Below are positions 1 through 64,000 of a DNA stretch of 64,000 bases, piece by piece. The stretch's first letter is position 1. The number at the start of each line of letters is the position of its first letter. The stretch is from an uncultured cyanobacterium. Its GTDB lineage: Bacteria > Cyanobacteriota > Cyanobacteriia > Cyanobacteriales > Cyanobacteriaceae. The translations under genes were made by a program, and so were the position numbers. The notes beneath the pieces are model-generated. The model did not search any database. It was given only the letters and a program-made list of their open reading frames with translations, and was not told the DNA's origin. Location of the stretch: positions 96,001 through 160,000 of the forward strand of contig CAVVOP010000020.1 of assembly GCA_963749915.1 (NCBI GenBank), read 5' to 3'.

Positions 1-1
1 T

Positions 2-337
2 GATTTTTTACCCTTTAAGGCCTTAGCCAAATCTGTCACTTGGGCAATGAGTGCTCATGTTATTTATACTGCCATTGATCCTCAAGATTGTACTACAGTT
101 TCACCTATTGTGATAGAGCAAATCATCCGAAAACACATTGACTTTGAGGGTGTGTTAGTTACTGATGATTTAGGAATGAAAGCTTTATCAGGAGATCTAG
201 TTACTAAAGTTAATCGCTCATTAGAAGCAGGTTGTGACTTAGCTTTATATTGTGATGGCAAATTAGCGGATATGGAAATCTTAGCTGATAATATTACCCC
301 AAGAAAGCCTATACAATTTTCAACAAAAATCTCTTAA
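2..337 (+). CDS. nagZ: Beta-N-acetylhexosaminidase (GH3), C-terminal part; 5' end outside the window
   Basis: Frame is open from position 2 (DFLPFKALAKSVTWAMSAHVIY...). GH3 motifs MSAHV, IIRKHIDFEGVLVTDDLGMKAL and AGCDLAL. Confidence 0.85.
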   Translation, partial: DFLPFKALAKSVTWAMSAHVIYTAIDPQDCTTVSPIVIEQIIRKHIDFEGVLVTDDLGMKALSGDLVTKVNRSLEAGCDLALYCDGKLADMEILADNITPRKPIQFSTKIS

Positions 338-388
338 ATAAAGGCTAATTAAGATCCTACAATTAACGGAGTTTTAAATGTCTTCACC

Positions 389-1253
389 GTAACCGTTCAC
401 TCCCCCCACTCTGAATTGGTTGTCAAATCAACAAGCCCAAATTAGAGAAAGCTGGAAATGTTAGCGGTTATCATCGGATAACTTATTAGAGATAGGCCGT
501 TATTTGATTGAAAAAAGGAAGTGATGCCCGACAAAATAGTTTAAACTTTATTTTATGGCTAAACTAAACAAAGATGATTTGGGACAAATGAGTAAAAGCT
601 ACTTTGAATCTCTGGAAAAACAGAGGTTAGTAGAAGTTGCTACCAATTTGCATCAATTAGCCGTAGAACAATGTGAAAGACTAGAACTTTCCTCAAGTAA
701 TAGTTCTCGTCCACCTTCGACAGACAATCCTTATCAGAGGAAAAACAAGAAGAAAGAAGATCTCCATGTTCCCTCAGAATTAAATAATCAACCAGAAGAT
801 TCCATTGTTAGCAACTTTGATTGCTAGTCTAAGTGTGCGTTACCGAATGAGTAGGGTCAAAATCAAAGAATTTTTGTGGGATTGGGCGGAAACAGAATTG
901 AGTGTGGGAACCATCGACAGATGTATTCGGGAAGCAGGAATAGCCTGTAGTCCAGTGGTGGAAAAATTAATTGAAGAGATACAAAATGTAGAAGTTTTAC
1001 ATCTAGATGAGACTCATTGGGAAGTTCAAGGAGATCTTCAATGGTTATGGGTAGCTATTTCGGGTCAAACTGCGGTGTATCACAAACTGGAGCAGTTGAC
1101 AAAAAAGCAGCACAAATTGGCTCATGGATTTTAAATAGTTTAAAAGAATTAATCACAGGTATCGCCAAGGGAGAAGATCCATCCTCTCGGACTATCTCTC
1201 ATCATCTAACTATGTTAGCCGACATTCAGCAGATTAATGTGGAAAAAAAATAA
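389..1253 (+). pseudogene. Degenerate IS66-family element with a fragmented transposase
   Basis: GTAACCGTTCAC at 389 resembles an IS66-type end. Fragments: 555-827 (SSSNSSRPPS leader), 805-1134 (LSVGTI...LHLDETHW...WLWVA catalytic region) and a C-terminal piece to 1253. They lie in different frames with internal deletions. No right end found. Confidence 0.8.
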
Positions 1254-1519
1254 TTTTAAAACTCCAAGATAACAAAGGTTTCGACGATTTGGTCTAAGCT
1301 CCCCAGGTAGGCGAAGTGATAAAGCCCACATTCCGCACGTCAATTTGCACTATGCCATGTAATACCTTAACGCCTTGTTTACAAAATATTCCCCAAGTAA
1401 TAAAACAACGAAATTGAGATTAAACAAATATAAATACTGTAAAAATCTGTATATGGCGATGCCAAAGGCACAGCGAAGCTGCCCGCAAAAAACAATAAAT
1501 ATATGTATTACCTATAGTA

Positions 1520-2780
1520 ACCTCAGTTCGATATAACAATAATGCTGGAAGCTAGCTATAATAAGTGTTCTCCCCTTTTTTCTAATTATTCATAACCAAT
1601 AAACAGCACAAATTTAGCTAAAAATTGCTGTTTTTAGCCTCAATTTTATCTTTTTTAAAATTACTTAATTGCTCAGATTACCAATGTAGGTAATAACTTT
1701 ATTTCTTCTTTTTCTAACTGCAATTTTGGTTTTTTGTCTTGCCATGTATAAGCTATTAACCCAGCAATTGTGTTCACCAAAAAGTTAACCGGACTTCTAT
1801 GACGAGAGTGAACTATTTGTGAGATATTTTGCAATTGATCATTTACCGTTTCAATTAATGACCTTTTTCTTAACATTAATTTTTCCCATAATTCTAATAA
1901 TTTATTATTCATCTTTTTTTTGAATGGTGTTATTAATTTAATATTTTTCAGCCATAATTGTTGAAATAAATCTTGAGAAATGTAGCCCTTATCTCCAAAT
2001 AATCGACCCCATAAATCCTTCGTTAAATAAGGTACTGTTTTTCTATCGTCCACATTACCTTTTGTTATTTGAAATGCCAATATTTCTCCCAATTCATTAA
2101 TAATTAAATGTAATTTAAAGCCGAAGTACCAGTCTATAGAGCTTTTTCCCCAATGAGCCAAGTTATCAAAAACTTTATTTCTTTTGGCTCTTTTATTGTG
2201 GCAAATAGGAATACCCATTGTATCGATAAAAGAAATTCCTGTACATGATCCTTTACGAGTATTGAGATAAAAAATTAAAGGAATTAAAGCGGAAGATTTA
2301 AGTTGAACAAAACGATTATAACTGACCAAATTAGGAAAATCTTGAAAATGATAAACCTGAATATGATTTTGATAATAGTGTTTAAAGTTTCGATAACTAG
2401 AATGATGAAAATAAATAATAATAGTCATAATTTCACTCAAGGATAATCGACTATTTTTGATTCTTTTTTTCTGTTTAGATGATAAAATTTGACGATTAAA
2501 AGATGGTTCAAAAATTAAACAGAAATCATCTACATCATAGAAAAGTGTTTCTAATTCCATAAAAATTAATTTTTAAAAAATAACATATTGATTATGAAAT
2601 TAATTTTTAAAAAATAGGAGATATTAGCAATGAAATTTAATAAATATTCAGAAAAATTAACTTATTAATCTGGGTAGAACTTTTAATACATTAAGAATTG
2701 TAAAATAGCGAAAAATAGTATAAACCCAAAACTCATATAAGTTAAGAGTTTGAGACTATTTTCTTATATCGAACTCAGGT
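1520..2780 (-). mobile_element. IS982-family insertion sequence
   Basis: 17-bp terminal inverted repeats ACCTCAGTTCGATATAA (1520-1536) and TTATATCGAACTCAGGT (2764-2780), 16/17 match, flanking one transposase. No target duplication seen. Confidence 0.9.
1673..2560 (-). CDS. IS982-family transposase
   Basis: 295 aa with motifs LSLSEIMTIIIYFH, FPNLVSYNRFV, WYFGFKLHL, LFGDKGYIS and RSLIETVNDQL. Confidence 0.93.
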   Translation of the reverse strand: MELETLFYDVDDFCLIFEPSFNRQILSSKQKKRIKNSRLSLSEIMTIIIYFHHSSYRNFKHYYQNHIQVYHFQDFPNLVSYNRFVQLKSSALIPLIFYLNTRKGSCTGISFIDTMGIPICHNKRAKRNKVFDNLAHWGKSSIDWYFGFKLHLIINELGEILAFQITKGNVDDRKTVPYLTKDLWGRLFGDKGYISQDLFQQLWLKNIKLITPFKKKMNNKLLELWEKLMLRKRSLIETVNDQLQNISQIVHSRHRSPVNFLVNTIAGLIAYTWQDKKPKLQLEKEEIKLLPTLVI

Positions 2781-2937
2781 ATTATGAGTCGTTTACTTAA
2801 TAGTAACTCTGCCGATAGCTAGCTAAAAATAACATTTGGGGAAAATATCTCTTCAATTGATTGATGAATGTCTTTTATTTTCACCAAAACATAAGCTAAT
2901 CTTAAATTACACCCTTAATAACTTAGAGAAAAAGATA

Positions 2938-3423
2938 GTGGCTAAACTCATCAAACTTGATCCCCTTGGTACAGAAACGGCAATTAAAACTAATGATAAC
3001 CTCTTATCAGGATTGCTGAAAAATCAACTTAACGTCCTGCAGGAATGCGGCGGTAGGGGGATGTGTTCTACCTGTCATGTCTATATCAAGGAAGGCATGG
3101 ATAGTTTATCCCCCCTCAATCGCAGAGAAAAAAGAACTTTAGAGGTGATTACTACCTGTAAACTCAATTCTCGCCTTGCTTGTCAAGCTAGGGTTATGGG
3201 TGAAGGGGTAGTGGTGGAATTACCATCGGGGATGTATTTGAGTCAGATAGATGATATTGAAGCCTTAATTGGTAGAAGGACGCAACAAAATATTCTTCAC
3301 CCGATTTCTGGAAAGATTTTGGTGGAGGAAGGAAAGTTGATTACTCGCTCGATGATTAGTCAATTAGAGAATACCAAAGGAGAAGTTAGTCAATACTTAG
3401 CCAATACCAGTGATGCAGTTTAA
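2938..3423 (+). CDS. 2Fe-2S ferredoxin-like protein with C-terminal extension (Slr0148/Fed5-like)
   Basis: CGGRGMCSTCHV...SRLACQ cluster motif. GTG start at 2938 chosen instead of the track's 2836. Confidence 0.85.
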   Translation: MAKLIKLDPLGTETAIKTNDNLLSGLLKNQLNVLQECGGRGMCSTCHVYIKEGMDSLSPLNRREKRTLEVITTCKLNSRLACQARVMGEGVVVELPSGMYLSQIDDIEALIGRRTQQNILHPISGKILVEEGKLITRSMISQLENTKGEVSQYLANTSDAV

Positions 3424-3475
3424 TGTTTCATCACCATCAGATTTTATTACCCATTATTACAAGGAGTTTTTGACA

Positions 3476-3928
3476 ATGTTAAAACAATTTGCAGATTTGA
3501 CCCTGGAAGCTGACGGAGGTTATGCCCAGGATTATGAGTTAAGATTTTTAGAGGATTATTTAGAATCTAAAGATTTAAGAATGAGTGCTTATGTCAAAAT
3601 TAGAGATTCAGCTATAGAAATTGTGGAAGCCGTAAGACTTGGTAAAAATAAACGTAATCCTGAGTTTGAAGATTATTATGCCACTTGTAAACGGGATTTA
3701 ATTGATTTAATTCGCTATTGTGCGGCGGCGTTGTTATTTGATGACATGGAACGGTTACGCACGAACATGTTGTTATGGTTTCAAACTATTTCCCGCTCTT
3801 ATAATTTTGAAAATGACAACATTGATACTTATGAGGTTTTGTTAGGGGTGATCCCGCAATTTTTAACCCCAGAAGAAGCTAAACTTGCCCTTCCTATTTT
3901 TGAGCTTAATTGTGCGGTTTTAGTTTAG
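3476..3928 (+). CDS. Phycobiliprotein/globin-fold protein (Slr0149-like)
   Basis: AAGGAG RBS at 3461 before ATG 3476. EADGGYA...EL and CKRDL...RY resemble allophycocyanin-type motifs. Confidence 0.75.
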   Translation: MLKQFADLTLEADGGYAQDYELRFLEDYLESKDLRMSAYVKIRDSAIEIVEAVRLGKNKRNPEFEDYYATCKRDLIDLIRYCAAALLFDDMERLRTNMLLWFQTISRSYNFENDNIDTYEVLLGVIPQFLTPEEAKLALPIFELNCAVLV

Positions 3929-3981
3929 ATAATATTACTTTTTCAATTTTCAATCTCAATATTTGGAGTATTTTAATTAAG

Positions 3982-4752
3982 ATGATGGACAAAAAACAAG
4001 ATATAGTCGGTTATGCCGGTTTAGGAGTTTCTGTGATGGGGGTTATTGTCTCTGTTGCCATGAATAATCCTATTTTTGCCTCTATTCCTTTAACAGTTGG
4101 GATTGGTTGTAACCTTGCCAGTCGTAAACAATTAACAAATAGTTTCGTAGAGGCTTATAATCGGCAAGAACAAACTATCAATCAGTTAATGGCAACATTA
4201 GAAGCTAATCACAGTGAATTAACCACGAAATTAACAGGAAATCAAACTGATTTAGCCAATCGTGTGCAAAAATTACAGCTATTATTTCAAGATAATCTAG
4301 CACAACAACAGGAACAGATTAACAGTGAAATTCAAAGACTTGAATTACAACACCAGGACTTAAATAACGTTGTTAGCAATATCAGAGAAGTAGAAAATAT
4401 TTCTCAAGAATTACGCTCTCAGCCTGATTCGGCAGACTTCTTCTATCAAAGAGGATTAAGTTACGAGAAATTGGGTAATAAAGCAGGGGCAATGGAGGAT
4501 TATACTGAAGCCATTAAGAAGGATTCTAGTTTTGCCAAAGCCTACCATAAGAGAGGTGTACTGTATATCGATGATGGTGTCAAACAAAAAGCCGTTGATG
4601 ATTTACGGAAAGCCACTTTACTCTATTTTGAGCAAGGAGATATCGATAGTTACCATCAAGCTAGAGAAATGAGTCGCAATATCCACGAGCTACGAACTGA
4701 AGGTAATGGTACAACTTCAGAAATGGTAGTGGGTACACAATTATTTTCCTAA
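3982..4752 (+). CDS. Membrane-anchored coiled-coil TPR protein (Slr0151-like)
   Basis: N-terminal hydrophobic helices, a Gln-rich coiled coil, and C-terminal TPRs (FYQRG...A..DYTEAI, AYHKRG). Confidence 0.75.
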   Translation: MMDKKQDIVGYAGLGVSVMGVIVSVAMNNPIFASIPLTVGIGCNLASRKQLTNSFVEAYNRQEQTINQLMATLEANHSELTTKLTGNQTDLANRVQKLQLLFQDNLAQQQEQINSEIQRLELQHQDLNNVVSNIREVENISQELRSQPDSADFFYQRGLSYEKLGNKAGAMEDYTEAIKKDSSFAKAYHKRGVLYIDDGVKQKAVDDLRKATLLYFEQGDIDSYHQAREMSRNIHELRTEGNGTTSEMVVGTQLFS

Positions 4753-4762
4753 TAGTCAAAAC

Positions 4763-4922
4763 AATTCAAAATTCAAAATTATCAATTCAAAATTAAAGAT
4801 CATTAGTGGCAGGTTAAACTCGCCACTAATTGAAGACCGCTAAATTGAAAATTTAGTGGGGGCTTGTACCCAAAATTAATCAATTAAAAACTAGGGTTAT
4901 TATTAATTTTGCATTTTGAATT
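4763..4922. repeat. Nested palindromic MITE-like element with heptamer-repeat ends
   Basis: Terminal IR AATTCAAAATTCAAAATTA / TAATTTTGCATTTTGAATT (18/19). Two internal hairpins: ATTAGTGGC..GCCACTAAT and CCGCTAAATT..AATTTAGTGG. Confidence 0.6.
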
Positions 4923-7103
4923 ATGAAAACTTTGATTCTCGATAATTATGATTCTTTTACTTATAATATTTACCAATTATTGGCTGAAGTAAATGGCCAG
5001 GAACCTGTTGTTATTACTAATAATGAGTTGTCTTGGCGGGAAATAAAAGAGCTTAATTTTGACAATATTGTCATTTCTCCCGGACCTGGCAATCCCAAGA
5101 ATATAGAAGATTTTGGGGTGTGTGGTGAAGTGTTATTAGAGGCAAAAATTCCCGTTTTAGGAATTTGTTTAGGGCATCAAGGTTTAGGTTATTTTTATGG
5201 AGCAAAAGTTACGAGATCGCCGCAACCTTTTCACGGTAGAATTAGTAATATTTATCATCAACAAGACTCTATTTTTAATAATATTCCCTCTCCTTTTTTG
5301 GTGGTACGTTACCATTCTTTAATTATTGATTCTCCTCTCCCGCCCGATTTGGAAGTTATCGCTCAAACTGAAGATCATTTAATTATGGGAATTAAGCATA
5401 AATTTAAGCCTTTTTGGAGTGTTCAGTTTCACCCTGAATCTATCTGTTCTGAATATGGCAAGGAATTATTAATCAATTTTCAGACTCTAACTAATAATTA
5501 TTATCAACTAGCAGAACAATTAAGTAAAAATGAGGAAGAAATGCAACCAAATAAATATAGAAGAAAAGAGAATAAAATTCATATAAATAATTTTAAAATA
5601 AAGAACAATAAAAAGTATCAAGTTTATACAAAAAAAATAGATATATTCGTAGATTCGGCGATGGTATTTGCGGAAATTTATGGTCAATCTGATGATAGTT
5701 TTTGGTTAGATAGCAGTATGGTAGCGGAAGGTTTATCAAGGTTTTCTTATATGGGAGATTGTCAAGGAGATAATAGTTTTTTAGTCCAATATGATATTAA
5801 TAACCAGGAAATAAAGATAATTAGGGATGAGAAAATAAGGATTTTAACAGGGGATATTTTTCAATTTTTACAAGATATTTTGGATAACTATGCTTATGAC
5901 AATGAGGAGTTGCCCTTTAATTTTAACGGTGGTTTTGTAGGTTATTTTGGTTATGAATTAAAAGCATCCTGTGGTGGTGAAAATAAACATCAATCTTCCC
6001 TGGCTGACGCTCAATTTATTTTTAGCGATCGTCTGATAGTGTTCGATCATTATTCTCAGAAAATTTACTTAGTATTTTTAGATGAAATTAATCAAGAAAT
6101 TAAAGCAAATGACTGGTTTAAAGAGATGGAAAATAGACTAAATTTAATGATCCACAAAACAAAAAAAGAAGAAATAATAAACCATGCAGAATTCATCCAA
6201 AATATAGGTTCTAAATGTAAAGGCTTAGTCAATAATGACTATAATCAAATTGAGGAATTGAGAAAACCAAAAAAAAATAAAAAATTTTATAAATTAAGTA
6301 GAGATAAACTAGAATATTTAAGCAATATAGAAACTTGCTTAGAAAAAATAAAACAAGGAGAAAGTTATGAAATTTGTTTAACTAATCATCTATACTTGCC
6401 GACCATATCAGAGCCTTTAAAATTTTATTTGCAACTGAGAAAAAAAAATCCTGCCCCCTATAGTTGTTTTTTAAAATTTGGCAAAATAGCAGTAGTTTGT
6501 TCTTCCCCTGAAAGATTTTTACTATTGGGAAAAAATGGTATCTTGGAATCAAAACCAATTAAAGGTACTGTGAAAAGGGGGAAAAATAAGGAAGAAGATA
6601 TACAGCTAAAAAATCAATTACAATTCAGCGAAAAAGAAAAAGCAGAAAACTTAATGATTGTCGATTTGTCACGCAATGATTTAGGTAGAGTTTGCGAAGT
6701 TGGTACTGTCACCGTTCCTAAATTGATGGCGATCGAAACTTATAGTACCTTGCATCAAATGGTGTCAACGGTGAAAGGTAAAATCAAAGAAGGGGTGAAA
6801 GTAGTTGACTGTATTAAGGCTTGTTTTCCCGGTGGTTCAATGACAGGAGCACCAAAAAAGAGAACAATGGAGATAATAGACGAATTAGAAACCTCTGCCA
6901 GGGGTATTTATTCGGGGAGTATCGGATTTTTAGCTCTTAATGGCACCATGGACTTAAATATCGTGATTCGTACCGCCATTATAACCCCAGAAAATACATC
7001 TATCGGCGTTGGTGGTGCAATTACCTCCTTATCTCAACAAGACAAAGAATTTGAGGAAATAATACTCAAAGCCAAAGCCTTGCTAGACTGCTATGATAAT
7101 TGA
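4923..7103 (+). CDS. pabB: Fused aminodeoxychorismate synthase (PabA glutaminase + PabB)
   Basis: GATase motifs DNYDSFTYN, SPGPG, GICLGHQ and VQFHPES, followed by a chorismate-binding domain (SSPERF, PIKGT, AENLMIVD, FPGGSMTGAPK). Confidence 0.9.
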   Translation: MKTLILDNYDSFTYNIYQLLAEVNGQEPVVITNNELSWREIKELNFDNIVISPGPGNPKNIEDFGVCGEVLLEAKIPVLGICLGHQGLGYFYGAKVTRSPQPFHGRISNIYHQQDSIFNNIPSPFLVVRYHSLIIDSPLPPDLEVIAQTEDHLIMGIKHKFKPFWSVQFHPESICSEYGKELLINFQTLTNNYYQLAEQLSKNEEEMQPNKYRRKENKIHINNFKIKNNKKYQVYTKKIDIFVDSAMVFAEIYGQSDDSFWLDSSMVAEGLSRFSYMGDCQGDNSFLVQYDINNQEIKIIRDEKIRILTGDIFQFLQDILDNYAYDNEELPFNFNGGFVGYFGYELKASCGGENKHQSSLADAQFIFSDRLIVFDHYSQKIYLVFLDEINQEIKANDWFKEMENRLNLMIHKTKKEEIINHAEFIQNIGSKCKGLVNNDYNQIEELRKPKKNKKFYKLSRDKLEYLSNIETCLEKIKQGESYEICLTNHLYLPTISEPLKFYLQLRKKNPAPYSCFLKFGKIAVVCSSPERFLLLGKNGILESKPIKGTVKRGKNKEEDIQLKNQLQFSEKEKAENLMIVDLSRNDLGRVCEVGTVTVPKLMAIETYSTLHQMVSTVKGKIKEGVKVVDCIKACFPGGSMTGAPKKRTMEIIDELETSARGIYSGSIGFLALNGTMDLNIVIRTAIITPENTSIGVGGAITSLSQQDKEFEEIILKAKALLDCYDN

Positions 7104-7187
7104 AAGTTAATTTACTTTTTCGGCATTGCATATATCGAGAAATAAAGTGTTTACATTTTATCAAAAATTAACATTTAAATTACAACT

Positions 7188-7913
7188 ATGACAGATAATA
7201 ATATATTACCAACCTATGAACAATTGTGGAAAAATACAACGAATTGGATACCATTAGTAGAACACCAACAATTATGGCAAGAATTATATAACGCAATATT
7301 AGCCATCAATAAATATTTAAACTTAACCAGAATTACAAATGTTGAAGAATTTTGGGAAAAAAATTTATGGGATTCTCTAGCACCTATTTTAGAATATGAT
7401 TTAACGGATAAAAAAATAATAGATATTGGCACAGGAGCTGGTTTTCCCGGATTACCTATTGCCATGGCTTTTCCAGAAGCAAAATTAACACTAATGGATT
7501 CTACTACTAAAAAAATTAAATTTATTAGTGAACTTGTCCAGAAATTAAACTTAAAAAATATCGAGACTTTAGTTAGTAGAGTAGAAATAATAGCACAAGA
7601 TCAAAATTATAGAAAACAATATGATTTTGCATTAATTAGGGCTGTTGCAGAAATATCTGTTTGTTTAGAATATAGTTTACCTTTATTAAAAATTGGAGGA
7701 ATTGCTATTTTATATAGGGGAAATTTAACGGAAGAAGAAAAGAATAAAATAGAAAAAATTAGCTATAAACTAGGAGGGGAACTGATCAAAATAACTAACA
7801 AAAACACACCAATTCAGCACCATATTCGCCACTGTATTTATATAAAAAAAGTGAAGCTAACTTCTAAAAAATATCCTAGAGAAGTAGGAAAACCGGTTAA
7901 ACTGCCATTATAG
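7188..7913 (+). CDS. rsmG: 16S rRNA m7G527 methyltransferase
   Basis: NLTRI, DIGTGAGFPGLP, RAVA and YPR.VG.P motifs. Confidence 0.93.
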   Translation: MTDNNILPTYEQLWKNTTNWIPLVEHQQLWQELYNAILAINKYLNLTRITNVEEFWEKNLWDSLAPILEYDLTDKKIIDIGTGAGFPGLPIAMAFPEAKLTLMDSTTKKIKFISELVQKLNLKNIETLVSRVEIIAQDQNYRKQYDFALIRAVAEISVCLEYSLPLLKIGGIAILYRGNLTEEEKNKIEKISYKLGGELIKITNKNTPIQHHIRHCIYIKKVKLTSKKYPREVGKPVKLPL

Positions 7914-7962
7914 TTTCTAGTCGGTAAACTTTTCGGTGGTAAATCAAGACTTGGTTTTGATT

Positions 7963-8054
7963 TTGAGGTCAAACTTGTCGAAGATAAAATTCTTTAAAGG
8001 TTTTATCATGACTGCCATGAAAGGTAATCACTATGTCACAACTTCACTCAAACT
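7963..8054 (-). pseudogene. Short relic of an IS982-family transposase
   Basis: Minus strand reads SLSEVVT (frameshift) IVITFHGSHDKTFKEFYLRQV*, which matches the SLSEIMTIIIYFHHSSYRNFKHYY segment of the IS982 transposase at 1673-2560. Confidence 0.65.
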
Positions 8055-8105
8055 GTCATGTTAATATTAACTTATAATCTTCTTTTTTTAGATATTAATT
8101 AATTT

Positions 8106-9278
8106 ATGATTAACTATGATGTCATTGTTATTGGCGGTGGCTTGACGGGTTCGGTGTTAAGTTATGAATTGGCGAAAAAAAGTTTTCGGGTTCTATTATT
8201 AGACAAAAATTCTTCCTTTAACAATGCCACAATTTATAGTTATGGCGGTATTTCTTATTGGTGTGGCACAGATAATTTGACCAATCAATTATGTGAAGAA
8301 AGTATTAATATTTACCATAATTTAACTGAAGAATTATCTCTTGATACAGAATTTAGAGAATTAGATTTATTATTTACTATCGATTCTGGTCAAGATGTTA
8401 AAAAACTGCTCATGGACTATCAACAATTTTATGTTAAGCCTGATTTTTTAGATGTCGATGAAAGTATTGTCTTAGAACCTTTATTAAATTCTGAGGCGAT
8501 CGCAGGTTGTTTAAGGTTTTCTCAAGGTCATGTTCATCCTGAAAAAATGATTTTAGCCTATCGAGAAGAGTTCCTAAAATTAGATGGAAAAATCGCTAAA
8601 GAATCAGTGATTTCTATAGAAACAAAGAAGAATAAAATTGAGGGAGTAAAAACTAAAAATAATACTTATTGCAGCGGACAAGTTATCATTTCTGCGGGGG
8701 CCTTTTCTCGGCAATTATTACAAAAATTAGGCTTAAATTCACCTATTTATTTTAGTCATGCACAACTGATAAAAACTCTACCTTCCGAGATAAAATTACG
8801 TACTTTCGTGATGCCTTGCATTAGCAAACGTTTAGAGATAGAAAAAAAAATCACCAGTAAAGAAAGAATTTCAATGTGGCAAAATCCTAATGACAATTTA
8901 CAAGCCGACGTTTTAGAGGCCGGGGCAATTCAATTTTTAGACGGTAGTTTCTGTTTAGGTCAAATAAGTCAAATTATCACAAATATTGATGCTCCTGTGT
9001 CTGCGAAGACCGGTGAGATGAGAATTAGAAAAGCGATCGCTAAAATTTTACCTAGCTTATCTGTATTACAAGGAGCATGGTATACTTGTCAAGTAGCGTT
9101 TAGTCAAGGAATGCCATTTCAGGTCGGAAAAATCCCAGAAATTGAAGGATTGTCATTATTTTCTGGGTTTACGAGTCCATTTGTGTTTGTGCCGCCCTTA
9201 GCCCAACATTTTGCCCATTATTTAGCGGGAAATGAAGATCCCATTATTACGATGATTAACAATCAGCACAGAACTTAA
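8106..9278 (+). CDS. FAD-dependent oxidoreductase (DAO/glycine oxidase-like family)
   Basis: Rossmann motif DVIVIGGGLTG; 390 aa; IISAGAFS. Confidence 0.8.
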   Translation: MINYDVIVIGGGLTGSVLSYELAKKSFRVLLLDKNSSFNNATIYSYGGISYWCGTDNLTNQLCEESINIYHNLTEELSLDTEFRELDLLFTIDSGQDVKKLLMDYQQFYVKPDFLDVDESIVLEPLLNSEAIAGCLRFSQGHVHPEKMILAYREEFLKLDGKIAKESVISIETKKNKIEGVKTKNNTYCSGQVIISAGAFSRQLLQKLGLNSPIYFSHAQLIKTLPSEIKLRTFVMPCISKRLEIEKKITSKERISMWQNPNDNLQADVLEAGAIQFLDGSFCLGQISQIITNIDAPVSAKTGEMRIRKAIAKILPSLSVLQGAWYTCQVAFSQGMPFQVGKIPEIEGLSLFSGFTSPFVFVPPLAQHFAHYLAGNEDPIITMINNQHRT

Positions 9279-9379
9279 CTGAACCTAACAATAAATTGAA
9301 AATGAAGTCCCAAAACCCCTATTAACAAGAAGATGCAGCCCTAATAACTTGAGATTTTCAAAATTTTTTGCAAAAAAAG

Positions 9380-9464
9380 TTGCTAATTAGAGAATGGTAA
9401 GTTATATTAGTAGATGTGCGGTTGAGGTCAACACCTCAGTCTAACGCACCAAGAACCTCGACAA
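9380..9464 (+). promoter_or_regulatory. rrn promoter and leader boxB/boxA
   Basis: TTGCTA (9380), 17 bp spacer, TATATT (9403). Hairpin GTGCG...CGCAC followed by boxA-like GAACCTCGACAA; compare GAACCTTGAAAA at 11431 in the ITS. Confidence 0.6.
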
Positions 9465-9619
9465 TTCAATAGTTTGAAAGCCATTTTCAAATAAAACACC
9501 CTTGTGAAAGAACTTTAAAGAAAATCTTAAAATTAAGTTTTAACTCAATTTTAATTGTAGAAGAGCAAGTAAAACTACTTCAAAAGTCAGACAGAACCAA
9601 AAAAAGGTGAAGAAAGACT

Positions 9620-11105
<1,486 letters not shown>

Positions 11106-11175
11106 AAGGGAGATTTCCGAAAAGGAAATCCACAAGAGTGGAAAAAGGCTTTCAAACTATGAAAAGGGGTTTGAT

Positions 11176-11249
<74 letters not shown>

Positions 11250-11304
11250 CTAAAAACCCAGAACCCAGAACCGGAAACCACAAAGGGAAGAGGAAACCGA
11301 AAAA

Positions 11305-11380
11305 GGGGGTATAGCTCAGTTGGTAGAGCGCCTGCTTTGCAAGCAGGATGTCAGCGGTTCGAGTCCGCTTACCTCCACCA
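11305..11380 (+). tRNA. trnA: tRNA-Ala(TGC)
   Basis: GGGGGTATAGCTCAG...TTTGCAA...GGTTCGAGTCC...CTCCACCA with encoded CCA. Confidence 0.97.
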
Positions 11381-11484
11381 GAAGAACAAATTAGCACCAA
11401 AAAAATGGCTGCTGAACCGTTGTTCAGTAAGAACCTTGAAAACTGCATAGAAAAAAAGAGGTAAAGCTGTAGAAATTACAGACA

Positions 11485-14267
<2,783 letters not shown>

Positions 14268-14326
14268 CATCTTTAAACCTCAAAAAATCTATGCAGTCTT
14301 GAAGGTGATTTAACTTTCAAAGTCTT

Positions 14327-14444
14327 AGCTGGTGTGTATAGCATTGTGGAACCACTACGATCCATCTCGAACTCGTGGGTGAAACGCAATCGCGGCGACG
14401 ATACTCCTGGGGGGACCCGGTGGGACAATAGTTCCATGCCAGCT
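14327..14444 (+). rRNA. rrf: 5S ribosomal RNA
   Basis: AGCTGGTG...ATGCCAGCT terminal stem, CCATCTCGAACTC motif, about 118 nt. Confidence 0.95.
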
Positions 14445-14471
14445 TCAATACTCCCATCAAAAATCTTCCCC

Positions 14472-14502
14472 AACACTCTGGTTAACTCTGGGGTGTTTTT
14501 TT
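14472..14502 (+). terminator. Intrinsic terminator of the rrn operon
   Basis: G-U-rich hairpin ACACTCTGG/CTGGGGTGT followed by a T run. Confidence 0.6.
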
Positions 14503-14591
14503 GTAACCACAAAAAATAAAAAATTCGTTTATAATTAGGTAACAAATTGCAACAAAACTTAATATAAACTTTACCTAAATATTTTCAAGTT

Positions 14592-16118
14592 ATGAATCCC
14601 AATCAAAGCTCAAATCAACAAACGGCGGAATTGGAGAAAAATCAAACTGAAGCAGATCAAAAAATCAGATTATCGAAATGGTTACTGTCATTATTGATCT
14701 TGGGCAGTGGTTGGGGTGTTTGGCAGTTTTTTAGCCCATCCCCTATGGCTTCTCAAGCGGAAATTAGTCAGACTTTACCTCCTGCTAAACCTGTTATTAC
14801 TACTACTTTAACTACAGGAGAAGCCAATCGTAAAGTTAAGTTATTAGGGCAGGTAGAGGCAGGGGAAAAATCGACTCTTAGCAGTCAAATTGATGGTACA
14901 GTTAAACAAATTTTAGTTAAAGAAGGCGATCGCATTTCCAAGGAGATGGTGGTAGCAATTTTGGATGATGCCGATGTAAAACTCGCCCTGGCAGAGGCTA
15001 AAGCGAAATTAGCCCAAGAACAAAGTAATTTACAAAGATTAGAACTGGGAACTCGTTCAGAAATTATTACCCAAAGACAAGCCCAACTACAATCTGCCCA
15101 AGCGAGGGAAACTGAAGCCCAAGCTAATCTTGATAGTTTAATAACTTTACAACCTGATATAATCGCCCAAAGAAAAGCGGAATTAGAATCAGCTAAAACG
15201 AGGGCAAAGGAGGCAGAAGATAACTTAGCGAGAATTAAGACTTTAAGTGATGAGGGAGCAATTTCCGAAAGGGCATTAGTAGAAGCACAATCTTCTTTAG
15301 ATACTGCCTTTAGTCAGGTTTTGAGAGCAGAATCAGCTTTAAAGGCTCAAGAAACTCAAAGTCGTCAAGAAATTAGTGAAGCCAGAACTACTTTAGAGAA
15401 TATTCGCCATCAGAGTTTACAGATCAAAGCCAGTTTAGCAGAAGCCGAAGCAGGTTTTACCGTTGAAGAAATTGAGGCTCAAAAAAGCTTAGTCAACCTT
15501 GCCCAAGCTAATGTAAAAAAGGCCGAATTAGCCTTGCAACGGACAAAAATTAAAGCTCCTTTTTCGGGCATCATTCAAAGTAGAAACGTTGATACAGGTG
15601 ATTATGTAGAAATTAGTGATTCTATTGTAACTTTAGTTAACGATCGTCGTTTAGATATATTCTTAGAAATCCCTGAAAATTTAACCGGACAAGTTTCACA
15701 GGGCATGACAGTTAACTTATCTGCCCGTGCTTTACCCGATTGGCAACGAAAAACTGTAATTACAGCGGTTATTCCCTCTGCTGATAGTACCTCTCGTCGT
15801 CAGTTAGTCAGAGTTACTTTAGATAACCCCCCCCCTGAATTATTATCTGGGATGGCAATTCAAGCTAATTTAGAAATTCCCGTAGCGATCAATGATGGTT
15901 TTGTTGTGCCCAGAGATGCTTTGACTAGACGGGGGGATAAATGGTTATTATTTGCAGTGGAAAATAATCAAGCCAAACAGCTAGAAATACAAATGCTCGG
16001 TGATTTGGGGGAAGAGGTAATTATCAGTAATGCTCAATTACAACCAGGAAAAGTGATCGTACTTACTGGTGGCGATGGCTTAAGGGACAATTCTGCGGTT
16101 AAAGTGGTTTCACATTAG
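14592..16118 (+). CDS. RND efflux periplasmic adaptor (MFP) with long coiled coil
   Basis: N-terminal TM, lipoyl halves (IDGTVKQILVKEGD; IKAPFSG..VDTGDYV), long helical hairpin. Confidence 0.9.
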   Translation: MNPNQSSNQQTAELEKNQTEADQKIRLSKWLLSLLILGSGWGVWQFFSPSPMASQAEISQTLPPAKPVITTTLTTGEANRKVKLLGQVEAGEKSTLSSQIDGTVKQILVKEGDRISKEMVVAILDDADVKLALAEAKAKLAQEQSNLQRLELGTRSEIITQRQAQLQSAQARETEAQANLDSLITLQPDIIAQRKAELESAKTRAKEAEDNLARIKTLSDEGAISERALVEAQSSLDTAFSQVLRAESALKAQETQSRQEISEARTTLENIRHQSLQIKASLAEAEAGFTVEEIEAQKSLVNLAQANVKKAELALQRTKIKAPFSGIIQSRNVDTGDYVEISDSIVTLVNDRRLDIFLEIPENLTGQVSQGMTVNLSARALPDWQRKTVITAVIPSADSTSRRQLVRVTLDNPPPELLSGMAIQANLEIPVAINDGFVVPRDALTRRGDKWLLFAVENNQAKQLEIQMLGDLGEEVIISNAQLQPGKVIVLTGGDGLRDNSAVKVVSH

Positions 16119-16147
16119 CTTTCTTTCACAACTAAAACTAAATTGAT

Positions 16148-19100
16148 ATGAATTTCATTAAAATACTAGTTCGTTGGCGACATGGTACGGGCGTTTTATT
16201 TTGCTTATTAGCCTTATTCGGGATATTGGCATTATTTCAATTGCCGCTGGAATTACAACCTGGGGGAGATCTCCCTGAGATAAGTATTCGTACTCCTTAC
16301 CTAGGTGCAAGTCCGGCAGAAGTAGAAGATTTAGTAACTCGTCCCATTGAAGAAAGACTAGAAGAAGTCCCCGGTGTGCAGGAAATCACCAGTAGCAGTG
16401 GTTCAGGTGTCAGTCGTATCGATGTCAAATTTGACTGGGGTAGTGACGTCGATCGCAGTTTAGTAGATGTTTTAAATAAGTTACAACAAGTGGAAGCCTT
16501 ACCTCTAGAAGCAGATGAGTCTGAGGTGGAAGTCGTCAGCGGTAATAGTAGCCCGATGATGTGGATTGTACTAACTCCCAAAGAAGGTTTCACTCCTGAT
16601 GAGTATCATTATCGAGATTTAGTAGATGATGTAATTGTGCCTCGTTTACGTCAAGTGCAAGGTATAGGTGAGTTTATCATTTCAGGAGGTAGGGAAAGAG
16701 AAGTTGAAGTGATTGTTGATCCCAAAGCCCTTGCCGATCGCAATTTAACCATTGCCGATGTGATACGCACCTTAAGGAATAATAATCGAGATATTCGCGG
16801 TGGTCCTTTAGTACTAGGTAGAAGAGAATATCGAGTTCGGACTCTTAGCCGTATTAACGATGTTAAACAACTAGAAGAATTTGTCTTACGGAGAGATGAA
16901 TCAGGTACAGTCTATTTAGCAGATGTGGCACAAGCAAAAATTGGTAGAGCCATTCAAGATAGAGCTTTATTGAGAAATAATGAGCCGGCTGTGGGTATTG
17001 GTATTATTCGGCAAGTAGGGGGTAATGTACCCCAAATTTCCCAGGGAATCAAGCAACAGTTAGCTTATTTAGAGAAAAGATTTGATCAAGAAGGGGAAGG
17101 AATTATCTTTGATCTTACCTACGATGAAAACGATTACATCAACCAATCTATTTCTTTTGTCCAGGGTAATTTAATTATCGGAGCGATTTTAGCCGCCTTA
17201 ATTTTATTGTTATTTTTAGGTTCAATTCGCACCGTAGCGGTAATTGCGATTTCCATTCCTACTACTATCATTACTGTTTTTCTGGTGTTTTATTTCCTTG
17301 ATAGAACTTTAAATGTTATTAGTTTAGCCGGTTTAGCTTTTGCAGTAGGCATGGTGGTTGATAATGCCATCGTTGTCTTAGAAAATGTCTTTAGTCATCT
17401 GCAAAAAGGTAAAACCCCTGTCAAAGCGGCGATCGATGGTACTCAAGAGGTAGCAGGGGCAATGTTAGCCTCCACCTTAACCACCGTAGCAGTATTTGCC
17501 CCCATTGTTTTAGTTACAGGAGAAGCAGGGCAGTTATTTTTCGATATTGGTATTGCTTTATCAGCCTCGGTATTATTTTCCTTATTTGCCGCTATTACCC
17601 TGGTGCCGATGTTAGCAGGTTTATTCCTGACTCGTAATGAAGCCGAGCAAATGTTAACACAAGGGGAATATCGAGGAGAAAATTGGTTAAAAAGCAGTAT
17701 TAGTAAAACTTCAAGAATTTTTCGGGATTTACAGAATAGATTAGAAACATTTCTGCTCAAAACCGTCCGTTGGTCTTTAGGTAAAGGTAAACTAAAAAGA
17801 AGGTTAATTGTGTTAGCATCCCCTTTACTATTACTCTTAATCAGTATTCAATTTTTGCCCCCTGCGGATTATCTACCTGAAGGCAATCGCAACTTAATCC
17901 TATGGTTAGCTGAACCCCATCCAGGTACGAGTATCCCCGAAGCCATTAAACTATCAGAAGAGGCAAGAAATTTTGCAGCACAACAACCAGAAGTTATGCG
18001 CACTTTGTATGTACATCGCCCCGGTAGGAGAATTATTGCGGTATTTGTTAAACCTGAATTAGCTACGGGTAATAATCTTGATAGTTTAGTGGAAAGATTA
18101 CGCACTAAGAGCAATGATTACCCTGGTTACCGCTTCCTTATACCCATTAGAGTTTCTATTTTCCGAGACCCGGGTAAAGAATTTGAAGTACAAATTATTG
18201 GGGAAAATTTGGAGGAATTGAATAAAATTCAGCAGGAATTATCTCAAAAAATTCGGGGTTTACAAGGAGTCGTAAATGTAAGATCAGATTTTGTCACAGG
18301 GGCACCTGAATTACAGGTTATTCCTAATCGTGAGCGTTTAGCAGAAGCTCAAGTTTCTGAGTCAGAAATTGGTGAAATAGTTCAGGCAGCATTGGGAGGA
18401 GTTAGAGCTTCAGAGTTTGTTGACGGCAACCGAGAGTTAAATGTAACGGTAGAATTAAAAGATACTTTTGTTTCTTCTCCTGAACAATTGCGACAATTAG
18501 CGATTTATAATGGGCAAGGACAAGGATTACAGTTAACTGATGTTGCGGAAGTTGTCGAAACCACTGGGGCAGATAGTATTAATCATGTAAACTTAGAGCG
18601 TTCCGTAACTTTAACGGTCAGTGTGGAAAGGGAAGCACCTCTGGGGGCGTTAATTAATCAAACTGAACAATCCATTCTTAAACCTTTACAAGCAACTCTA
18701 CCCCTAGGGGTACGTTTAGAGTTAGCGGGTTCGGCGGATGTGTTAGCGGAAACATTGTTTCAATTAGGCTCAACTTTTTTACTGTCTTTGGTAATCACTT
18801 ATTTGTTATTAGTAGCCTTATATCGGTCATTTAGCTATCCTTTAATTATTATGGCAACAGTGCCAATTGGCATTTCTGGGGCATTATTCTGTCTTGTCTT
18901 GGCTAATCTAATCCCCGATGTAGTTGTACCGTTGGATATGATTACAGGGTTAGGTTTCGTCATTTTAACGGGTATCGTGGTAAATAATGCAATTTTGTTA
19001 GTCGATCGAGCTTTACAATTGCAAGATGAGGGAATGGAATATGACTCCTCTTTGTACTACGCGGTTAGCGATCGCCTTCGTCCAATTTTCATGTCAGCAG

Positions 19101-19345
19101 GTACGAGTGTTTTGGGTATGTTGCCTTTGGCGATAATTCCCGGTAAAGGTGCAGAATTGTATCAGGGTTTGGGGATTGTTTTAACAGGAGGTTTACTGCT
19201 TTCTACCTTCTTAACCCCAACGGTTATTCCTGCTTTGATGGGGTTGTTACAGGACTTTTCGGATAGAAGTAGAAAGGCTAAAAACCAGATTAGCCAGAAA
19301 AATGAGCCAGAAAAAGAGCAATTAAAAATAGGAGAAAAATTTTAA
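16148..19345 (+). CDS. RND efflux permease (AcrB/AcrD/AcrF family)
   Basis: 1065 aa, 12-TM pattern, GMVVDNAIVVLEN and RLRPIFMS. Confidence 0.93.
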   Translation: MNFIKILVRWRHGTGVLFCLLALFGILALFQLPLELQPGGDLPEISIRTPYLGASPAEVEDLVTRPIEERLEEVPGVQEITSSSGSGVSRIDVKFDWGSDVDRSLVDVLNKLQQVEALPLEADESEVEVVSGNSSPMMWIVLTPKEGFTPDEYHYRDLVDDVIVPRLRQVQGIGEFIISGGREREVEVIVDPKALADRNLTIADVIRTLRNNNRDIRGGPLVLGRREYRVRTLSRINDVKQLEEFVLRRDESGTVYLADVAQAKIGRAIQDRALLRNNEPAVGIGIIRQVGGNVPQISQGIKQQLAYLEKRFDQEGEGIIFDLTYDENDYINQSISFVQGNLIIGAILAALILLLFLGSIRTVAVIAISIPTTIITVFLVFYFLDRTLNVISLAGLAFAVGMVVDNAIVVLENVFSHLQKGKTPVKAAIDGTQEVAGAMLASTLTTVAVFAPIVLVTGEAGQLFFDIGIALSASVLFSLFAAITLVPMLAGLFLTRNEAEQMLTQGEYRGENWLKSSISKTSRIFRDLQNRLETFLLKTVRWSLGKGKLKRRLIVLASPLLLLLISIQFLPPADYLPEGNRNLILWLAEPHPGTSIPEAIKLSEEARNFAAQQPEVMRTLYVHRPGRRIIAVFVKPELATGNNLDSLVERLRTKSNDYPGYRFLIPIRVSIFRDPGKEFEVQIIGENLEELNKIQQELSQKIRGLQGVVNVRSDFVTGAPELQVIPNRERLAEAQVSESEIGEIVQAALGGVRASEFVDGNRELNVTVELKDTFVSSPEQLRQLAIYNGQGQGLQLTDVAEVVETTGADSINHVNLERSVTLTVSVEREAPLGALINQTEQSILKPLQATLPLGVRLELAGSADVLAETLFQLGSTFLLSLVITYLLLVALYRSFSYPLIIMATVPIGISGALFCLVLANLIPDVVVPLDMITGLGFVILTGIVVNNAILLVDRALQLQDEGMEYDSSLYYAVSDRLRPIFMSAGTSVLGMLPLAIIPGKGAELYQGLGIVLTGGLLLSTFLTPTVIPALMGLLQDFSDRSRKAKNQISQKNEPEKEQLKIGEKF

Positions 19346-19380
19346 TCTTAATTGAAAAACAAATTTCATTGGCAATGCTT

Positions 19381-20946
19381 ATGACGACAAATACAGAAAT
19401 AGTAATTATCGGTAGTGGTTTAGGCGGTTTATGTTGCGGAGCAATGTTAGCCCATTATGGTTATGATGTGATTATCTGTGAAAGTCATGGGATCCCAGGT
19501 GGGGCGGCACACGGTTTCGAGTATAAAGGGTTTAAATTTGATTCAGGTCCTTCTCTTTACTCTGGCTTATCCTATTCTCCATCTACTAATCCTTTACGTC
19601 AATTGCTGGACATTATCGAAGAAGATACGCAATGGAAAACTTACCCTAGTTGGGGTGTCTGGTTGCCCGAAGGTTATTTTGATATGGCAGTGGGTGCCGA
19701 TGCTTTTTATCAATTATTACAAGAATTACGGGGGCAAGATGTAGCCAATCAGTGGCGAAAATTGCAAGAGTATATGAAACCATTAAGTAAAGCATCAATA
19801 GCAATTCCCCCTGTTGCATTCCGTTATGATTTGGGGGCGATTTTTACTCTATTCCCCTACGCTATTTCTATGTTACCTTATGTTTTTTCCGCAGGAAAGT
19901 TAACGGGTAGTTTTGGCAAAATTATGAATGGAGTTGTGAGTGATAAATTTATTCGTAATTGGTTAGATTTACTTTGTTTTATGTTATCTGGTTTACCTGC
20001 TAATGGCACATCGGCGGCAGAAATGGCCTTTATGTTTGCAGAATGGTACCGCCCCAATGTTGTCTTAGATTATCCTGTAGGGGGTAGTGAAGCGATAATT
20101 AATGCTTTAGTGAGAGCATTGGCAAAAAAAGGCGGAAAATTGCTGTTATCTAGTCATATTGAGCAAATTTTAGTTAATAATAATCAGGCAGTGGGGGTTA
20201 AATTAAGCAACGGGAAGGAAATTAAGGCCAGTAAAGCAGTGATTTCTAATGCTTCAATTTGGGATACCGTGAAAATTATTCCTGATGGGGTTTTATCAAA
20301 AGATTATCAGCAAAATGTCAAAAATACCCCGATGAATAACAGTTTTATGCACTTACATTTAGGCATTGACGGCACAGGAATTGATCCTAATTTGCCTTGT
20401 CATCATCTAGTGGTTAACGATTGGGAAAAGGGTGTCACCTCAGAACAAAATGTTGTCGCAATCTCTATTCCTTCTCTCATAGATTCTACTTTAGCACCGG
20501 AAGGAAAACACGCTATTCATGTTTATACACCTGCGACTGAACCTTATGAAATTTGGGCTGGTTTAGATAGAAAAAGTGAAGCCTATAAATTACAAAAAGA
20601 AAGGCGATCGCAAGTTATGTGGGAAGCATTGGAAAGATTTATCCCTGATATTCGCCAAAGATGTGAGGTAACTTTAGTTGGTACACCTTTAACCCATGAG
20701 CGATTTTTAAGACGTTATCAAGGTACTTATGGTGGGGCATGGAATGCAGATGAAGGTTTATTTCCTTCTTCTCAAACTCCTGTCAAGAATTTATATTGTT
20801 GTGGAGATTCAACTTTTCCTGGTATTGGTGTACCTGCTGTTGCCGCAAATGGAATGATTACTGCTAATACTTTAGCAAGGGTTGATCAGCATTTAGGGGT
20901 GTTAAATAAAGTGAACTATTCTCCCTCCCCCCAATCTGTTTCTTGA
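19381..20946 (+). CDS. Carotenoid isomerase/phytoene dehydrogenase-family FAD oxidoreductase
   Basis: IIGSGLGGL, GGAAH.F...GF.FDSGPSL, GTPLTHERF and CGDSTFPGIGVPAVA. Confidence 0.8.
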   Translation: MTTNTEIVIIGSGLGGLCCGAMLAHYGYDVIICESHGIPGGAAHGFEYKGFKFDSGPSLYSGLSYSPSTNPLRQLLDIIEEDTQWKTYPSWGVWLPEGYFDMAVGADAFYQLLQELRGQDVANQWRKLQEYMKPLSKASIAIPPVAFRYDLGAIFTLFPYAISMLPYVFSAGKLTGSFGKIMNGVVSDKFIRNWLDLLCFMLSGLPANGTSAAEMAFMFAEWYRPNVVLDYPVGGSEAIINALVRALAKKGGKLLLSSHIEQILVNNNQAVGVKLSNGKEIKASKAVISNASIWDTVKIIPDGVLSKDYQQNVKNTPMNNSFMHLHLGIDGTGIDPNLPCHHLVVNDWEKGVTSEQNVVAISIPSLIDSTLAPEGKHAIHVYTPATEPYEIWAGLDRKSEAYKLQKERRSQVMWEALERFIPDIRQRCEVTLVGTPLTHERFLRRYQGTYGGAWNADEGLFPSSQTPVKNLYCCGDSTFPGIGVPAVAANGMITANTLARVDQHLGVLNKVNYSPSPQSVS

Positions 20947-20999
20947 AAGTAAGTAGTATTATTTTTAATTATATTAACTAAGATTATGTAACTAAGATT

Positions 21000-21677
21000 A
21001 TGTATTTATTAATTCCAGCGGCAGGAATGGGTAAACGAATGGGAAGCAATCATAATAAATTACTCCTACAATTAAAAGGAAAACCCTTGTTGGCATGGAC
21101 ATTAATGGCGGCTAGTGAGTCAAAAACCATAGAATGGATTGGCGTTATGGGACAACCCTATGATTTTCCTGTATTTGAAGAAATTATCGTCCAAGTTAAC
21201 CCCTGCAAACCTGTGAAATTAATTCAAGGGGGAGAGACGAGACAACAATCAGTGTACAATGGTTTACAAGCATTGCCAAGAAAGGCAGAAAAAGTTTTAA
21301 TCCATGATGGGGCGAGGTGCTTGGCTACCCCACAATTATTCGATCGCTGTGGGGAAAGTTTGTTACGCTGTCAAGGATTAATCGCTGCTATACCCGTTAA
21401 AGATACTATTAAAATCGTTAACTCGGATCTCGTAGTGACAGATACCCCCCCAAGGGAAAATTTGTGGGCAGCGCAGACTCCCCAAGGTTTTGATGTAAAA
21501 TTATTAAAGGAATGTCATGAAAAAGGACTTAATTTAGGTTGGGAAGTGACAGATGATGCGGCACTACTTGAAAAATGCGGTTTTCCTGTGCAAATAGTCA
21601 ACGGAGAAGAAACGAATCTGAAAGTAACTACCCCCATCGATTTAACGATCGCCAAATTTATTTTACAACAAAGATAA
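21000..21677 (+). CDS. ispD: 2-C-methyl-D-erythritol 4-phosphate cytidylyltransferase
   Basis: PAAGMGKRMG..NK, GGETRQQSV, IHDGAR, AQTPQ, TDDA and NLKVTTP.DL. Confidence 0.95.
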   Translation: MYLLIPAAGMGKRMGSNHNKLLLQLKGKPLLAWTLMAASESKTIEWIGVMGQPYDFPVFEEIIVQVNPCKPVKLIQGGETRQQSVYNGLQALPRKAEKVLIHDGARCLATPQLFDRCGESLLRCQGLIAAIPVKDTIKIVNSDLVVTDTPPRENLWAAQTPQGFDVKLLKECHEKGLNLGWEVTDDAALLEKCGFPVQIVNGEETNLKVTTPIDLTIAKFILQQR

Positions 21678-21885
21678 TAATCAGAGTTCCCATTATAGGG
21701 GTAAATGGCTTATTTAATTGTTTAGTCTGGGACAAAAATCGCTATGATTAAGTTATACTTGAGAAAATTAGTGATGCTTTACCCAATCGAAGTCACAATC
21801 TAATTAGAGTTTTTTTAGTCTTAAAAATATTTAATCTCGGTTTAATTTTCAATCCCATCCTTTAGAATCGAAACTTCTTGAGAGA

Positions 21886-24800
21886 ATGTCTATGATTAAC
21901 AGTGAACAAGCCAGCAAAAACCAAAAACTATACAAACAGACTCTGCTACATCTGGGCGAAATGTTAAAGATTTTGAAACAAGGAGATAGTAATCGTAATC
22001 GGGAAAATCTTAAATCCCATTGTGACTATTTATTGAGTCAAGGGAAAAAACAAAATCTTTTTGGTTGGGTGGAGGTCATGGAAACGGCAAAAGTGGCCAT
22101 CATCACAACCGAAAATAATTATGAGTCCACTACTAAACTGATAATTAAGGAAATTAAAAAAGCAGGAGAATATTTAGTCAAAAATGAGATTGATTCTATT
22201 GGCGTTACTGATGAATTAAGGCACTTAGTCCTATCGCCATCAAGGACAGTATCAATGGATGTGGAAACCATTCACGTTGATTTGAAAGAAGAAATACCAA
22301 AAGAAGTAATAGATAATCAGAAAAGTACCGTTGAAAGAGATTTATGGGAAGAAACACAACTAGACTTTAATCCCCCCATTCCTGAAAACTCTGAAGAGGA
22401 CCCATTAAATGATTGGGAGTTTCCCCCAGATGAAAATGAACATATGCCATCAGATGGTGATAATACCTCTCAGGATTTATCAGATTTATTTGATGACAGT
22501 GAATTATTAGAATCCATGGAACATGACGACAAAGCTGGGGTTATGGAAAAAAACATAGAGATGGATGATTTGGATAATTTATTTGATGATGTAGCTAGAA
22601 GTCAAGTAATCATAGATGATCCTCGAGAAGAATTAAAAAAGATCTCAGCAAATCTTGATGATTTAGAAATAGAAGAGGATTTCGCTAGTATGGGTACTTT
22701 TAATACTTTCCAAATTTTACGGCCTGCAAAATCAAAACTAATTCCAATGGTGTTTTATGATGAGTTTGAACAACTAAATACCTTAATACAGAGCCCTTTT
22801 TCTTCTCAGGAAGAAGATTCGTTTTTGGATTTAGAATCTATGATTAATAATCATGAGATGAAGTACTATGAGGATAACAGCGACTTAGAAAGATTAATAA
22901 ATTATTCTCAGAAACATTCGGAAAAAGTTGATTGGCAACACTTATTTGATATCATTGAAGATATACCAGAAGCCCCATTTGCTCAAAGTAAAATTAAGAC
23001 TTTTGTTCCTCAAAATCAGCCTTATATCGATTCAGAATTAAGTGATTTAGATCAATTGTTAGCAGAGGCGGGAAATGTTAAAAGAAAACCACAAAAGTGG
23101 TCTCCTCCGGCCAACAAAACTCTTAATAATAATCAGGCTAAAACTTTTGAGCAGAGTATGAGAGTTCCGGTCAAACAACTGAATAACCTTAACAACCTTG
23201 TAGGAGAAATGGTTGTTCGTCGTAATCGCCTGGAGGAAGATCAGGATAAATTGAGACAATTTTTAGACAATCTCCTTTCCCATGTCCAAAATTTGAGTGA
23301 TGTGGGTGCGAGAATGCAAGATATGTATGAAAAAAGTCTCATGGAAGGTGCTTTGATCGACGGCCGTAAAAAAAATGAGGCGATGGTAAAAGCGCAGTTT
23401 TTGAGGGCTGAAGTTAGATCCGAAGCCACCTATCTTGGCGATGGCAATAAGAAAACTAATCCTGATAGCAAACAACTTCAAATACCAGAATTGGATGAAT
23501 TAGAACTCGATCGCTTTACCGGGTTTCACCTACTTTCTCAGGAAATTATTGAGTTAATCGTCAGGGTAAGAGAGTCAACCTCTGATATTCAATTCCTTGT
23601 GGATGAGACAGATCAGTTAGGTAGAAATTTGCGACAAGTAACAACACAGCTACAGGAAGAGATCAACAAGTCTCGCATGGTATCCTTTGCTCAAAATGCC
23701 GATCGCTTACCCTTACCTATCCGTAAAATTGCACGGGGATACGAGAAACAAGTAGAACTAAAAATAGAGGGACGAGAAGTCTTAATTGATAAAATGATCC
23801 TCGAACATTTATGGGATCCTCTCTTACAAATTACGAAAAACTGTATAACTCATGGTATTGAATTGCCTCACGAAAGAGAGGAAATCGGGAAGCCACCTAC
23901 GGGTACAATTACCGTGAGAGCTTTTTTGCAAGGACCTCAAACTGTCATATCTATATCCGATGATGGTGCCGGAATCGATGTTCAAAAAATCAAGAAAAAA
24001 GTCATTCAAAGTAAGCTCATTACTCCCGATCAAGTTAAAAACTTAAAGGATCAAGATATTTACGACTTTTTATTCAACGCTGGTTTTACCACTAAGGAAA
24101 AAGCTGATAGTCATGCGGGAAGGGGAGTTGGTTTAGATATTGTCCGCACTAAGCTAAACGAAATTAGAGGTAATGTAACAGTTGATTCTACTCTCGGACA
24201 GGGAACAACTTTTACGATTCGTTTACCTTTAACCCTGAGTATTGGTAAAGCCTTATGTTGTATCAATCATAATGCCCGTATCGCTTTTCCCATCGATGGA
24301 ATAGAAGACGCAAAAGACTATTCCGCCAGTGAAATCAAAATTAACTCCCAAGGGCAAAAATGTATTCTGTGGAAAAATACTTTATTACCCTTCCGTCCTC
24401 TCACCACCTTGATGAATTATAATCGTCAAGTAACTCGCGGTATTATGTACACCAATAATCAAAACGAGGAAACTATCCCCATTGTGATTTTACGGGGGGG
24501 TAGTAATTTATTAGCCATCCAAGTAGATAAGGTGTTAGGACAAGAAGAAATCGTTATTAAACAAATTTCTGGTCCTTTCCCGAAGCCTAAAGGCATTGCC
24601 GGGGCGACAGTTCGCAGTGATGGTATTGTCATGGCCATCGGTGACGTCATTGAACTTATTGAGATTGCTCAAGGTAACTTAAGTACCAAAGTTGATGTGG
24701 ATATGCCCCAACAGTTCCACAGTGATCTGACTATTTATGACCCCGTTAAAACTCAACCTTTAGTCTTGATTGTTGACGACTCCATTACCGTAAGGGAAAT

Positions 24801-25617
24801 GTTGTCCATAAGTTTCAAAAAATCAAATTATCGAGTTGAACAAGCCAGGGACGGACAGGAAGCATGGCAAAAATTACAATCGGGACTCCCCTGTGACATC
24901 GTTTTTTGTGATATTGAAATGCCGAGAATGAATGGATTGGACTTATTACAACATATGCAAGAAGATCCCAAATTAGCCCATATACCCTTAGCCATTCTTT
25001 CTTCTCGTGGTGCCGAAAAACATAAACGTATTGCCGCCGAATTAGGGGCAGCGGCTTATCTCATTAAACCATATGTAGATTCAGACCTGATTGATTCTAC
25101 CAAGAGAATGTTGGAAGGAGAAGTGTTATTACTCGGTAGCACCAAAAAACCGACAGTAAAAGTTAATAAATCCTCCCTGGCTTCTCAACAACAAAATACT
25201 TCCAATGTCAAGAAAAAATCAAATTCGGCACCGATAGTATTAATTATTGATGACTCAGTAGTTGTTAGGGAAATGTTATCCATGACCTTTAAAAAAGCTG
25301 GTTATCAAATAGAACAGGCCAGAGATGGTCAGGAAGCCTGGGATAAAATAGTAGGAGGCTTACCCTGCGATCTGTTACTGTGTGACATTGAAATGCCTCG
25401 CATGAACGGTTTAGAGTTACTGGCGAAAATGCAACAGGACGAAACTTTCTCCAAATTACCTGTAGCGATGGTAACGTCCCGTGGTGCTGAAAAACACCGT
25501 AAAATTGCCGCCGATTTAGGGGCAAAAGCCTATTTCACTAAACCCTATTTAGAGGAAGAATTGTTGAATGCCGCCAAAAAATTAATCAAGGGTGAAACAA
25601 TTATCGATGAAGAATGA
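21886..25617 (+). CDS. CheA-like hybrid histidine kinase with CheW and two receiver domains (PilL-C-like)
   Basis: Dimerisation MRVPVKQLNNLNNLVGE; HATPase HGIE, DDGAGID and GRGVGLDIV; CheW domain; two REC domains (IVDDS...CDIEMPRMNG and IIDDS...CDIEMPRMNG). Confidence 0.88.
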   Translation: MSMINSEQASKNQKLYKQTLLHLGEMLKILKQGDSNRNRENLKSHCDYLLSQGKKQNLFGWVEVMETAKVAIITTENNYESTTKLIIKEIKKAGEYLVKNEIDSIGVTDELRHLVLSPSRTVSMDVETIHVDLKEEIPKEVIDNQKSTVERDLWEETQLDFNPPIPENSEEDPLNDWEFPPDENEHMPSDGDNTSQDLSDLFDDSELLESMEHDDKAGVMEKNIEMDDLDNLFDDVARSQVIIDDPREELKKISANLDDLEIEEDFASMGTFNTFQILRPAKSKLIPMVFYDEFEQLNTLIQSPFSSQEEDSFLDLESMINNHEMKYYEDNSDLERLINYSQKHSEKVDWQHLFDIIEDIPEAPFAQSKIKTFVPQNQPYIDSELSDLDQLLAEAGNVKRKPQKWSPPANKTLNNNQAKTFEQSMRVPVKQLNNLNNLVGEMVVRRNRLEEDQDKLRQFLDNLLSHVQNLSDVGARMQDMYEKSLMEGALIDGRKKNEAMVKAQFLRAEVRSEATYLGDGNKKTNPDSKQLQIPELDELELDRFTGFHLLSQEIIELIVRVRESTSDIQFLVDETDQLGRNLRQVTTQLQEEINKSRMVSFAQNADRLPLPIRKIARGYEKQVELKIEGREVLIDKMILEHLWDPLLQITKNCITHGIELPHEREEIGKPPTGTITVRAFLQGPQTVISISDDGAGIDVQKIKKKVIQSKLITPDQVKNLKDQDIYDFLFNAGFTTKEKADSHAGRGVGLDIVRTKLNEIRGNVTVDSTLGQGTTFTIRLPLTLSIGKALCCINHNARIAFPIDGIEDAKDYSASEIKINSQGQKCILWKNTLLPFRPLTTLMNYNRQVTRGIMYTNNQNEETIPIVILRGGSNLLAIQVDKVLGQEEIVIKQISGPFPKPKGIAGATVRSDGIVMAIGDVIELIEIAQGNLSTKVDVDMPQQFHSDLTIYDPVKTQPLVLIVDDSITVREMLSISFKKSNYRVEQARDGQEAWQKLQSGLPCDIVFCDIEMPRMNGLDLLQHMQEDPKLAHIPLAILSSRGAEKHKRIAAELGAAAYLIKPYVDSDLIDSTKRMLEGEVLLLGSTKKPTVKVNKSSLASQQQNTSNVKKKSNSAPIVLIIDDSVVVREMLSMTFKKAGYQIEQARDGQEAWDKIVGGLPCDLLLCDIEMPRMNGLELLAKMQQDETFSKLPVAMVTSRGAEKHRKIAADLGAKAYFTKPYLEEELLNAAKKLIKGETIIDEE

Positions 25618-25686
25618 ATAAAGGCAGAAAGCAGTCGAAGGTAATGAATTCCTGAAAATTTTAATTTTTAATTCTCAGAACCCATA

Positions 25687-26469
25687 TTATTTAATCGGTC
25701 CTTCAACACTGGCACTAAAAAATTGTCTAATTAAAGGATTGTCGGTAGTGTCAATTTCGTTAACATGACCATCCCATTGAAAATTGCCATTGTAAAGGAA
25801 TACTAATCGATTGCCCGTCCTGCGAATAGTACTATTTTGATGAGTTACTATCACGTAAGTACTACACGAGTCATCTACACTATGTAAATGGCGGACTAAA
25901 TCCTCTACCACCGTTGAGGCAATGGGATCTAATCCAGCAGTGGGTTCATCATACAAGACCACTTCGGGTCGTTCATGGGGTTTCTCAGGATTAAAAACTA
26001 TAGCCCTAGCAAAACTGACTCTTTTGCGCATCCCCCCTGATAATTCTGCGGGATAAAGATCCGCAGTTTCTGGGGGTAAACCCACCATTTCTAGGGTATG
26101 ACCGACAACTTGCCTGATTTTATCGCCAGAGAGTTCAGAATGTTGATATAAAGAAAAACCAATATTTTCCCTTACCGTTAAAGAGTCAAATAAGGCAGCC
26201 TGTTGAAACACCATACTGATGCCTAAAAAATCTTGATGATCTTCAATGAGTCCAACTCTTTTTTCCCCTTTGATGTAGATATCTCCTTCATCTGGTTCTG
26301 TTAAACCTGCTATTATTCTCAAAATAGTGGATTTACCGGTACCACTAGGACCAATAATTACTAAAGCGTCACCTTTGTAAATTTTTAAGTCTGCCTTATC
26401 TAAAATCACTTTATTACCGAAGGATTTAGATACACCCTTTAATTCTATTATCGGTTCTGGAATATTCAT
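25687..26469 (-). CDS. ABC transporter ATP-binding protein (MlaF/TGD3-like)
   Basis: GPSGTGKST, FQQAALFDSL, ELSGGMRKRV and YDEPTAGLDP. Confidence 0.88.
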   Translation of the reverse strand: MNIPEPIIELKGVSKSFGNKVILDKADLKIYKGDALVIIGPSGTGKSTILRIIAGLTEPDEGDIYIKGEKRVGLIEDHQDFLGISMVFQQAALFDSLTVRENIGFSLYQHSELSGDKIRQVVGHTLEMVGLPPETADLYPAELSGGMRKRVSFARAIVFNPEKPHERPEVVLYDEPTAGLDPIASTVVEDLVRHLHSVDDSCSTYVIVTHQNSTIRRTGNRLVFLYNGNFQWDGHVNEIDTTDNPLIRQFFSASVEGPIK

Positions 26470-26634
26470 CAGATCATTTTTACTCAGGGAAAGAGCCTTT
26501 AATAGACTTAATCGAAAATAAATTTAGATACTATATATAGCAATCCTAAATGATTCGTAATAAATCGATTATTAGAAAAAAATATCGCAGATACCATCAC
26601 TATTAATAATATGTTTTTTTATAACCAATAAGGT

Positions 26635-27126
26635 CTAATTATTGCAATTTTCTTCTATTTCACTATAAATTTTTTTCCACACTTTAAGTTGTTTTTCATT
26701 TTTAGAGTCAATGGATTTTACTTGGTTATTATCAGCATAAAAAATTTCGTTAGTTTTAGCTGTTATTCCCGCCTTTGAACATTCTCTGATTTCTTTAAAT
26801 GCCATCGGTTCATCGGGGTCGTTTTCTGTAACTTTATTAATTTCTTTTTCTTGTTTCTTTTCGGCAACTTCTGGAGTAGATTCTTTCTCGGATTTCGATT
26901 CTAATCTTTTTACCACTGATGATGTTTCTGTTTTATTCCCTGTTCGTAATTCTGTGCTGTCATTTTCTGCCGATGCACTTTTTTCTTTGTCATAATCAGA
27001 GTTCACCTCTGCATTTATTTTCAGATTTAAACCTTCCAAGGTTTGACGATCGCACCCTACCGTTAAGGTACTAATGATTAATAACATCGAAACAATGATC
27101 TTCATGGATTTTATGCTCACAACCAT
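26635..27126 (-). CDS. Hypothetical lipoprotein
   Basis: 163-aa ORF; signal peptide with lipobox-like LTVGC; charged low-complexity middle. Confidence 0.65.
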   Translation of the reverse strand: MVVSIKSMKIIVSMLLIISTLTVGCDRQTLEGLNLKINAEVNSDYDKEKSASAENDSTELRTGNKTETSSVVKRLESKSEKESTPEVAEKKQEKEINKVTENDPDEPMAFKEIRECSKAGITAKTNEIFYADNNQVKSIDSKNEKQLKVWKKIYSEIEENCNN

Positions 27127-27165
27127 TTAATTTATTAGTCTAAATATTATATAACATATTTATAT

Positions 27166-27318
27166 TAGACCTCTTGCAAAAGTTAAAAAATCTGGCCGTC
27201 AGAGGAGTCGGGAGTTAGGAGTCAGTCGTCAGAAAGGCTTGGATAATCCAAAATCCAAAATCCAAAATCCAAAATCCAAAATTACTTAACCAAGAAATCT
27301 ATTTTTGCAAGAGGTCTA
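27166..27318. mobile_element. MITE (153 bp) with perfect 16-bp terminal inverted repeats and internal heptamer repeats
   Basis: TAGACCTCTTGCAAAA (27166-27181) and TTTTGCAAGAGGTCTA (27303-27318); internal (AATCCAA)x5 and GGAGT-type repeats; non-coding. Confidence 0.8.
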
Positions 27319-27474
27319 TTGATTCCCCTTAATGTTCATTAATTTTTTCTATTTTTTCTCGAAAATTACATGAAAATAAAAGAGTAGATTAAAAGAATAA
27401 CGGTACCTATAAACAAAATATGATTCATCCAATCATCAAAAGTCCAATTTTTAAACATTGATTTTACTCCTGAT

Positions 27475-30400
27475 TTATTCATTTTGGGTAGATGTTTTTA
27501 GACTAGCAAGAGTCTCCTCTTCCACAATTTGGTCTTTTCGTGGTTCTGACTTACCAGATTTACTGCTCCCTTTAGGGGGTTTTCCTCCTTCAAGAAAATA
27601 CTGTTCAAAGCTCTTAATCACAATATAAAGGTTGGGGACAAACAGCAAACTCAAAACAGTAGAGATGAGCAGTCCACCGAAAACGGCAGTTCCCAAAGAC
27701 CAACGACCAAGTGCACCAGCACCCGAGGCAACCACCAAAGGGAGGAACCCGAACAGGGAAGAAAAGGTCGTCATGAGAATCGGGCGCAAACGCTCTTCCC
27801 CAGCTCTAATAGCTGATTGAGTGATACTCAAACCCAAAGCCCGAGACTGATTCGCAAATTCTACAATCAGAATGGCGTTCTTACTTGCCATGCCAATGAG
27901 CATGACTAAACCTACCTGAACATAAATATTATTATTGAGAATTGGCCAAATCCCTGCCCCTGGATTGAAAGGCAAACCTTGCCACACAGAGCGGAGCCAA
28001 ATTCCGGCTAAAGCACCCAAAATAGCGAGAGGTACGGTGAGCATAATAATGGTGGGGTCAATGTAGCTTTCGTACTGAGCGGCTAAGACTAAGAACACCA
28101 TTACAAAGCCCAGACCAAAGATGATAGGTGCAGCTCCCCCAGCAGATTTTTCCTCTGCTGCGGTGTTTGTCCAGTCATAGCCAAAGCCTGGTTGGAGAGT
28201 TTGTGCTGCTACTTCCTCCATGGCGGCAATTACCTGTCCCGAACTATAACCTGGGGCAGGACCAACATTTATTTTAATTGAGGGAAAAACATTATAGTTA
28301 GTTACAATGGGAGGATAGGAAATAGGTTCCGCGGCCACGAGGTTACTGAGTTGAACCAATGCTCCATCCCGAGAACGGACGTAGAGTTTCGTGATATCTG
28401 TGGGGTTTGCCCGGGAAGTTTTTTCTGCCTGAGCATAAACCCGATACAGGCGACCATCGAGCACGAACTGGTTGACATAGTTGGAACCTAGATAGGTCTG
28501 TAAAGTGGTCATAATTTCGTTAATGTCAACATTCTGTGCCTTGGCTTTATCCCGATCAATATCGGCCTCTAGCATTGGGCTATCGAAGGTAAAAGTACTA
28601 AAGGCAGCAGCGATTTCTGGACGCTTATTGGCGGCTTGGAGCATCCGTTGGGTATTATCGATCAATGCCTCCATGCCTTTTAACTGGCGGTCTTGAATAA
28701 AGATCTCCGAACCACTAAAATTACTCAAACCATCCACAGCAGGGGCATTAACTGCCAGCACTTTGGCTCCATCAATTTTTTCCTGAAATACCTTGTTTAA
28801 CCGATTCATGACACCATAAACAGAATGTTGCGCACCAGGTCGCTCATCCCAAGGTTTTAATTTGATGAAAACAATTGCTTTATTACTGTTCTGACCATCA
28901 AAAGAAAAACCATTTAATACCAAGGCATGTTCGACTTCCTCGAACTTCATCACTTCTGGCAGAACCTGTTGGCTAATTTTGTTAGTGTAGTTGAGAGAAA
29001 CTCCAGCAGGTGCTTCTACAATGCCAAAAAAGTAGCCTTGGTCTTCGTCGGGAATAAATCCTTGAGGTACGATCTGGTACATCCAGCCCGTTGCTACCAA
29101 ACCAGCAATAAATACGGCAACCACAATAAGTTTGAAATGAGTAAGTAATTCCAGCAACCGTCGATATTGTACCGTAACCCAAGCAAAGCCACGGTTGAAT
29201 AGGTTGAAAAACATACCCAGAGGACCTTTGACTTCTTCCTGGGGTTTCATTAAGATCGCTGACATGGTTGGCGAGAAGGAGAGAGCGTTAAAGGTAGAAA
29301 ATGCCACCGCCGCAGCCATAATCAGGGCAAATTGTTTATAAACAACCCCTGTAGTACCAGGGAAGAAGGAGACGGGAACAAAAACTGCAATTAATACTAA
29401 AGAAGTAGCTACCACCGCTCCAGATAATTCCTCCATGGAATCGAGGGCTGCTTGCATTGGCCTCATGCCTTGGGATAACTTAGTTGATACCCCTTCTACT
29501 ACCACAATCCCATCATCTACTACCAGCCCCGTTGCTAGAATTAAGGAGAACAAGCTCATATTGTTGAGAGTGAAGCCCAACGCTAAGGCAGCAATCAATG
29601 CCCCCAGCATGGCTACCGGAATAGCGATCGCGGGAATTAGCGTAGTACGCCAGTCTTGCAAAAAGACGAAGATGACCAGCACTACCAGTGCGATCGCTTG
29701 TATTAGGGTAACAGTCAAATCTGCCAGGGAGGCATTGACAAACAAGGTATTGTCTAAAACCACTGTCTGTTTTAAACCGGGAGGAAAAGATGGCTCTAGC
29801 TCTGCTATTTTAGCTTTGACAGCATTAGCTGTGTCCAGTGCATTAGTGCCAGGAAGTTGATAGATTAACAGAGTTACACCAGGAAGATTGTTGTCAACAT
29901 AGGAGCTAGTATTGTAATTTTCTACCCCCAATTCTGCTCTACCAATATCTCTAACTCTGATCAGGTCGCCATTTTCACCTACTTTCACTACCAGATTTTC
30001 TGCTTCTTCGGCAGTTACGAAGCGACCTTGGACTTTGAGGGGAAACTCAAAAGTTTGCTCAGAGAGAGCAGGTTCTTTGCCCACAGCTCCAGTTCCAACA
30101 TCAAAATTCTGCTCACTAATGGTGTTAACTACGTCCGATGCGGTCAAGCCTCTGGCAGCGAGCTTATCGGGATCGACCCAAATCCGCATCGCATACTTAG
30201 CACTTCCAAAAAGGCTTAGACTACCAACCCCTTTAATCCGTCTGAGATCATTCCAAACATAGCGGTCAATGTAGTTGTTGATAAAAATAGTATCATAGGG
30301 GTAGTTACCGTTGGCATCCTTTTCTGCATAGAAAGCATAGGCTAAGGTAACACTAGGGGATTGTTTCTGGGTTTTCAAGCCTGTAGCAAGCACTGCTTGA

Positions 30401-30768
30401 GGAAGTTCGGCTTGGGCTTGGGCGACCCGGTTTTGCACCAGGACCTGAGCCATGTTGCTATCATTTTCTACGGGAAAGCTGACGTTAATAGTCGCGTTAC
30501 CAGTGTTGTCGGTGTAAGAACTAATCCATTTCGCATCCTCCACCCCGTTGATTTCCCTCTCTAACACGGTGGTTACGTTGTCAATGGTAGTTTTGGCATC
30601 AGCACCAACGTAGTTGGCTGTTACAGCCACCTGCTTGGGGGCAATCTGTGGTAATTTATCCAAGGGAAGCAGTGCCATGGCAATCGTTCCCACCAGAATA
30701 ATGAGAACAGTACAGACCGTAGTTAAAACTGGTCTTTTAATAAAGGGAGTAGCAATGGAAAATAACAT
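27475..30768 (-). CDS. RND efflux permease (HAE1/AcrB family)
   Basis: FIKRPV, AMRIWVDP, GLVVDDGIVVVE, KNAILIVEFA and RLRPILMT. Confidence 0.95.
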   Translation of the reverse strand: MLFSIATPFIKRPVLTTVCTVLIILVGTIAMALLPLDKLPQIAPKQVAVTANYVGADAKTTIDNVTTVLEREINGVEDAKWISSYTDNTGNATINVSFPVENDSNMAQVLVQNRVAQAQAELPQAVLATGLKTQKQSPSVTLAYAFYAEKDANGNYPYDTIFINNYIDRYVWNDLRRIKGVGSLSLFGSAKYAMRIWVDPDKLAARGLTASDVVNTISEQNFDVGTGAVGKEPALSEQTFEFPLKVQGRFVTAEEAENLVVKVGENGDLIRVRDIGRAELGVENYNTSSYVDNNLPGVTLLIYQLPGTNALDTANAVKAKIAELEPSFPPGLKQTVVLDNTLFVNASLADLTVTLIQAIALVVLVIFVFLQDWRTTLIPAIAIPVAMLGALIAALALGFTLNNMSLFSLILATGLVVDDGIVVVEGVSTKLSQGMRPMQAALDSMEELSGAVVATSLVLIAVFVPVSFFPGTTGVVYKQFALIMAAAVAFSTFNALSFSPTMSAILMKPQEEVKGPLGMFFNLFNRGFAWVTVQYRRLLELLTHFKLIVVAVFIAGLVATGWMYQIVPQGFIPDEDQGYFFGIVEAPAGVSLNYTNKISQQVLPEVMKFEEVEHALVLNGFSFDGQNSNKAIVFIKLKPWDERPGAQHSVYGVMNRLNKVFQEKIDGAKVLAVNAPAVDGLSNFSGSEIFIQDRQLKGMEALIDNTQRMLQAANKRPEIAAAFSTFTFDSPMLEADIDRDKAKAQNVDINEIMTTLQTYLGSNYVNQFVLDGRLYRVYAQAEKTSRANPTDITKLYVRSRDGALVQLSNLVAAEPISYPPIVTNYNVFPSIKINVGPAPGYSSGQVIAAMEEVAAQTLQPGFGYDWTNTAAEEKSAGGAAPIIFGLGFVMVFLVLAAQYESYIDPTIIMLTVPLAILGALAGIWLRSVWQGLPFNPGAGIWPILNNNIYVQVGLVMLIGMASKNAILIVEFANQSRALGLSITQSAIRAGEERLRPILMTTFSSLFGFLPLVVASGAGALGRWSLGTAVFGGLLISTVLSLLFVPNLYIVIKSFEQYFLEGGKPPKGSSKSGKSEPRKDQIVEEETLASLKTSTQNE

Positions 30769-30780
30769 AGAATATATTTT

Positions 30781-32139
30781 TTATTTGCTGATAGTTTGTT
30801 CACTTTTAATCGATTCTTCGGTAATCGAAGTTCCATCTTTTAAGTCAAGAATTCTGGTTACAGCTATTTTGTCCCCTTGTTCTAGACCAGAAATAACTTG
30901 ATAACTTTGACCTTGGATAGTTCCTAACTCTATCGGGGTTTGTTTAGCTAATAATTCTTTCTTTCCTTCTGGAGTTTCTTCTTGTTTAGCCACAAAGACA
31001 AATTTTTGTCCTCCCACGGTAGAAACAGCGGTAGTAGGTACTAGCAAACCTGGTCTTGTCTCCCAAATAACTCTCACACGGACATACTGTCTATCTCTAA
31101 GACTATCGTCATTGGGAAAAGTGATTTTGGTCACGATAGATTGGGTATTTGGGTTAACTAAAGGAGCAATATAGCTAACAGCACCTCTAATGCCAGGGCT
31201 ACCATCTTCAGTAACTATCTCAACTGGCAATCCTAGTTTAAGGCGAGATCTTTCTTCGGTGGGAATATTAATATTAAGATTAAAGACCTGATTATTGGTA
31301 ATCGTGGTTATTACTTCACCAAGATTAATCACATCTCCTACTTTTCTTTCATTAAAATCACCTACTGTTCCAGTGATGGGAGCGTTAATGGTATTAAAGG
31401 CAAGATTCTGACTAATGGAACCTAATTGTGCTTCTGCTCTGGATATAGAAGCTTTTTGACTCTCAACATTAGCTTGGGCTTGTTCAATTCGCTTTTCCGC
31501 TGCTTGGAGAGATTTGATACTGGCATTAAGAGCTTCTTTTCTGGCGTCAAGACGAGCAATTTGGGTATCAAGGTCGCGGGTTTTGTCATCTAAGTCTTGT
31601 TGGGGTAAGGCACCACCTTCCACAAGAAATTTAGACCGCTCGATGTTGATTTTAGCAAGTTTTAATTGAGCTTCTTGATCTTGGATATCGGCCTTGGTTC
31701 TTTCAACCTCTGCGGCACTTCTAGCCTGATCTGCCTCTGCTTCTTTCAGTTGAGCTTGAACTTGACCTAGTCCAGCTCTTTCTACATTGACATTTTCTGT
31801 GGCGGCATTGACATCTTCTTGTTCTTGAGTTGGTTCTAATTCAACAATAGGATCCCCTTGGACAACGCGATCGCCTTCCTGAACAAAAATCCTGAGAATA
31901 CGTCCCTGAATTCTTGGTGCTAAATTAACTCTTTGTTTAGCTTCAAGGGTCCCAACGTATTGACTACTATCAATGAGAGTAGTCCTTTCTAATGCTTGTA
32001 ATTTTACTGGCACAGCTTTAGGTCCAGTGGCTTGAGAGTCTGGTTCTCCACTGCCACAACCAGAGAGGAGAACAGGTAGTATGAACACCGCTCCCAGTAT
32101 TTTCTGGGTAAAAGTATTTTTAGGTTTAGGTTTAATCAT
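30781..32139 (-). CDS. RND efflux periplasmic adaptor (lipoprotein MFP)
   Basis: Lipobox LSGC, PRIQGRI...V.EGD, INAPITG; 12 bp upstream of the permease. Confidence 0.92.
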   Translation of the reverse strand: MIKPKPKNTFTQKILGAVFILPVLLSGCGSGEPDSQATGPKAVPVKLQALERTTLIDSSQYVGTLEAKQRVNLAPRIQGRILRIFVQEGDRVVQGDPIVELEPTQEQEDVNAATENVNVERAGLGQVQAQLKEAEADQARSAAEVERTKADIQDQEAQLKLAKINIERSKFLVEGGALPQQDLDDKTRDLDTQIARLDARKEALNASIKSLQAAEKRIEQAQANVESQKASISRAEAQLGSISQNLAFNTINAPITGTVGDFNERKVGDVINLGEVITTITNNQVFNLNINIPTEERSRLKLGLPVEIVTEDGSPGIRGAVSYIAPLVNPNTQSIVTKITFPNDDSLRDRQYVRVRVIWETRPGLLVPTTAVSTVGGQKFVFVAKQEETPEGKKELLAKQTPIELGTIQGQSYQVISGLEQGDKIAVTRILDLKDGTSITEESIKSEQTISK

Positions 32140-32355
32140 AGATTTTATCTGTACTAATAGACTTTTGGAAAAATAGCGGTTAAAAATAGCTAAAATTTTT
32201 AACTTGTAAAGACTCCAGCAATTATTGAGTGTGGAGGAATCGAATTGCCCACTTTATTTTACGTTTCAGAGATTTTTTTCTTTATTTTATTACCCACCGA
32301 CTTTACGAGTATAGTCCATATTGGCTGAAAAATTCAAATGTCGAGTAAAAACGTC

Positions 32356-32388
32356 ATTCTAAATTCTAAATTCTAAATTCTAAATTCT
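32356..32388 (+). repeat. Heptamer tandem repeat (AAATTCT)n, STRR-like
   Basis: About 4.7 tandem copies; the same unit recurs at 42727-42759. Confidence 0.85.
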
Positions 32389-32474
32389 TCAATATTTGAT
32401 TTTCCCTAAGGTTATAATCATTTAAAGGAGTAAATTTTTCTCAACAACATTTATATCGGAGGTAATTAATTTAT

Positions 32475-32765
32475 ATGTCAACTCAAGTAATTGATAAGCC
32501 TACAACTAAATCTGATACTAAACGTAAACACGATTCGGGTTATCGAGTATTGTTACATAATGATAGTTTTAACACTATGGAATATGTGGTACAAGCATTA
32601 ATGGAAACCGTCGGCATCAATGAGCCTCAAGCGGTTAGTATCATGATGGAAACTCATACCAACGGTATTGGTTTAGTCACTACCTGCGCCTTGGAACACG
32701 CAGAGTTTTATTGCGAAAGCCTTAAAAGTAAGGGTTTGACTAGCACTATTGAACCAGCAGAATAG
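32475..32765 (+). CDS. clpS: ATP-dependent Clp protease adaptor
   Basis: YRVLLHNDSFNTMEYVV...IMMETHTNG...CALEHAEFYCE; GGAGG RBS. Confidence 0.95.
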   Translation: MSTQVIDKPTTKSDTKRKHDSGYRVLLHNDSFNTMEYVVQALMETVGINEPQAVSIMMETHTNGIGLVTTCALEHAEFYCESLKSKGLTSTIEPAE

Positions 32766-32815
32766 CAATTACCAATTAACCATTAAAATATCAACTATTC
32801 GCTATTGTAATAATC

Positions 32816-33634
32816 TTGGTTTTTGAACATATTAAAAATTATCCTTTGTTGGCAAGGTTGGGATTATTTATCTTGACCTTACTTTTTGTTTGGCTACCTT
32901 TTGCTATTCCTATTTACTATTTTCTCGGTGAAAAAGATCCTAATTTAACCACTATTATTACCATGGCAATTTTATTTGTCATCTTTTTATTTTTGGCTAA
33001 ATTTTGGGGTAAATATGTTTATGCCGATAACAATATTTTTTCCTATTATGGTCTAGTAAATAGCAGAAAGAACTGGCAGTATTTAATTAAGGGTTTAGCC
33101 ATCGGTTTTACCTTAACTTGGCTATTATTTGCTGTGGAAGCCTTGTTCGGTTGGTTAAATTTTCAGCCTCCTACTATGATATTTCCTCAGTTAATTTTAG
33201 AAGGTTTTGTCAGTGCCATGGCCATCGGATTTGCCGAGGAATTATTTTTTCGAGGTTGGTTCTTATCGGAGTTGGAAAGAGACTTTTCTTTATCTATTTC
33301 TGCGATCTTAAACGCCTTAATTTTTGCTGTTTCTCATTTCATAAGACCTCTTTCTGAAGTTATTAGAACTATAGTAACTTTCCCCGCTTTATTGTTATTA
33401 GGATATACTCTTTTATCGGTAAAGCGATCTCACCAAAATTTGTTAGGTATGAGTATCGGTCTTCACAGTGGTTTAGTTTGGGGCTATTATGTCATTAATG
33501 TAGGGGAAATGATAACTTATACTGAAAAAGTGCCCCAGTGGATTACGGGGATCGACAAAAACCCCATCGCTGGAATAATGGGGCTAGGTTTTCTCTCCAT
33601 TTTATTGTTTTTAAGTAACTGCCGAGACCGTTAA
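32816..33634 (+). CDS. CPBP/CAAX-family intramembrane metalloprotease
   Basis: Multiple TM helices with EELFFRG, FAVSH and IGLHSG motifs. Confidence 0.88.
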   Translation: MVFEHIKNYPLLARLGLFILTLLFVWLPFAIPIYYFLGEKDPNLTTIITMAILFVIFLFLAKFWGKYVYADNNIFSYYGLVNSRKNWQYLIKGLAIGFTLTWLLFAVEALFGWLNFQPPTMIFPQLILEGFVSAMAIGFAEELFFRGWFLSELERDFSLSISAILNALIFAVSHFIRPLSEVIRTIVTFPALLLLGYTLLSVKRSHQNLLGMSIGLHSGLVWGYYVINVGEMITYTEKVPQWITGIDKNPIAGIMGLGFLSILLFLSNCRDR

Positions 33635-33669
33635 ATTTACAGTGAGGCTAGCCCAATTTTGCGACCAAG

Positions 33670-33702
33670 AAAAAAAGGCCAACCAAAATTAATTGATTAG
33701 CC
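33670..33702 (-). terminator. Intrinsic terminator of the ycf46 operon
   Basis: Minus strand GGCTAATCAA-loop-TTGGTTGGCC followed by T7. Confidence 0.7.
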
Positions 33703-33740
33703 CTAAAAATTGGGAACGCACTTTCAGAAAATAGATTCCA

Positions 33741-34091
33741 TTACTTGAGAACTAACTTGACGTTAGCGTTTTGTAACCCACGTTGCTTAACTTCGCCCAA
33801 AGTTTTATTAACCGCATATTTTTGATTAATGGAGTTAATTAACTCAGTTTGATTATGTTTTTTAGCAACGCCCCAGAGATCCGCGATCAAGTCAAAGCTA
33901 CCGTCTGTATTGCGAGACCAACCGAGATCGTATTCTCCTTCTAAAACAGCTACTATATCAGCACGAAGACGTTGACCATTATAGCCACGAACATCAGCAT
34001 CAGTTTTGACACTAATACCGAGATCACGCAAGGAACCAGTTAAAATTTCCGCAGAAGTGATTTTGGTGCGTAAGGTACTGAAATGAGACAT
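33741..34091 (-). CDS. DUF1257 (Ycf35/Slr0376-like) protein
   Basis: MSHFSTLRTKI...VRGYNGQ...DLIADLW...INQKYA; directly downstream of ycf46. Confidence 0.88.
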   Translation of the reverse strand: MSHFSTLRTKITSAEILTGSLRDLGISVKTDADVRGYNGQRLRADIVAVLEGEYDLGWSRNTDGSFDLIADLWGVAKKHNQTELINSINQKYAVNKTLGEVKQRGLQNANVKLVLK

Positions 34092-34209
34092 TGGTATTTC
34101 CTCCTAAGAGATTAAAGACAACTTTTTGATTTTAAGATGCACATAAAGTGCTTTTCATTCAACTGTTAGCCCTTAAGCTAACCTTTCTCCAAAAATGAGA
34201 GAAAGACTG

Positions 34210-35730
34210 TTAAAACGACCTGCGTTGATATTCCTCAACGGAGGCTGACCCAGGTCTAGCTCGTTGTCGAGCCCAGTCTCGTAGCGCTGTGACCTGTTCT
34301 GTCATCGTACGGGACAGAGGTAGTGTCGATTTGACGGCAGCAATGATGTCCAACTGTGTAAACTCTCGCCCTTGGGCAAAAGCCTCGTACATAGCGGCAA
34401 CAATGGCCTGTTCAATCTCTGCCCCGGAAAAACCTTCTGAGACCTTGGCTAATTGTTCTAAGTCAAAACGACCGATATCGGAACGACGTTTGCCAAGATG
34501 AATATTGAAAATCGCTTCTCGCTCTTGCCCACTGGGCAAATCCACAAAAAAGATCTCATCAAAACGACCTTTTCGCAAAAACTCCCCTGGTAATTTTTCT
34601 AAACGGTTAGCGGTCGCCATCACAAACACAGGAGAATTTTTTTCTTGCATCCATGTCAGGAATGAACCGAAAATTCGACTAGATGTCCCACCATCAGAAT
34701 CACTGGAACCAGCACCACCGGCAAAAGCCTTGTCTAATTCATCGATGAATAATATTGCCGGAGAAATGGATTCCGCCGTTTTCAAAGCACTGCGCAGATT
34801 TGCTTCCGATTTCCCTACCGTTGAGCCGTCATAGACTCTACCCATATCCAACCGTAGTAAGGGCAATCCCCATAACTTGGAGGTCGTCTTCGCAATTAAA
34901 GACTTTCCACAACCGGGAACCCCTAAAATTAGCATTCCTTTGGGTTGGGGTAAGCCATAGGCTCTGGCTTTTTCCGTGAAGGCTTCCGAACGTTGGGTTA
35001 ACCAGTGTTTTAGCTCTTCTAAACCCCCTACTGCATTGATAGTTTCGTCTTCTTCAATATAATCAAGGATGCCATTACGCCGAATTAGTTGTTTTTTCTC
35101 AGAAAGGACGATTTCAACTTCATTTTCTGTTAATTGTCCCCCTTTGATCTGAGCTTTACGATAAACTTTTTCCGCTTCATCGATAGTTAAACCAAGGGCG
35201 GCCCTGCGCAATTTCTCTTTGACTTGCGGTTGAAGTTGCTTGCTTTTAGTTTTCTTTAATGCCCTTTCCAATACCTGATCTAGCTCATGGGCCTGAGGCA
35301 GAGGAAAGTCCAACACCACTAAATCTTTTTCTAGTTCTAAAGGTGTTTGCTGATAGGGTGACATCAAGACAATTATTTTATCTGTTCCCTTAAAACTAGC
35401 AATGGCATCTCTCAACCATCTTGTTACCGGGGGCGATTCTAAATAAGGATGTAAGTCTTTGAAGATGTAAATCCCCGCCTCTTTTTGTCTGACAACCCAC
35501 TCAATGGCCGCTTCGGGGGAAACCGTGTTGTGTTGTACAGAGGTCGAATTTTGTTGACTGCATTCAACGATTCCACGGGTTACTGTCCACACAAATAGCC
35601 GACGAGATCCCTGATTAGGTAATTCATTCAATATAGTCCCAATGGCTTCCTCTGCACGTTCTTCTTCCGAAGTCACTAGGTAAATCAAGGGATATTGAGC
35701 TTTGATAAGAATGTTTAACTCTTCTTTCAT
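34210..35730 (-). CDS. ycf46: Ycf46-family AAA+ ATPase (Slr0374-like)
   Basis: Start MKEELNILIKAQYP (35730); GVPGCGKS, LFIDELDK and LRKGRFDEIFFVDLP. Confidence 0.9.
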   Translation of the reverse strand: MKEELNILIKAQYPLIYLVTSEEERAEEAIGTILNELPNQGSRRLFVWTVTRGIVECSQQNSTSVQHNTVSPEAAIEWVVRQKEAGIYIFKDLHPYLESPPVTRWLRDAIASFKGTDKIIVLMSPYQQTPLELEKDLVVLDFPLPQAHELDQVLERALKKTKSKQLQPQVKEKLRRAALGLTIDEAEKVYRKAQIKGGQLTENEVEIVLSEKKQLIRRNGILDYIEEDETINAVGGLEELKHWLTQRSEAFTEKARAYGLPQPKGMLILGVPGCGKSLIAKTTSKLWGLPLLRLDMGRVYDGSTVGKSEANLRSALKTAESISPAILFIDELDKAFAGGAGSSDSDGGTSSRIFGSFLTWMQEKNSPVFVMATANRLEKLPGEFLRKGRFDEIFFVDLPSGQEREAIFNIHLGKRRSDIGRFDLEQLAKVSEGFSGAEIEQAIVAAMYEAFAQGREFTQLDIIAAVKSTLPLSRTMTEQVTALRDWARQRARPGSASVEEYQRRSF

Positions 35731-35789
35731 GGGATCGACCTCTATTTTGCTTAGGCAGTTACTGTAATCGCTAACATGACTGTCACCAT

Positions 35790-36134
35790 TTAGCAAGGGA
35801 TTAACTCTTCTTGTCCTTGAGTCCCTGCAATGATCTCTGTTTTTTCACCGATCAGGGGAAACTCTTCATCAACGATACTGGGTTGATTTTTGAGAGAAAT
35901 CATCTCCCCGTCACGCATCACCATTGCGGCACTACATTCGGGGCAAACGTGGACTTGATGAGTTTTTCCGTAACTCGCTTCTAATTCCTCTACCACTTCG
36001 GGATGTTTCAAGTAGAAGCTGAGGGCTCTTTCGACAAGTGCTGACATAGAATCAGTATCGATGGCCGCTTTTACTTTCAACTGACGATGCAGTGTTGGTG
36101 GAAGATAAAGAGTAACTTTTTGCTTTTCTTGCAT
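35790..36134 (-). CDS. Ribbon-helix-helix protein with CxxC (Slr0373-like)
   Basis: KQKVTLYLPP.LHRQLKVKAA (RHH) and VHVCPEC; first gene of the ycf46 operon. Confidence 0.75.
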   Translation of the reverse strand: MQEKQKVTLYLPPTLHRQLKVKAAIDTDSMSALVERALSFYLKHPEVVEELEASYGKTHQVHVCPECSAAMVMRDGEMISLKNQPSIVDEEFPLIGEKTEIIAGTQGQEELIPC

Positions 36135-36173
36135 ATTCGCTGTTATTTGATATGCCCGGGTGCGATATTGATT

Positions 36174-36248
36174 AATTTAACTCTTTTTTTTTCCACTGTC
36201 AAGCGGTCATCCCGTTTTAATGGTAATATTGTTACAAAACTTAATAAA
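36174..36248 (-). promoter_or_regulatory. Sigma70-type promoter of the ycf46 operon with upstream HLR1-like direct repeat
   Basis: Minus strand TTGACA (36197-36202), 17 bp, TAAATT (36174-36179). GTTACAAA-AC-TTAATAAA at 36231-36248 resembles an RpaB HLR1 site. Confidence 0.45.
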
Positions 36249-36343
36249 TGAAATTTTAGAAAGATGGTTGTTTTCTTTATAACCTATATTCGGCAGGTTA
36301 TGTTCGGAATGAGTTATTTATAGAGAGTTCTATATCCAAAGTA

Positions 36344-37258
36344 CTATTCTAATGTGATAATTGTGCCGCGATCGCCCCTTAAAATTTCCGCGACATCTTG
36401 CAACTGACCAATTGCCGCCATACCCATCGTCGTAGTCTTAGCCTTGACAAAATTACAAGCCGCTTCGACCTTCGGTTGCATCGAGCCAGGAGCGAAGCTA
36501 TACTTGCTTAACTGCTGTGGAGTTATTGTGGAAATTGGTTGGGCTTCTGGAGTACCCCAGTTATGGTAAACCGCATCCACATCAGTCAATAGCAGTAAGG
36601 CATCCGCCTGTAAATCCTTTGCCAGTAATGCTGTAGCTAAATCTTTATCGATAACGGCTTCAATGCCACAAATACTCCCTGCCGGAGTAACAACAACGGG
36701 TATACCACCACCGCCGGCACAGATGACCAATGCTCCCACTTTTACCAATAACCGGATTGTTGGTAATTCCAGAATGCGCTTGGGTTTGGGAGAGGGGACA
36801 ACGCGGCGATAGCCATTGCCATCGGGGGCCACTGCCCAACCTCTTTCTTTCGCTAAATGTTTAGCTTCCGTCTCTGAATAAACTGAACCAATGGGTTTAG
36901 TAGGACAAGCAAAAGCAGGATCCTCAGGGTTTACTTCGATCTGGGTGAGGAGAGTGACTATTTGTTTTTCTGGTAGTTGATTGCAGAGTTCTTGTTCGAT
37001 TAGATAACCGATCGCCCCTTCTGTCTCCGCATCTAGTACATCTAGGGGATAGGGCTTGACGCCCTTGTAGGCTTCGGCTTGCATTGCTAAAAGTCCCACC
37101 TGGGGTCCATTACCGTGGGTAACTACCACCTGATGTTCTCTAGCAACAACAGCGATGGCTTTGGCTGCCAGCTGAATATTTTGTCGCTGTATTTCTACTT
37201 CTGGAGGTTGACCACGCCTAATTAGGGCATTACCCCCCAAGGCAATAACTACGAGCAT
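36344..37258 (-). CDS. arcC: Carbamate kinase
   Basis: VIALGGNAL, THGNGPQVG, PTKPIG, RRVVPSPKP, GGGGIPV, EAVIDKD and GSMQPKVEAA. Confidence 0.95.
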   Translation of the reverse strand: MLVVIALGGNALIRRGQPPEVEIQRQNIQLAAKAIAVVAREHQVVVTHGNGPQVGLLAMQAEAYKGVKPYPLDVLDAETEGAIGYLIEQELCNQLPEKQIVTLLTQIEVNPEDPAFACPTKPIGSVYSETEAKHLAKERGWAVAPDGNGYRRVVPSPKPKRILELPTIRLLVKVGALVICAGGGGIPVVVTPAGSICGIEAVIDKDLATALLAKDLQADALLLLTDVDAVYHNWGTPEAQPISTITPQQLSKYSFAPGSMQPKVEAACNFVKAKTTTMGMAAIGQLQDVAEILRGDRGTIITLE

Positions 37259-37264
37259 GATCGT

Positions 37265-38635
37265 CTATCCTCCCAAGTTTTTACGGGCGAGAAATTGCTC
37301 TATTTCGGCGGATAATCTCGGTTCTCCTCTCTCAGCAAATTCATAGTGGGCGCGGACCACTGGCTTATTAAGTGTCATCAGAGAACTAAGATCGCTGGGA
37401 GTGGCTGCCACTACTACGTCAGCTTCGGCATTGTTAATGGTATCCTCCAATGCTTTTAGTTGGGCGGGAAAATAACCCATGGCTGGCAATACCGGGCCGA
37501 TGTGGGGATAGCGGGCATAAACTTCGGCAATTTCTGGAGCAGCAGAAGCTCTGGGATCGACAATTGCTGCAGCGTGGGCACGAATAGCAGCTACATAGCC
37601 TGCACCATAGGACATGCCACCATGAGTGGTAGTCGGACCGTCCTCTACTACTAACACGCGACGATGGCACACTGCTTCTGGATTGTCCAACTGGATTGGG
37701 GAGGCACCACGAACAATCACTGCTTGGGGATTAACCTTCTTCACTGTATCGCTAACTCTCTGTATGTCAGCATCAGCTGCCGAATCCACTTTCGCAATAA
37801 TGACAATGTCTGCCATCCGCAACACGACTTCCCCTGGGTGGTGAGTAGTTTCATGTCCAGGACGCAATGGATCGACTAAAACAAGGTGTAGATCGGGTTG
37901 AATGAAAGGAAAGTCATTATTACCGCCGTCCCAGAGGATAATATCTGCTTCTTGTTCTGCTTTCTGGACGATTAACCCATAATCGACTCCAGCATAGACT
38001 ATGTTACCAACCGCTAGATGGGGTTCGTATTCTTCCCGTTCCTCAATTGTACACTCGGCTACATCTAAATCTCCTTTAGTCGCAAACCGTTGTACAATTT
38101 GCTTTTCTAAATCCCCGTAAGGCATGGGGTGACGGATAACTGCTACTCGCAAACCTTTTTCTCGCAGTAGCTTAGAAAGCCAACGGGTAGTTTGAGACTT
38201 ACCACAACCAGTCCGCACCGCAGAAACAGCGATTACTGGTACTTGGGCTGGTAGCATGGTTCGTTTGGGACCTAAAAGTAAGAAATCTGCACCCGCTACC
38301 ATTGCTCGCGATGCGAAATGCATCACTTGGGAGTGAGTCAGATCGCTATAAGCAAAGACCACAAAATCTATTTGCTCTCGACGACAAAGAGATTCTAATT
38401 CTGTTTCCTCAACAATAGGAATACCTTGAGGATAAAGGGAACCCGCTAGCACACAAGGATAGCGGCGATTCGCAATGCCCGAAATTTGTGCTGCGGTAAA
38501 AGCCACCACTTCCACTTCTTTGTCATGGCGGTATACCTGATTGAAATTGTGAAAATCTCGACCTGCTGCCCCCATAATGACAATTCTAGAAGGGGATCGA
38601 GCAGTACTACTTGGCGATCGCATTTGACCCTCCAT
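37265..38635 (-). CDS. arcE: P-loop protein of the cDPG-synthetase-like/'GTPase' family; probable arginine synthetase ArcE
   Basis: MGAAGRDFHNFN, P-loop AVRTGCGKSQ, RHPMPYGDL, TIEEREEYEPH, WDGGNNDFPF and EDGPTTTHGGM.YGAG; 6 bp upstream of carbamate kinase. The ArcE assignment is from recalled family similarity plus synteny. Confidence 0.72.
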   Translation of the reverse strand: MEGQMRSPSSTARSPSRIVIMGAAGRDFHNFNQVYRHDKEVEVVAFTAAQISGIANRRYPCVLAGSLYPQGIPIVEETELESLCRREQIDFVVFAYSDLTHSQVMHFASRAMVAGADFLLLGPKRTMLPAQVPVIAVSAVRTGCGKSQTTRWLSKLLREKGLRVAVIRHPMPYGDLEKQIVQRFATKGDLDVAECTIEEREEYEPHLAVGNIVYAGVDYGLIVQKAEQEADIILWDGGNNDFPFIQPDLHLVLVDPLRPGHETTHHPGEVVLRMADIVIIAKVDSAADADIQRVSDTVKKVNPQAVIVRGASPIQLDNPEAVCHRRVLVVEDGPTTTHGGMSYGAGYVAAIRAHAAAIVDPRASAAPEIAEVYARYPHIGPVLPAMGYFPAQLKALEDTINNAEADVVVAATPSDLSSLMTLNKPVVRAHYEFAERGEPRLSAEIEQFLARKNLGG

Positions 38636-38751
38636 AAAATATATCCTTATAATCCTTTTATTTGTCGTCTTAACAGTTCGTTTTCATTTACTAAGAGCTT
38701 GGGTTCTAAGTCATTGCGCTCACTTTTAACAAAGGTTGTCCAGACCTAACC

Positions 38752-38760
38752 ATTATACCA
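38752..38760 (-). promoter_or_regulatory. Extended -10 promoter element upstream of arcE-arcC
   Basis: Minus strand TGGTATAAT about 120 bp upstream of the arcE start. Confidence 0.4.
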
Positions 38761-38871
38761 TTTCTTTAAATAGTATTGGTTCCCTTGCCGTGAACAAATC
38801 TATCCTCATCCATGCCTATTTCTCCCATCCGTCTTGCCTCTTTTCTAACTTCAAAAGAAAAAAGAGCTTTT

Positions 38872-41124
38872 TTAGTATTCTTGGGCTTCTACTACGGCGA
38901 TCGCCGTCATATTAACAATGGAGCGAATATCACAATCTTTTTGTAAAACATGAACTGATTTTTTCATCCCCATTAAAATTGGTCCTATGGTTTGAGAACC
39001 ACCTAATTCCTGTAATAGTTTATAGGCAATATTGCCTGAATTAAGATCGGGAAAAATGAGAATATTCGCATCACCTTTAATCGCTGAAAAAGGATAATTT
39101 TCTTGGACAATATTAGGATTGACCGCCGTATCAGCCTGCATTTCTCCATCAATAATTAAGTCCGGTTGACGTTTTTTAACAAGGTTGATCGCATCTTTAA
39201 CTTTATTACTCAAAGGATGAGGGGCACTGCCAAAATCAGAAAAGGAAAGCATGGCAACACGAGGTTGTAAGTTTAATCTTTGGGCTAATCTGGCACTTTC
39301 AATGGCAATATCCGCTAAAATTTCTGCCGTGGGATTAATATTTACCGTCGTATCCGCAAAAAGGTAGACCCGACGTTTTAATAACATAATATATAAACCG
39401 GAAACATATTTAATATCAGGACGAGTACCGATAATTCGTAAAGCCGGGCGAATGGTATCGGGATAGGCTTGAGTTAAGCCGGACACCAAACCATCAGCAT
39501 CCCCTAAATGTAGCATTAATGAACCGAAAATATTAGGCTTAAGGATTTCTTTTCGTGCTTGTTGTAAAGTCATCCCTTTTCTTTGTCTGAGGTTAAATAA
39601 TTCTTGAATATAAAGATCACTGTGAGAAGCCGTAGCTGGATCTACAATACTCAGATCAGGCAAATGTAAACCTAATTCACCAATTTTTGCTTTGATCTGA
39701 GCTTCTGAGCCGATTAAAATGGGTTGGGCAATCTTTTCTTCCATTAAGATTTGACAAGCAGTGAGAATTTTATTCTGATCTCCTTCTGGGAAGACAATTC
39801 TTTTCGGTGCTGTTTTAGCTTTATGAATAGCTTGGCGGATAATTTCTTGATCTACACCCATCCGTTTTTCAAGGGTTTCTTGATATTGCTCAAGGTTTAA
39901 GGTAATACGGGCAACTCCCGTATCCATGGCGGCTTTTGCTACTGCTGGGGTCACCCAAAATAAAACCCGATTATCAAAGGGTTTGGGAATGAAATATTCT
40001 CGCCCGAAGGCTAAATTTTTTAGTCCATAGGCTCTTAAAACGGAGTAAGGTACATCTTGTCTCGTTAAATTAACTAAAGCCCCAACAGCAGCTATTTTCA
40101 TGGCTTCATTAATTTCTGTTGCTCTTACATCTAACGCACCTCGGAAAATAAAAGGAAAACCCAACACATTATTAACTTGGTTGGGATAGTCAGATCTTCC
40201 TGTAGCAATAATGAGATCACTACGGGTTGCTTTAGCTAGATGATATTCAATTTCTGGATCGGGGTTAGCTAGGGCAAAGACGATGGGATTAACCGCCATT
40301 GATTTTACCATTGCCGGAGTTAAAATATCTTTGATGGATAAACCAATAAAAACATCTGCTCCTGCTATGGCCTCAGCTAAAGTTCGAGCCTTGGTATCAT
40401 TAGCAAACTGAACTTTGTACGGGTTCAGATGCTCTGTTCTTCCTTGATAAATAACTCCCATGCGATCGCACATGATTAAGTTTTCTCTTTTTACCCCTAA
40501 AGTTAAATGGAGTTTTGCACAGGCGATCGCAGCGGCACCTGCCCCACTATAAACTACCTTCACCTGATCAATTTTTTTCTGTGCCACTTCCAAGGCATTA
40601 ATTAAGGCAGCTCCGGTAATAATTGCTGTACCATGTTGATCATCATGAAAGACAGGAATTTTCATTTTTTGTCTCAGTTGTTCTTCAACATAAAAACTAT
40701 CGGGAGCTTTAATATCCTCTAAATTAATCCCACCAAAAGTAGGCTCAAGGCATTTAACCGTATTAATAAATTCTTCGAGATCTTCGCTCTGAATTTCTAA
40801 ATCAAAAACATTAATATCGGCAAATCGTTTAAATAAAACCGCTTTCCCCTCCATCACGGGTTTAGCCGCCAAAGCTCCTATATTACCTAGTCCTAAAACG
40901 GCTGTACCATTTGTCACCACCGCCACTAAATTGCCCTTTGTGGTGTAATCATAAACCTTTTTTGGGTCTTGGTGAATTTGACGACAGGGTTCAGCCACCC
41001 CCGGAGTATAAGCAAGGGCTAGATCTCTTTGAGTAGTAAAGGGTTTAGTGGCATTTACTTCTAATTTTCCGGGGCGATCGTATTGGTGATAGTGGAGGGA
41101 ATCTTCGGATAGGGACATAAGCAA
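38872..41124 (-). CDS. maeB: NADP-dependent malic enzyme with C-terminal PTA-like domain
   Basis: [31 protein letters not shown] and [13 protein letters not shown], followed by a PTA-like domain ([26 protein letters not shown]); 750 aa. Confidence 0.95.
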
Positions 41125-41389
41125 AATGATTAATTAAGATGATGAGCCGGCAAAAAGTCTAATGCACATTGAAGAAAAAGACAAATTCAACTTTAACATT
41201 TAATCCTGTTTTTAGCTTCTGCCCTTCCATAGTTTAAGACTCATCACCTTCGCCCAAATATTAAAAACCTACACCCGAAAGCTCCTGCCTCCTAACTTGA
41301 AAGTTTAAAAGTTACGCATTGACAGAAAACTAAAAATGATGCACATTAAAAAATATTTGTCAATGGGTAACTCCTAAAGTTTAAGAAAG

Positions 41390-41824
41390 TTAGGCAATAG
41401 TGGCTAGAATATCTTGGGCGTGAGTGTCGGTTTTCACTTTATCGTCAACGTGAGTAATAACACCTTGACCATCGATAATATAGGTAACTCGTTTAGGATA
41501 ACCGCCGCCGTCAACATCATAGGCTCGAGAAATAACTCTGTCGGTATCAGCTAAGAGTTGGAAGGGTAAACCATATTTTTCTTTAAACATAGTGTGAGAG
41601 GCTTCGTCATCGTTACTAACCCCTAAAACTACTATATCTTTGCCTTGATATTCTTCATAGTTGTCGCGGAAACTCTGGGCTTCTTTGGTGCAACCTGGAG
41701 TATCATCTTTGGGGTAGAAATATAAAACTACTACTTTACCCACAAAATCCGATAAAGAAACTGTATTACCTTGATCATCTTTAGTGGTGAATGCTGGTGC
41801 TTTAGTGCCAACTGCGAGTGTCAT
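41390..41824 (-). CDS. bcp: Peroxiredoxin BCP/PrxQ (no CxxxxC resolving Cys)
   Basis: YFYPKDDTPGCTKEA motif. Confidence 0.9.
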   Translation of the reverse strand: MTLAVGTKAPAFTTKDDQGNTVSLSDFVGKVVVLYFYPKDDTPGCTKEAQSFRDNYEEYQGKDIVVLGVSNDDEASHTMFKEKYGLPFQLLADTDRVISRAYDVDGGGYPKRVTYIIDGQGVITHVDDKVKTDTHAQDILATIA

Positions 41825-41888
41825 AAATAATTTCCCTACAATTAAATAAATTCTGTTTCTTATTTAACTTTACAATACTTAACGAAAG

Positions 41889-42593
41889 ATGAAAATATTT
41901 TTACCGAAAAACTTTGAACCGCAAAAGCCCATTAAAATTTATGATTATCATGATATTCTGATTACTCTATTTTCTGGCAAAATTCACCCCAGTCAATTTA
42001 ACTCCCAGAAAATGAAAGAAATGGGTTTGATTCCCGTTGATTGGCAGTTAAGTAAGCCGATATTGAATAAACCGAAATTATTACAGTTTTGTTTCCAACA
42101 AGGAATAAGTGTCGTTATCGAAATGGGGAAAATTTCTTTTTTAATGAAAATAGGCAAAAATTCCGTTGATTTAGCGAATATTATTACAAATTTTATCAAT
42201 CAATTAACTACCTATAATTGGCAAAAAGTGCAGATTAATTTAAGACGCTTAATCTCTCTACCCGGAAAAAAAGAAAACGGGGCAAAATTTATTCAGGACA
42301 ATTTTTTGCATGGTGATAAATGGGATATTTCCGGAAGAAATCCGACCAAAACTCAAATTAATTTTATGTATTCTTTAGTGCAAAATCCTTTAATAATTAA
42401 TTTAACTGATGTAACAGTAAGAGATCAAGACAATAACATTAAATCAGGTTTATTATTTAGAGGCACTTTTCACTATCAATATAAGCCTAATTTTAATATT
42501 AGTAATCGATTTTTTTTTACTTCAGTTATTAATAATTATCCTCAAAATTTAGAGTTATTCAATACTATAATTAATCAAAATTTATTATCATAA
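41889..42593 (+). CDS. Hypothetical protein
   Basis: 234-aa ORF divergent from bcp; no motif recognised. Confidence 0.6.
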   Translation: MKIFLPKNFEPQKPIKIYDYHDILITLFSGKIHPSQFNSQKMKEMGLIPVDWQLSKPILNKPKLLQFCFQQGISVVIEMGKISFLMKIGKNSVDLANIITNFINQLTTYNWQKVQINLRRLISLPGKKENGAKFIQDNFLHGDKWDISGRNPTKTQINFMYSLVQNPLIINLTDVTVRDQDNNIKSGLLFRGTFHYQYKPNFNISNRFFFTSVINNYPQNLELFNTIINQNLLS

Positions 42594-42647
42594 AGGCAAA
42601 TTGTAAGTGTTTTCACTATGGATAAACCCCATAATAACTTAATTCCC

Positions 42648-42771
42648 TACTGCGAGGGTTTTGGAAAATATCAATGTGGTCGAGGGTAAGGCAGAAGGAA
42701 GGAGGCAGAAGGGAATAAATTCAGTGAAATTTTAAATTCTAAATTCTAAATTCTAAATTACCCTCACAGTA
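42648..42771. repeat. Small inverted-repeat element enclosing heptamer repeats
   Basis: TACTGCGAGGGT / ACCCTCACAGTA (11/12) around AGGCAGA-type and (AAATTCT)n repeats. Confidence 0.5.
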
Positions 42772-42886
42772 ACCTTTTTGGCACGCTTCCGAGCAGTATT
42801 GACTTGCCATATAATCAACGAATATAAATTTTTATTACGATATGTAAATCATAATTTTATGTATCTAGGTTAATTTGAGAATTCTT

Positions 42887-44824
42887 ATGGTTTCAAAATA
42901 TATTAAAGTTCTAGCCCGTCTGATTTCTGTGGGCCTATTAGCTTTATTCTTGATTCTCTTCACCCCATCGCCAATGCTAGCACAAATCACTGGTCTCGGT
43001 TTGTCTGAGGATAATCTTTCCTCCCAGTCTTACGTCCCTGTCTTCACTCAGGGAAATCTAGATATAGCTCCCGTATTTCTTGATGGAAAACTCATCGGAA
43101 CTGTTTCCTCTTTTATTGAATTGGCACCAGATGAGGATAGTAATCAACCTAGTTCCTATGATGCCCCTACCCGTTCCCACTTGATGAACAGCAAACTGCA
43201 AAAAATCCTAGACAATATGAGTCGCTATTCTCAGGTGCTTTTGCCCAAACATGGGATATCGGGAGTTGAAAAACAAGAACAAGAACTGAGAAAACAGCTA
43301 ATTACTAGTTTCTCGGAGAAAAAGGGAAATGCTGTTGTCTCGGTTACTTTTCCTCAAGACGACGTGCCAGAAATCATTTATTCGATTACCCAAGCAGATA
43401 TTTCCATAGCTCGATTCGGTAACTCGCAACCATTAAAAATTGCACAGGTCGCTAGCAGAAGTATTGAAAATGCACTCATTCAAGCCTGGAAGGAACGCCA
43501 AAAACCTTATCTACTGACTCAAGCTCAACGAGCACTGCTGGTATTGCTTGCCCTTACTTGCGCAAGCCTCACCTTGTGGTGGGTGCAGAAACTCTTTGTT
43601 GCTCGACAAAGAAAACTCGAGGAGAGCTTATTAAATTCAAAAACCGTTCAACATCAACACAATTGGATTTCCGGTTTATCCAAGGTCACTGGCAAGTTTA
43701 CTCAACAGTTCCAGAAACTACGTCTGAGCCAACGTCACAGTCTTAATGCCTTCTGCAGATCTGGATTGTTTTGGACTCAATGGTTGCTTTGGATGAGCGG
43801 GATTGGCTATCTAACTAGCTTGTTTTACTGGACTCGCCCTTTGAGTAATTGGATAGTCGGTGTGACAATTTCCAATATTGGGGTAGGGTCGCAAACCGGA
43901 GAAATTATTTATAGCTGGCCTCCCATTAATTGGTTTCTCAGTTTCGGGCAGAAAGCTACCCTCGGAACTCCATTATTGATTTTAATCCTCTTCTTGGGGA
44001 CTCGTTTGATCATTAAAGGGGGAGATGTCCTAAGTGATTTTTTCGCTAACAATTGGATCAAGGAACAATCAATTCAACGGCACAATTTGCGTGCTCCCAC
44101 CTTGACGAGAGCCTTCAAAGGCTTGCTGAGAGTTGTTGTTTATCTTTTTTTGGGAGTAACAATCATCTATCATCTGCACCAGTTAGGTACCATTACTCAA
44201 GTAGTAGCGGTCTTCCTCGGCTTTTTCAGTTTTGCCCTTTCTTTGGCCTCTCAGGACTTGCTCAGAGATCTGATCGCTGGTCTGCTCATTTTATGGGAAG
44301 ACCAGTATGCCGTGGGAGATGTAATTGTCATTGGCGATCAAGGGGGGTTGGTAGAAAATATCACCCTGCGACTGACCCAATTGCGAAATCTTGATGGCGA
44401 GTTAATTAACATTCCCAATCGGTCAATTGAGATGGTGCGAAATCTGTCCAGTGATTGGTCACAGGTGAATTATGCCATCGAAATTAGTTATGATGCTGAT
44501 GTGGATCTTGCTTTGAAAGTAATTGAAACGGTAGCCCAAAAACTGTATCAGGATTCTCAATGGCAAGAACGGATTTTAGAAGCACCAGAAGTCTTGGGTA
44601 TTGATAATATTTCCCATACTGGCATTTTGATTCGCGTTATCATCAAGACTAAACCACTGGAACAATGGTCTGTTGCTCGAGAATTTCGGTTCCGTCTGAA
44701 AAAGGCATTTGATCGGGAGGGTATTGAGCTAGGAATTCCCCAACAAACGATGCATATAAATACTCCTTTTCCAAAAACGAGTAACGGTAATTTTAAAACT
44801 CATGATCAAGATAATCAATTCTAG
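42887..44824 (+). CDS. Large MscS-family mechanosensitive channel
   Basis: Signal/TM segment, soluble N-terminal domain, then the MscS core (QDLLRDLIAGLLILWEDQYAVGDVI...G.VE.ITLR.TQLR..DGELINIPN). Confidence 0.9.
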   Translation: MVSKYIKVLARLISVGLLALFLILFTPSPMLAQITGLGLSEDNLSSQSYVPVFTQGNLDIAPVFLDGKLIGTVSSFIELAPDEDSNQPSSYDAPTRSHLMNSKLQKILDNMSRYSQVLLPKHGISGVEKQEQELRKQLITSFSEKKGNAVVSVTFPQDDVPEIIYSITQADISIARFGNSQPLKIAQVASRSIENALIQAWKERQKPYLLTQAQRALLVLLALTCASLTLWWVQKLFVARQRKLEESLLNSKTVQHQHNWISGLSKVTGKFTQQFQKLRLSQRHSLNAFCRSGLFWTQWLLWMSGIGYLTSLFYWTRPLSNWIVGVTISNIGVGSQTGEIIYSWPPINWFLSFGQKATLGTPLLILILFLGTRLIIKGGDVLSDFFANNWIKEQSIQRHNLRAPTLTRAFKGLLRVVVYLFLGVTIIYHLHQLGTITQVVAVFLGFFSFALSLASQDLLRDLIAGLLILWEDQYAVGDVIVIGDQGGLVENITLRLTQLRNLDGELINIPNRSIEMVRNLSSDWSQVNYAIEISYDADVDLALKVIETVAQKLYQDSQWQERILEAPEVLGIDNISHTGILIRVIIKTKPLEQWSVAREFRFRLKKAFDREGIELGIPQQTMHINTPFPKTSNGNFKTHDQDNQF

Positions 44825-44832
44825 TTATCAGA

Positions 44833-46161
44833 ATGAAAACCATTTATGGGAAACTTTTTTGTCCAAAAATGACAAATAAATTAGAGCAAAATTTAATTTT
44901 AGGAATTTCTCTGTCTCAACTACTTTTGGTTGGTTTCGATAATCCGGTAATCGCCAGTCCAAAATTCAATCAAGACAAAACAATTCTATTGATTACATCC
45001 TCTGAAGTTCAAGATCTTCAAGAAAAATCTCGACTTGAACAAAGTGTAGATCTGATTAATGAGATAGATGACTCCCCGCTGAAAGTTACGCTTTTAAATA
45101 ATCTTGCTCTATCTTATGCACAAATGGGCAATATCGATAAGGCGATCGCTATCCTAGACCACTCTTTGTCAATAGCTAAAGGCCTTGAAGATGTTGTTTT
45201 AAAAGTAACCACTATAACTAGTATTGCCAAGCATTATGACCAAATAGGTCAAAAATCTAAAGCCATTGAAATTCTGGACGATACCGTTGAGATGGCAAAT
45301 ATGGTGGAAGATAAATCTCTTCAAGGACAATTATTATTAGAAATTTCCTTCAAATATGGAGAAATTGGACAACAAGAATCCGCCCAAACCCTATTTGCTC
45401 AAAGTCAAACGATGATGGTAAAAGCATCACAACCTTTACCAGAATTTCCTTTTACGGAAACTCCTAGCACTTTAGAGTTCGGATTGGCTGGATTTGTTAA
45501 TTCTTTTCGAGATACCACTGCCTTGGTAGGGATTGAGGTAGATTTTGCCAAACTATGGTCAGAAGATGATTTTTTCGTTAATGCTAGTATTTATCTCGAT
45601 TATGATAGTAGTCGTTCTATTAATAATTATCGTCCTAGCAGTTTAATTCTGGCTAATTCTCGCCATCACTTCAATGCTAAATGGAATCTTTTTACTAATT
45701 TTTTCAATAGCACTAATCAAAATTTATTTTCTTCTAAAAACGATGATGAGGATTTGGTGATTATTAGTGAGTTTTTTGTTGGTGCTGGGTTAAATTTGTG
45801 GCGGGGAGATTCGAGGGGTGATTTTTTAGATTTACAATTAGGAATAGGACCTCGTTATGAGTACGATGACATTGATTCCGAACAAAAGCGTAATCAAGTA
45901 GCTCCAGCTTTGGCTCTTATCCTTTTGGGTAGAGGCTTTTCCATTGGGAAGGCCAAAATAAATAACACTTTTATCATCGTTCCTGCGTTAAACGATTTTA
46001 ACAACTATATCATTACTTCCGATACAAATCTTTCTGTTCCTCTAAGTGAAAGATGGTCACTGAGTAATCGTTTATTTGTACGCTATCGAAATGAGATAGT
46101 ATTTGAGGACAATCCTAAGGTGGAATTCTTTTTTTCTACGGGGTTAAAGTATAAGTTTTGA
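44833..46161 (+). CDS. TPR-repeat plus DUF481-like outer-membrane beta-barrel protein
   Basis: Signal peptide; helical repeats (LALSYAQMG..DKA, IAKHYDQIGQ..KA); amphipathic beta strands ending in GLKYKF. Confidence 0.7.
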   Translation: MKTIYGKLFCPKMTNKLEQNLILGISLSQLLLVGFDNPVIASPKFNQDKTILLITSSEVQDLQEKSRLEQSVDLINEIDDSPLKVTLLNNLALSYAQMGNIDKAIAILDHSLSIAKGLEDVVLKVTTITSIAKHYDQIGQKSKAIEILDDTVEMANMVEDKSLQGQLLLEISFKYGEIGQQESAQTLFAQSQTMMVKASQPLPEFPFTETPSTLEFGLAGFVNSFRDTTALVGIEVDFAKLWSEDDFFVNASIYLDYDSSRSINNYRPSSLILANSRHHFNAKWNLFTNFFNSTNQNLFSSKNDDEDLVIISEFFVGAGLNLWRGDSRGDFLDLQLGIGPRYEYDDIDSEQKRNQVAPALALILLGRGFSIGKAKINNTFIIVPALNDFNNYIITSDTNLSVPLSERWSLSNRLFVRYRNEIVFEDNPKVEFFFSTGLKYKF

Positions 46162-46418
46162 GAAAAAATCTGTCCTCTTGATCTGGTTTAACCTGGATTG
46201 CGACGACACCTCGGGAAGCATTTTTTACCTTGGGACAATTTGGCATTGCCGAAGCCAAACGAGTTTACGATGCACCCAATCTGGGCGGCATGCCCCAAAG
46301 TAAACGACAAATGATGGCCATCGATAAACCGTACTTTGATGTATCAAAACATTAATATTATTTTCCTTACTGAAAAAATTGAAAGATAATTTAATTGTTA
46401 ATTGTCAATTGTTAATTT

Positions 46419-47186
46419 TTATAAGTCTATTTTACGGACTAAACTATCTAAATCAGCAGGAGTAATATTGATATTTGCTAAAATATTTTTAGTAAAATAA
46501 AATAAAGTGTCTTGATCTAAATCGATAAAATCTTGAGTATTAAAGATGAAAAATAATTCATTTCGGAATTCCTCAACATATTTCCAAAAATTTTTTATAA
46601 TAGAATAACAAAAAATCAAAGGTAATTGTTGTTCGATTATTTCTGCTTCAGACTTGGATTTTGAAATATAATTAATGGCTAAATATTTGCCATTATCTTT
46701 ACTAAAAACTAAAGTGCATTTTGGTTCATTTTCTGCAAAAGAAAGAGACACAGAATCCCAATAATCCCAAGGAATTAAATTATATTTTTCCCCACATTTA
46801 GATTGATTCGACAATAAATTAGAAGATTCTAAAATTAATCCTTTTAAAGTAAAAATAAGAAAAGTATCAAATGTTTTTGTGTCAAATATTGTATTAGAAA
46901 AACTCTTTACTTGAAAACTTGAGCCGTAAAATAAAACAGATTGATTTTTACCTAAGGATTGATTAATAATATTTCCCACCGACAAGCTTTGATTTTCTTG
47001 GGTAATAACTAAGGCATCAATTCCGTTGTTAATATTTTTATCTCTATCATTACGAACATGAAATAAGGGAATTAATTTCTCCGTTTCTAGTACTAACAAA
47101 AACTTAATAAGTAAACTAGCGGATTGGGATTCATCGGGAAAAATACAGGTAAAAAGATTATCGAAGTTAGATTTAACCATAGTCAT
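46419..47186 (-). CDS. Hypothetical protein
   Basis: 255-aa AT-rich ORF; no motif recognised. Confidence 0.55.
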   Translation of the reverse strand: MTMVKSNFDNLFTCIFPDESQSASLLIKFLLVLETEKLIPLFHVRNDRDKNINNGIDALVITQENQSLSVGNIINQSLGKNQSVLFYGSSFQVKSFSNTIFDTKTFDTFLIFTLKGLILESSNLLSNQSKCGEKYNLIPWDYWDSVSLSFAENEPKCTLVFSKDNGKYLAINYISKSKSEAEIIEQQLPLIFCYSIIKNFWKYVEEFRNELFFIFNTQDFIDLDQDTLFYFTKNILANINITPADLDSLVRKIDL

Positions 47187-47322
47187 AATGGATCACCGTT
47201 GATAGTTGCTATTTATCTATCCAGTGATTTTTGCCGTTTTATGCAACTTGCCGAAAAAAATCGTTACTCTATCTCTAATTCTCTATCTATAATTAATTTG
47301 AACTTGATTTAATCTTGGAAAA

Positions 47323-47967
47323 ATGTTACTACATCCCCATCAGCGAACTAAACTTGATGATAGTGAAGATAGTTTTTTTTATTCTTTCCCCCGTTTTGTC
47401 AATCATGTCGATGATAATTTTATTAATCAATTAACCGAACTTTATCGGCAACAACTACAACCCCATAGCCGAATTTTAGATTTAATGAGTAGTTGGGTCT
47501 CACACTTACCGCCAGAAATGAAATTTAGTCATATAGAAGGCCATGGCATGAATGAAGAAGAATTAGCCAAAAATCAACGCTTAAATCATTACTTTTTGCA
47601 AAATTTGAACAAAAATCCCAAATTACCCCTGGAAGATAAAGATTTTGATGCAGTTTTATGTGCCGTTTCGGTGCAATATTTACAATATCCTGAAGGGATT
47701 TTCAGCGAAATTGTGCGAATATTAAAACCGAATGGGGTAGCTATTTTTAGTTTTTCTAATAGGATGTTTTATCAAAAAGCAATTTCTGCATGGCGTGAGG
47801 CTACCGATAGGCAAAGAATACACCTCCTTAAGTCCTATTTTCAATCGACACCGGGTTTCTGTCAACCACAAATAGTCGCAACCCAGCCAGAAATACCCGC
47901 CATTCTACAAATGCTAGGTATTGGTGGTAGAGATCCATTTTATGCAGTTTTTGCCCGCAAAAATTAA
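47323..47967 (+). CDS. Class I SAM-dependent methyltransferase (type 11-like)
   Basis: FY..PRFV.HVDD, ILDLMSSWVSHLP, VSVQYLQYP and FSNRMF. Confidence 0.88.
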   Translation: MLLHPHQRTKLDDSEDSFFYSFPRFVNHVDDNFINQLTELYRQQLQPHSRILDLMSSWVSHLPPEMKFSHIEGHGMNEEELAKNQRLNHYFLQNLNKNPKLPLEDKDFDAVLCAVSVQYLQYPEGIFSEIVRILKPNGVAIFSFSNRMFYQKAISAWREATDRQRIHLLKSYFQSTPGFCQPQIVATQPEIPAILQMLGIGGRDPFYAVFARKN

Positions 47968-48040
47968 ATGTTTTTCTCTGATACTTTTCGTTAGAATGAA
48001 ATTAGGAACTGTAGGCAAATTTACTTGGTATAAAATACTT

Positions 48041-48310
48041 ATGAGTGTTGGCAAAACAACGGAATCAACTTCTCTATCGCAACGGGAATTAGAAATATTA
48101 GAGTTAGTAGCCACTGGGTTAACCAATCATGATATTGCTGAAAAGTTGGAAATTAGTAAAAGAACTGTAGATAATCATATCAGTAATATTCTCACCAAAA
48201 CAAAAACCGATAACCGAGTGGAATTGATACGTTGGGCGTTGCAATGGGGAAAAATCTGTATTGATGAAATTAACTGCTGTGTCTTACCTACTCCTTCTGA
48301 CTCTAATTAG
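48041..48310 (+). CDS. pedR: Small LuxR-type redox-responsive regulator PedR
   Basis: LSQRELEILELVATGLTN..IAEKLEISKRTVDNHISNIL HTH plus the C-terminal WALQWGKICIDEINCC Cys motif; start at ATG 48041. Confidence 0.88.
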   Translation: MSVGKTTESTSLSQRELEILELVATGLTNHDIAEKLEISKRTVDNHISNILTKTKTDNRVELIRWALQWGKICIDEINCCVLPTPSDSN

Positions 48311-48359
48311 GGTTTGTATTTTTGTGCTATTCCAAGATCCCAGTATTAATTGTTCATAG

Positions 48360-49595
48360 TCAACAGTCAATTGCTGAGATTGCTTTAGCCGCCTCGGAAA
48401 TGGCGATCGCCGTATGAGTCCAATGAGTACCCCCTTGACAAAAAACGATATAAGGTTCTCTTAAGGGCCCATCAGCAGAAAATTCGGAAGTACTACCGTC
48501 GATAAAAGTGCCCCCAGCCATAACTAAATTACTCTCATAACCCGGCATTGGCGCTGGTATGGGGTCTAAATAAGACCCTACGGGGGAATTGCGTTGAATG
48601 GCACGACAAAAAGCCACTAATTTATCGGGACTACCGAGTTTTATCCCTTGAATAATATCCCTTCGGGGAAGAAAAGGTAAAGGATTGACTTCATAACCCA
48701 ACTCAGAAAAGACATAGGCAATGAGATGACTACCTTTCATCGCTTCGGCTACCATTTGTGGTGCTAAAAATAACCCCTGAAATAAGAGACGATTTTGCTC
48801 AAAAGTTGCCCCCCCACTACTTCCTATACCCGGTGCGGTGAGACGACAACAGGCTTTCTCCACTAAGTCCTCTTTTCCGGCTATATAACCTCCCGCCGTC
48901 ACAATTGTCCCCCCCGGATTTTTTATTAATGATCCTGCCATTAAATCTACCCCTACCGACGTCGGTTCAAGATTTTCGATAAATTCACCGTAACAGTTAT
49001 CCACAAAACAGACAGTATTAGGATTTTGTTGTTTAACTTCCTTGACAATTCGTTCAATATCTGATGAGTTTAAACTCTGTCGCCATGAATAACCACATGA
49101 TCGTTGAATTAAGACTAATTTTGTTTCCGGTTTTATGGCCGTAGTTAAGCCATGCCAATCAATGCCGCCATCGGCAGTTAAATCTAACTCTCGATAACTC
49201 ACCCCAAATTCTTGTAGTGAACCTTGTCCAGCGCCCCGTACTCCAATTACTTCTTCGAGAGTGTCATAGGGATGTCCAGCAATGGCTAACATTTCGTCTC
49301 CAGGTCTCAACACCCCGTATAAACAGGATGCGATCGCATGAGTACCAGAGACAAATTGAACCCTAACGGCGGCATTTTCAGCTCCAAAAATTTGAGCAAA
49401 AACCTGATCTAAAACTTCCCTACCCGAGTCATCATGACCATAACCAGTTACACTAGAAAAATGATGAACTCCCACACGATGATCTTGAAATGCAGTAAGA
49501 ATTTTTTGTAAATGTCGTTTGACTTGTTGATCAATTTCGGCAAAAGTTGGAAATAGTTTTTTCTCGGCTTCTTCTATTAATAAATCGGTGTTCAT
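48360..49595 (-). CDS. PLP-dependent methionine gamma-lyase-family (YnbB/aluminium-resistance) protein
   Basis: GYGHDD.GR, QFVSGTHAI, VDNCYGEF and AGSLIKNPGG. Confidence 0.9.
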   Translation of the reverse strand: MNTDLLIEEAEKKLFPTFAEIDQQVKRHLQKILTAFQDHRVGVHHFSSVTGYGHDDSGREVLDQVFAQIFGAENAAVRVQFVSGTHAIASCLYGVLRPGDEMLAIAGHPYDTLEEVIGVRGAGQGSLQEFGVSYRELDLTADGGIDWHGLTTAIKPETKLVLIQRSCGYSWRQSLNSSDIERIVKEVKQQNPNTVCFVDNCYGEFIENLEPTSVGVDLMAGSLIKNPGGTIVTAGGYIAGKEDLVEKACCRLTAPGIGSSGGATFEQNRLLFQGLFLAPQMVAEAMKGSHLIAYVFSELGYEVNPLPFLPRRDIIQGIKLGSPDKLVAFCRAIQRNSPVGSYLDPIPAPMPGYESNLVMAGGTFIDGSTSEFSADGPLREPYIVFCQGGTHWTHTAIAISEAAKAISAIDC

Positions 49596-49598
49596 ATT

Positions 49599-51281
49599 TT
49601 AGGGACAAAAGTAGCGAGACTCGGAATTATAAACATAAATAGTTTGAGCTTTTAAGGGATAATTTAACTCATTGATCAGTAAATTATGATGAATATTTTC
49701 TCTTTCTAATGTTACCTTTAAGCCTAACATGGGATCTTCACCGTCAGCCATTAAAAATTGTAAAGTAGCCAAACTTTCCCAAGAAGTAATTTGAGTTAAA
49801 ATATCTAAAATACCTTTTAAATAAGGGTGATTTTTATTTTTATACCATTGAGATTCAATCATATTAGGTTTGTCAAAACCTAGATGAAAAATCATAGATG
49901 GTTGGCTGAATAAAGCGATGGAAACAGGACGAGTTTCTTCTTGTACAATTAAGTTATTACTACGAGCTAAATTCCGCAAATTTTCTAATTTCTGATAGCG
50001 TTTTGTGGCAGAATTTAAAGGATTTTTCCATGTAATGGCCACGGTGCAAAGATAAGATTGTAGCAATAAATGTCCTAATTTTTCCGCCTTAGTTGCTAAA
50101 TAATTAGAATTATAATCATTCGCCTCGATAAATAATGGTAAACGGTCGACTATTTCAATACCATAACCCTTTAAACCAGCAATTTTTCGGGGATTATTAG
50201 TAATTAGACGAATCTGATTAATACCCAAATCATTTAACATTTGTGCACCCATGCCATAATCTCTTAAATCAGCAGGAAAACCTAATTTTTCGTTAGCTTC
50301 TACGGTGTCAAAACCTCTATCCTGTAAAGTGTAAGCCTTGAGTTTATTTACTAAACCGATACCGCGCCCTTCTTGACGTAAATAGACGACCACCCCTAAC
50401 CCCGCGTTCTCAATCATCTTTAACGCGGCTTGTAACTGCATCCGACAATCACAACGCAATGAGCCTAAAGCGTCACCAGTCAAGCATTCTGAGTGCATTC
50501 TCACCATAACAGGTTGATGAGAAAATTGGTTAATATCCCCCTTGACAATGGCAATATGCTCAGTATTATCTAAAGCGTTACGATAGGCATAAATCTGAAA
50601 ATTCCCGAATTGACTGGGAAAGTTACAAATTGTTTCCCGATAGACAAAACGATCGTATTTTAGACGATAACTAATTAAATCCGCAATACTAATTAATTTT
50701 AAATTATGTTGTTGAGCATATTTGTAAAGTTGTGGCAACCGTGCCATACTACCATCGGGATTTTGAATCTCACAAATTACCCCTGCAGGATATAACCCCG
50801 CTAAACGAGACAAATCCACCGCTGCTTCCGTATGCCCAGCACGTTTCAAAACTCCTCCTTTTTTCGCCCGTAAGGGGAAAATATGACCAGGCCTTGTTAA
50901 ATCCTCTGGTTGTGTGGTGGAGTCGATGGCTACTTGGATAGTTTTTGCCCGATCATCCGCAGAAATACCAGTACTTACACCTAAATGTTTCGCCCCGTCA
51001 ATACTAACAGTAAAAGCAGTTTGATTACTGTCAGTGTTTTTCGTCACCATCAAGGGTAAATCTAACTCGTCTAACCTTTCTCCCGTCATGGCAAGACAGA
51101 TTAGCCCCCTAGCTTCTACTGCCATAAAGTTAATCATATCAGGGGTTGCAAACTGTGCCGCACAAATCACATCCCCCTCATTTTCTCTATTCTCATCATC
51201 TACAACTACAACTGAGCGACCGTATTTTATCTCTGCTAAGGCTTCTTCAATGGTGTTAAATGGGATATTTTCTGTGGACAC
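49599..51281 (-). CDS. ribBA: Bifunctional DHBP synthase / GTP cyclohydrolase II
   Basis: [36 protein letters not shown]...CDC and QEGRGIGL. Confidence 0.96.
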
Positions 51282-51375
51282 AATTTAAAACTTACTATTG
51301 AGTAATGATTCTTACTCAATTTTACAGTTAAATTATCCTTCTTTATTATTAGAAAATGCTTAAGGGCTTTTGCCT

Positions 51376-51424
51376 TTGAGAAGCCCACGCCATAAACCTT
51401 TGATTCTGGCGATGGGAGTACGTC
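51376..51424 (+). mobile_element. Isolated IS200/IS605-type end remnant
   Basis: TTGAGAAGCCCACGCCA...TGGCGATGGGAGTACGTC imperfect hairpin resembling cyanobacterial tnpB right ends (recalled pattern). No tnpA or tnpB nearby. Confidence 0.45.
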
Positions 51425-51690
51425 TTCATATTAGAAGAGTCCATCAGAGGGTCAAAAATAAGTAAAAGCAAAGCAATTATAAAAAACAAAATAAATTGAG
51501 AAAAAAAGGTTTAGGCAAAAGAGGTGAAGTCTGTTGTTTTCTTCCCTTTCTGGCGAGTATCATCAAGGTTAAATCATAAGAATTGTATCTATTTTGCTCA
51601 TTACCTTTTTAAATTTGCTATGAATTTGCTATGACAAAGTATAGGTAGTGGGGGAAACACTAAATGTCAGCAAGGGCTAGAAATCGCAAA

Positions 51691-54600
51691 ATGATTAAAT
51701 ATGGGAAAAACTTGATCTTGAGTGCCATTGTTTGTATTATTATCGTCGGCTGTAATTTTGTGAGTCTTCAAGGAGGAAAAGAGCGTCTTCCATCTGTGTC
51801 TTCCTTACCCTTGCCAATTTTACCTAATTGGATTGAACAAATTACCCCTACGGGGGAAGCTAAACCTTTATCGCAAATTCTAATTCGTTTTAAAAATCCG
51901 ATAATTCCCCTTGAAAAGCTAGATACGCCCCAACAAAAGAATCTATTAAGCAAGTTTGAAATATTGCCCCCCTTAGCCGGTCGGTTTCGTATTTTAACGC
52001 CGAAAATGGTGGGTTTTCAAGCAGATAAAGCACTGCCAAAAGCCACAAGAATTAAAGTTACTTTAAAAACAGGTTTGTCAGACTTAGAAAATAATCGTTT
52101 AGAAAAAGATTTAGCTTGGACATTTAACACTGAAGTAATTCAAATAACAAATTTACCCGGCAGAACAAAAGACTCCGAACAAGAAACAGAACCCATTGAT
52201 ATTAGGCCGACCTTAGAGTTTAATTCTAATGTTGAATTGGATCCGGTTTCTTTACAAGATAGTATAAGTTTAATCTCCACTGAAAATCAAGATAAAATTA
52301 ATTTAAAAGTTGAATTAAAACCTGAAGACACTGACACGGAATATCCTCAAAATTCTTCACAAAAATTTGATCCTTCATCCCGTGAATGGATTTATACTAT
52401 TAAGCCCCTAAAAACCCTAGATAAAGCCACTACTTATCACCTAGACTTTGCTGAGGGTTTACGTCCCATTGATGGTAATTTACCCAGTGAATTTCCCTTT
52501 TCTAGTGAATTATTTACCTATGCACCTTTAGCATTTGCTCAAATAGAAAATTATGGAAAACCTGATCAATATGGAGCTTATGGACGTTTTGTTAAAGGTA
52601 GTCCTCAATTAAAATTTAATAACGGCTTAATGGCCACATCAGCAAGAGAAAATATTACCATTAATCCTACCCCAAAAAAAGCCATTAAATTAGTCCAAGC
52701 TTATGATGAAAATAAGATCGTGAGCCTTAATCCCTGGGCATTAGAGCCAAATACAAACTATACAATTACCATCGCTTCTAAACTTCAGGATAAATTTGGT
52801 CAAACCTTGGATAAACCTGTTACCGTAGAATATCAAACAGGAGATATAGCTCCAGAAATATGGGCTCCTAGTGACTTAAATATTTTTCCCTCAGAAACTG
52901 ATTTACAATTGAATATTTCTACTGTAAATTTACCTGATTCTCAGTATCAAGCGGCTTATAAAATTATTCAACCAGAGGATTTAGTTTATATTGATTCCGC
53001 TTATCCTAGTGGGCAAGATAAAGATTTATTACCTAACTCAAAAAATTGGTTAACTTCCTCTACAAAAGGTAAAAAAAATGAAGTTTATGATAATGTTATT
53101 CCCTTAAAAGAAAAGCTAGAAAATAACACAGGAATGTTGGCTTACGGAGTAAAAGCAAAGACAAATAGTTATGAGGAAAAAGGTGAAACATTGTGGCGAG
53201 AACCTGAATATTATGGCTTAGTACAATTAACCAATTTGGGTGTATTTGCCCAATGGTTTCCTGAGTCAGGTTTCGTTAAAGTTCATCATTTATCTGATGG
53301 TTCTGCGGTGAACAATGCTAGGGTAGAAATCTATGAATCAAAACTAGAAAATAAAGGGGACAAATATCCCCCAAAACCTTGTGCCATTACTCAAACTGAT
53401 GCAACAGGAACAGCAATTATTCAAGGAGAAAATTGGCAAAATTGTCTTGTGAATAAGGAACCGCCAAAACTATTAGTAATTGTTAGGGAAAATGAAGATT
53501 GGGCATTTGCCAGAACTAACGAATATAGTGGTGCTTACGAATATGGAATTAATGCTGGTTGGGATGAAGGAAAACCGTTATCAAGAGGTGTTATTTTTTC
53601 CGATAGACAATTATATCAACCCGGGGAAACTGCTTGGTTTACCGGTACCGCCTATTACTTAAAAAATGGGATTTTGCAACAAGATAAAAATATTTCTTAT
53701 CAAATAACTTTAACCAATCCTGATGGTAAAGAGGTTAATTTAGGTAAGCAAATTACTAACAAATTTGGCACGTTTTCCTTGAAACTACCCTTGGCTAAAA
53801 ATCAACCATTAGGCAACTATTCTATGGTAGCAAAAGGGGTAAATGGCGTTGAAATTTATGGAGATTTTCGAGTAGCTGAATTTAAGCCCCCTAATTTTAA
53901 AGTTGACCTACAATTAGATCAAGAATTTGCTTTTATTGATCAAAAAATAACCGTTAATACAGAGAGTAATTACTTCTTTGGTTCTCCAGTACAAGGAGGC
54001 AAAGTTAATTATTATGTCACCCGACAAAAAGCAGATTTTACCCCTAAAAATTGGGACAAATTTAATTTTGGTCGCCAATGGTTTTTTCCTGAAGAACCAC
54101 CAGAAGTACCTAATAATGTGTTGCAAGGTAGTGAAATTTTAAATACAGTGGGTAAAAATACTCAGCAAATTGCCGTGGCTAAAGATTTAGCTTATCCCAT
54201 GACTTATCAAGTGGAAGCACAAGTTACAGATGTTTCTAATTTATCAGTATCCAATTCTAAAACTTTTACCGCTTTGCCCAGTGATAAATTAATTGGTTTA
54301 CAAAGTGATTTCGTGGCAAATTCAGGACAGTCTTTTCCTGTTAAGTTGATTGTGACGGATGCGACAGGGAAGGTTATTACTGGCGAAAAAATTAAGATAG
54401 AATTGCAATCCATGAATTACAGCAGTGTCACCCAGTTAGAGGAAGGAAGTCGCATTTCTCGTCCACAAGTTGAATATAAAACAGTGGCACAACAGGAAAT
54501 AACTTCTAGTGATGAACCCCAGACAATTTCCTTTACCCCTCCCGATTCTGGTTCCTATCGTATTCAGGGCAATTTTGTTAATAGCAATAATGACATTACA

Positions 54601-57399
54601 GCCACAGATTTACAAATTTGGGTAACAGGGAATAATCAAGTTAGTTGGGGCGATCGCTTTGATAATAATCGTTTAGAAATTCAACTAGATAAAGAAACCT
54701 ATCAAGTAGGGGAAACAGCAACAGCTTTAATACAATCCCCCTATCCAGAAGCAGAATTATATTTTGCCGTCATTCGCCATGATACCCTTTATCATACTAC
54801 ACAAAAAGTAACAGGGGGTGCTCCTAAAATTCAATTTACCGTTACCCCTGAAATGTTGCCTAATGCTGCCGTTGAAGCGGTTTTGGTTCGTCAAGGTACA
54901 TCGTTAGCACAAACTGAACCCGGTAGCGTTAAAAATTTAGTTCGCATTGGTTTTGCACCCTTTAACCTCAACTTAGATAATCAGTATTTGCAAGTAAAAG
55001 TTATTCCCCAAGAGGCACGACAACAACCTGGCACAAAGCAAACCGTTGATTTAGAGTTAAAAGATAATCAAGGAAATCCCATTGGGGGACAATTTACCTT
55101 GATGGCAGTTAATGAAGCTGTATTACAATTAACGGGATATAATCCTCCAGATTTAGTAAAAACTGTTTACGCTGATCAAGATATTTCTACTCGCTTGGCT
55201 GATAATCGCCCTGAAGTAGTCTTGACTTCTCCTGCTTCCCCACTACAAAAAGGTTGGGGATACGGAGGCGGAGACTCTGCTGGAATTGGTGATACACAAA
55301 TTCGCAAAGATTTTCGAGCCTTAGCTTATTATAATGGCTCTATTTTGACTGATATTAACGGAAAAGCTAGTGTTAATTTTACCCTGCCTGATGATTTAAC
55401 TACTTGGCGAGTGATGGTAGTTGCTACGGATGGAGACTTGCGTTTTGGCAATGGGGAAGCAACTTTTATCACTCAAAAACCTCTTGCTACTAATCCTATT
55501 TTGCCTCAATTTGTGCGTTTGGGCGATCGCTTTTTGGGTGGTGTTGCTGTGACAAAGACCACGGAAAAACTTGGTAATTTAAGTATTAGTGCTAATGTGT
55601 CAAATAATTTTAGTTTTACCGAGGATTCTCGACTAAAAACTCAGGCAGAATTAGGGACAAAAGCCTATCGTTTCCCCATGACCGCTGATAAAATTGGTGA
55701 AGGAAAAATACAATTTTCTACGAACTTAAATAACCAACAAAAAGATGCTTTTGAGGTTCCTTTAGAAGTTAAAAATTTAGAAGTAACAGAACAGGTAATA
55801 ACATCAGGGATAACAGCTAATGAGGTTAAAATACCTTTAAATATTGATCCTCAAGTAAGACCTGATGTAGGAGGCTTAGAAATAATCTTAGCAAGTACCT
55901 TAATTCCTGAAATTAATATCACCGCTAAGCAAGTTTTTACGGCTGATGAATTGCCCTTTTTAGAACCCTCTGCCAGTCAATTAATGATTGCCGCAAATTT
56001 GCAAATTCTCAGGGAAAAATATCAACTAACTTTGACAAATTTTGAGCCTCTAAAAGAGGCTAATCAAGCCTTAGAAATTATCCAAAATTTACAGAAAGTA
56101 GATGGTGGATTTGCCTCATTCCCACAGGGAGAAAAATCAGATCCTTTTCTAACGCCCTATACTGCCAATAGTTTAGCACAAGCAAAATTAGCGGGATTTA
56201 AAGTTAATCCAATCCTATTAAAATCTCTTACTAATTATCTAGAGAAAATTTTAGCTAATCCAAATCCATCTAATCTTTGTAATACCTCAGTTTGTAAAAA
56301 TCAAATCCGTTTAGATGCTTTAATTGCCTTAGAAAAATTAGGAACAAAACGTGCAGACTTTTTAGAATCTTTATACGAGCAAAAAAATGAATTTGATTTC
56401 GTCCATCAGATTAAATTAGCTCGTTATCTTTCTAAATTTCCCGAGTGGCAAACCGAGACTGAAAATCTCACTAACAACATTCAAGAAACTATTTATACAA
56501 CAGGAAGAAATGCTACCGTAAATTTACCTGCAAATTGGGATTGGTTGGACTCTAAAACTACGGCACAAGCACAGGCATTCCGTTTATTTATTGCTCAAAA
56601 AAGTGCTCCTGAAAATTTAGACCGTTTATTAAAAGGATTGTTGGCAATGAGACGGAATGGTTTATGGAGTAATAGCTATGATAATGCTCAAGCTTTAACT
56701 GCTTTAGTTGAATATAGCCAATTACAACCAACTCCCCCTGATTTTCAAGCCACCGTTGAACTCAAAAATAAATTATTAGGAAATGTTCAATTTACAGGAT
56801 ATAAACCTTCTAATTATGACCTAAAAATTCCTCATCAAAATTTACCCAATGGACAAAATAATCTCATCCTACAAAAATCCGGTGAAGGCATGTTACATTA
56901 TTTAACAGCCTATAGTTATCGCTTACCCGGAAATCAACCGGGCCGCTTAAACGGATTGCGGGTTACTCGTTATATTCGTCCAGCTAATCAAGAGAATATC
57001 TTGGAAAAATTGGGACTTTATGCACCAGATAAAACCGTAACTTTACCCGTCGGACAAATATTTGATTTAGAATTAGAAATTATTACCGATCATCCTATTA
57101 ATCATCTCATCATCAATGATCCTCTTCCGGCAGGATTAGAAGCTATTGATAGCAATTTTCAAACATCTGGTAGCTATTTTCAACAGCAAGAAGATAGTTG
57201 GCAAATCAACTATCAACAAATCTATAAAGATAAAGTAGTGGCCTATGGCGATCGCTTAGAAGCAGGGGTGTATAATTTACATTATCTAGTGCGCTCAGTT
57301 ACTCTCGGAACTTTTGATTGGCCAGGGGCAGAAGTTCACTTACAATATGCCCCCGAAGAATTTGGGCGCAGTGCCTCCACAAAATTGGAGATAAAATAG
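51691..57399 (+). CDS. Bacterial alpha-2-macroglobulin family lipoprotein
   Basis: About 1900 aa; lipobox IIVGC; FSDRQLYQPGE, FRVAEFKPPNF, LPDDLTTWRVM, DPLPAGLEAID and YAPEEFGRS. Confidence 0.92.
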   Translation: MIKYGKNLILSAIVCIIIVGCNFVSLQGGKERLPSVSSLPLPILPNWIEQITPTGEAKPLSQILIRFKNPIIPLEKLDTPQQKNLLSKFEILPPLAGRFRILTPKMVGFQADKALPKATRIKVTLKTGLSDLENNRLEKDLAWTFNTEVIQITNLPGRTKDSEQETEPIDIRPTLEFNSNVELDPVSLQDSISLISTENQDKINLKVELKPEDTDTEYPQNSSQKFDPSSREWIYTIKPLKTLDKATTYHLDFAEGLRPIDGNLPSEFPFSSELFTYAPLAFAQIENYGKPDQYGAYGRFVKGSPQLKFNNGLMATSARENITINPTPKKAIKLVQAYDENKIVSLNPWALEPNTNYTITIASKLQDKFGQTLDKPVTVEYQTGDIAPEIWAPSDLNIFPSETDLQLNISTVNLPDSQYQAAYKIIQPEDLVYIDSAYPSGQDKDLLPNSKNWLTSSTKGKKNEVYDNVIPLKEKLENNTGMLAYGVKAKTNSYEEKGETLWREPEYYGLVQLTNLGVFAQWFPESGFVKVHHLSDGSAVNNARVEIYESKLENKGDKYPPKPCAITQTDATGTAIIQGENWQNCLVNKEPPKLLVIVRENEDWAFARTNEYSGAYEYGINAGWDEGKPLSRGVIFSDRQLYQPGETAWFTGTAYYLKNGILQQDKNISYQITLTNPDGKEVNLGKQITNKFGTFSLKLPLAKNQPLGNYSMVAKGVNGVEIYGDFRVAEFKPPNFKVDLQLDQEFAFIDQKITVNTESNYFFGSPVQGGKVNYYVTRQKADFTPKNWDKFNFGRQWFFPEEPPEVPNNVLQGSEILNTVGKNTQQIAVAKDLAYPMTYQVEAQVTDVSNLSVSNSKTFTALPSDKLIGLQSDFVANSGQSFPVKLIVTDATGKVITGEKIKIELQSMNYSSVTQLEEGSRISRPQVEYKTVAQQEITSSDEPQTISFTPPDSGSYRIQGNFVNSNNDITATDLQIWVTGNNQVSWGDRFDNNRLEIQLDKETYQVGETATALIQSPYPEAELYFAVIRHDTLYHTTQKVTGGAPKIQFTVTPEMLPNAAVEAVLVRQGTSLAQTEPGSVKNLVRIGFAPFNLNLDNQYLQVKVIPQEARQQPGTKQTVDLELKDNQGNPIGGQFTLMAVNEAVLQLTGYNPPDLVKTVYADQDISTRLADNRPEVVLTSPASPLQKGWGYGGGDSAGIGDTQIRKDFRALAYYNGSILTDINGKASVNFTLPDDLTTWRVMVVATDGDLRFGNGEATFITQKPLATNPILPQFVRLGDRFLGGVAVTKTTEKLGNLSISANVSNNFSFTEDSRLKTQAELGTKAYRFPMTADKIGEGKIQFSTNLNNQQKDAFEVPLEVKNLEVTEQVITSGITANEVKIPLNIDPQVRPDVGGLEIILASTLIPEINITAKQVFTADELPFLEPSASQLMIAANLQILREKYQLTLTNFEPLKEANQALEIIQNLQKVDGGFASFPQGEKSDPFLTPYTANSLAQAKLAGFKVNPILLKSLTNYLEKILANPNPSNLCNTSVCKNQIRLDALIALEKLGTKRADFLESLYEQKNEFDFVHQIKLARYLSKFPEWQTETENLTNNIQETIYTTGRNATVNLPANWDWLDSKTTAQAQAFRLFIAQKSAPENLDRLLKGLLAMRRNGLWSNSYDNAQALTALVEYSQLQPTPPDFQATVELKNKLLGNVQFTGYKPSNYDLKIPHQNLPNGQNNLILQKSGEGMLHYLTAYSYRLPGNQPGRLNGLRVTRYIRPANQENILEKLGLYAPDKTVTLPVGQIFDLELEIITDHPINHLIINDPLPAGLEAIDSNFQTSGSYFQQQEDSWQINYQQIYKDKVVAYGDRLEAGVYNLHYLVRSVTLGTFDWPGAEVHLQYAPEEFGRSASTKLEIK

Positions 57400-57533
57400 G
57401 ATTTAGCAAGATATTGATACTGTTAATAAATTCAAATTTATTTCCCCTAATGGAACATCAATGATCACTTGTCGTCCCTAATATAAAGTTAGGGGAGTAT
57501 TTCTCCCAAAAATATTAATCTTGGTTTATAATC

Positions 57534-58370
57534 GTGTTTAATTTCAAACGTAAATTATTATATTCAACTATTTCTCTCACCGTTGCACTAGGTCTAGTTT
57601 TTACTGATGTTAGGGTTAGTCAAGCCATTCCCTGGGGAGAATTATTTTTGAGAGGTGTCCAAGCCATTCAAATTAGTAATCTTAGTGATCAACAAGAGGT
57701 TGAATTTGGCAATCAAATACGGCAGCAATTGTTGTCACAAGGAAAAATTCGATTATACCGTAATGAGGAGTTATACGGTTATGTTAATCAGATTGGTCGT
57801 AGATTAGTGAAAGTGAGTACTCGTCCAAATTTACCTTACCGTTTCGAGATTGTGGATGATCCTCAAGTGAATGCTTTTGCGACCATGGGGGGTTATATTT
57901 ATCTTCACACTGGCTTAATTGCCACCGCCGCCAATGAAGCTGAGTTGGCCAGTGTTATCGCCCATGAAATTGGTCATGTTGTCGCCCGTCACTCTCAAAA
58001 ACAAATACGTCAACAAGCTATTACCCAAGGATTATTAACAGCGGCAGGATTAAATAAAACCAATGTGGTACAGCTTGGGGTTACTTTAGCTTTAGATTTA
58101 CCCTATAGTCGTCAAGATGAATATGAAGCGGATGCCATCGGGCTACAAATTCTCTCTGACGCTGGTTACGCACCCCGTGCGATGGTGGATTTTATGCAAA
58201 AATTGGGTAAGTCTGGGGGTAAAGTACCCACTTTACTCAGTACTCACCCCAATGGTGCGGATCGTGCCATCGCCCTTGATCAAAAAATTCCCCGCCAAAT
58301 GGCTTATCGAGGAAATGGCTTAGACAAAGAAGCCTATCAATATAATATTCGCTCATTATTAAGAAGATAA
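57534..58370 (+). CDS. M48-family zinc metallopeptidase
   Basis: VNAFATMGG, ELASVIAHEIGH, YSRQDEYEAD and LSTHP. Confidence 0.92.
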   Translation: MFNFKRKLLYSTISLTVALGLVFTDVRVSQAIPWGELFLRGVQAIQISNLSDQQEVEFGNQIRQQLLSQGKIRLYRNEELYGYVNQIGRRLVKVSTRPNLPYRFEIVDDPQVNAFATMGGYIYLHTGLIATAANEAELASVIAHEIGHVVARHSQKQIRQQAITQGLLTAAGLNKTNVVQLGVTLALDLPYSRQDEYEADAIGLQILSDAGYAPRAMVDFMQKLGKSGGKVPTLLSTHPNGADRAIALDQKIPRQMAYRGNGLDKEAYQYNIRSLLRR

Positions 58371-58384
58371 CGAAAGTAATAAGA

Positions 58385-58403
58385 TAGGGTGGGCAATGCC
58401 CAC
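58385..58403. repeat. REP-like palindrome between convergent genes
   Basis: TAGG-GTGGGCA-A-TGCCCAC perfect hairpin; may also act as a terminator. Confidence 0.5.
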
Positions 58404-58428
58404 AAAAATCAGACAATTTTTGAAAACA

Positions 58429-59985
58429 TTAACAAGCTACTAATGATTCTTGATCTTGACTTAAATATTCTTGCAATTGTGCCTCAATTTGAGCTTTGAC
58501 AATTTCTCGATATTCCATAAAATGTTCGTTATGAGCACACAGGGTTAAATAGTGTTCCCATACAGCTGGATTATCTTTGATGATGCTAAATAGATGGTGC
58601 CAGAATTTCCAGCGGGTATCTCGTTTTATTCCTTGCCGCCATACTACGATCGCTAATGCCTTAAGATCAAGTAAGGTCGGTAATTTGGCAGGAGGATGAG
58701 CTTTGGGTGCGCCTAATTTCAAGAAACAATGATAAATACGATCAAGGTAAGCATGGGGATCATAGAGTCGCCAAAAAGCATCTACATATTCTTTGGCAAT
58801 ATCTTCCACAGGGCGAGTGGGTACAAAATTCATCAAGGTGGTTTGGTTAATATTACCGTCTTTTCCTTCCCTTAAACGCCCTTCTTTTTGCAGACGATGC
58901 CATAACGCTGTATTGGGTAACGCTTGTAACATGGAAAAAGTAGTTGTGGGAATGCCCACTTGTTCCGCAAAACGGACAATGCGATCGCCAGCACCTTTTT
59001 TCTCGCCATCAAAACCGATAATAAAACCAGCCATAGGACGCAATCCGATACGGATAATTTTATCAACGGCATCGGCGAGAGAACTACGGGTATTTTGAAA
59101 TTTTTTGGTAAGCTGTAAACTATCCTCATCAGGGGTCTCAATGCCCAAAAATACGGCATCGAAATAACAATCTACCATCAACTCCATTAATTCTTCATCG
59201 TCAGCTAAATCAACGGAAGCCTCGGTATTGAAGCGGAAAGGATACTGATGTTCTTGTTGCCATAGCTTTAAGGCTTTTAACAATAATTTGACGTTGCGCT
59301 TATTGCCAATAAAATTATCATCTACCATGAAGACACCACGACGCCAACCTAACTCATAAAGATAATCTAACTCTTTGAGTAATTGTTCAGGAGTTTTCGT
59401 TCTCGGTTTTCGCCCATAAAGCACGATAATATCGCAAAATTCGCACTGGAAAGGACATCCCCTCGAAAATTGTACCGACATGGAATCGTAAGCATCAAAT
59501 TCCAGTAAATCGAAACGAGGCACGGGGGTAATTGTCACGTCAGGTTTTTCGGTGGTGCGGAAAGTTCCTGATTTTTCACCCTTCTCAATGGCTTCTACAA
59601 ACATCGGCAAGGTGATTTCCCCTTCATCTAAAATTAAAAAATCGACCCCCGCCTGTTCGGCTTCATGGGGGACAGAAGTAGGATAAGGGCCACCCACCGC
59701 CACTAATTTTCCTCTTTGTTTAGCTTCTTTAATTTGAGCGATTAAATCATCTTTTTGGACAATCATCGCCGACATGATTACCACATCAGCCCATGCCCAT
59801 TCAGCATCTGTAGCCGGGCGTATATTCCGATCAACTAACTTAAATTCCCATTCCTGAGGTAAGATTGAAGCAACTGTAATTAATCCTAATGGTGGTAATA
59901 ATACTTTGCGATTGACTAATTCTAAAATTTTGTCATAGGACCAGAAAGTAGGTGGAAAAATGGGATAAATTAATAAAGCACGCAT
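58429..59985 (-). CDS. B12-binding radical SAM protein (DUF4070 type)
   Basis: PPLGLITVA (B12-binding), SRGCPFQCEFCD (CxxxCxxC), DDNFIGN and GFIIGFD. Confidence 0.92.
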   Translation of the reverse strand: MRALLIYPIFPPTFWSYDKILELVNRKVLLPPLGLITVASILPQEWEFKLVDRNIRPATDAEWAWADVVIMSAMIVQKDDLIAQIKEAKQRGKLVAVGGPYPTSVPHEAEQAGVDFLILDEGEITLPMFVEAIEKGEKSGTFRTTEKPDVTITPVPRFDLLEFDAYDSMSVQFSRGCPFQCEFCDIIVLYGRKPRTKTPEQLLKELDYLYELGWRRGVFMVDDNFIGNKRNVKLLLKALKLWQQEHQYPFRFNTEASVDLADDEELMELMVDCYFDAVFLGIETPDEDSLQLTKKFQNTRSSLADAVDKIIRIGLRPMAGFIIGFDGEKKGAGDRIVRFAEQVGIPTTTFSMLQALPNTALWHRLQKEGRLREGKDGNINQTTLMNFVPTRPVEDIAKEYVDAFWRLYDPHAYLDRIYHCFLKLGAPKAHPPAKLPTLLDLKALAIVVWRQGIKRDTRWKFWHHLFSIIKDNPAVWEHYLTLCAHNEHFMEYREIVKAQIEAQLQEYLSQDQESLVAC

Positions 59986-60245
59986 ATGATAAGGTAATTT
60001 AATTACTAAAAACTAGTTATTATCCTTAACTGTAACCTAAATTTTTGGGAAATCAACCCACTTTCTGCACGTCAAATTGTTTTTCAGAAAAAAGCTAAGT
60101 ATAAAGGTATTGAATCTTAATAAGATTTAAGGGGCTCTTTTTTTTGTTAAAGGCACGAAACCCTACTATCACAGGCATTTCGTCTCATAGAGATGTTTTT
60201 AATAGGGGGTCACTGACAAAAGGTACCATTTTTCTTAAAAAATAA

Positions 60246-60275
60246 TTGTCAAATCTGATACTTTTTTGTTATACT
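60246..60275 (+). promoter_or_regulatory. Promoter with an NtcA-like box overlapping the -35
   Basis: TTGTCA (60246), 18 bp, TATACT (60270). GTC-N8-TAC at 60248-60261 has one mismatch to GTA-N8-TAC. Confidence 0.5.
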
Positions 60276-60291
60276 GAAGGCGTAAGGATAA

Positions 60292-60355
60292 ATCGTTCAT
60301 CTGCAAGAGCGGACGGAAGTAAGAAGTGATAAGTTCTTCTGAAGGAACGCGCCTC
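60292..60355 (+). ncRNA. Glutamine riboswitch (glnA motif, class I)
   Basis: ATCGTTCATC...GACGGAAGTA...CTGAAGGAACGCGCC consensus. P1 is CGTTC (60294) with GAACG (60345). CGCCTC (60350-55) is complementary to the SD region GAGGCG (60382-87). Confidence 0.92.
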
Positions 60356-60392
60356 GAGTCTAAGCCCATCAAAAATTAGAGGAGGCGGTATT

Positions 60393-60527
60393 ATGAACGC
60401 TAAACAAAATAATCTCGGTTCAATCAATCAAAAAGCTCGTTTGTTAATAGTTGATAATCGTCAACGTAAACACAATCGTCAAGCTAGTATGTTGGAAAGA
60501 TCTGCCAAACAAGTCGGTCTTCAATAA
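60393..60527 (+). CDS. gifA: Short IF7/GifA-like glutamine synthetase inactivating factor (44 aa), absent from the ORF track
   Basis: GGAGG RBS; MNAKQNNLGSINQKARLLIVDNRQRKHNRQASMLERSAKQVGLQ matches the IF core Q.AR.L....Q...NRQ.SML.R.A.EIG. Confidence 0.75.
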   Translation: MNAKQNNLGSINQKARLLIVDNRQRKHNRQASMLERSAKQVGLQ

Positions 60528-60629
60528 TTTATTATGAACTGTGTTGGTAGTTGGAGTAAAGTACTTTGGGCTCCAGCTATCAGTGTCAATGGAAAAAGTT
60601 CTTTCGTTCATTCAATTAGGAGTATAATC

Positions 60630-60782
60630 ATGATTAGTAAAAAAACTGCACAGGGTGCCATTCAAGCTCATAGAACCACTTTACTTAAAACTCTCGAACA
60701 TCGTTTAGAAGTAGCTAAATCCAAAGGACAAACTGCATTGATAGCCCAGTTAGAGGCGGAAAAAAGTTATTATCTGAAGTAG
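60630..60782 (+). CDS. pirA: PII-interacting regulator of arginine synthesis PirA (Ssr0692-like), 50 aa
   Basis: AGGAG RBS at 60618; MISKK...AHRTTLLKTLEHRLEVAKSKGQTALIAQLEAEKSYY matches the PirA pattern HR..L...L..RLE.AR..G...L...L..E..Y. Confidence 0.8.
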   Translation: MISKKTAQGAIQAHRTTLLKTLEHRLEVAKSKGQTALIAQLEAEKSYYLK

Positions 60783-60994
60783 AGGGTTTGTAATTGATTC
60801 GGTTCTTCCGGAGTGGTTGTGACGAAATAGATTAAAAAATTAGGGGACAGGGAATTAGGCAATGGGCAATAGTTAATTAACTTAAGTTCGGTTTGCTGTT
60901 TCACTGTCCCTGAAGATTGTGAATATTTATCTAGTACTTCGGAAAGTAGGTTCTAACATCATTAGAGAATGTGAGACGGCTATATTATATAACC

Positions 60995-61897
60995 TTACGT
61001 TAGAGCTTCGAATCCCGCTACCACATCTAATAATTCTGAAGTAATTGCACCTTGGCGTTGGCGACGATATTGAGTCTTAAGCTCGTCAAGACGTTCTTCA
61101 ATATTTTTCTGTGCCGATTGCATGGCGGCAAGGCGACTGGCATTTTCGCTTGCTAGGGAAGCCGCTAAGGCTCGATAGAGGGAGACAAACAGGTATTGGC
61201 TAATTAGTTCCGAAAATAAGTCTTGCCAGTCCATCGTAAAAATTGGTATGACGGAAGTGTACCAGGGTTTCTTTTCTAGGGAAAGCAACCAATGAGGATC
61301 GAGGGGTAATAACTGTTGTTTACCAGAGCAATAGGAAGAACCAGAGATGGGCTGGTTATAAAATAGCAGAATCCTACCAATTTGCTCCCTTTGTTGCCAA
61401 CTTTCCAGCATCAGTAGAATATTTCGTACCGTTTCGCCAATGCTGATGGCAGAGGTAGGAAGAGTAAATTGTTCTGTGATTTGATACTGAGTTGTTTTGA
61501 GATGAGGTAATAAACGAGAACCCACAGACCCAATCAAAATTGGTTTAAAGTTAGGAAATTGTCCCAGATACTCTCTAGCATATTGCGTAATTTGTTCATT
61601 AAATTGACCACACAATCCTTGATCAGAGCCAAAAATAATCGCCCCTATTTTTTTTGTTTCAGGAAGATCAAGGGTTTCTTTTAAGTTTAAGGAAAGGGGT
61701 TCACCCGCAAAATATCGTTCTCGCAGGAGAATTTGAAAGCCCATTTCAACAGTACGGTTGTATTCAGCTAAAGATTCTACTGCCCGTTCGTACTGACGAA
61801 TACTCACAGCCGCAAGAACTTTCATCGTCTTGACGACGGAATATAAATCTTGAACACCGTCAATGGTAGCTTTCAGGGATGCAGGGGTTATAGACAT
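60995..61897 (-). CDS. atpG: ATP synthase gamma subunit, alternative (N-ATPase) type
   Basis: SVVKTMKVLAAVSIRQYERAV, GSDQGLCGQFN, ASENASRLAAMQSA and RQGAITSELLDV. Confidence 0.92.
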   Translation of the reverse strand: MSITPASLKATIDGVQDLYSVVKTMKVLAAVSIRQYERAVESLAEYNRTVEMGFQILLRERYFAGEPLSLNLKETLDLPETKKIGAIIFGSDQGLCGQFNEQITQYAREYLGQFPNFKPILIGSVGSRLLPHLKTTQYQITEQFTLPTSAISIGETVRNILLMLESWQQREQIGRILLFYNQPISGSSYCSGKQQLLPLDPHWLLSLEKKPWYTSVIPIFTMDWQDLFSELISQYLFVSLYRALAASLASENASRLAAMQSAQKNIEERLDELKTQYRRQRQGAITSELLDVVAGFEALT

Positions 61898-61953
61898 AAT
61901 TTTTTACTCTAGTTTTCTTCAGATACCAAATTGTTCTGTTTTTATTTTTCTCT

Positions 61954-63522
61954 TTAACTGGGAAGATTTTTGTTTCTATCCTTGCTATTGTGGTCAGATT
62001 TAAATAATTTACAGACCTCTTCACATTTATTTAATAACTCTTTTTTGGCTTGGTCCCTCAGAAATTCTCCCGACTCGATACAAGTGCAGATTGTGGATAG
62101 TTGCTCAATAACTATCTGACGAATGGCTATTTCTGCCTCCCTAATTCTTTCTAAAGGTACCTTGTCTAAAATGCCCTCATTTAATGCCAAAAGTACAGCT
62201 ATTTGTTCAGCAACTGAGAGGGGCTGAGATTGGGGCTGTTGGAGAATCTCACGAACACGCTTTCCCCGTTCTAAGGTTTGGCGAGTATCCTCGTCTAATT
62301 GAGTACCAAATCGGGCAAATACTTCTACTTCCTGAAACTGAGAATAAGATAATCGTAGTTCTCCAGCAACTTCTCTATAGGCAGGTAATTGGGTTTTGCC
62401 ACCCACCCGGGAGACGGATTTCCCCACGGATACTGCCGGCATGATTCCTTTGCGATAGAGGTCAGGAGATAAATAAATTTGACCATCAGTAATTGAGATT
62501 AAGTTGGTAGGAATGTAGGCGGAGATATCTTGAGCTTGGGTTTCCACAATGGGCAGTGCCGTCAAAGAACCACCGCCCAACTCCTCTCGTAAATGGGTGG
62601 AACGCTCTAGCATCCGTGAATGAATGTAAAAAATATCCCCTGGATAGGCTTCTCTGCCGGGAGGACGACGTAATAAAAGGGACAGTTCTCGATATGCCCA
62701 AGCATGACGGGTAAGATCATCATAAACGATTAAAACATCCTGCCCTCGTTCCATAAAGTATTCTCCCATGGAAGTGGCAGCATAGGGAGTAATGTATTGC
62801 AAGCCCGGAGGATCTTCTCCATCGGCTACGACCACAATTGAATACTCGAGGGCATCTCCTTGTCGAAGTTGTTCGATCACTTTCGCCACCGCTGAGGTAC
62901 GTTGACCAATGGCACAGTAGATGCAAATAACATCTTTTCCTTTTTGATTGAGAATAGTATCCACGGCGATCGTTGTTTTACCTGAGGAGCGATCGCCCAA
63001 GATTAACTCTCGCTGTCCTCGTCCCACTGGAATCAACGCATCTACTACTTTCAACCCAGTTTGCAGAAGAACTTCCACTGGAGCACGATCGATAAATGGT
63101 GGTGCTTTACGTTCCATGGGTAATCGTTCTCTCGTGATGATCTTTCCCCCTTCGTCCAGGGGACGACCAATGCCATCAACAATACGTCCTAAGAGGGCTT
63201 TTCCCACTGGTACTTGCAAAATTTGTCCCCTACGCTCTACTTCCTGACCTGCGCTTAAATGCTCACTGTCGCCTAATAAAATTACTCCTAATTCGTCAAT
63301 ATCTAAATTAAAAGCGATGCCTAACACTCCTCCTTCAAAGCAAATCAGTTCATCGACTTTAACTCTTGGCAAGCCAACTACTTTGGCAACTCCCTGATCT
63401 ATGGATTTGAGAATCCCCATTTCTTGTGGTTGGATTTGAAGATGATGTGTTTCTAATCCTTGTTCAAATTTAGTAAATGTTCGCTCCAGAAATGTTTGTA
63501 ATGAGCTTATTTTCGGGTTCAT
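61954..63522 (-). CDS. atpA: ATP synthase alpha subunit, alternative (N-ATPase) type
   Basis: [37 protein letters not shown] and [14 protein letters not shown]. Confidence 0.95.
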
Positions 63523-63601
63523 AGTTTACTCCATCTTGAGATAGACTATTTTTGAGTTTGGCTGTGGAAATTTAAACAAAATTTTGGTTATTTTTATATT
63601 G

Positions 63602-64000
63602 CTAAAAAACTTCAAGATATTTCTCAATGGAGAGCAAATAACTCTTCAAATTCCAAGCAATTTTATAATCACTAGCTTGTAGCTCAATGCCACAAATTAA
63701 TTCTGGTACGGTAGCAAATTCTACTTTGTTACCCTGGTAAATTTGTTGGTGATATAAAGAATTCAAAATCTTTTGGCGACTTTCTGGAGGAACCTCGAAA
63801 CTAGTGTGAATCACTAATCCCTGATCCGATTTTTGGAGGGATTGAGCTAGGGATCGTCGTTCTTGTTGATCCAGATTTTCCAAACGACGAATAAAAGTCA
63901 AGATCACCTGCTGCTCTAAAGAAAAATCTGCCAGTTCTTGGAAAGCACGGCGAGTAATCTCATACACTTGCTGAGTTAATTTTTGTTGTAGATTTTCGAA
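63602..64000 (-). CDS. atpF: ATP synthase b subunit with delta-like C-terminus (N-ATPase AtpF), 5' end outside the window
   Basis: Frame is open to the window end; ELADFSLEQQVI..FIRRL...PELICGIEL...YKIAWNL..YL; directly upstream of atpA with no separate atpH. Confidence 0.85.
   Translation of the reverse strand, partial: FENLQQKLTQQVYEITRRAFQELADFSLEQQVILTFIRRLENLDQQERRSLAQSLQKSDQGLVIHTSFEVPPESRQKILNSLYHQQIYQGNKVEFATVPELICGIELQASDYKIAWNLKSYLLSIEKYLEVF

Follow-up and report, generated by a model that had tools for sequence, protein, structure and literature searches.

Arginine catabolism in cyanobacteria is currently described through the ArgZ/AgrE, decarboxylase and oxidase routes, and Sll1336 of Synechocystis, around which an arginine deiminase pathway had been built, has since turned out to be a dihydrolase. 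The carbamate kinase of Synechocystis is therefore left without a citrulline-forming partner. In the 2007 survey that built this pathway, Synechocystis is the only one of 24 cyanobacteria with a carbamate kinase, and the transcript of this kinase is up in arginine-grown cells (PMC2242806). ADP activates the arginine synthetase ArcE of T. kodakarensis in a sigmoidal manner, and the Ks of this enzyme for ammonium is about 110 mM (PMC11032458). Its discoverers, whose criterion for ArcE is a BLASTP E<1e-100 to TK2200 (SI Fig. S10 legend), report arcE homologues throughout Thermococcales, including P. furiosus, and already name Cyanobacteria (e.g. Synechocystis) among the holders of the gene (Discussion, PMC11032458).

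The stretch of DNA analysed here (the window, 64 kb from an uncultured cyanobacterium) carries an arcE-like gene followed by arcC (Table 1). The preliminary description had placed a 456-aa P-loop ORF 6 bp upstream of a carbamate kinase gene, and the ORF coordinates and the junction bear this out: the arcE stop codon TAG (37267-37265) is separated by the 6-bp spacer ACGATC (37264-37259) from the arcC ATG (37258-37256), and GGGAGG (37274-37269), lying within the 3' end of arcE, is a putative ribosome-binding site of arcC. An alternative arcE start is offered by the second ATG at 38623, with GGAGGG just 5' of it, which would give a product of 452 aa. The arcE-like gene had been noticed to look richer in GC than its flanks, and both genes are indeed richer in GC than the genome (0.48 each versus 0.375, 96th percentile among 2034 long ORFs), though their GC3 reaches only the 86th-91st percentile of the same ORFs. 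The reported lack of arcB and arcD in the window also stands, since neither was seen in the Pfam scan of 34 of its 37 ORFs of at least 120 aa (all but the three at 60995-63967); arcA, arcD and a dedicated arcB were seen neither in the window nor adjoining the arcE-arcC pair.

Table 1. Features of the arcE-arcC locus in window coordinates
Feature	Position	Strand	Remark
arcE-like P-loop ORF, arginine synthetase family	37265..38635	-	456 aa from first ATG
arcC, carbamate kinase	36344..37258	-	304-aa ORF
arcE/arcC junction	37259..37274	-	read directly from sequence
TGGTATAAT, extended -10-like element	38752..38760	-	consensus match only

The promoter element formerly attributed to arcE, TGGTATAAT, is present about 115 nt before the arcE ATG in the 236-bp upstream spacer, but as a bare consensus match: it has no -35 hexamer, and a promoter scan of the region returned 16 sites versus a shuffle mean of 14.9, hence no excess, with TGGTATAAT absent from its list. 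The same spacer contains no NtcA-type GTA-N8-TAC site, up to one mismatch. No canonical terminator follows arcC; a 7-bp hairpin is present there but lacks a T-run. In one sediment metatranscriptome (n=1, kept as contigs), two short pieces are identical to arcE at 37961-38180 and 38536-38647, and nothing covers arcC or the arcE/arcC junction; these pieces are evidence neither of arcE transcription nor of arcE-arcC co-transcription.

Judged from its sequence, the arcE product belongs to the ArcE (arginine synthetase) family and not to that of CpgS, the cyclic 2,3-diphosphoglycerate synthetase, which supports the grouping on the ArcE side, left to be verified by the preliminary description. Over 434-435 aa, it aligns without gaps to the ArcE-type proteins of P. 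furiosus and T. chitonophagus (60% identity, 555-558 bits), which are themselves 84-100% identical to further named proteins of Thermococcales; the full-length tie to the characterised TK2200 is thus made by proxy, through its Thermococcales relatives. Among 80 family loci from archaea and bacteria, obtained by a scan of genome contigs seeded with P0129 and including none from Thermococcales, all are 47-64% identical to it. The arcE product keeps all 56 columns in which the 42 other aligned members show at least 90% conservation, as well as the ArcE motif set GxxGRD (N-terminal), RTGxGKS (P-loop), RHPMPYG, EEREEYEP, WDGGNND and EDGPTxTHGG; each of the motifs quoted earlier (GAAGRDFHNFN, RTGCGKSQ, RHPMPYG, EEREEYE, WDGGNND, EDGPTTTHGGM) was retrieved in the translation. 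In the AlphaFold model (pLDDT 93.4, pTM 0.91), the fold resembles that of P-loop kinases and has an LpxK-like core, in line with the prediction for TK2200: the model matches LpxK 4EHY with an E value of 2.1e-10 and a target TM of 0.64, the very entry to which the discoverers matched TK2200 (PMC11032458). The FastTree tree of the family was midpoint-rooted without a CpgS outgroup, and therefore does not give the direction of transfer.

The downstream gene, announced as a carbamate kinase, encodes a member of this family above the curated cut-offs of two models, NF009008 (471.1 bits, cut-off 361, residues 1-303) and TIGR00746 (373.2 bits, cut-off 358.25), and it is the sole copy above cut-off in the genome. 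Within a 401-genome sample of the phylum, an ArcE-like gene is found in 14 genomes and arcC (E<=1e-40) in 10; all 10 arcC holders also hold the ArcE-like gene, and arcC occurs in 0 of the 387 genomes devoid of the latter. The two genes are adjacent in 5/5 genomes of the same order holding both, and four other genomes of this order have arcE then arcC either 0-15 bp apart or slightly overlapping. A natural carbamate kinase-ArcE fusion protein of 766 aa (P0125) also exists. Apart from arcE and arcC, no gene is common to the window and the flanks of eight other cyanobacterial loci, and these flanks contain no conserved transporter or regulator. At greater distance, 11 of the 80 family loci have arcC in their flanks, five of them together with OTC, and the other 69 have none nearby; since arcC was likewise not found in 4 of the 14 ArcE holders of the phylum sample, ArcE is not strictly dependent on carbamate kinase. 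A strong PF02274 match (arcA-type deiminase) occurs in eight genomes of the phylum sample, none of which is an ArcE or arcC holder. ArcE is in this way associated with arcC/arcB and complementary to arcA, arcB not being adjacent to it here.

The remainder of arginine and cyanophycin metabolism is encoded elsewhere in the genome. As expected by the preliminary description, OTC is present in one copy on another contig (418 bits), and its suggestion to look for cyanophycin genes yielded cphA (cyanophycin synthetase) and two cphB (cyanophycinases). The genome also has argG, argH and carB (1522 bits). The proposed search for arcA and argZ had a divided outcome: PF02274 has no match in this genome, but a full ArgZ/AgrE is encoded (NF052231, 1381.5 bits), so that ArcE would be an extra route and not a replacement. 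Reading the absence of PF02274 as an absence of ArgZ is ruled out, because this model misses ArgZ (it matches only 17 of the 401 genomes), which is revealed by the PF04455, NCBIfam and PDB searches. ArgZ occurs almost throughout the order, whose 151 genomes include 139 with the PF04455 domain.

The explanation that we favour as the best overall, and consider likely, is that arcE and arcC form a self-contained catabolic cassette serving as an optional branch of arginine metabolism. ArcE would convert arginine, ADP and Pi into citrulline, NH3 and ATP, as suggested by its orthology to the T. kodakarensis enzyme. The single OTC encoded elsewhere, presumably the anabolic one, would then phosphorolyse citrulline to ornithine and carbamoyl phosphate, a step that is thermodynamically uphill. 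Carbamate kinase, whose gene would share a message with arcE and be translated directly after it, would finally transfer the phosphate of carbamoyl phosphate to ADP, generating ATP and carbamate, an activity expected from its family membership. The arcE-arcC pair would thus probably give two ATP per arginine degraded, net, through substrate-level phosphorylation. ArcE would be a second arginine route, whose direction is most likely catabolic: with carB, argG and argH present, this is the direction that follows from the logic of the discoverers (PMC11032458), and since both this biosynthetic route and the ATP-neutral ArgZ are already in the cell, the cassette would most likely come into play as an optional catabolic branch, at high ADP and with respiration or photosynthesis switched off. 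Because there is no arginine/ornithine exchanger nearby, arginine would be supplied by cyanophycin or protein and not from outside. The fact that ArgZ already degrades arginine in the same cell argues against this explanation.

A more tentative extension, to which we give rather low confidence, is that in a minority of unicellular or baeocystous cyanobacteria the cassette makes cyanophycin-derived arginine a fermentable fuel in dark anoxic mats or sediments, ADP-gated ArcE, OTC and carbamate kinase yielding two ATP per arginine and bypassing the ATP-neutral ArgZ. If this were true, it would account for carbamate kinase being present in the phylum only where ArcE is. With an ArcE step near equilibrium, these enzymes might also refill the arginine pool in the light.

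That the cassette runs instead in synthesis seems unlikely to us. Carbamate kinase would then produce carbamoyl phosphate, OTC citrulline, and ArcE would fix free ammonia onto citrulline, a cheap supply of arginine and cyanophycin (two ATP to ADP) under plentiful ammonium and ATP. ArcE catalyses a reversible reaction whose standard free energy, taken in the catabolic direction, amounts to only -6.8 kJ/mol, and T. kodakarensis grows on citrulline and ammonium via ArcE (PMC11032458); the Ks for ammonium of the assayed enzyme nevertheless far exceeds usual cellular levels, and according to the later study the carbamate kinase of T. kodakarensis is unable to replace ArcE/ArcB as a source of carbamoyl phosphate (PMC13260591). 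The presence of cyanophycin genes would suit such a supply. The discoverers, however, propose a biosynthetic role where argG/argH are missing (PMC11032458), whereas carB, argG and argH are all present here. The arginine induction of the Synechocystis arcC transcript also points the other way (PMC2242806), and synthesis would create a futile cycle because ArgZ is present.

It is likewise improbable that ArcE and OTC chiefly feed anabolism with carbamoyl phosphate or ornithine (for pyrimidines, the cyanide ligands of [NiFe]-hydrogenase or proline), the ATP gain and carbamate kinase being secondary. Such a role has been demonstrated genetically in T. kodakarensis, where, in the absence of pyrimidines, arcE and arcB are required and arcC is dispensable (PMC13260591), and it would agree with the four ArcE holders in which arcC was not found. 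In the present genome, however, carbamoyl phosphate should not be limiting because of the canonical carB, ornithine and proline are already provided by ArgZ, and arcE is predicted to be translationally coupled to a gene whose product destroys carbamoyl phosphate.

We hold it quite improbable that the enzyme acts on a different guanidino or ureido substrate, e.g. homoarginine, canavanine or a citrulline analogue. To our knowledge, only one member of this family of 3406 cluster representatives has ever been assayed, that of a hyperthermophile, and we found no published residue-level substrate determinants for ArcE, which leaves room for another specificity; the gap-free identity to the Thermococcales proteins and the full set of conserved columns argue against it, and the exclusive co-occurrence with carbamate kinase fits a citrulline-forming step. 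Finally, the idea that the product is a cyclic 2,3-diphosphoglycerate synthetase or a regulatory GTPase, drawn from the names 'cyclic 2,3-diphosphoglycerate synthase' or 'predicted GTPase' borne by its close relatives, from CpgS 8ORU being the best Foldseek match of the model (E 3.4e-17) and from a weak cobW/HypB Pfam match (21.4 bits), is highly improbable, since CpgS matches the arcE product alone only partially and weakly (21.6 bits, E 9e-4, over 84 residues), reaches 72.5 bits with the 43-sequence family profile, is 12-13% identical in the structural comparison, and leaves the ArcE motifs RHPMPYG, EEREEYEP and EDGPTxTHGGM unaligned. Because the ArcE-type proteins of Thermococcales bear the same labels, these are propagated names, and this widespread misannotation hides the ArcE family in public records.

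The preliminary description had considered the protein uncharacterised in cyanobacteria; we likewise found no characterisation of a cyanobacterial ArcE in the literature, but the family is already known in the phylum, and the novelty of the pair is limited accordingly. Synechocystis sp. PCC 6803, a transformable strain, has the cassette as sll0572/sll0573. The strict co-occurrence and predicted coupling of the pair make ArcE a candidate citrulline-forming partner for the cyanobacterial carbamate kinase, and suggest that some cyanobacteria may gain ATP from their nitrogen store by substrate-level phosphorylation.

The closest described system is ArcE (TK2200) and the ArcE-ArcB-ArcC pathway of T. 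kodakarensis (Michimori et al. 2024, PMC11032458; 2026, PMC13260591), with which the present locus shares the protein family and length, the predicted LpxK/CpgS-like fold, the association with carbamate kinase, an OTC gene located elsewhere and the lack of an arcA-type deiminase (PF02274) in the genome. It differs in its host, an oxygenic phototroph that is mesophilic and has ArgZ, cyanophycin and a complete arginine biosynthesis, and in that arcE and arcC form here one predicted translationally coupled cassette, whereas TK2200 and TK2158 are distant locus numbers. The classical arginine deiminase pathway (ArcA-ArcB-ArcC with the ArcD exchanger) has the same downstream OTC and carbamate kinase steps and the same end products, but its first step is a hydrolytic deiminase and it yields one ATP, where the cassette would begin with an ATP-forming P-loop enzyme and yield two. 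The nearest solved structure is that of CpgS from Methanothermus fervidus (PDB 8ORU, 8ORK, 9SXB), a protein of the same P-loop superfamily and of similar length; it has none of the ArcE-specific motifs, different P-loop and Walker-B sequences, and another substrate and biological context. ArgZ/AgrE (Sll1336, Alr4995; PDB 6JUY, 6LRF) is, like ArcE, an entry enzyme of arginine catabolism, and both are encoded in the present genome. It differs as a hydrolytic enzyme of unrelated fold that yields no ATP, and its PF04455 domain occupies 139/151 genomes of the order, compared with 14/401 genomes of the phylum sample for the ArcE-like gene.

The gene pair at the centre of the preliminary description is confirmed: the arcE-like gene, whose translation contains all the motifs first quoted for it, is followed across the announced 6-bp gap, which reads ACGATC, by a carbamate kinase gene, arcC. 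The arcC product scores above the cut-offs of both curated carbamate kinase models (471.1 bits for NF009008, cut-off 361; 373.2 bits for TIGR00746, cut-off 358.25), and its gene is the only one of its kind in the genome. GGGAGG precedes the arcE stop codon, so that the ribosome-binding site of arcC lies inside the 3' end of arcE, as is usual in translational coupling. The ArcE-like protein may start 4 residues later than its first ATG, because GGAGGG stands ahead of a second ATG at 38623; residues 1-10 are the sole low-confidence part of its AlphaFold model (pLDDT 93.4, pTM 0.91). The TGnTATAAT element attributed to arcE is present as a consensus match, but the region has no excess of promoter sites (16, against a mean of 14.9 in shuffled sequence), and neither a -35 hexamer nor an NtcA-type site was found in the 236-bp spacer upstream of arcE. 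The arcE-like gene had been called more GC-rich than its surroundings. In both genes this excess is real (48% G+C against 37.5% in the genome, which ranks them at the 96th percentile among 2034 long ORFs), but it is largely a matter of amino-acid composition, third-position G+C reaching the 86th-91st percentile only. Among the contigs of one sediment metatranscriptome, two short stretches match arcE without a difference and none covers arcC or the junction, by which transcription is not shown. The window also contains a glutamine riboswitch aptamer; in cyanobacteria, such riboswitches precede the gene of the glutamine synthetase inactivating factor.

Features of the window, with positions in window coordinates
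Feature	Position	Strand	Remarks
DDE transposase	1673-2560	-	
rRNA operon, complete	9620-14444	+	16S 9620-11105; tRNAs 11176-11249, 11305-11377; 23S 11485-14268; 5S 14328-14444
RND efflux pump/adaptor pair	14592-19345	+	
Second RND efflux pump/adaptor pair	27475-32139	-	
slr0373-family 'blue light stress response' protein + AAA+ ATPase + DUF1257 protein	33741-36134	-	NF052617, 170 bits (slr0373-family protein)
arcC ORF, 304 aa	37258..36344	-	ORF listing
arcE/arcC junction	GGGAGG 37274-37269; stop TAG 37267-37265; spacer ACGATC; ATG 37258	-	sequence read
arcE-like ORF, 456 aa	38635..37265	-	ORF listing
TGGTATAAT promoter-like element	38760-38752	-	consensus match only; in 236-bp spacer after upstream gene
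Malic enzyme fused to phosphotransacetylase-like domain (MaeB type), 750 aa	38872-41124	-	directly upstream of arcE
Bacterial alpha-2-macroglobulin, 1911 aa	51664-57399	+	
Glutamine riboswitch aptamer RF01739	60292-60353	+	55.2 bits (gathering score 35)

By sequence, the P-loop protein can be assigned, as first proposed, to the family of ArcE rather than to that of CpgS (cyclic 2,3-diphosphoglycerate synthetase), and its neighbour to the carbamate kinases. In Thermococcus kodakarensis, the characterised member of the family, the arginine synthetase ArcE (TK2200), catalyses the reversible conversion of arginine + ADP + Pi into citrulline + NH3 + ATP (PMC11032458). The comparison was made through two Thermococcales proxies for TK2200, P0340 of Pyrococcus furiosus and P0343 of Thermococcus chitonophagus; the proxies share 96% identity, their identity to the other named Thermococcales proteins is 84-100%, and arcE homologues are reported throughout Thermococcales, with P. 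furiosus a named holder (PMC11032458). The window protein matches them with 555-558 bits and 60% identity, without a gap over 434-435 residues, against 21.6 bits over 84 residues for CpgS, its best sequence match among all solved structures, which a 43-sequence family profile raises to 72.5 bits at most; according to the discovery paper, CpgS homologues show no more than weak similarity (PMC11032458). Pfam and NCBIfam give marginal P-loop matches only (cobW 21.4, hypB 22.1, lpxK 20.5 bits). When 1.84 billion cluster representatives were searched exhaustively, 3406 relatives came up at E<=1e-3, 572 of these at E<=1e-30. Named relatives, Pyrococcus and Thermococcus records included, are labelled 'predicted GTPase' or 'cyclic 2,3-diphosphoglycerate synthase', which on ArcE-family proteins look like propagated misannotation. 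Across all 80 fetched archaeal and bacterial loci, the identity of the window protein to the local family member is 47-64%, and the protein keeps all 56 columns that are >=90% conserved among 42 other members. Sequence, profile and fold searches with it revealed no ArcE structure in the PDB; the fold nearest to its model is CpgS 8ORU (E 3.4e-17, 12% identity), followed by LpxK 4EHY (E 2.1e-10, 14% identity), the LpxK entry that the discoverers also matched to their TK2200 model (PMC11032458).

The ArcE-like gene and the carbamate kinase gene are coupled and co-occur. A set of 401 genomes, drawn evenly from the phylum, has the ArcE-like gene in 14 members (E<=1e-20), from 9 of 155 genera, and arcC in 10 (E<=1e-40), five of them above the curated cut-off. 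All 10 arcC holders are among the 14, and none of the remaining 387 genomes has arcC; these genomes are not independent by kinship, the holders of both genes representing 6-7 genera (g1, g11, g44, g97, g101, g103, g131). The four ArcE holders without arcC (G068, G170, G122, G182) are 99% complete. In all five same-order holders of both (the window's own genome, G228, G184, G113 and G146), arcE is followed directly by arcC on the same strand; the two genes lie on separate contigs in G010 and G025, and the contigs of G022, G064 and G133 are fragmentary. Furthermore, a natural fusion (P0125, a metagenomic representative of 766 aa) joins a carbamate kinase (residues 3-309; TIGR00746, 336.9 bits) to an ArcE-like domain (residues 320-753, 49% identity). 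The fetched flanks of 80 distant loci contain arcC in 11 cases, ornithine carbamoyltransferase (OTC) in 7, one being a weak 29% match, and both in 5.

The cassette consists of two genes at a synteny break, since each of eight other cyanobacterial loci has different flanks and matches the window in arcE, plus arcC where present, only, and since homology to two same-genus genomes lacking the cassette (81% at the nucleotide level, over 33667-36250 only, the slr0373-family/AAA/DUF1257 block) ends at 36250, ~94 bp past the arcC stop codon. The malic-enzyme/phosphotransacetylase gene may also be strain-variable, because its match in these two genomes is just 51% and covers the N-terminal half (first ~410 residues). 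The ArcE-like gene was found in none of the six other genomes of the window's family, two of the same genus among them, and Pfam scans of 20 neighbouring ORFs of other cyanobacterial loci revealed no common transporter or regulator. Among complete relatives that carry the cassette, G228 is the closest; in it, arcE is preceded on the same strand, at a distance of ~0.9 kb, by a class-III aminotransferase (PF00202, 262 bits; locus L117:11276-12577, minus strand), which could take ornithine onward. A tree of 129 rows, built with FastTree and midpoint-rooted without a CpgS outgroup, unites the 17 ArcE-like proteins of photosynthetic cyanobacterial lineages in one clade (support 97) within a bacterial group, whereas three proteins of the phylum's other lineages are placed outside it. 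The single clade and the patchy distribution fit one acquisition that was followed, inside the group, by loss or transfer; the midpoint-rooted tree gives no direction.

Predicted genes for the rest of the pathway are present in the genome (100% complete, 34 contigs). A single OTC is indeed encoded elsewhere (contig C8, 418.4 bits; a second hit of 100 bits is under the cut-off), and the search advised for argF/arcB, arcA, argZ and cphA/B also yielded ArgZ, a cyanophycin synthetase (1257.5 bits) and two copies of cyanophycinase, the second of which (328 bits) lies outside the window on the same contig (C20:177483-178223), ~44 kb from arcC; carB (1522 bits), argG (569.5) and argH (682.4) are present, and the arcA-type PF02274 has no match in the genome. 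To read this last result as a lack of ArgZ would be wrong: PF02274 hits just 17 of the 401 genomes, and of 151 genomes belonging to the order, 139 carry PF04455, the ArgZ C-terminal domain, this one included. Here the domain lies in an ORF of 705 aa, which reaches 1381.5 bits with NF052231 (bifunctional arginine dihydrolase/ornithine cyclodeaminase, cut-off 1025) and 1233-1270 bits with the structures solved for Sll1336 and Alr4995. As a full ArgZ is encoded, ArcE is an addition to it and no replacement.

In the model we favour, ArcE would convert arginine + ADP + Pi into citrulline + NH3 + ATP, the single OTC would run in the phosphorolytic direction, and catabolism would yield two ATP per arginine. 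This direction is favoured over a cassette working in the synthetic one because the canonical biosynthetic genes are present, the discoverers' own criterion (PMC11032458), because the assayed T. kodakarensis enzyme has a high Ks for ammonium (~110 mM) and shows sigmoidal activation by ADP (PMC11032458), and because the carbamate kinase transcript rises in arginine-grown Synechocystis (PMC2242806). The coupling of arcE to an enzyme that consumes carbamoyl phosphate likewise argues for catabolism, and bears on a second rival, the supply of carbamoyl phosphate as in T. kodakarensis (PMC13260591). A third would give the ArcE-like protein another substrate. That the protein is a true CpgS, its nearest fold, is the weakest rival, the bit scores placing it with the Thermococcales proteins. 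Within the limits of sequence analysis, the ArcE-carbamate kinase interpretation is supported. For the favoured catabolic route, an internal source of arginine, such as cyanophycin, is suggested by the lack of any arginine/ornithine exchanger among the 34 of 37 window ORFs scanned with Pfam, in line with the arcD-free window first described.

In conclusion, the novelty first claimed holds in part: our full-text literature search found no characterisation of a cyanobacterial ArcE, but Cyanobacteria, e.g. Synechocystis, are already listed among the arcE holders of the discovery paper, in a homologue set defined by BLASTP E<1e-100 to TK2200 (PMC11032458). Since each cyanobacterial holder has one full-length ArcE-like copy at E<=1e-20 in the phylum scan, we infer that the homologue meant there belongs to the window protein's family. 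In Synechocystis this is presumably sll0572. Sll0572 was still termed a 'potential GTPase' in a 2025 proteomics paper (PMC12454622), and the name ArcE was also given in 2016 to an arginine/ornithine exchanger (PMC5300872). With the arcE-like gene, the cyanobacterial carbamate kinase, long an orphan, gains a definite candidate partner that can be put to the test, and the nitrogen store becomes a possible source of ATP by substrate-level phosphorylation. Finally, the eight genomes of the phylum sample with a strong PF02274 match carry neither arcE nor arcC, which agrees with the complementarity of ArcA and ArcE reported by the discoverers (PMC13260591).
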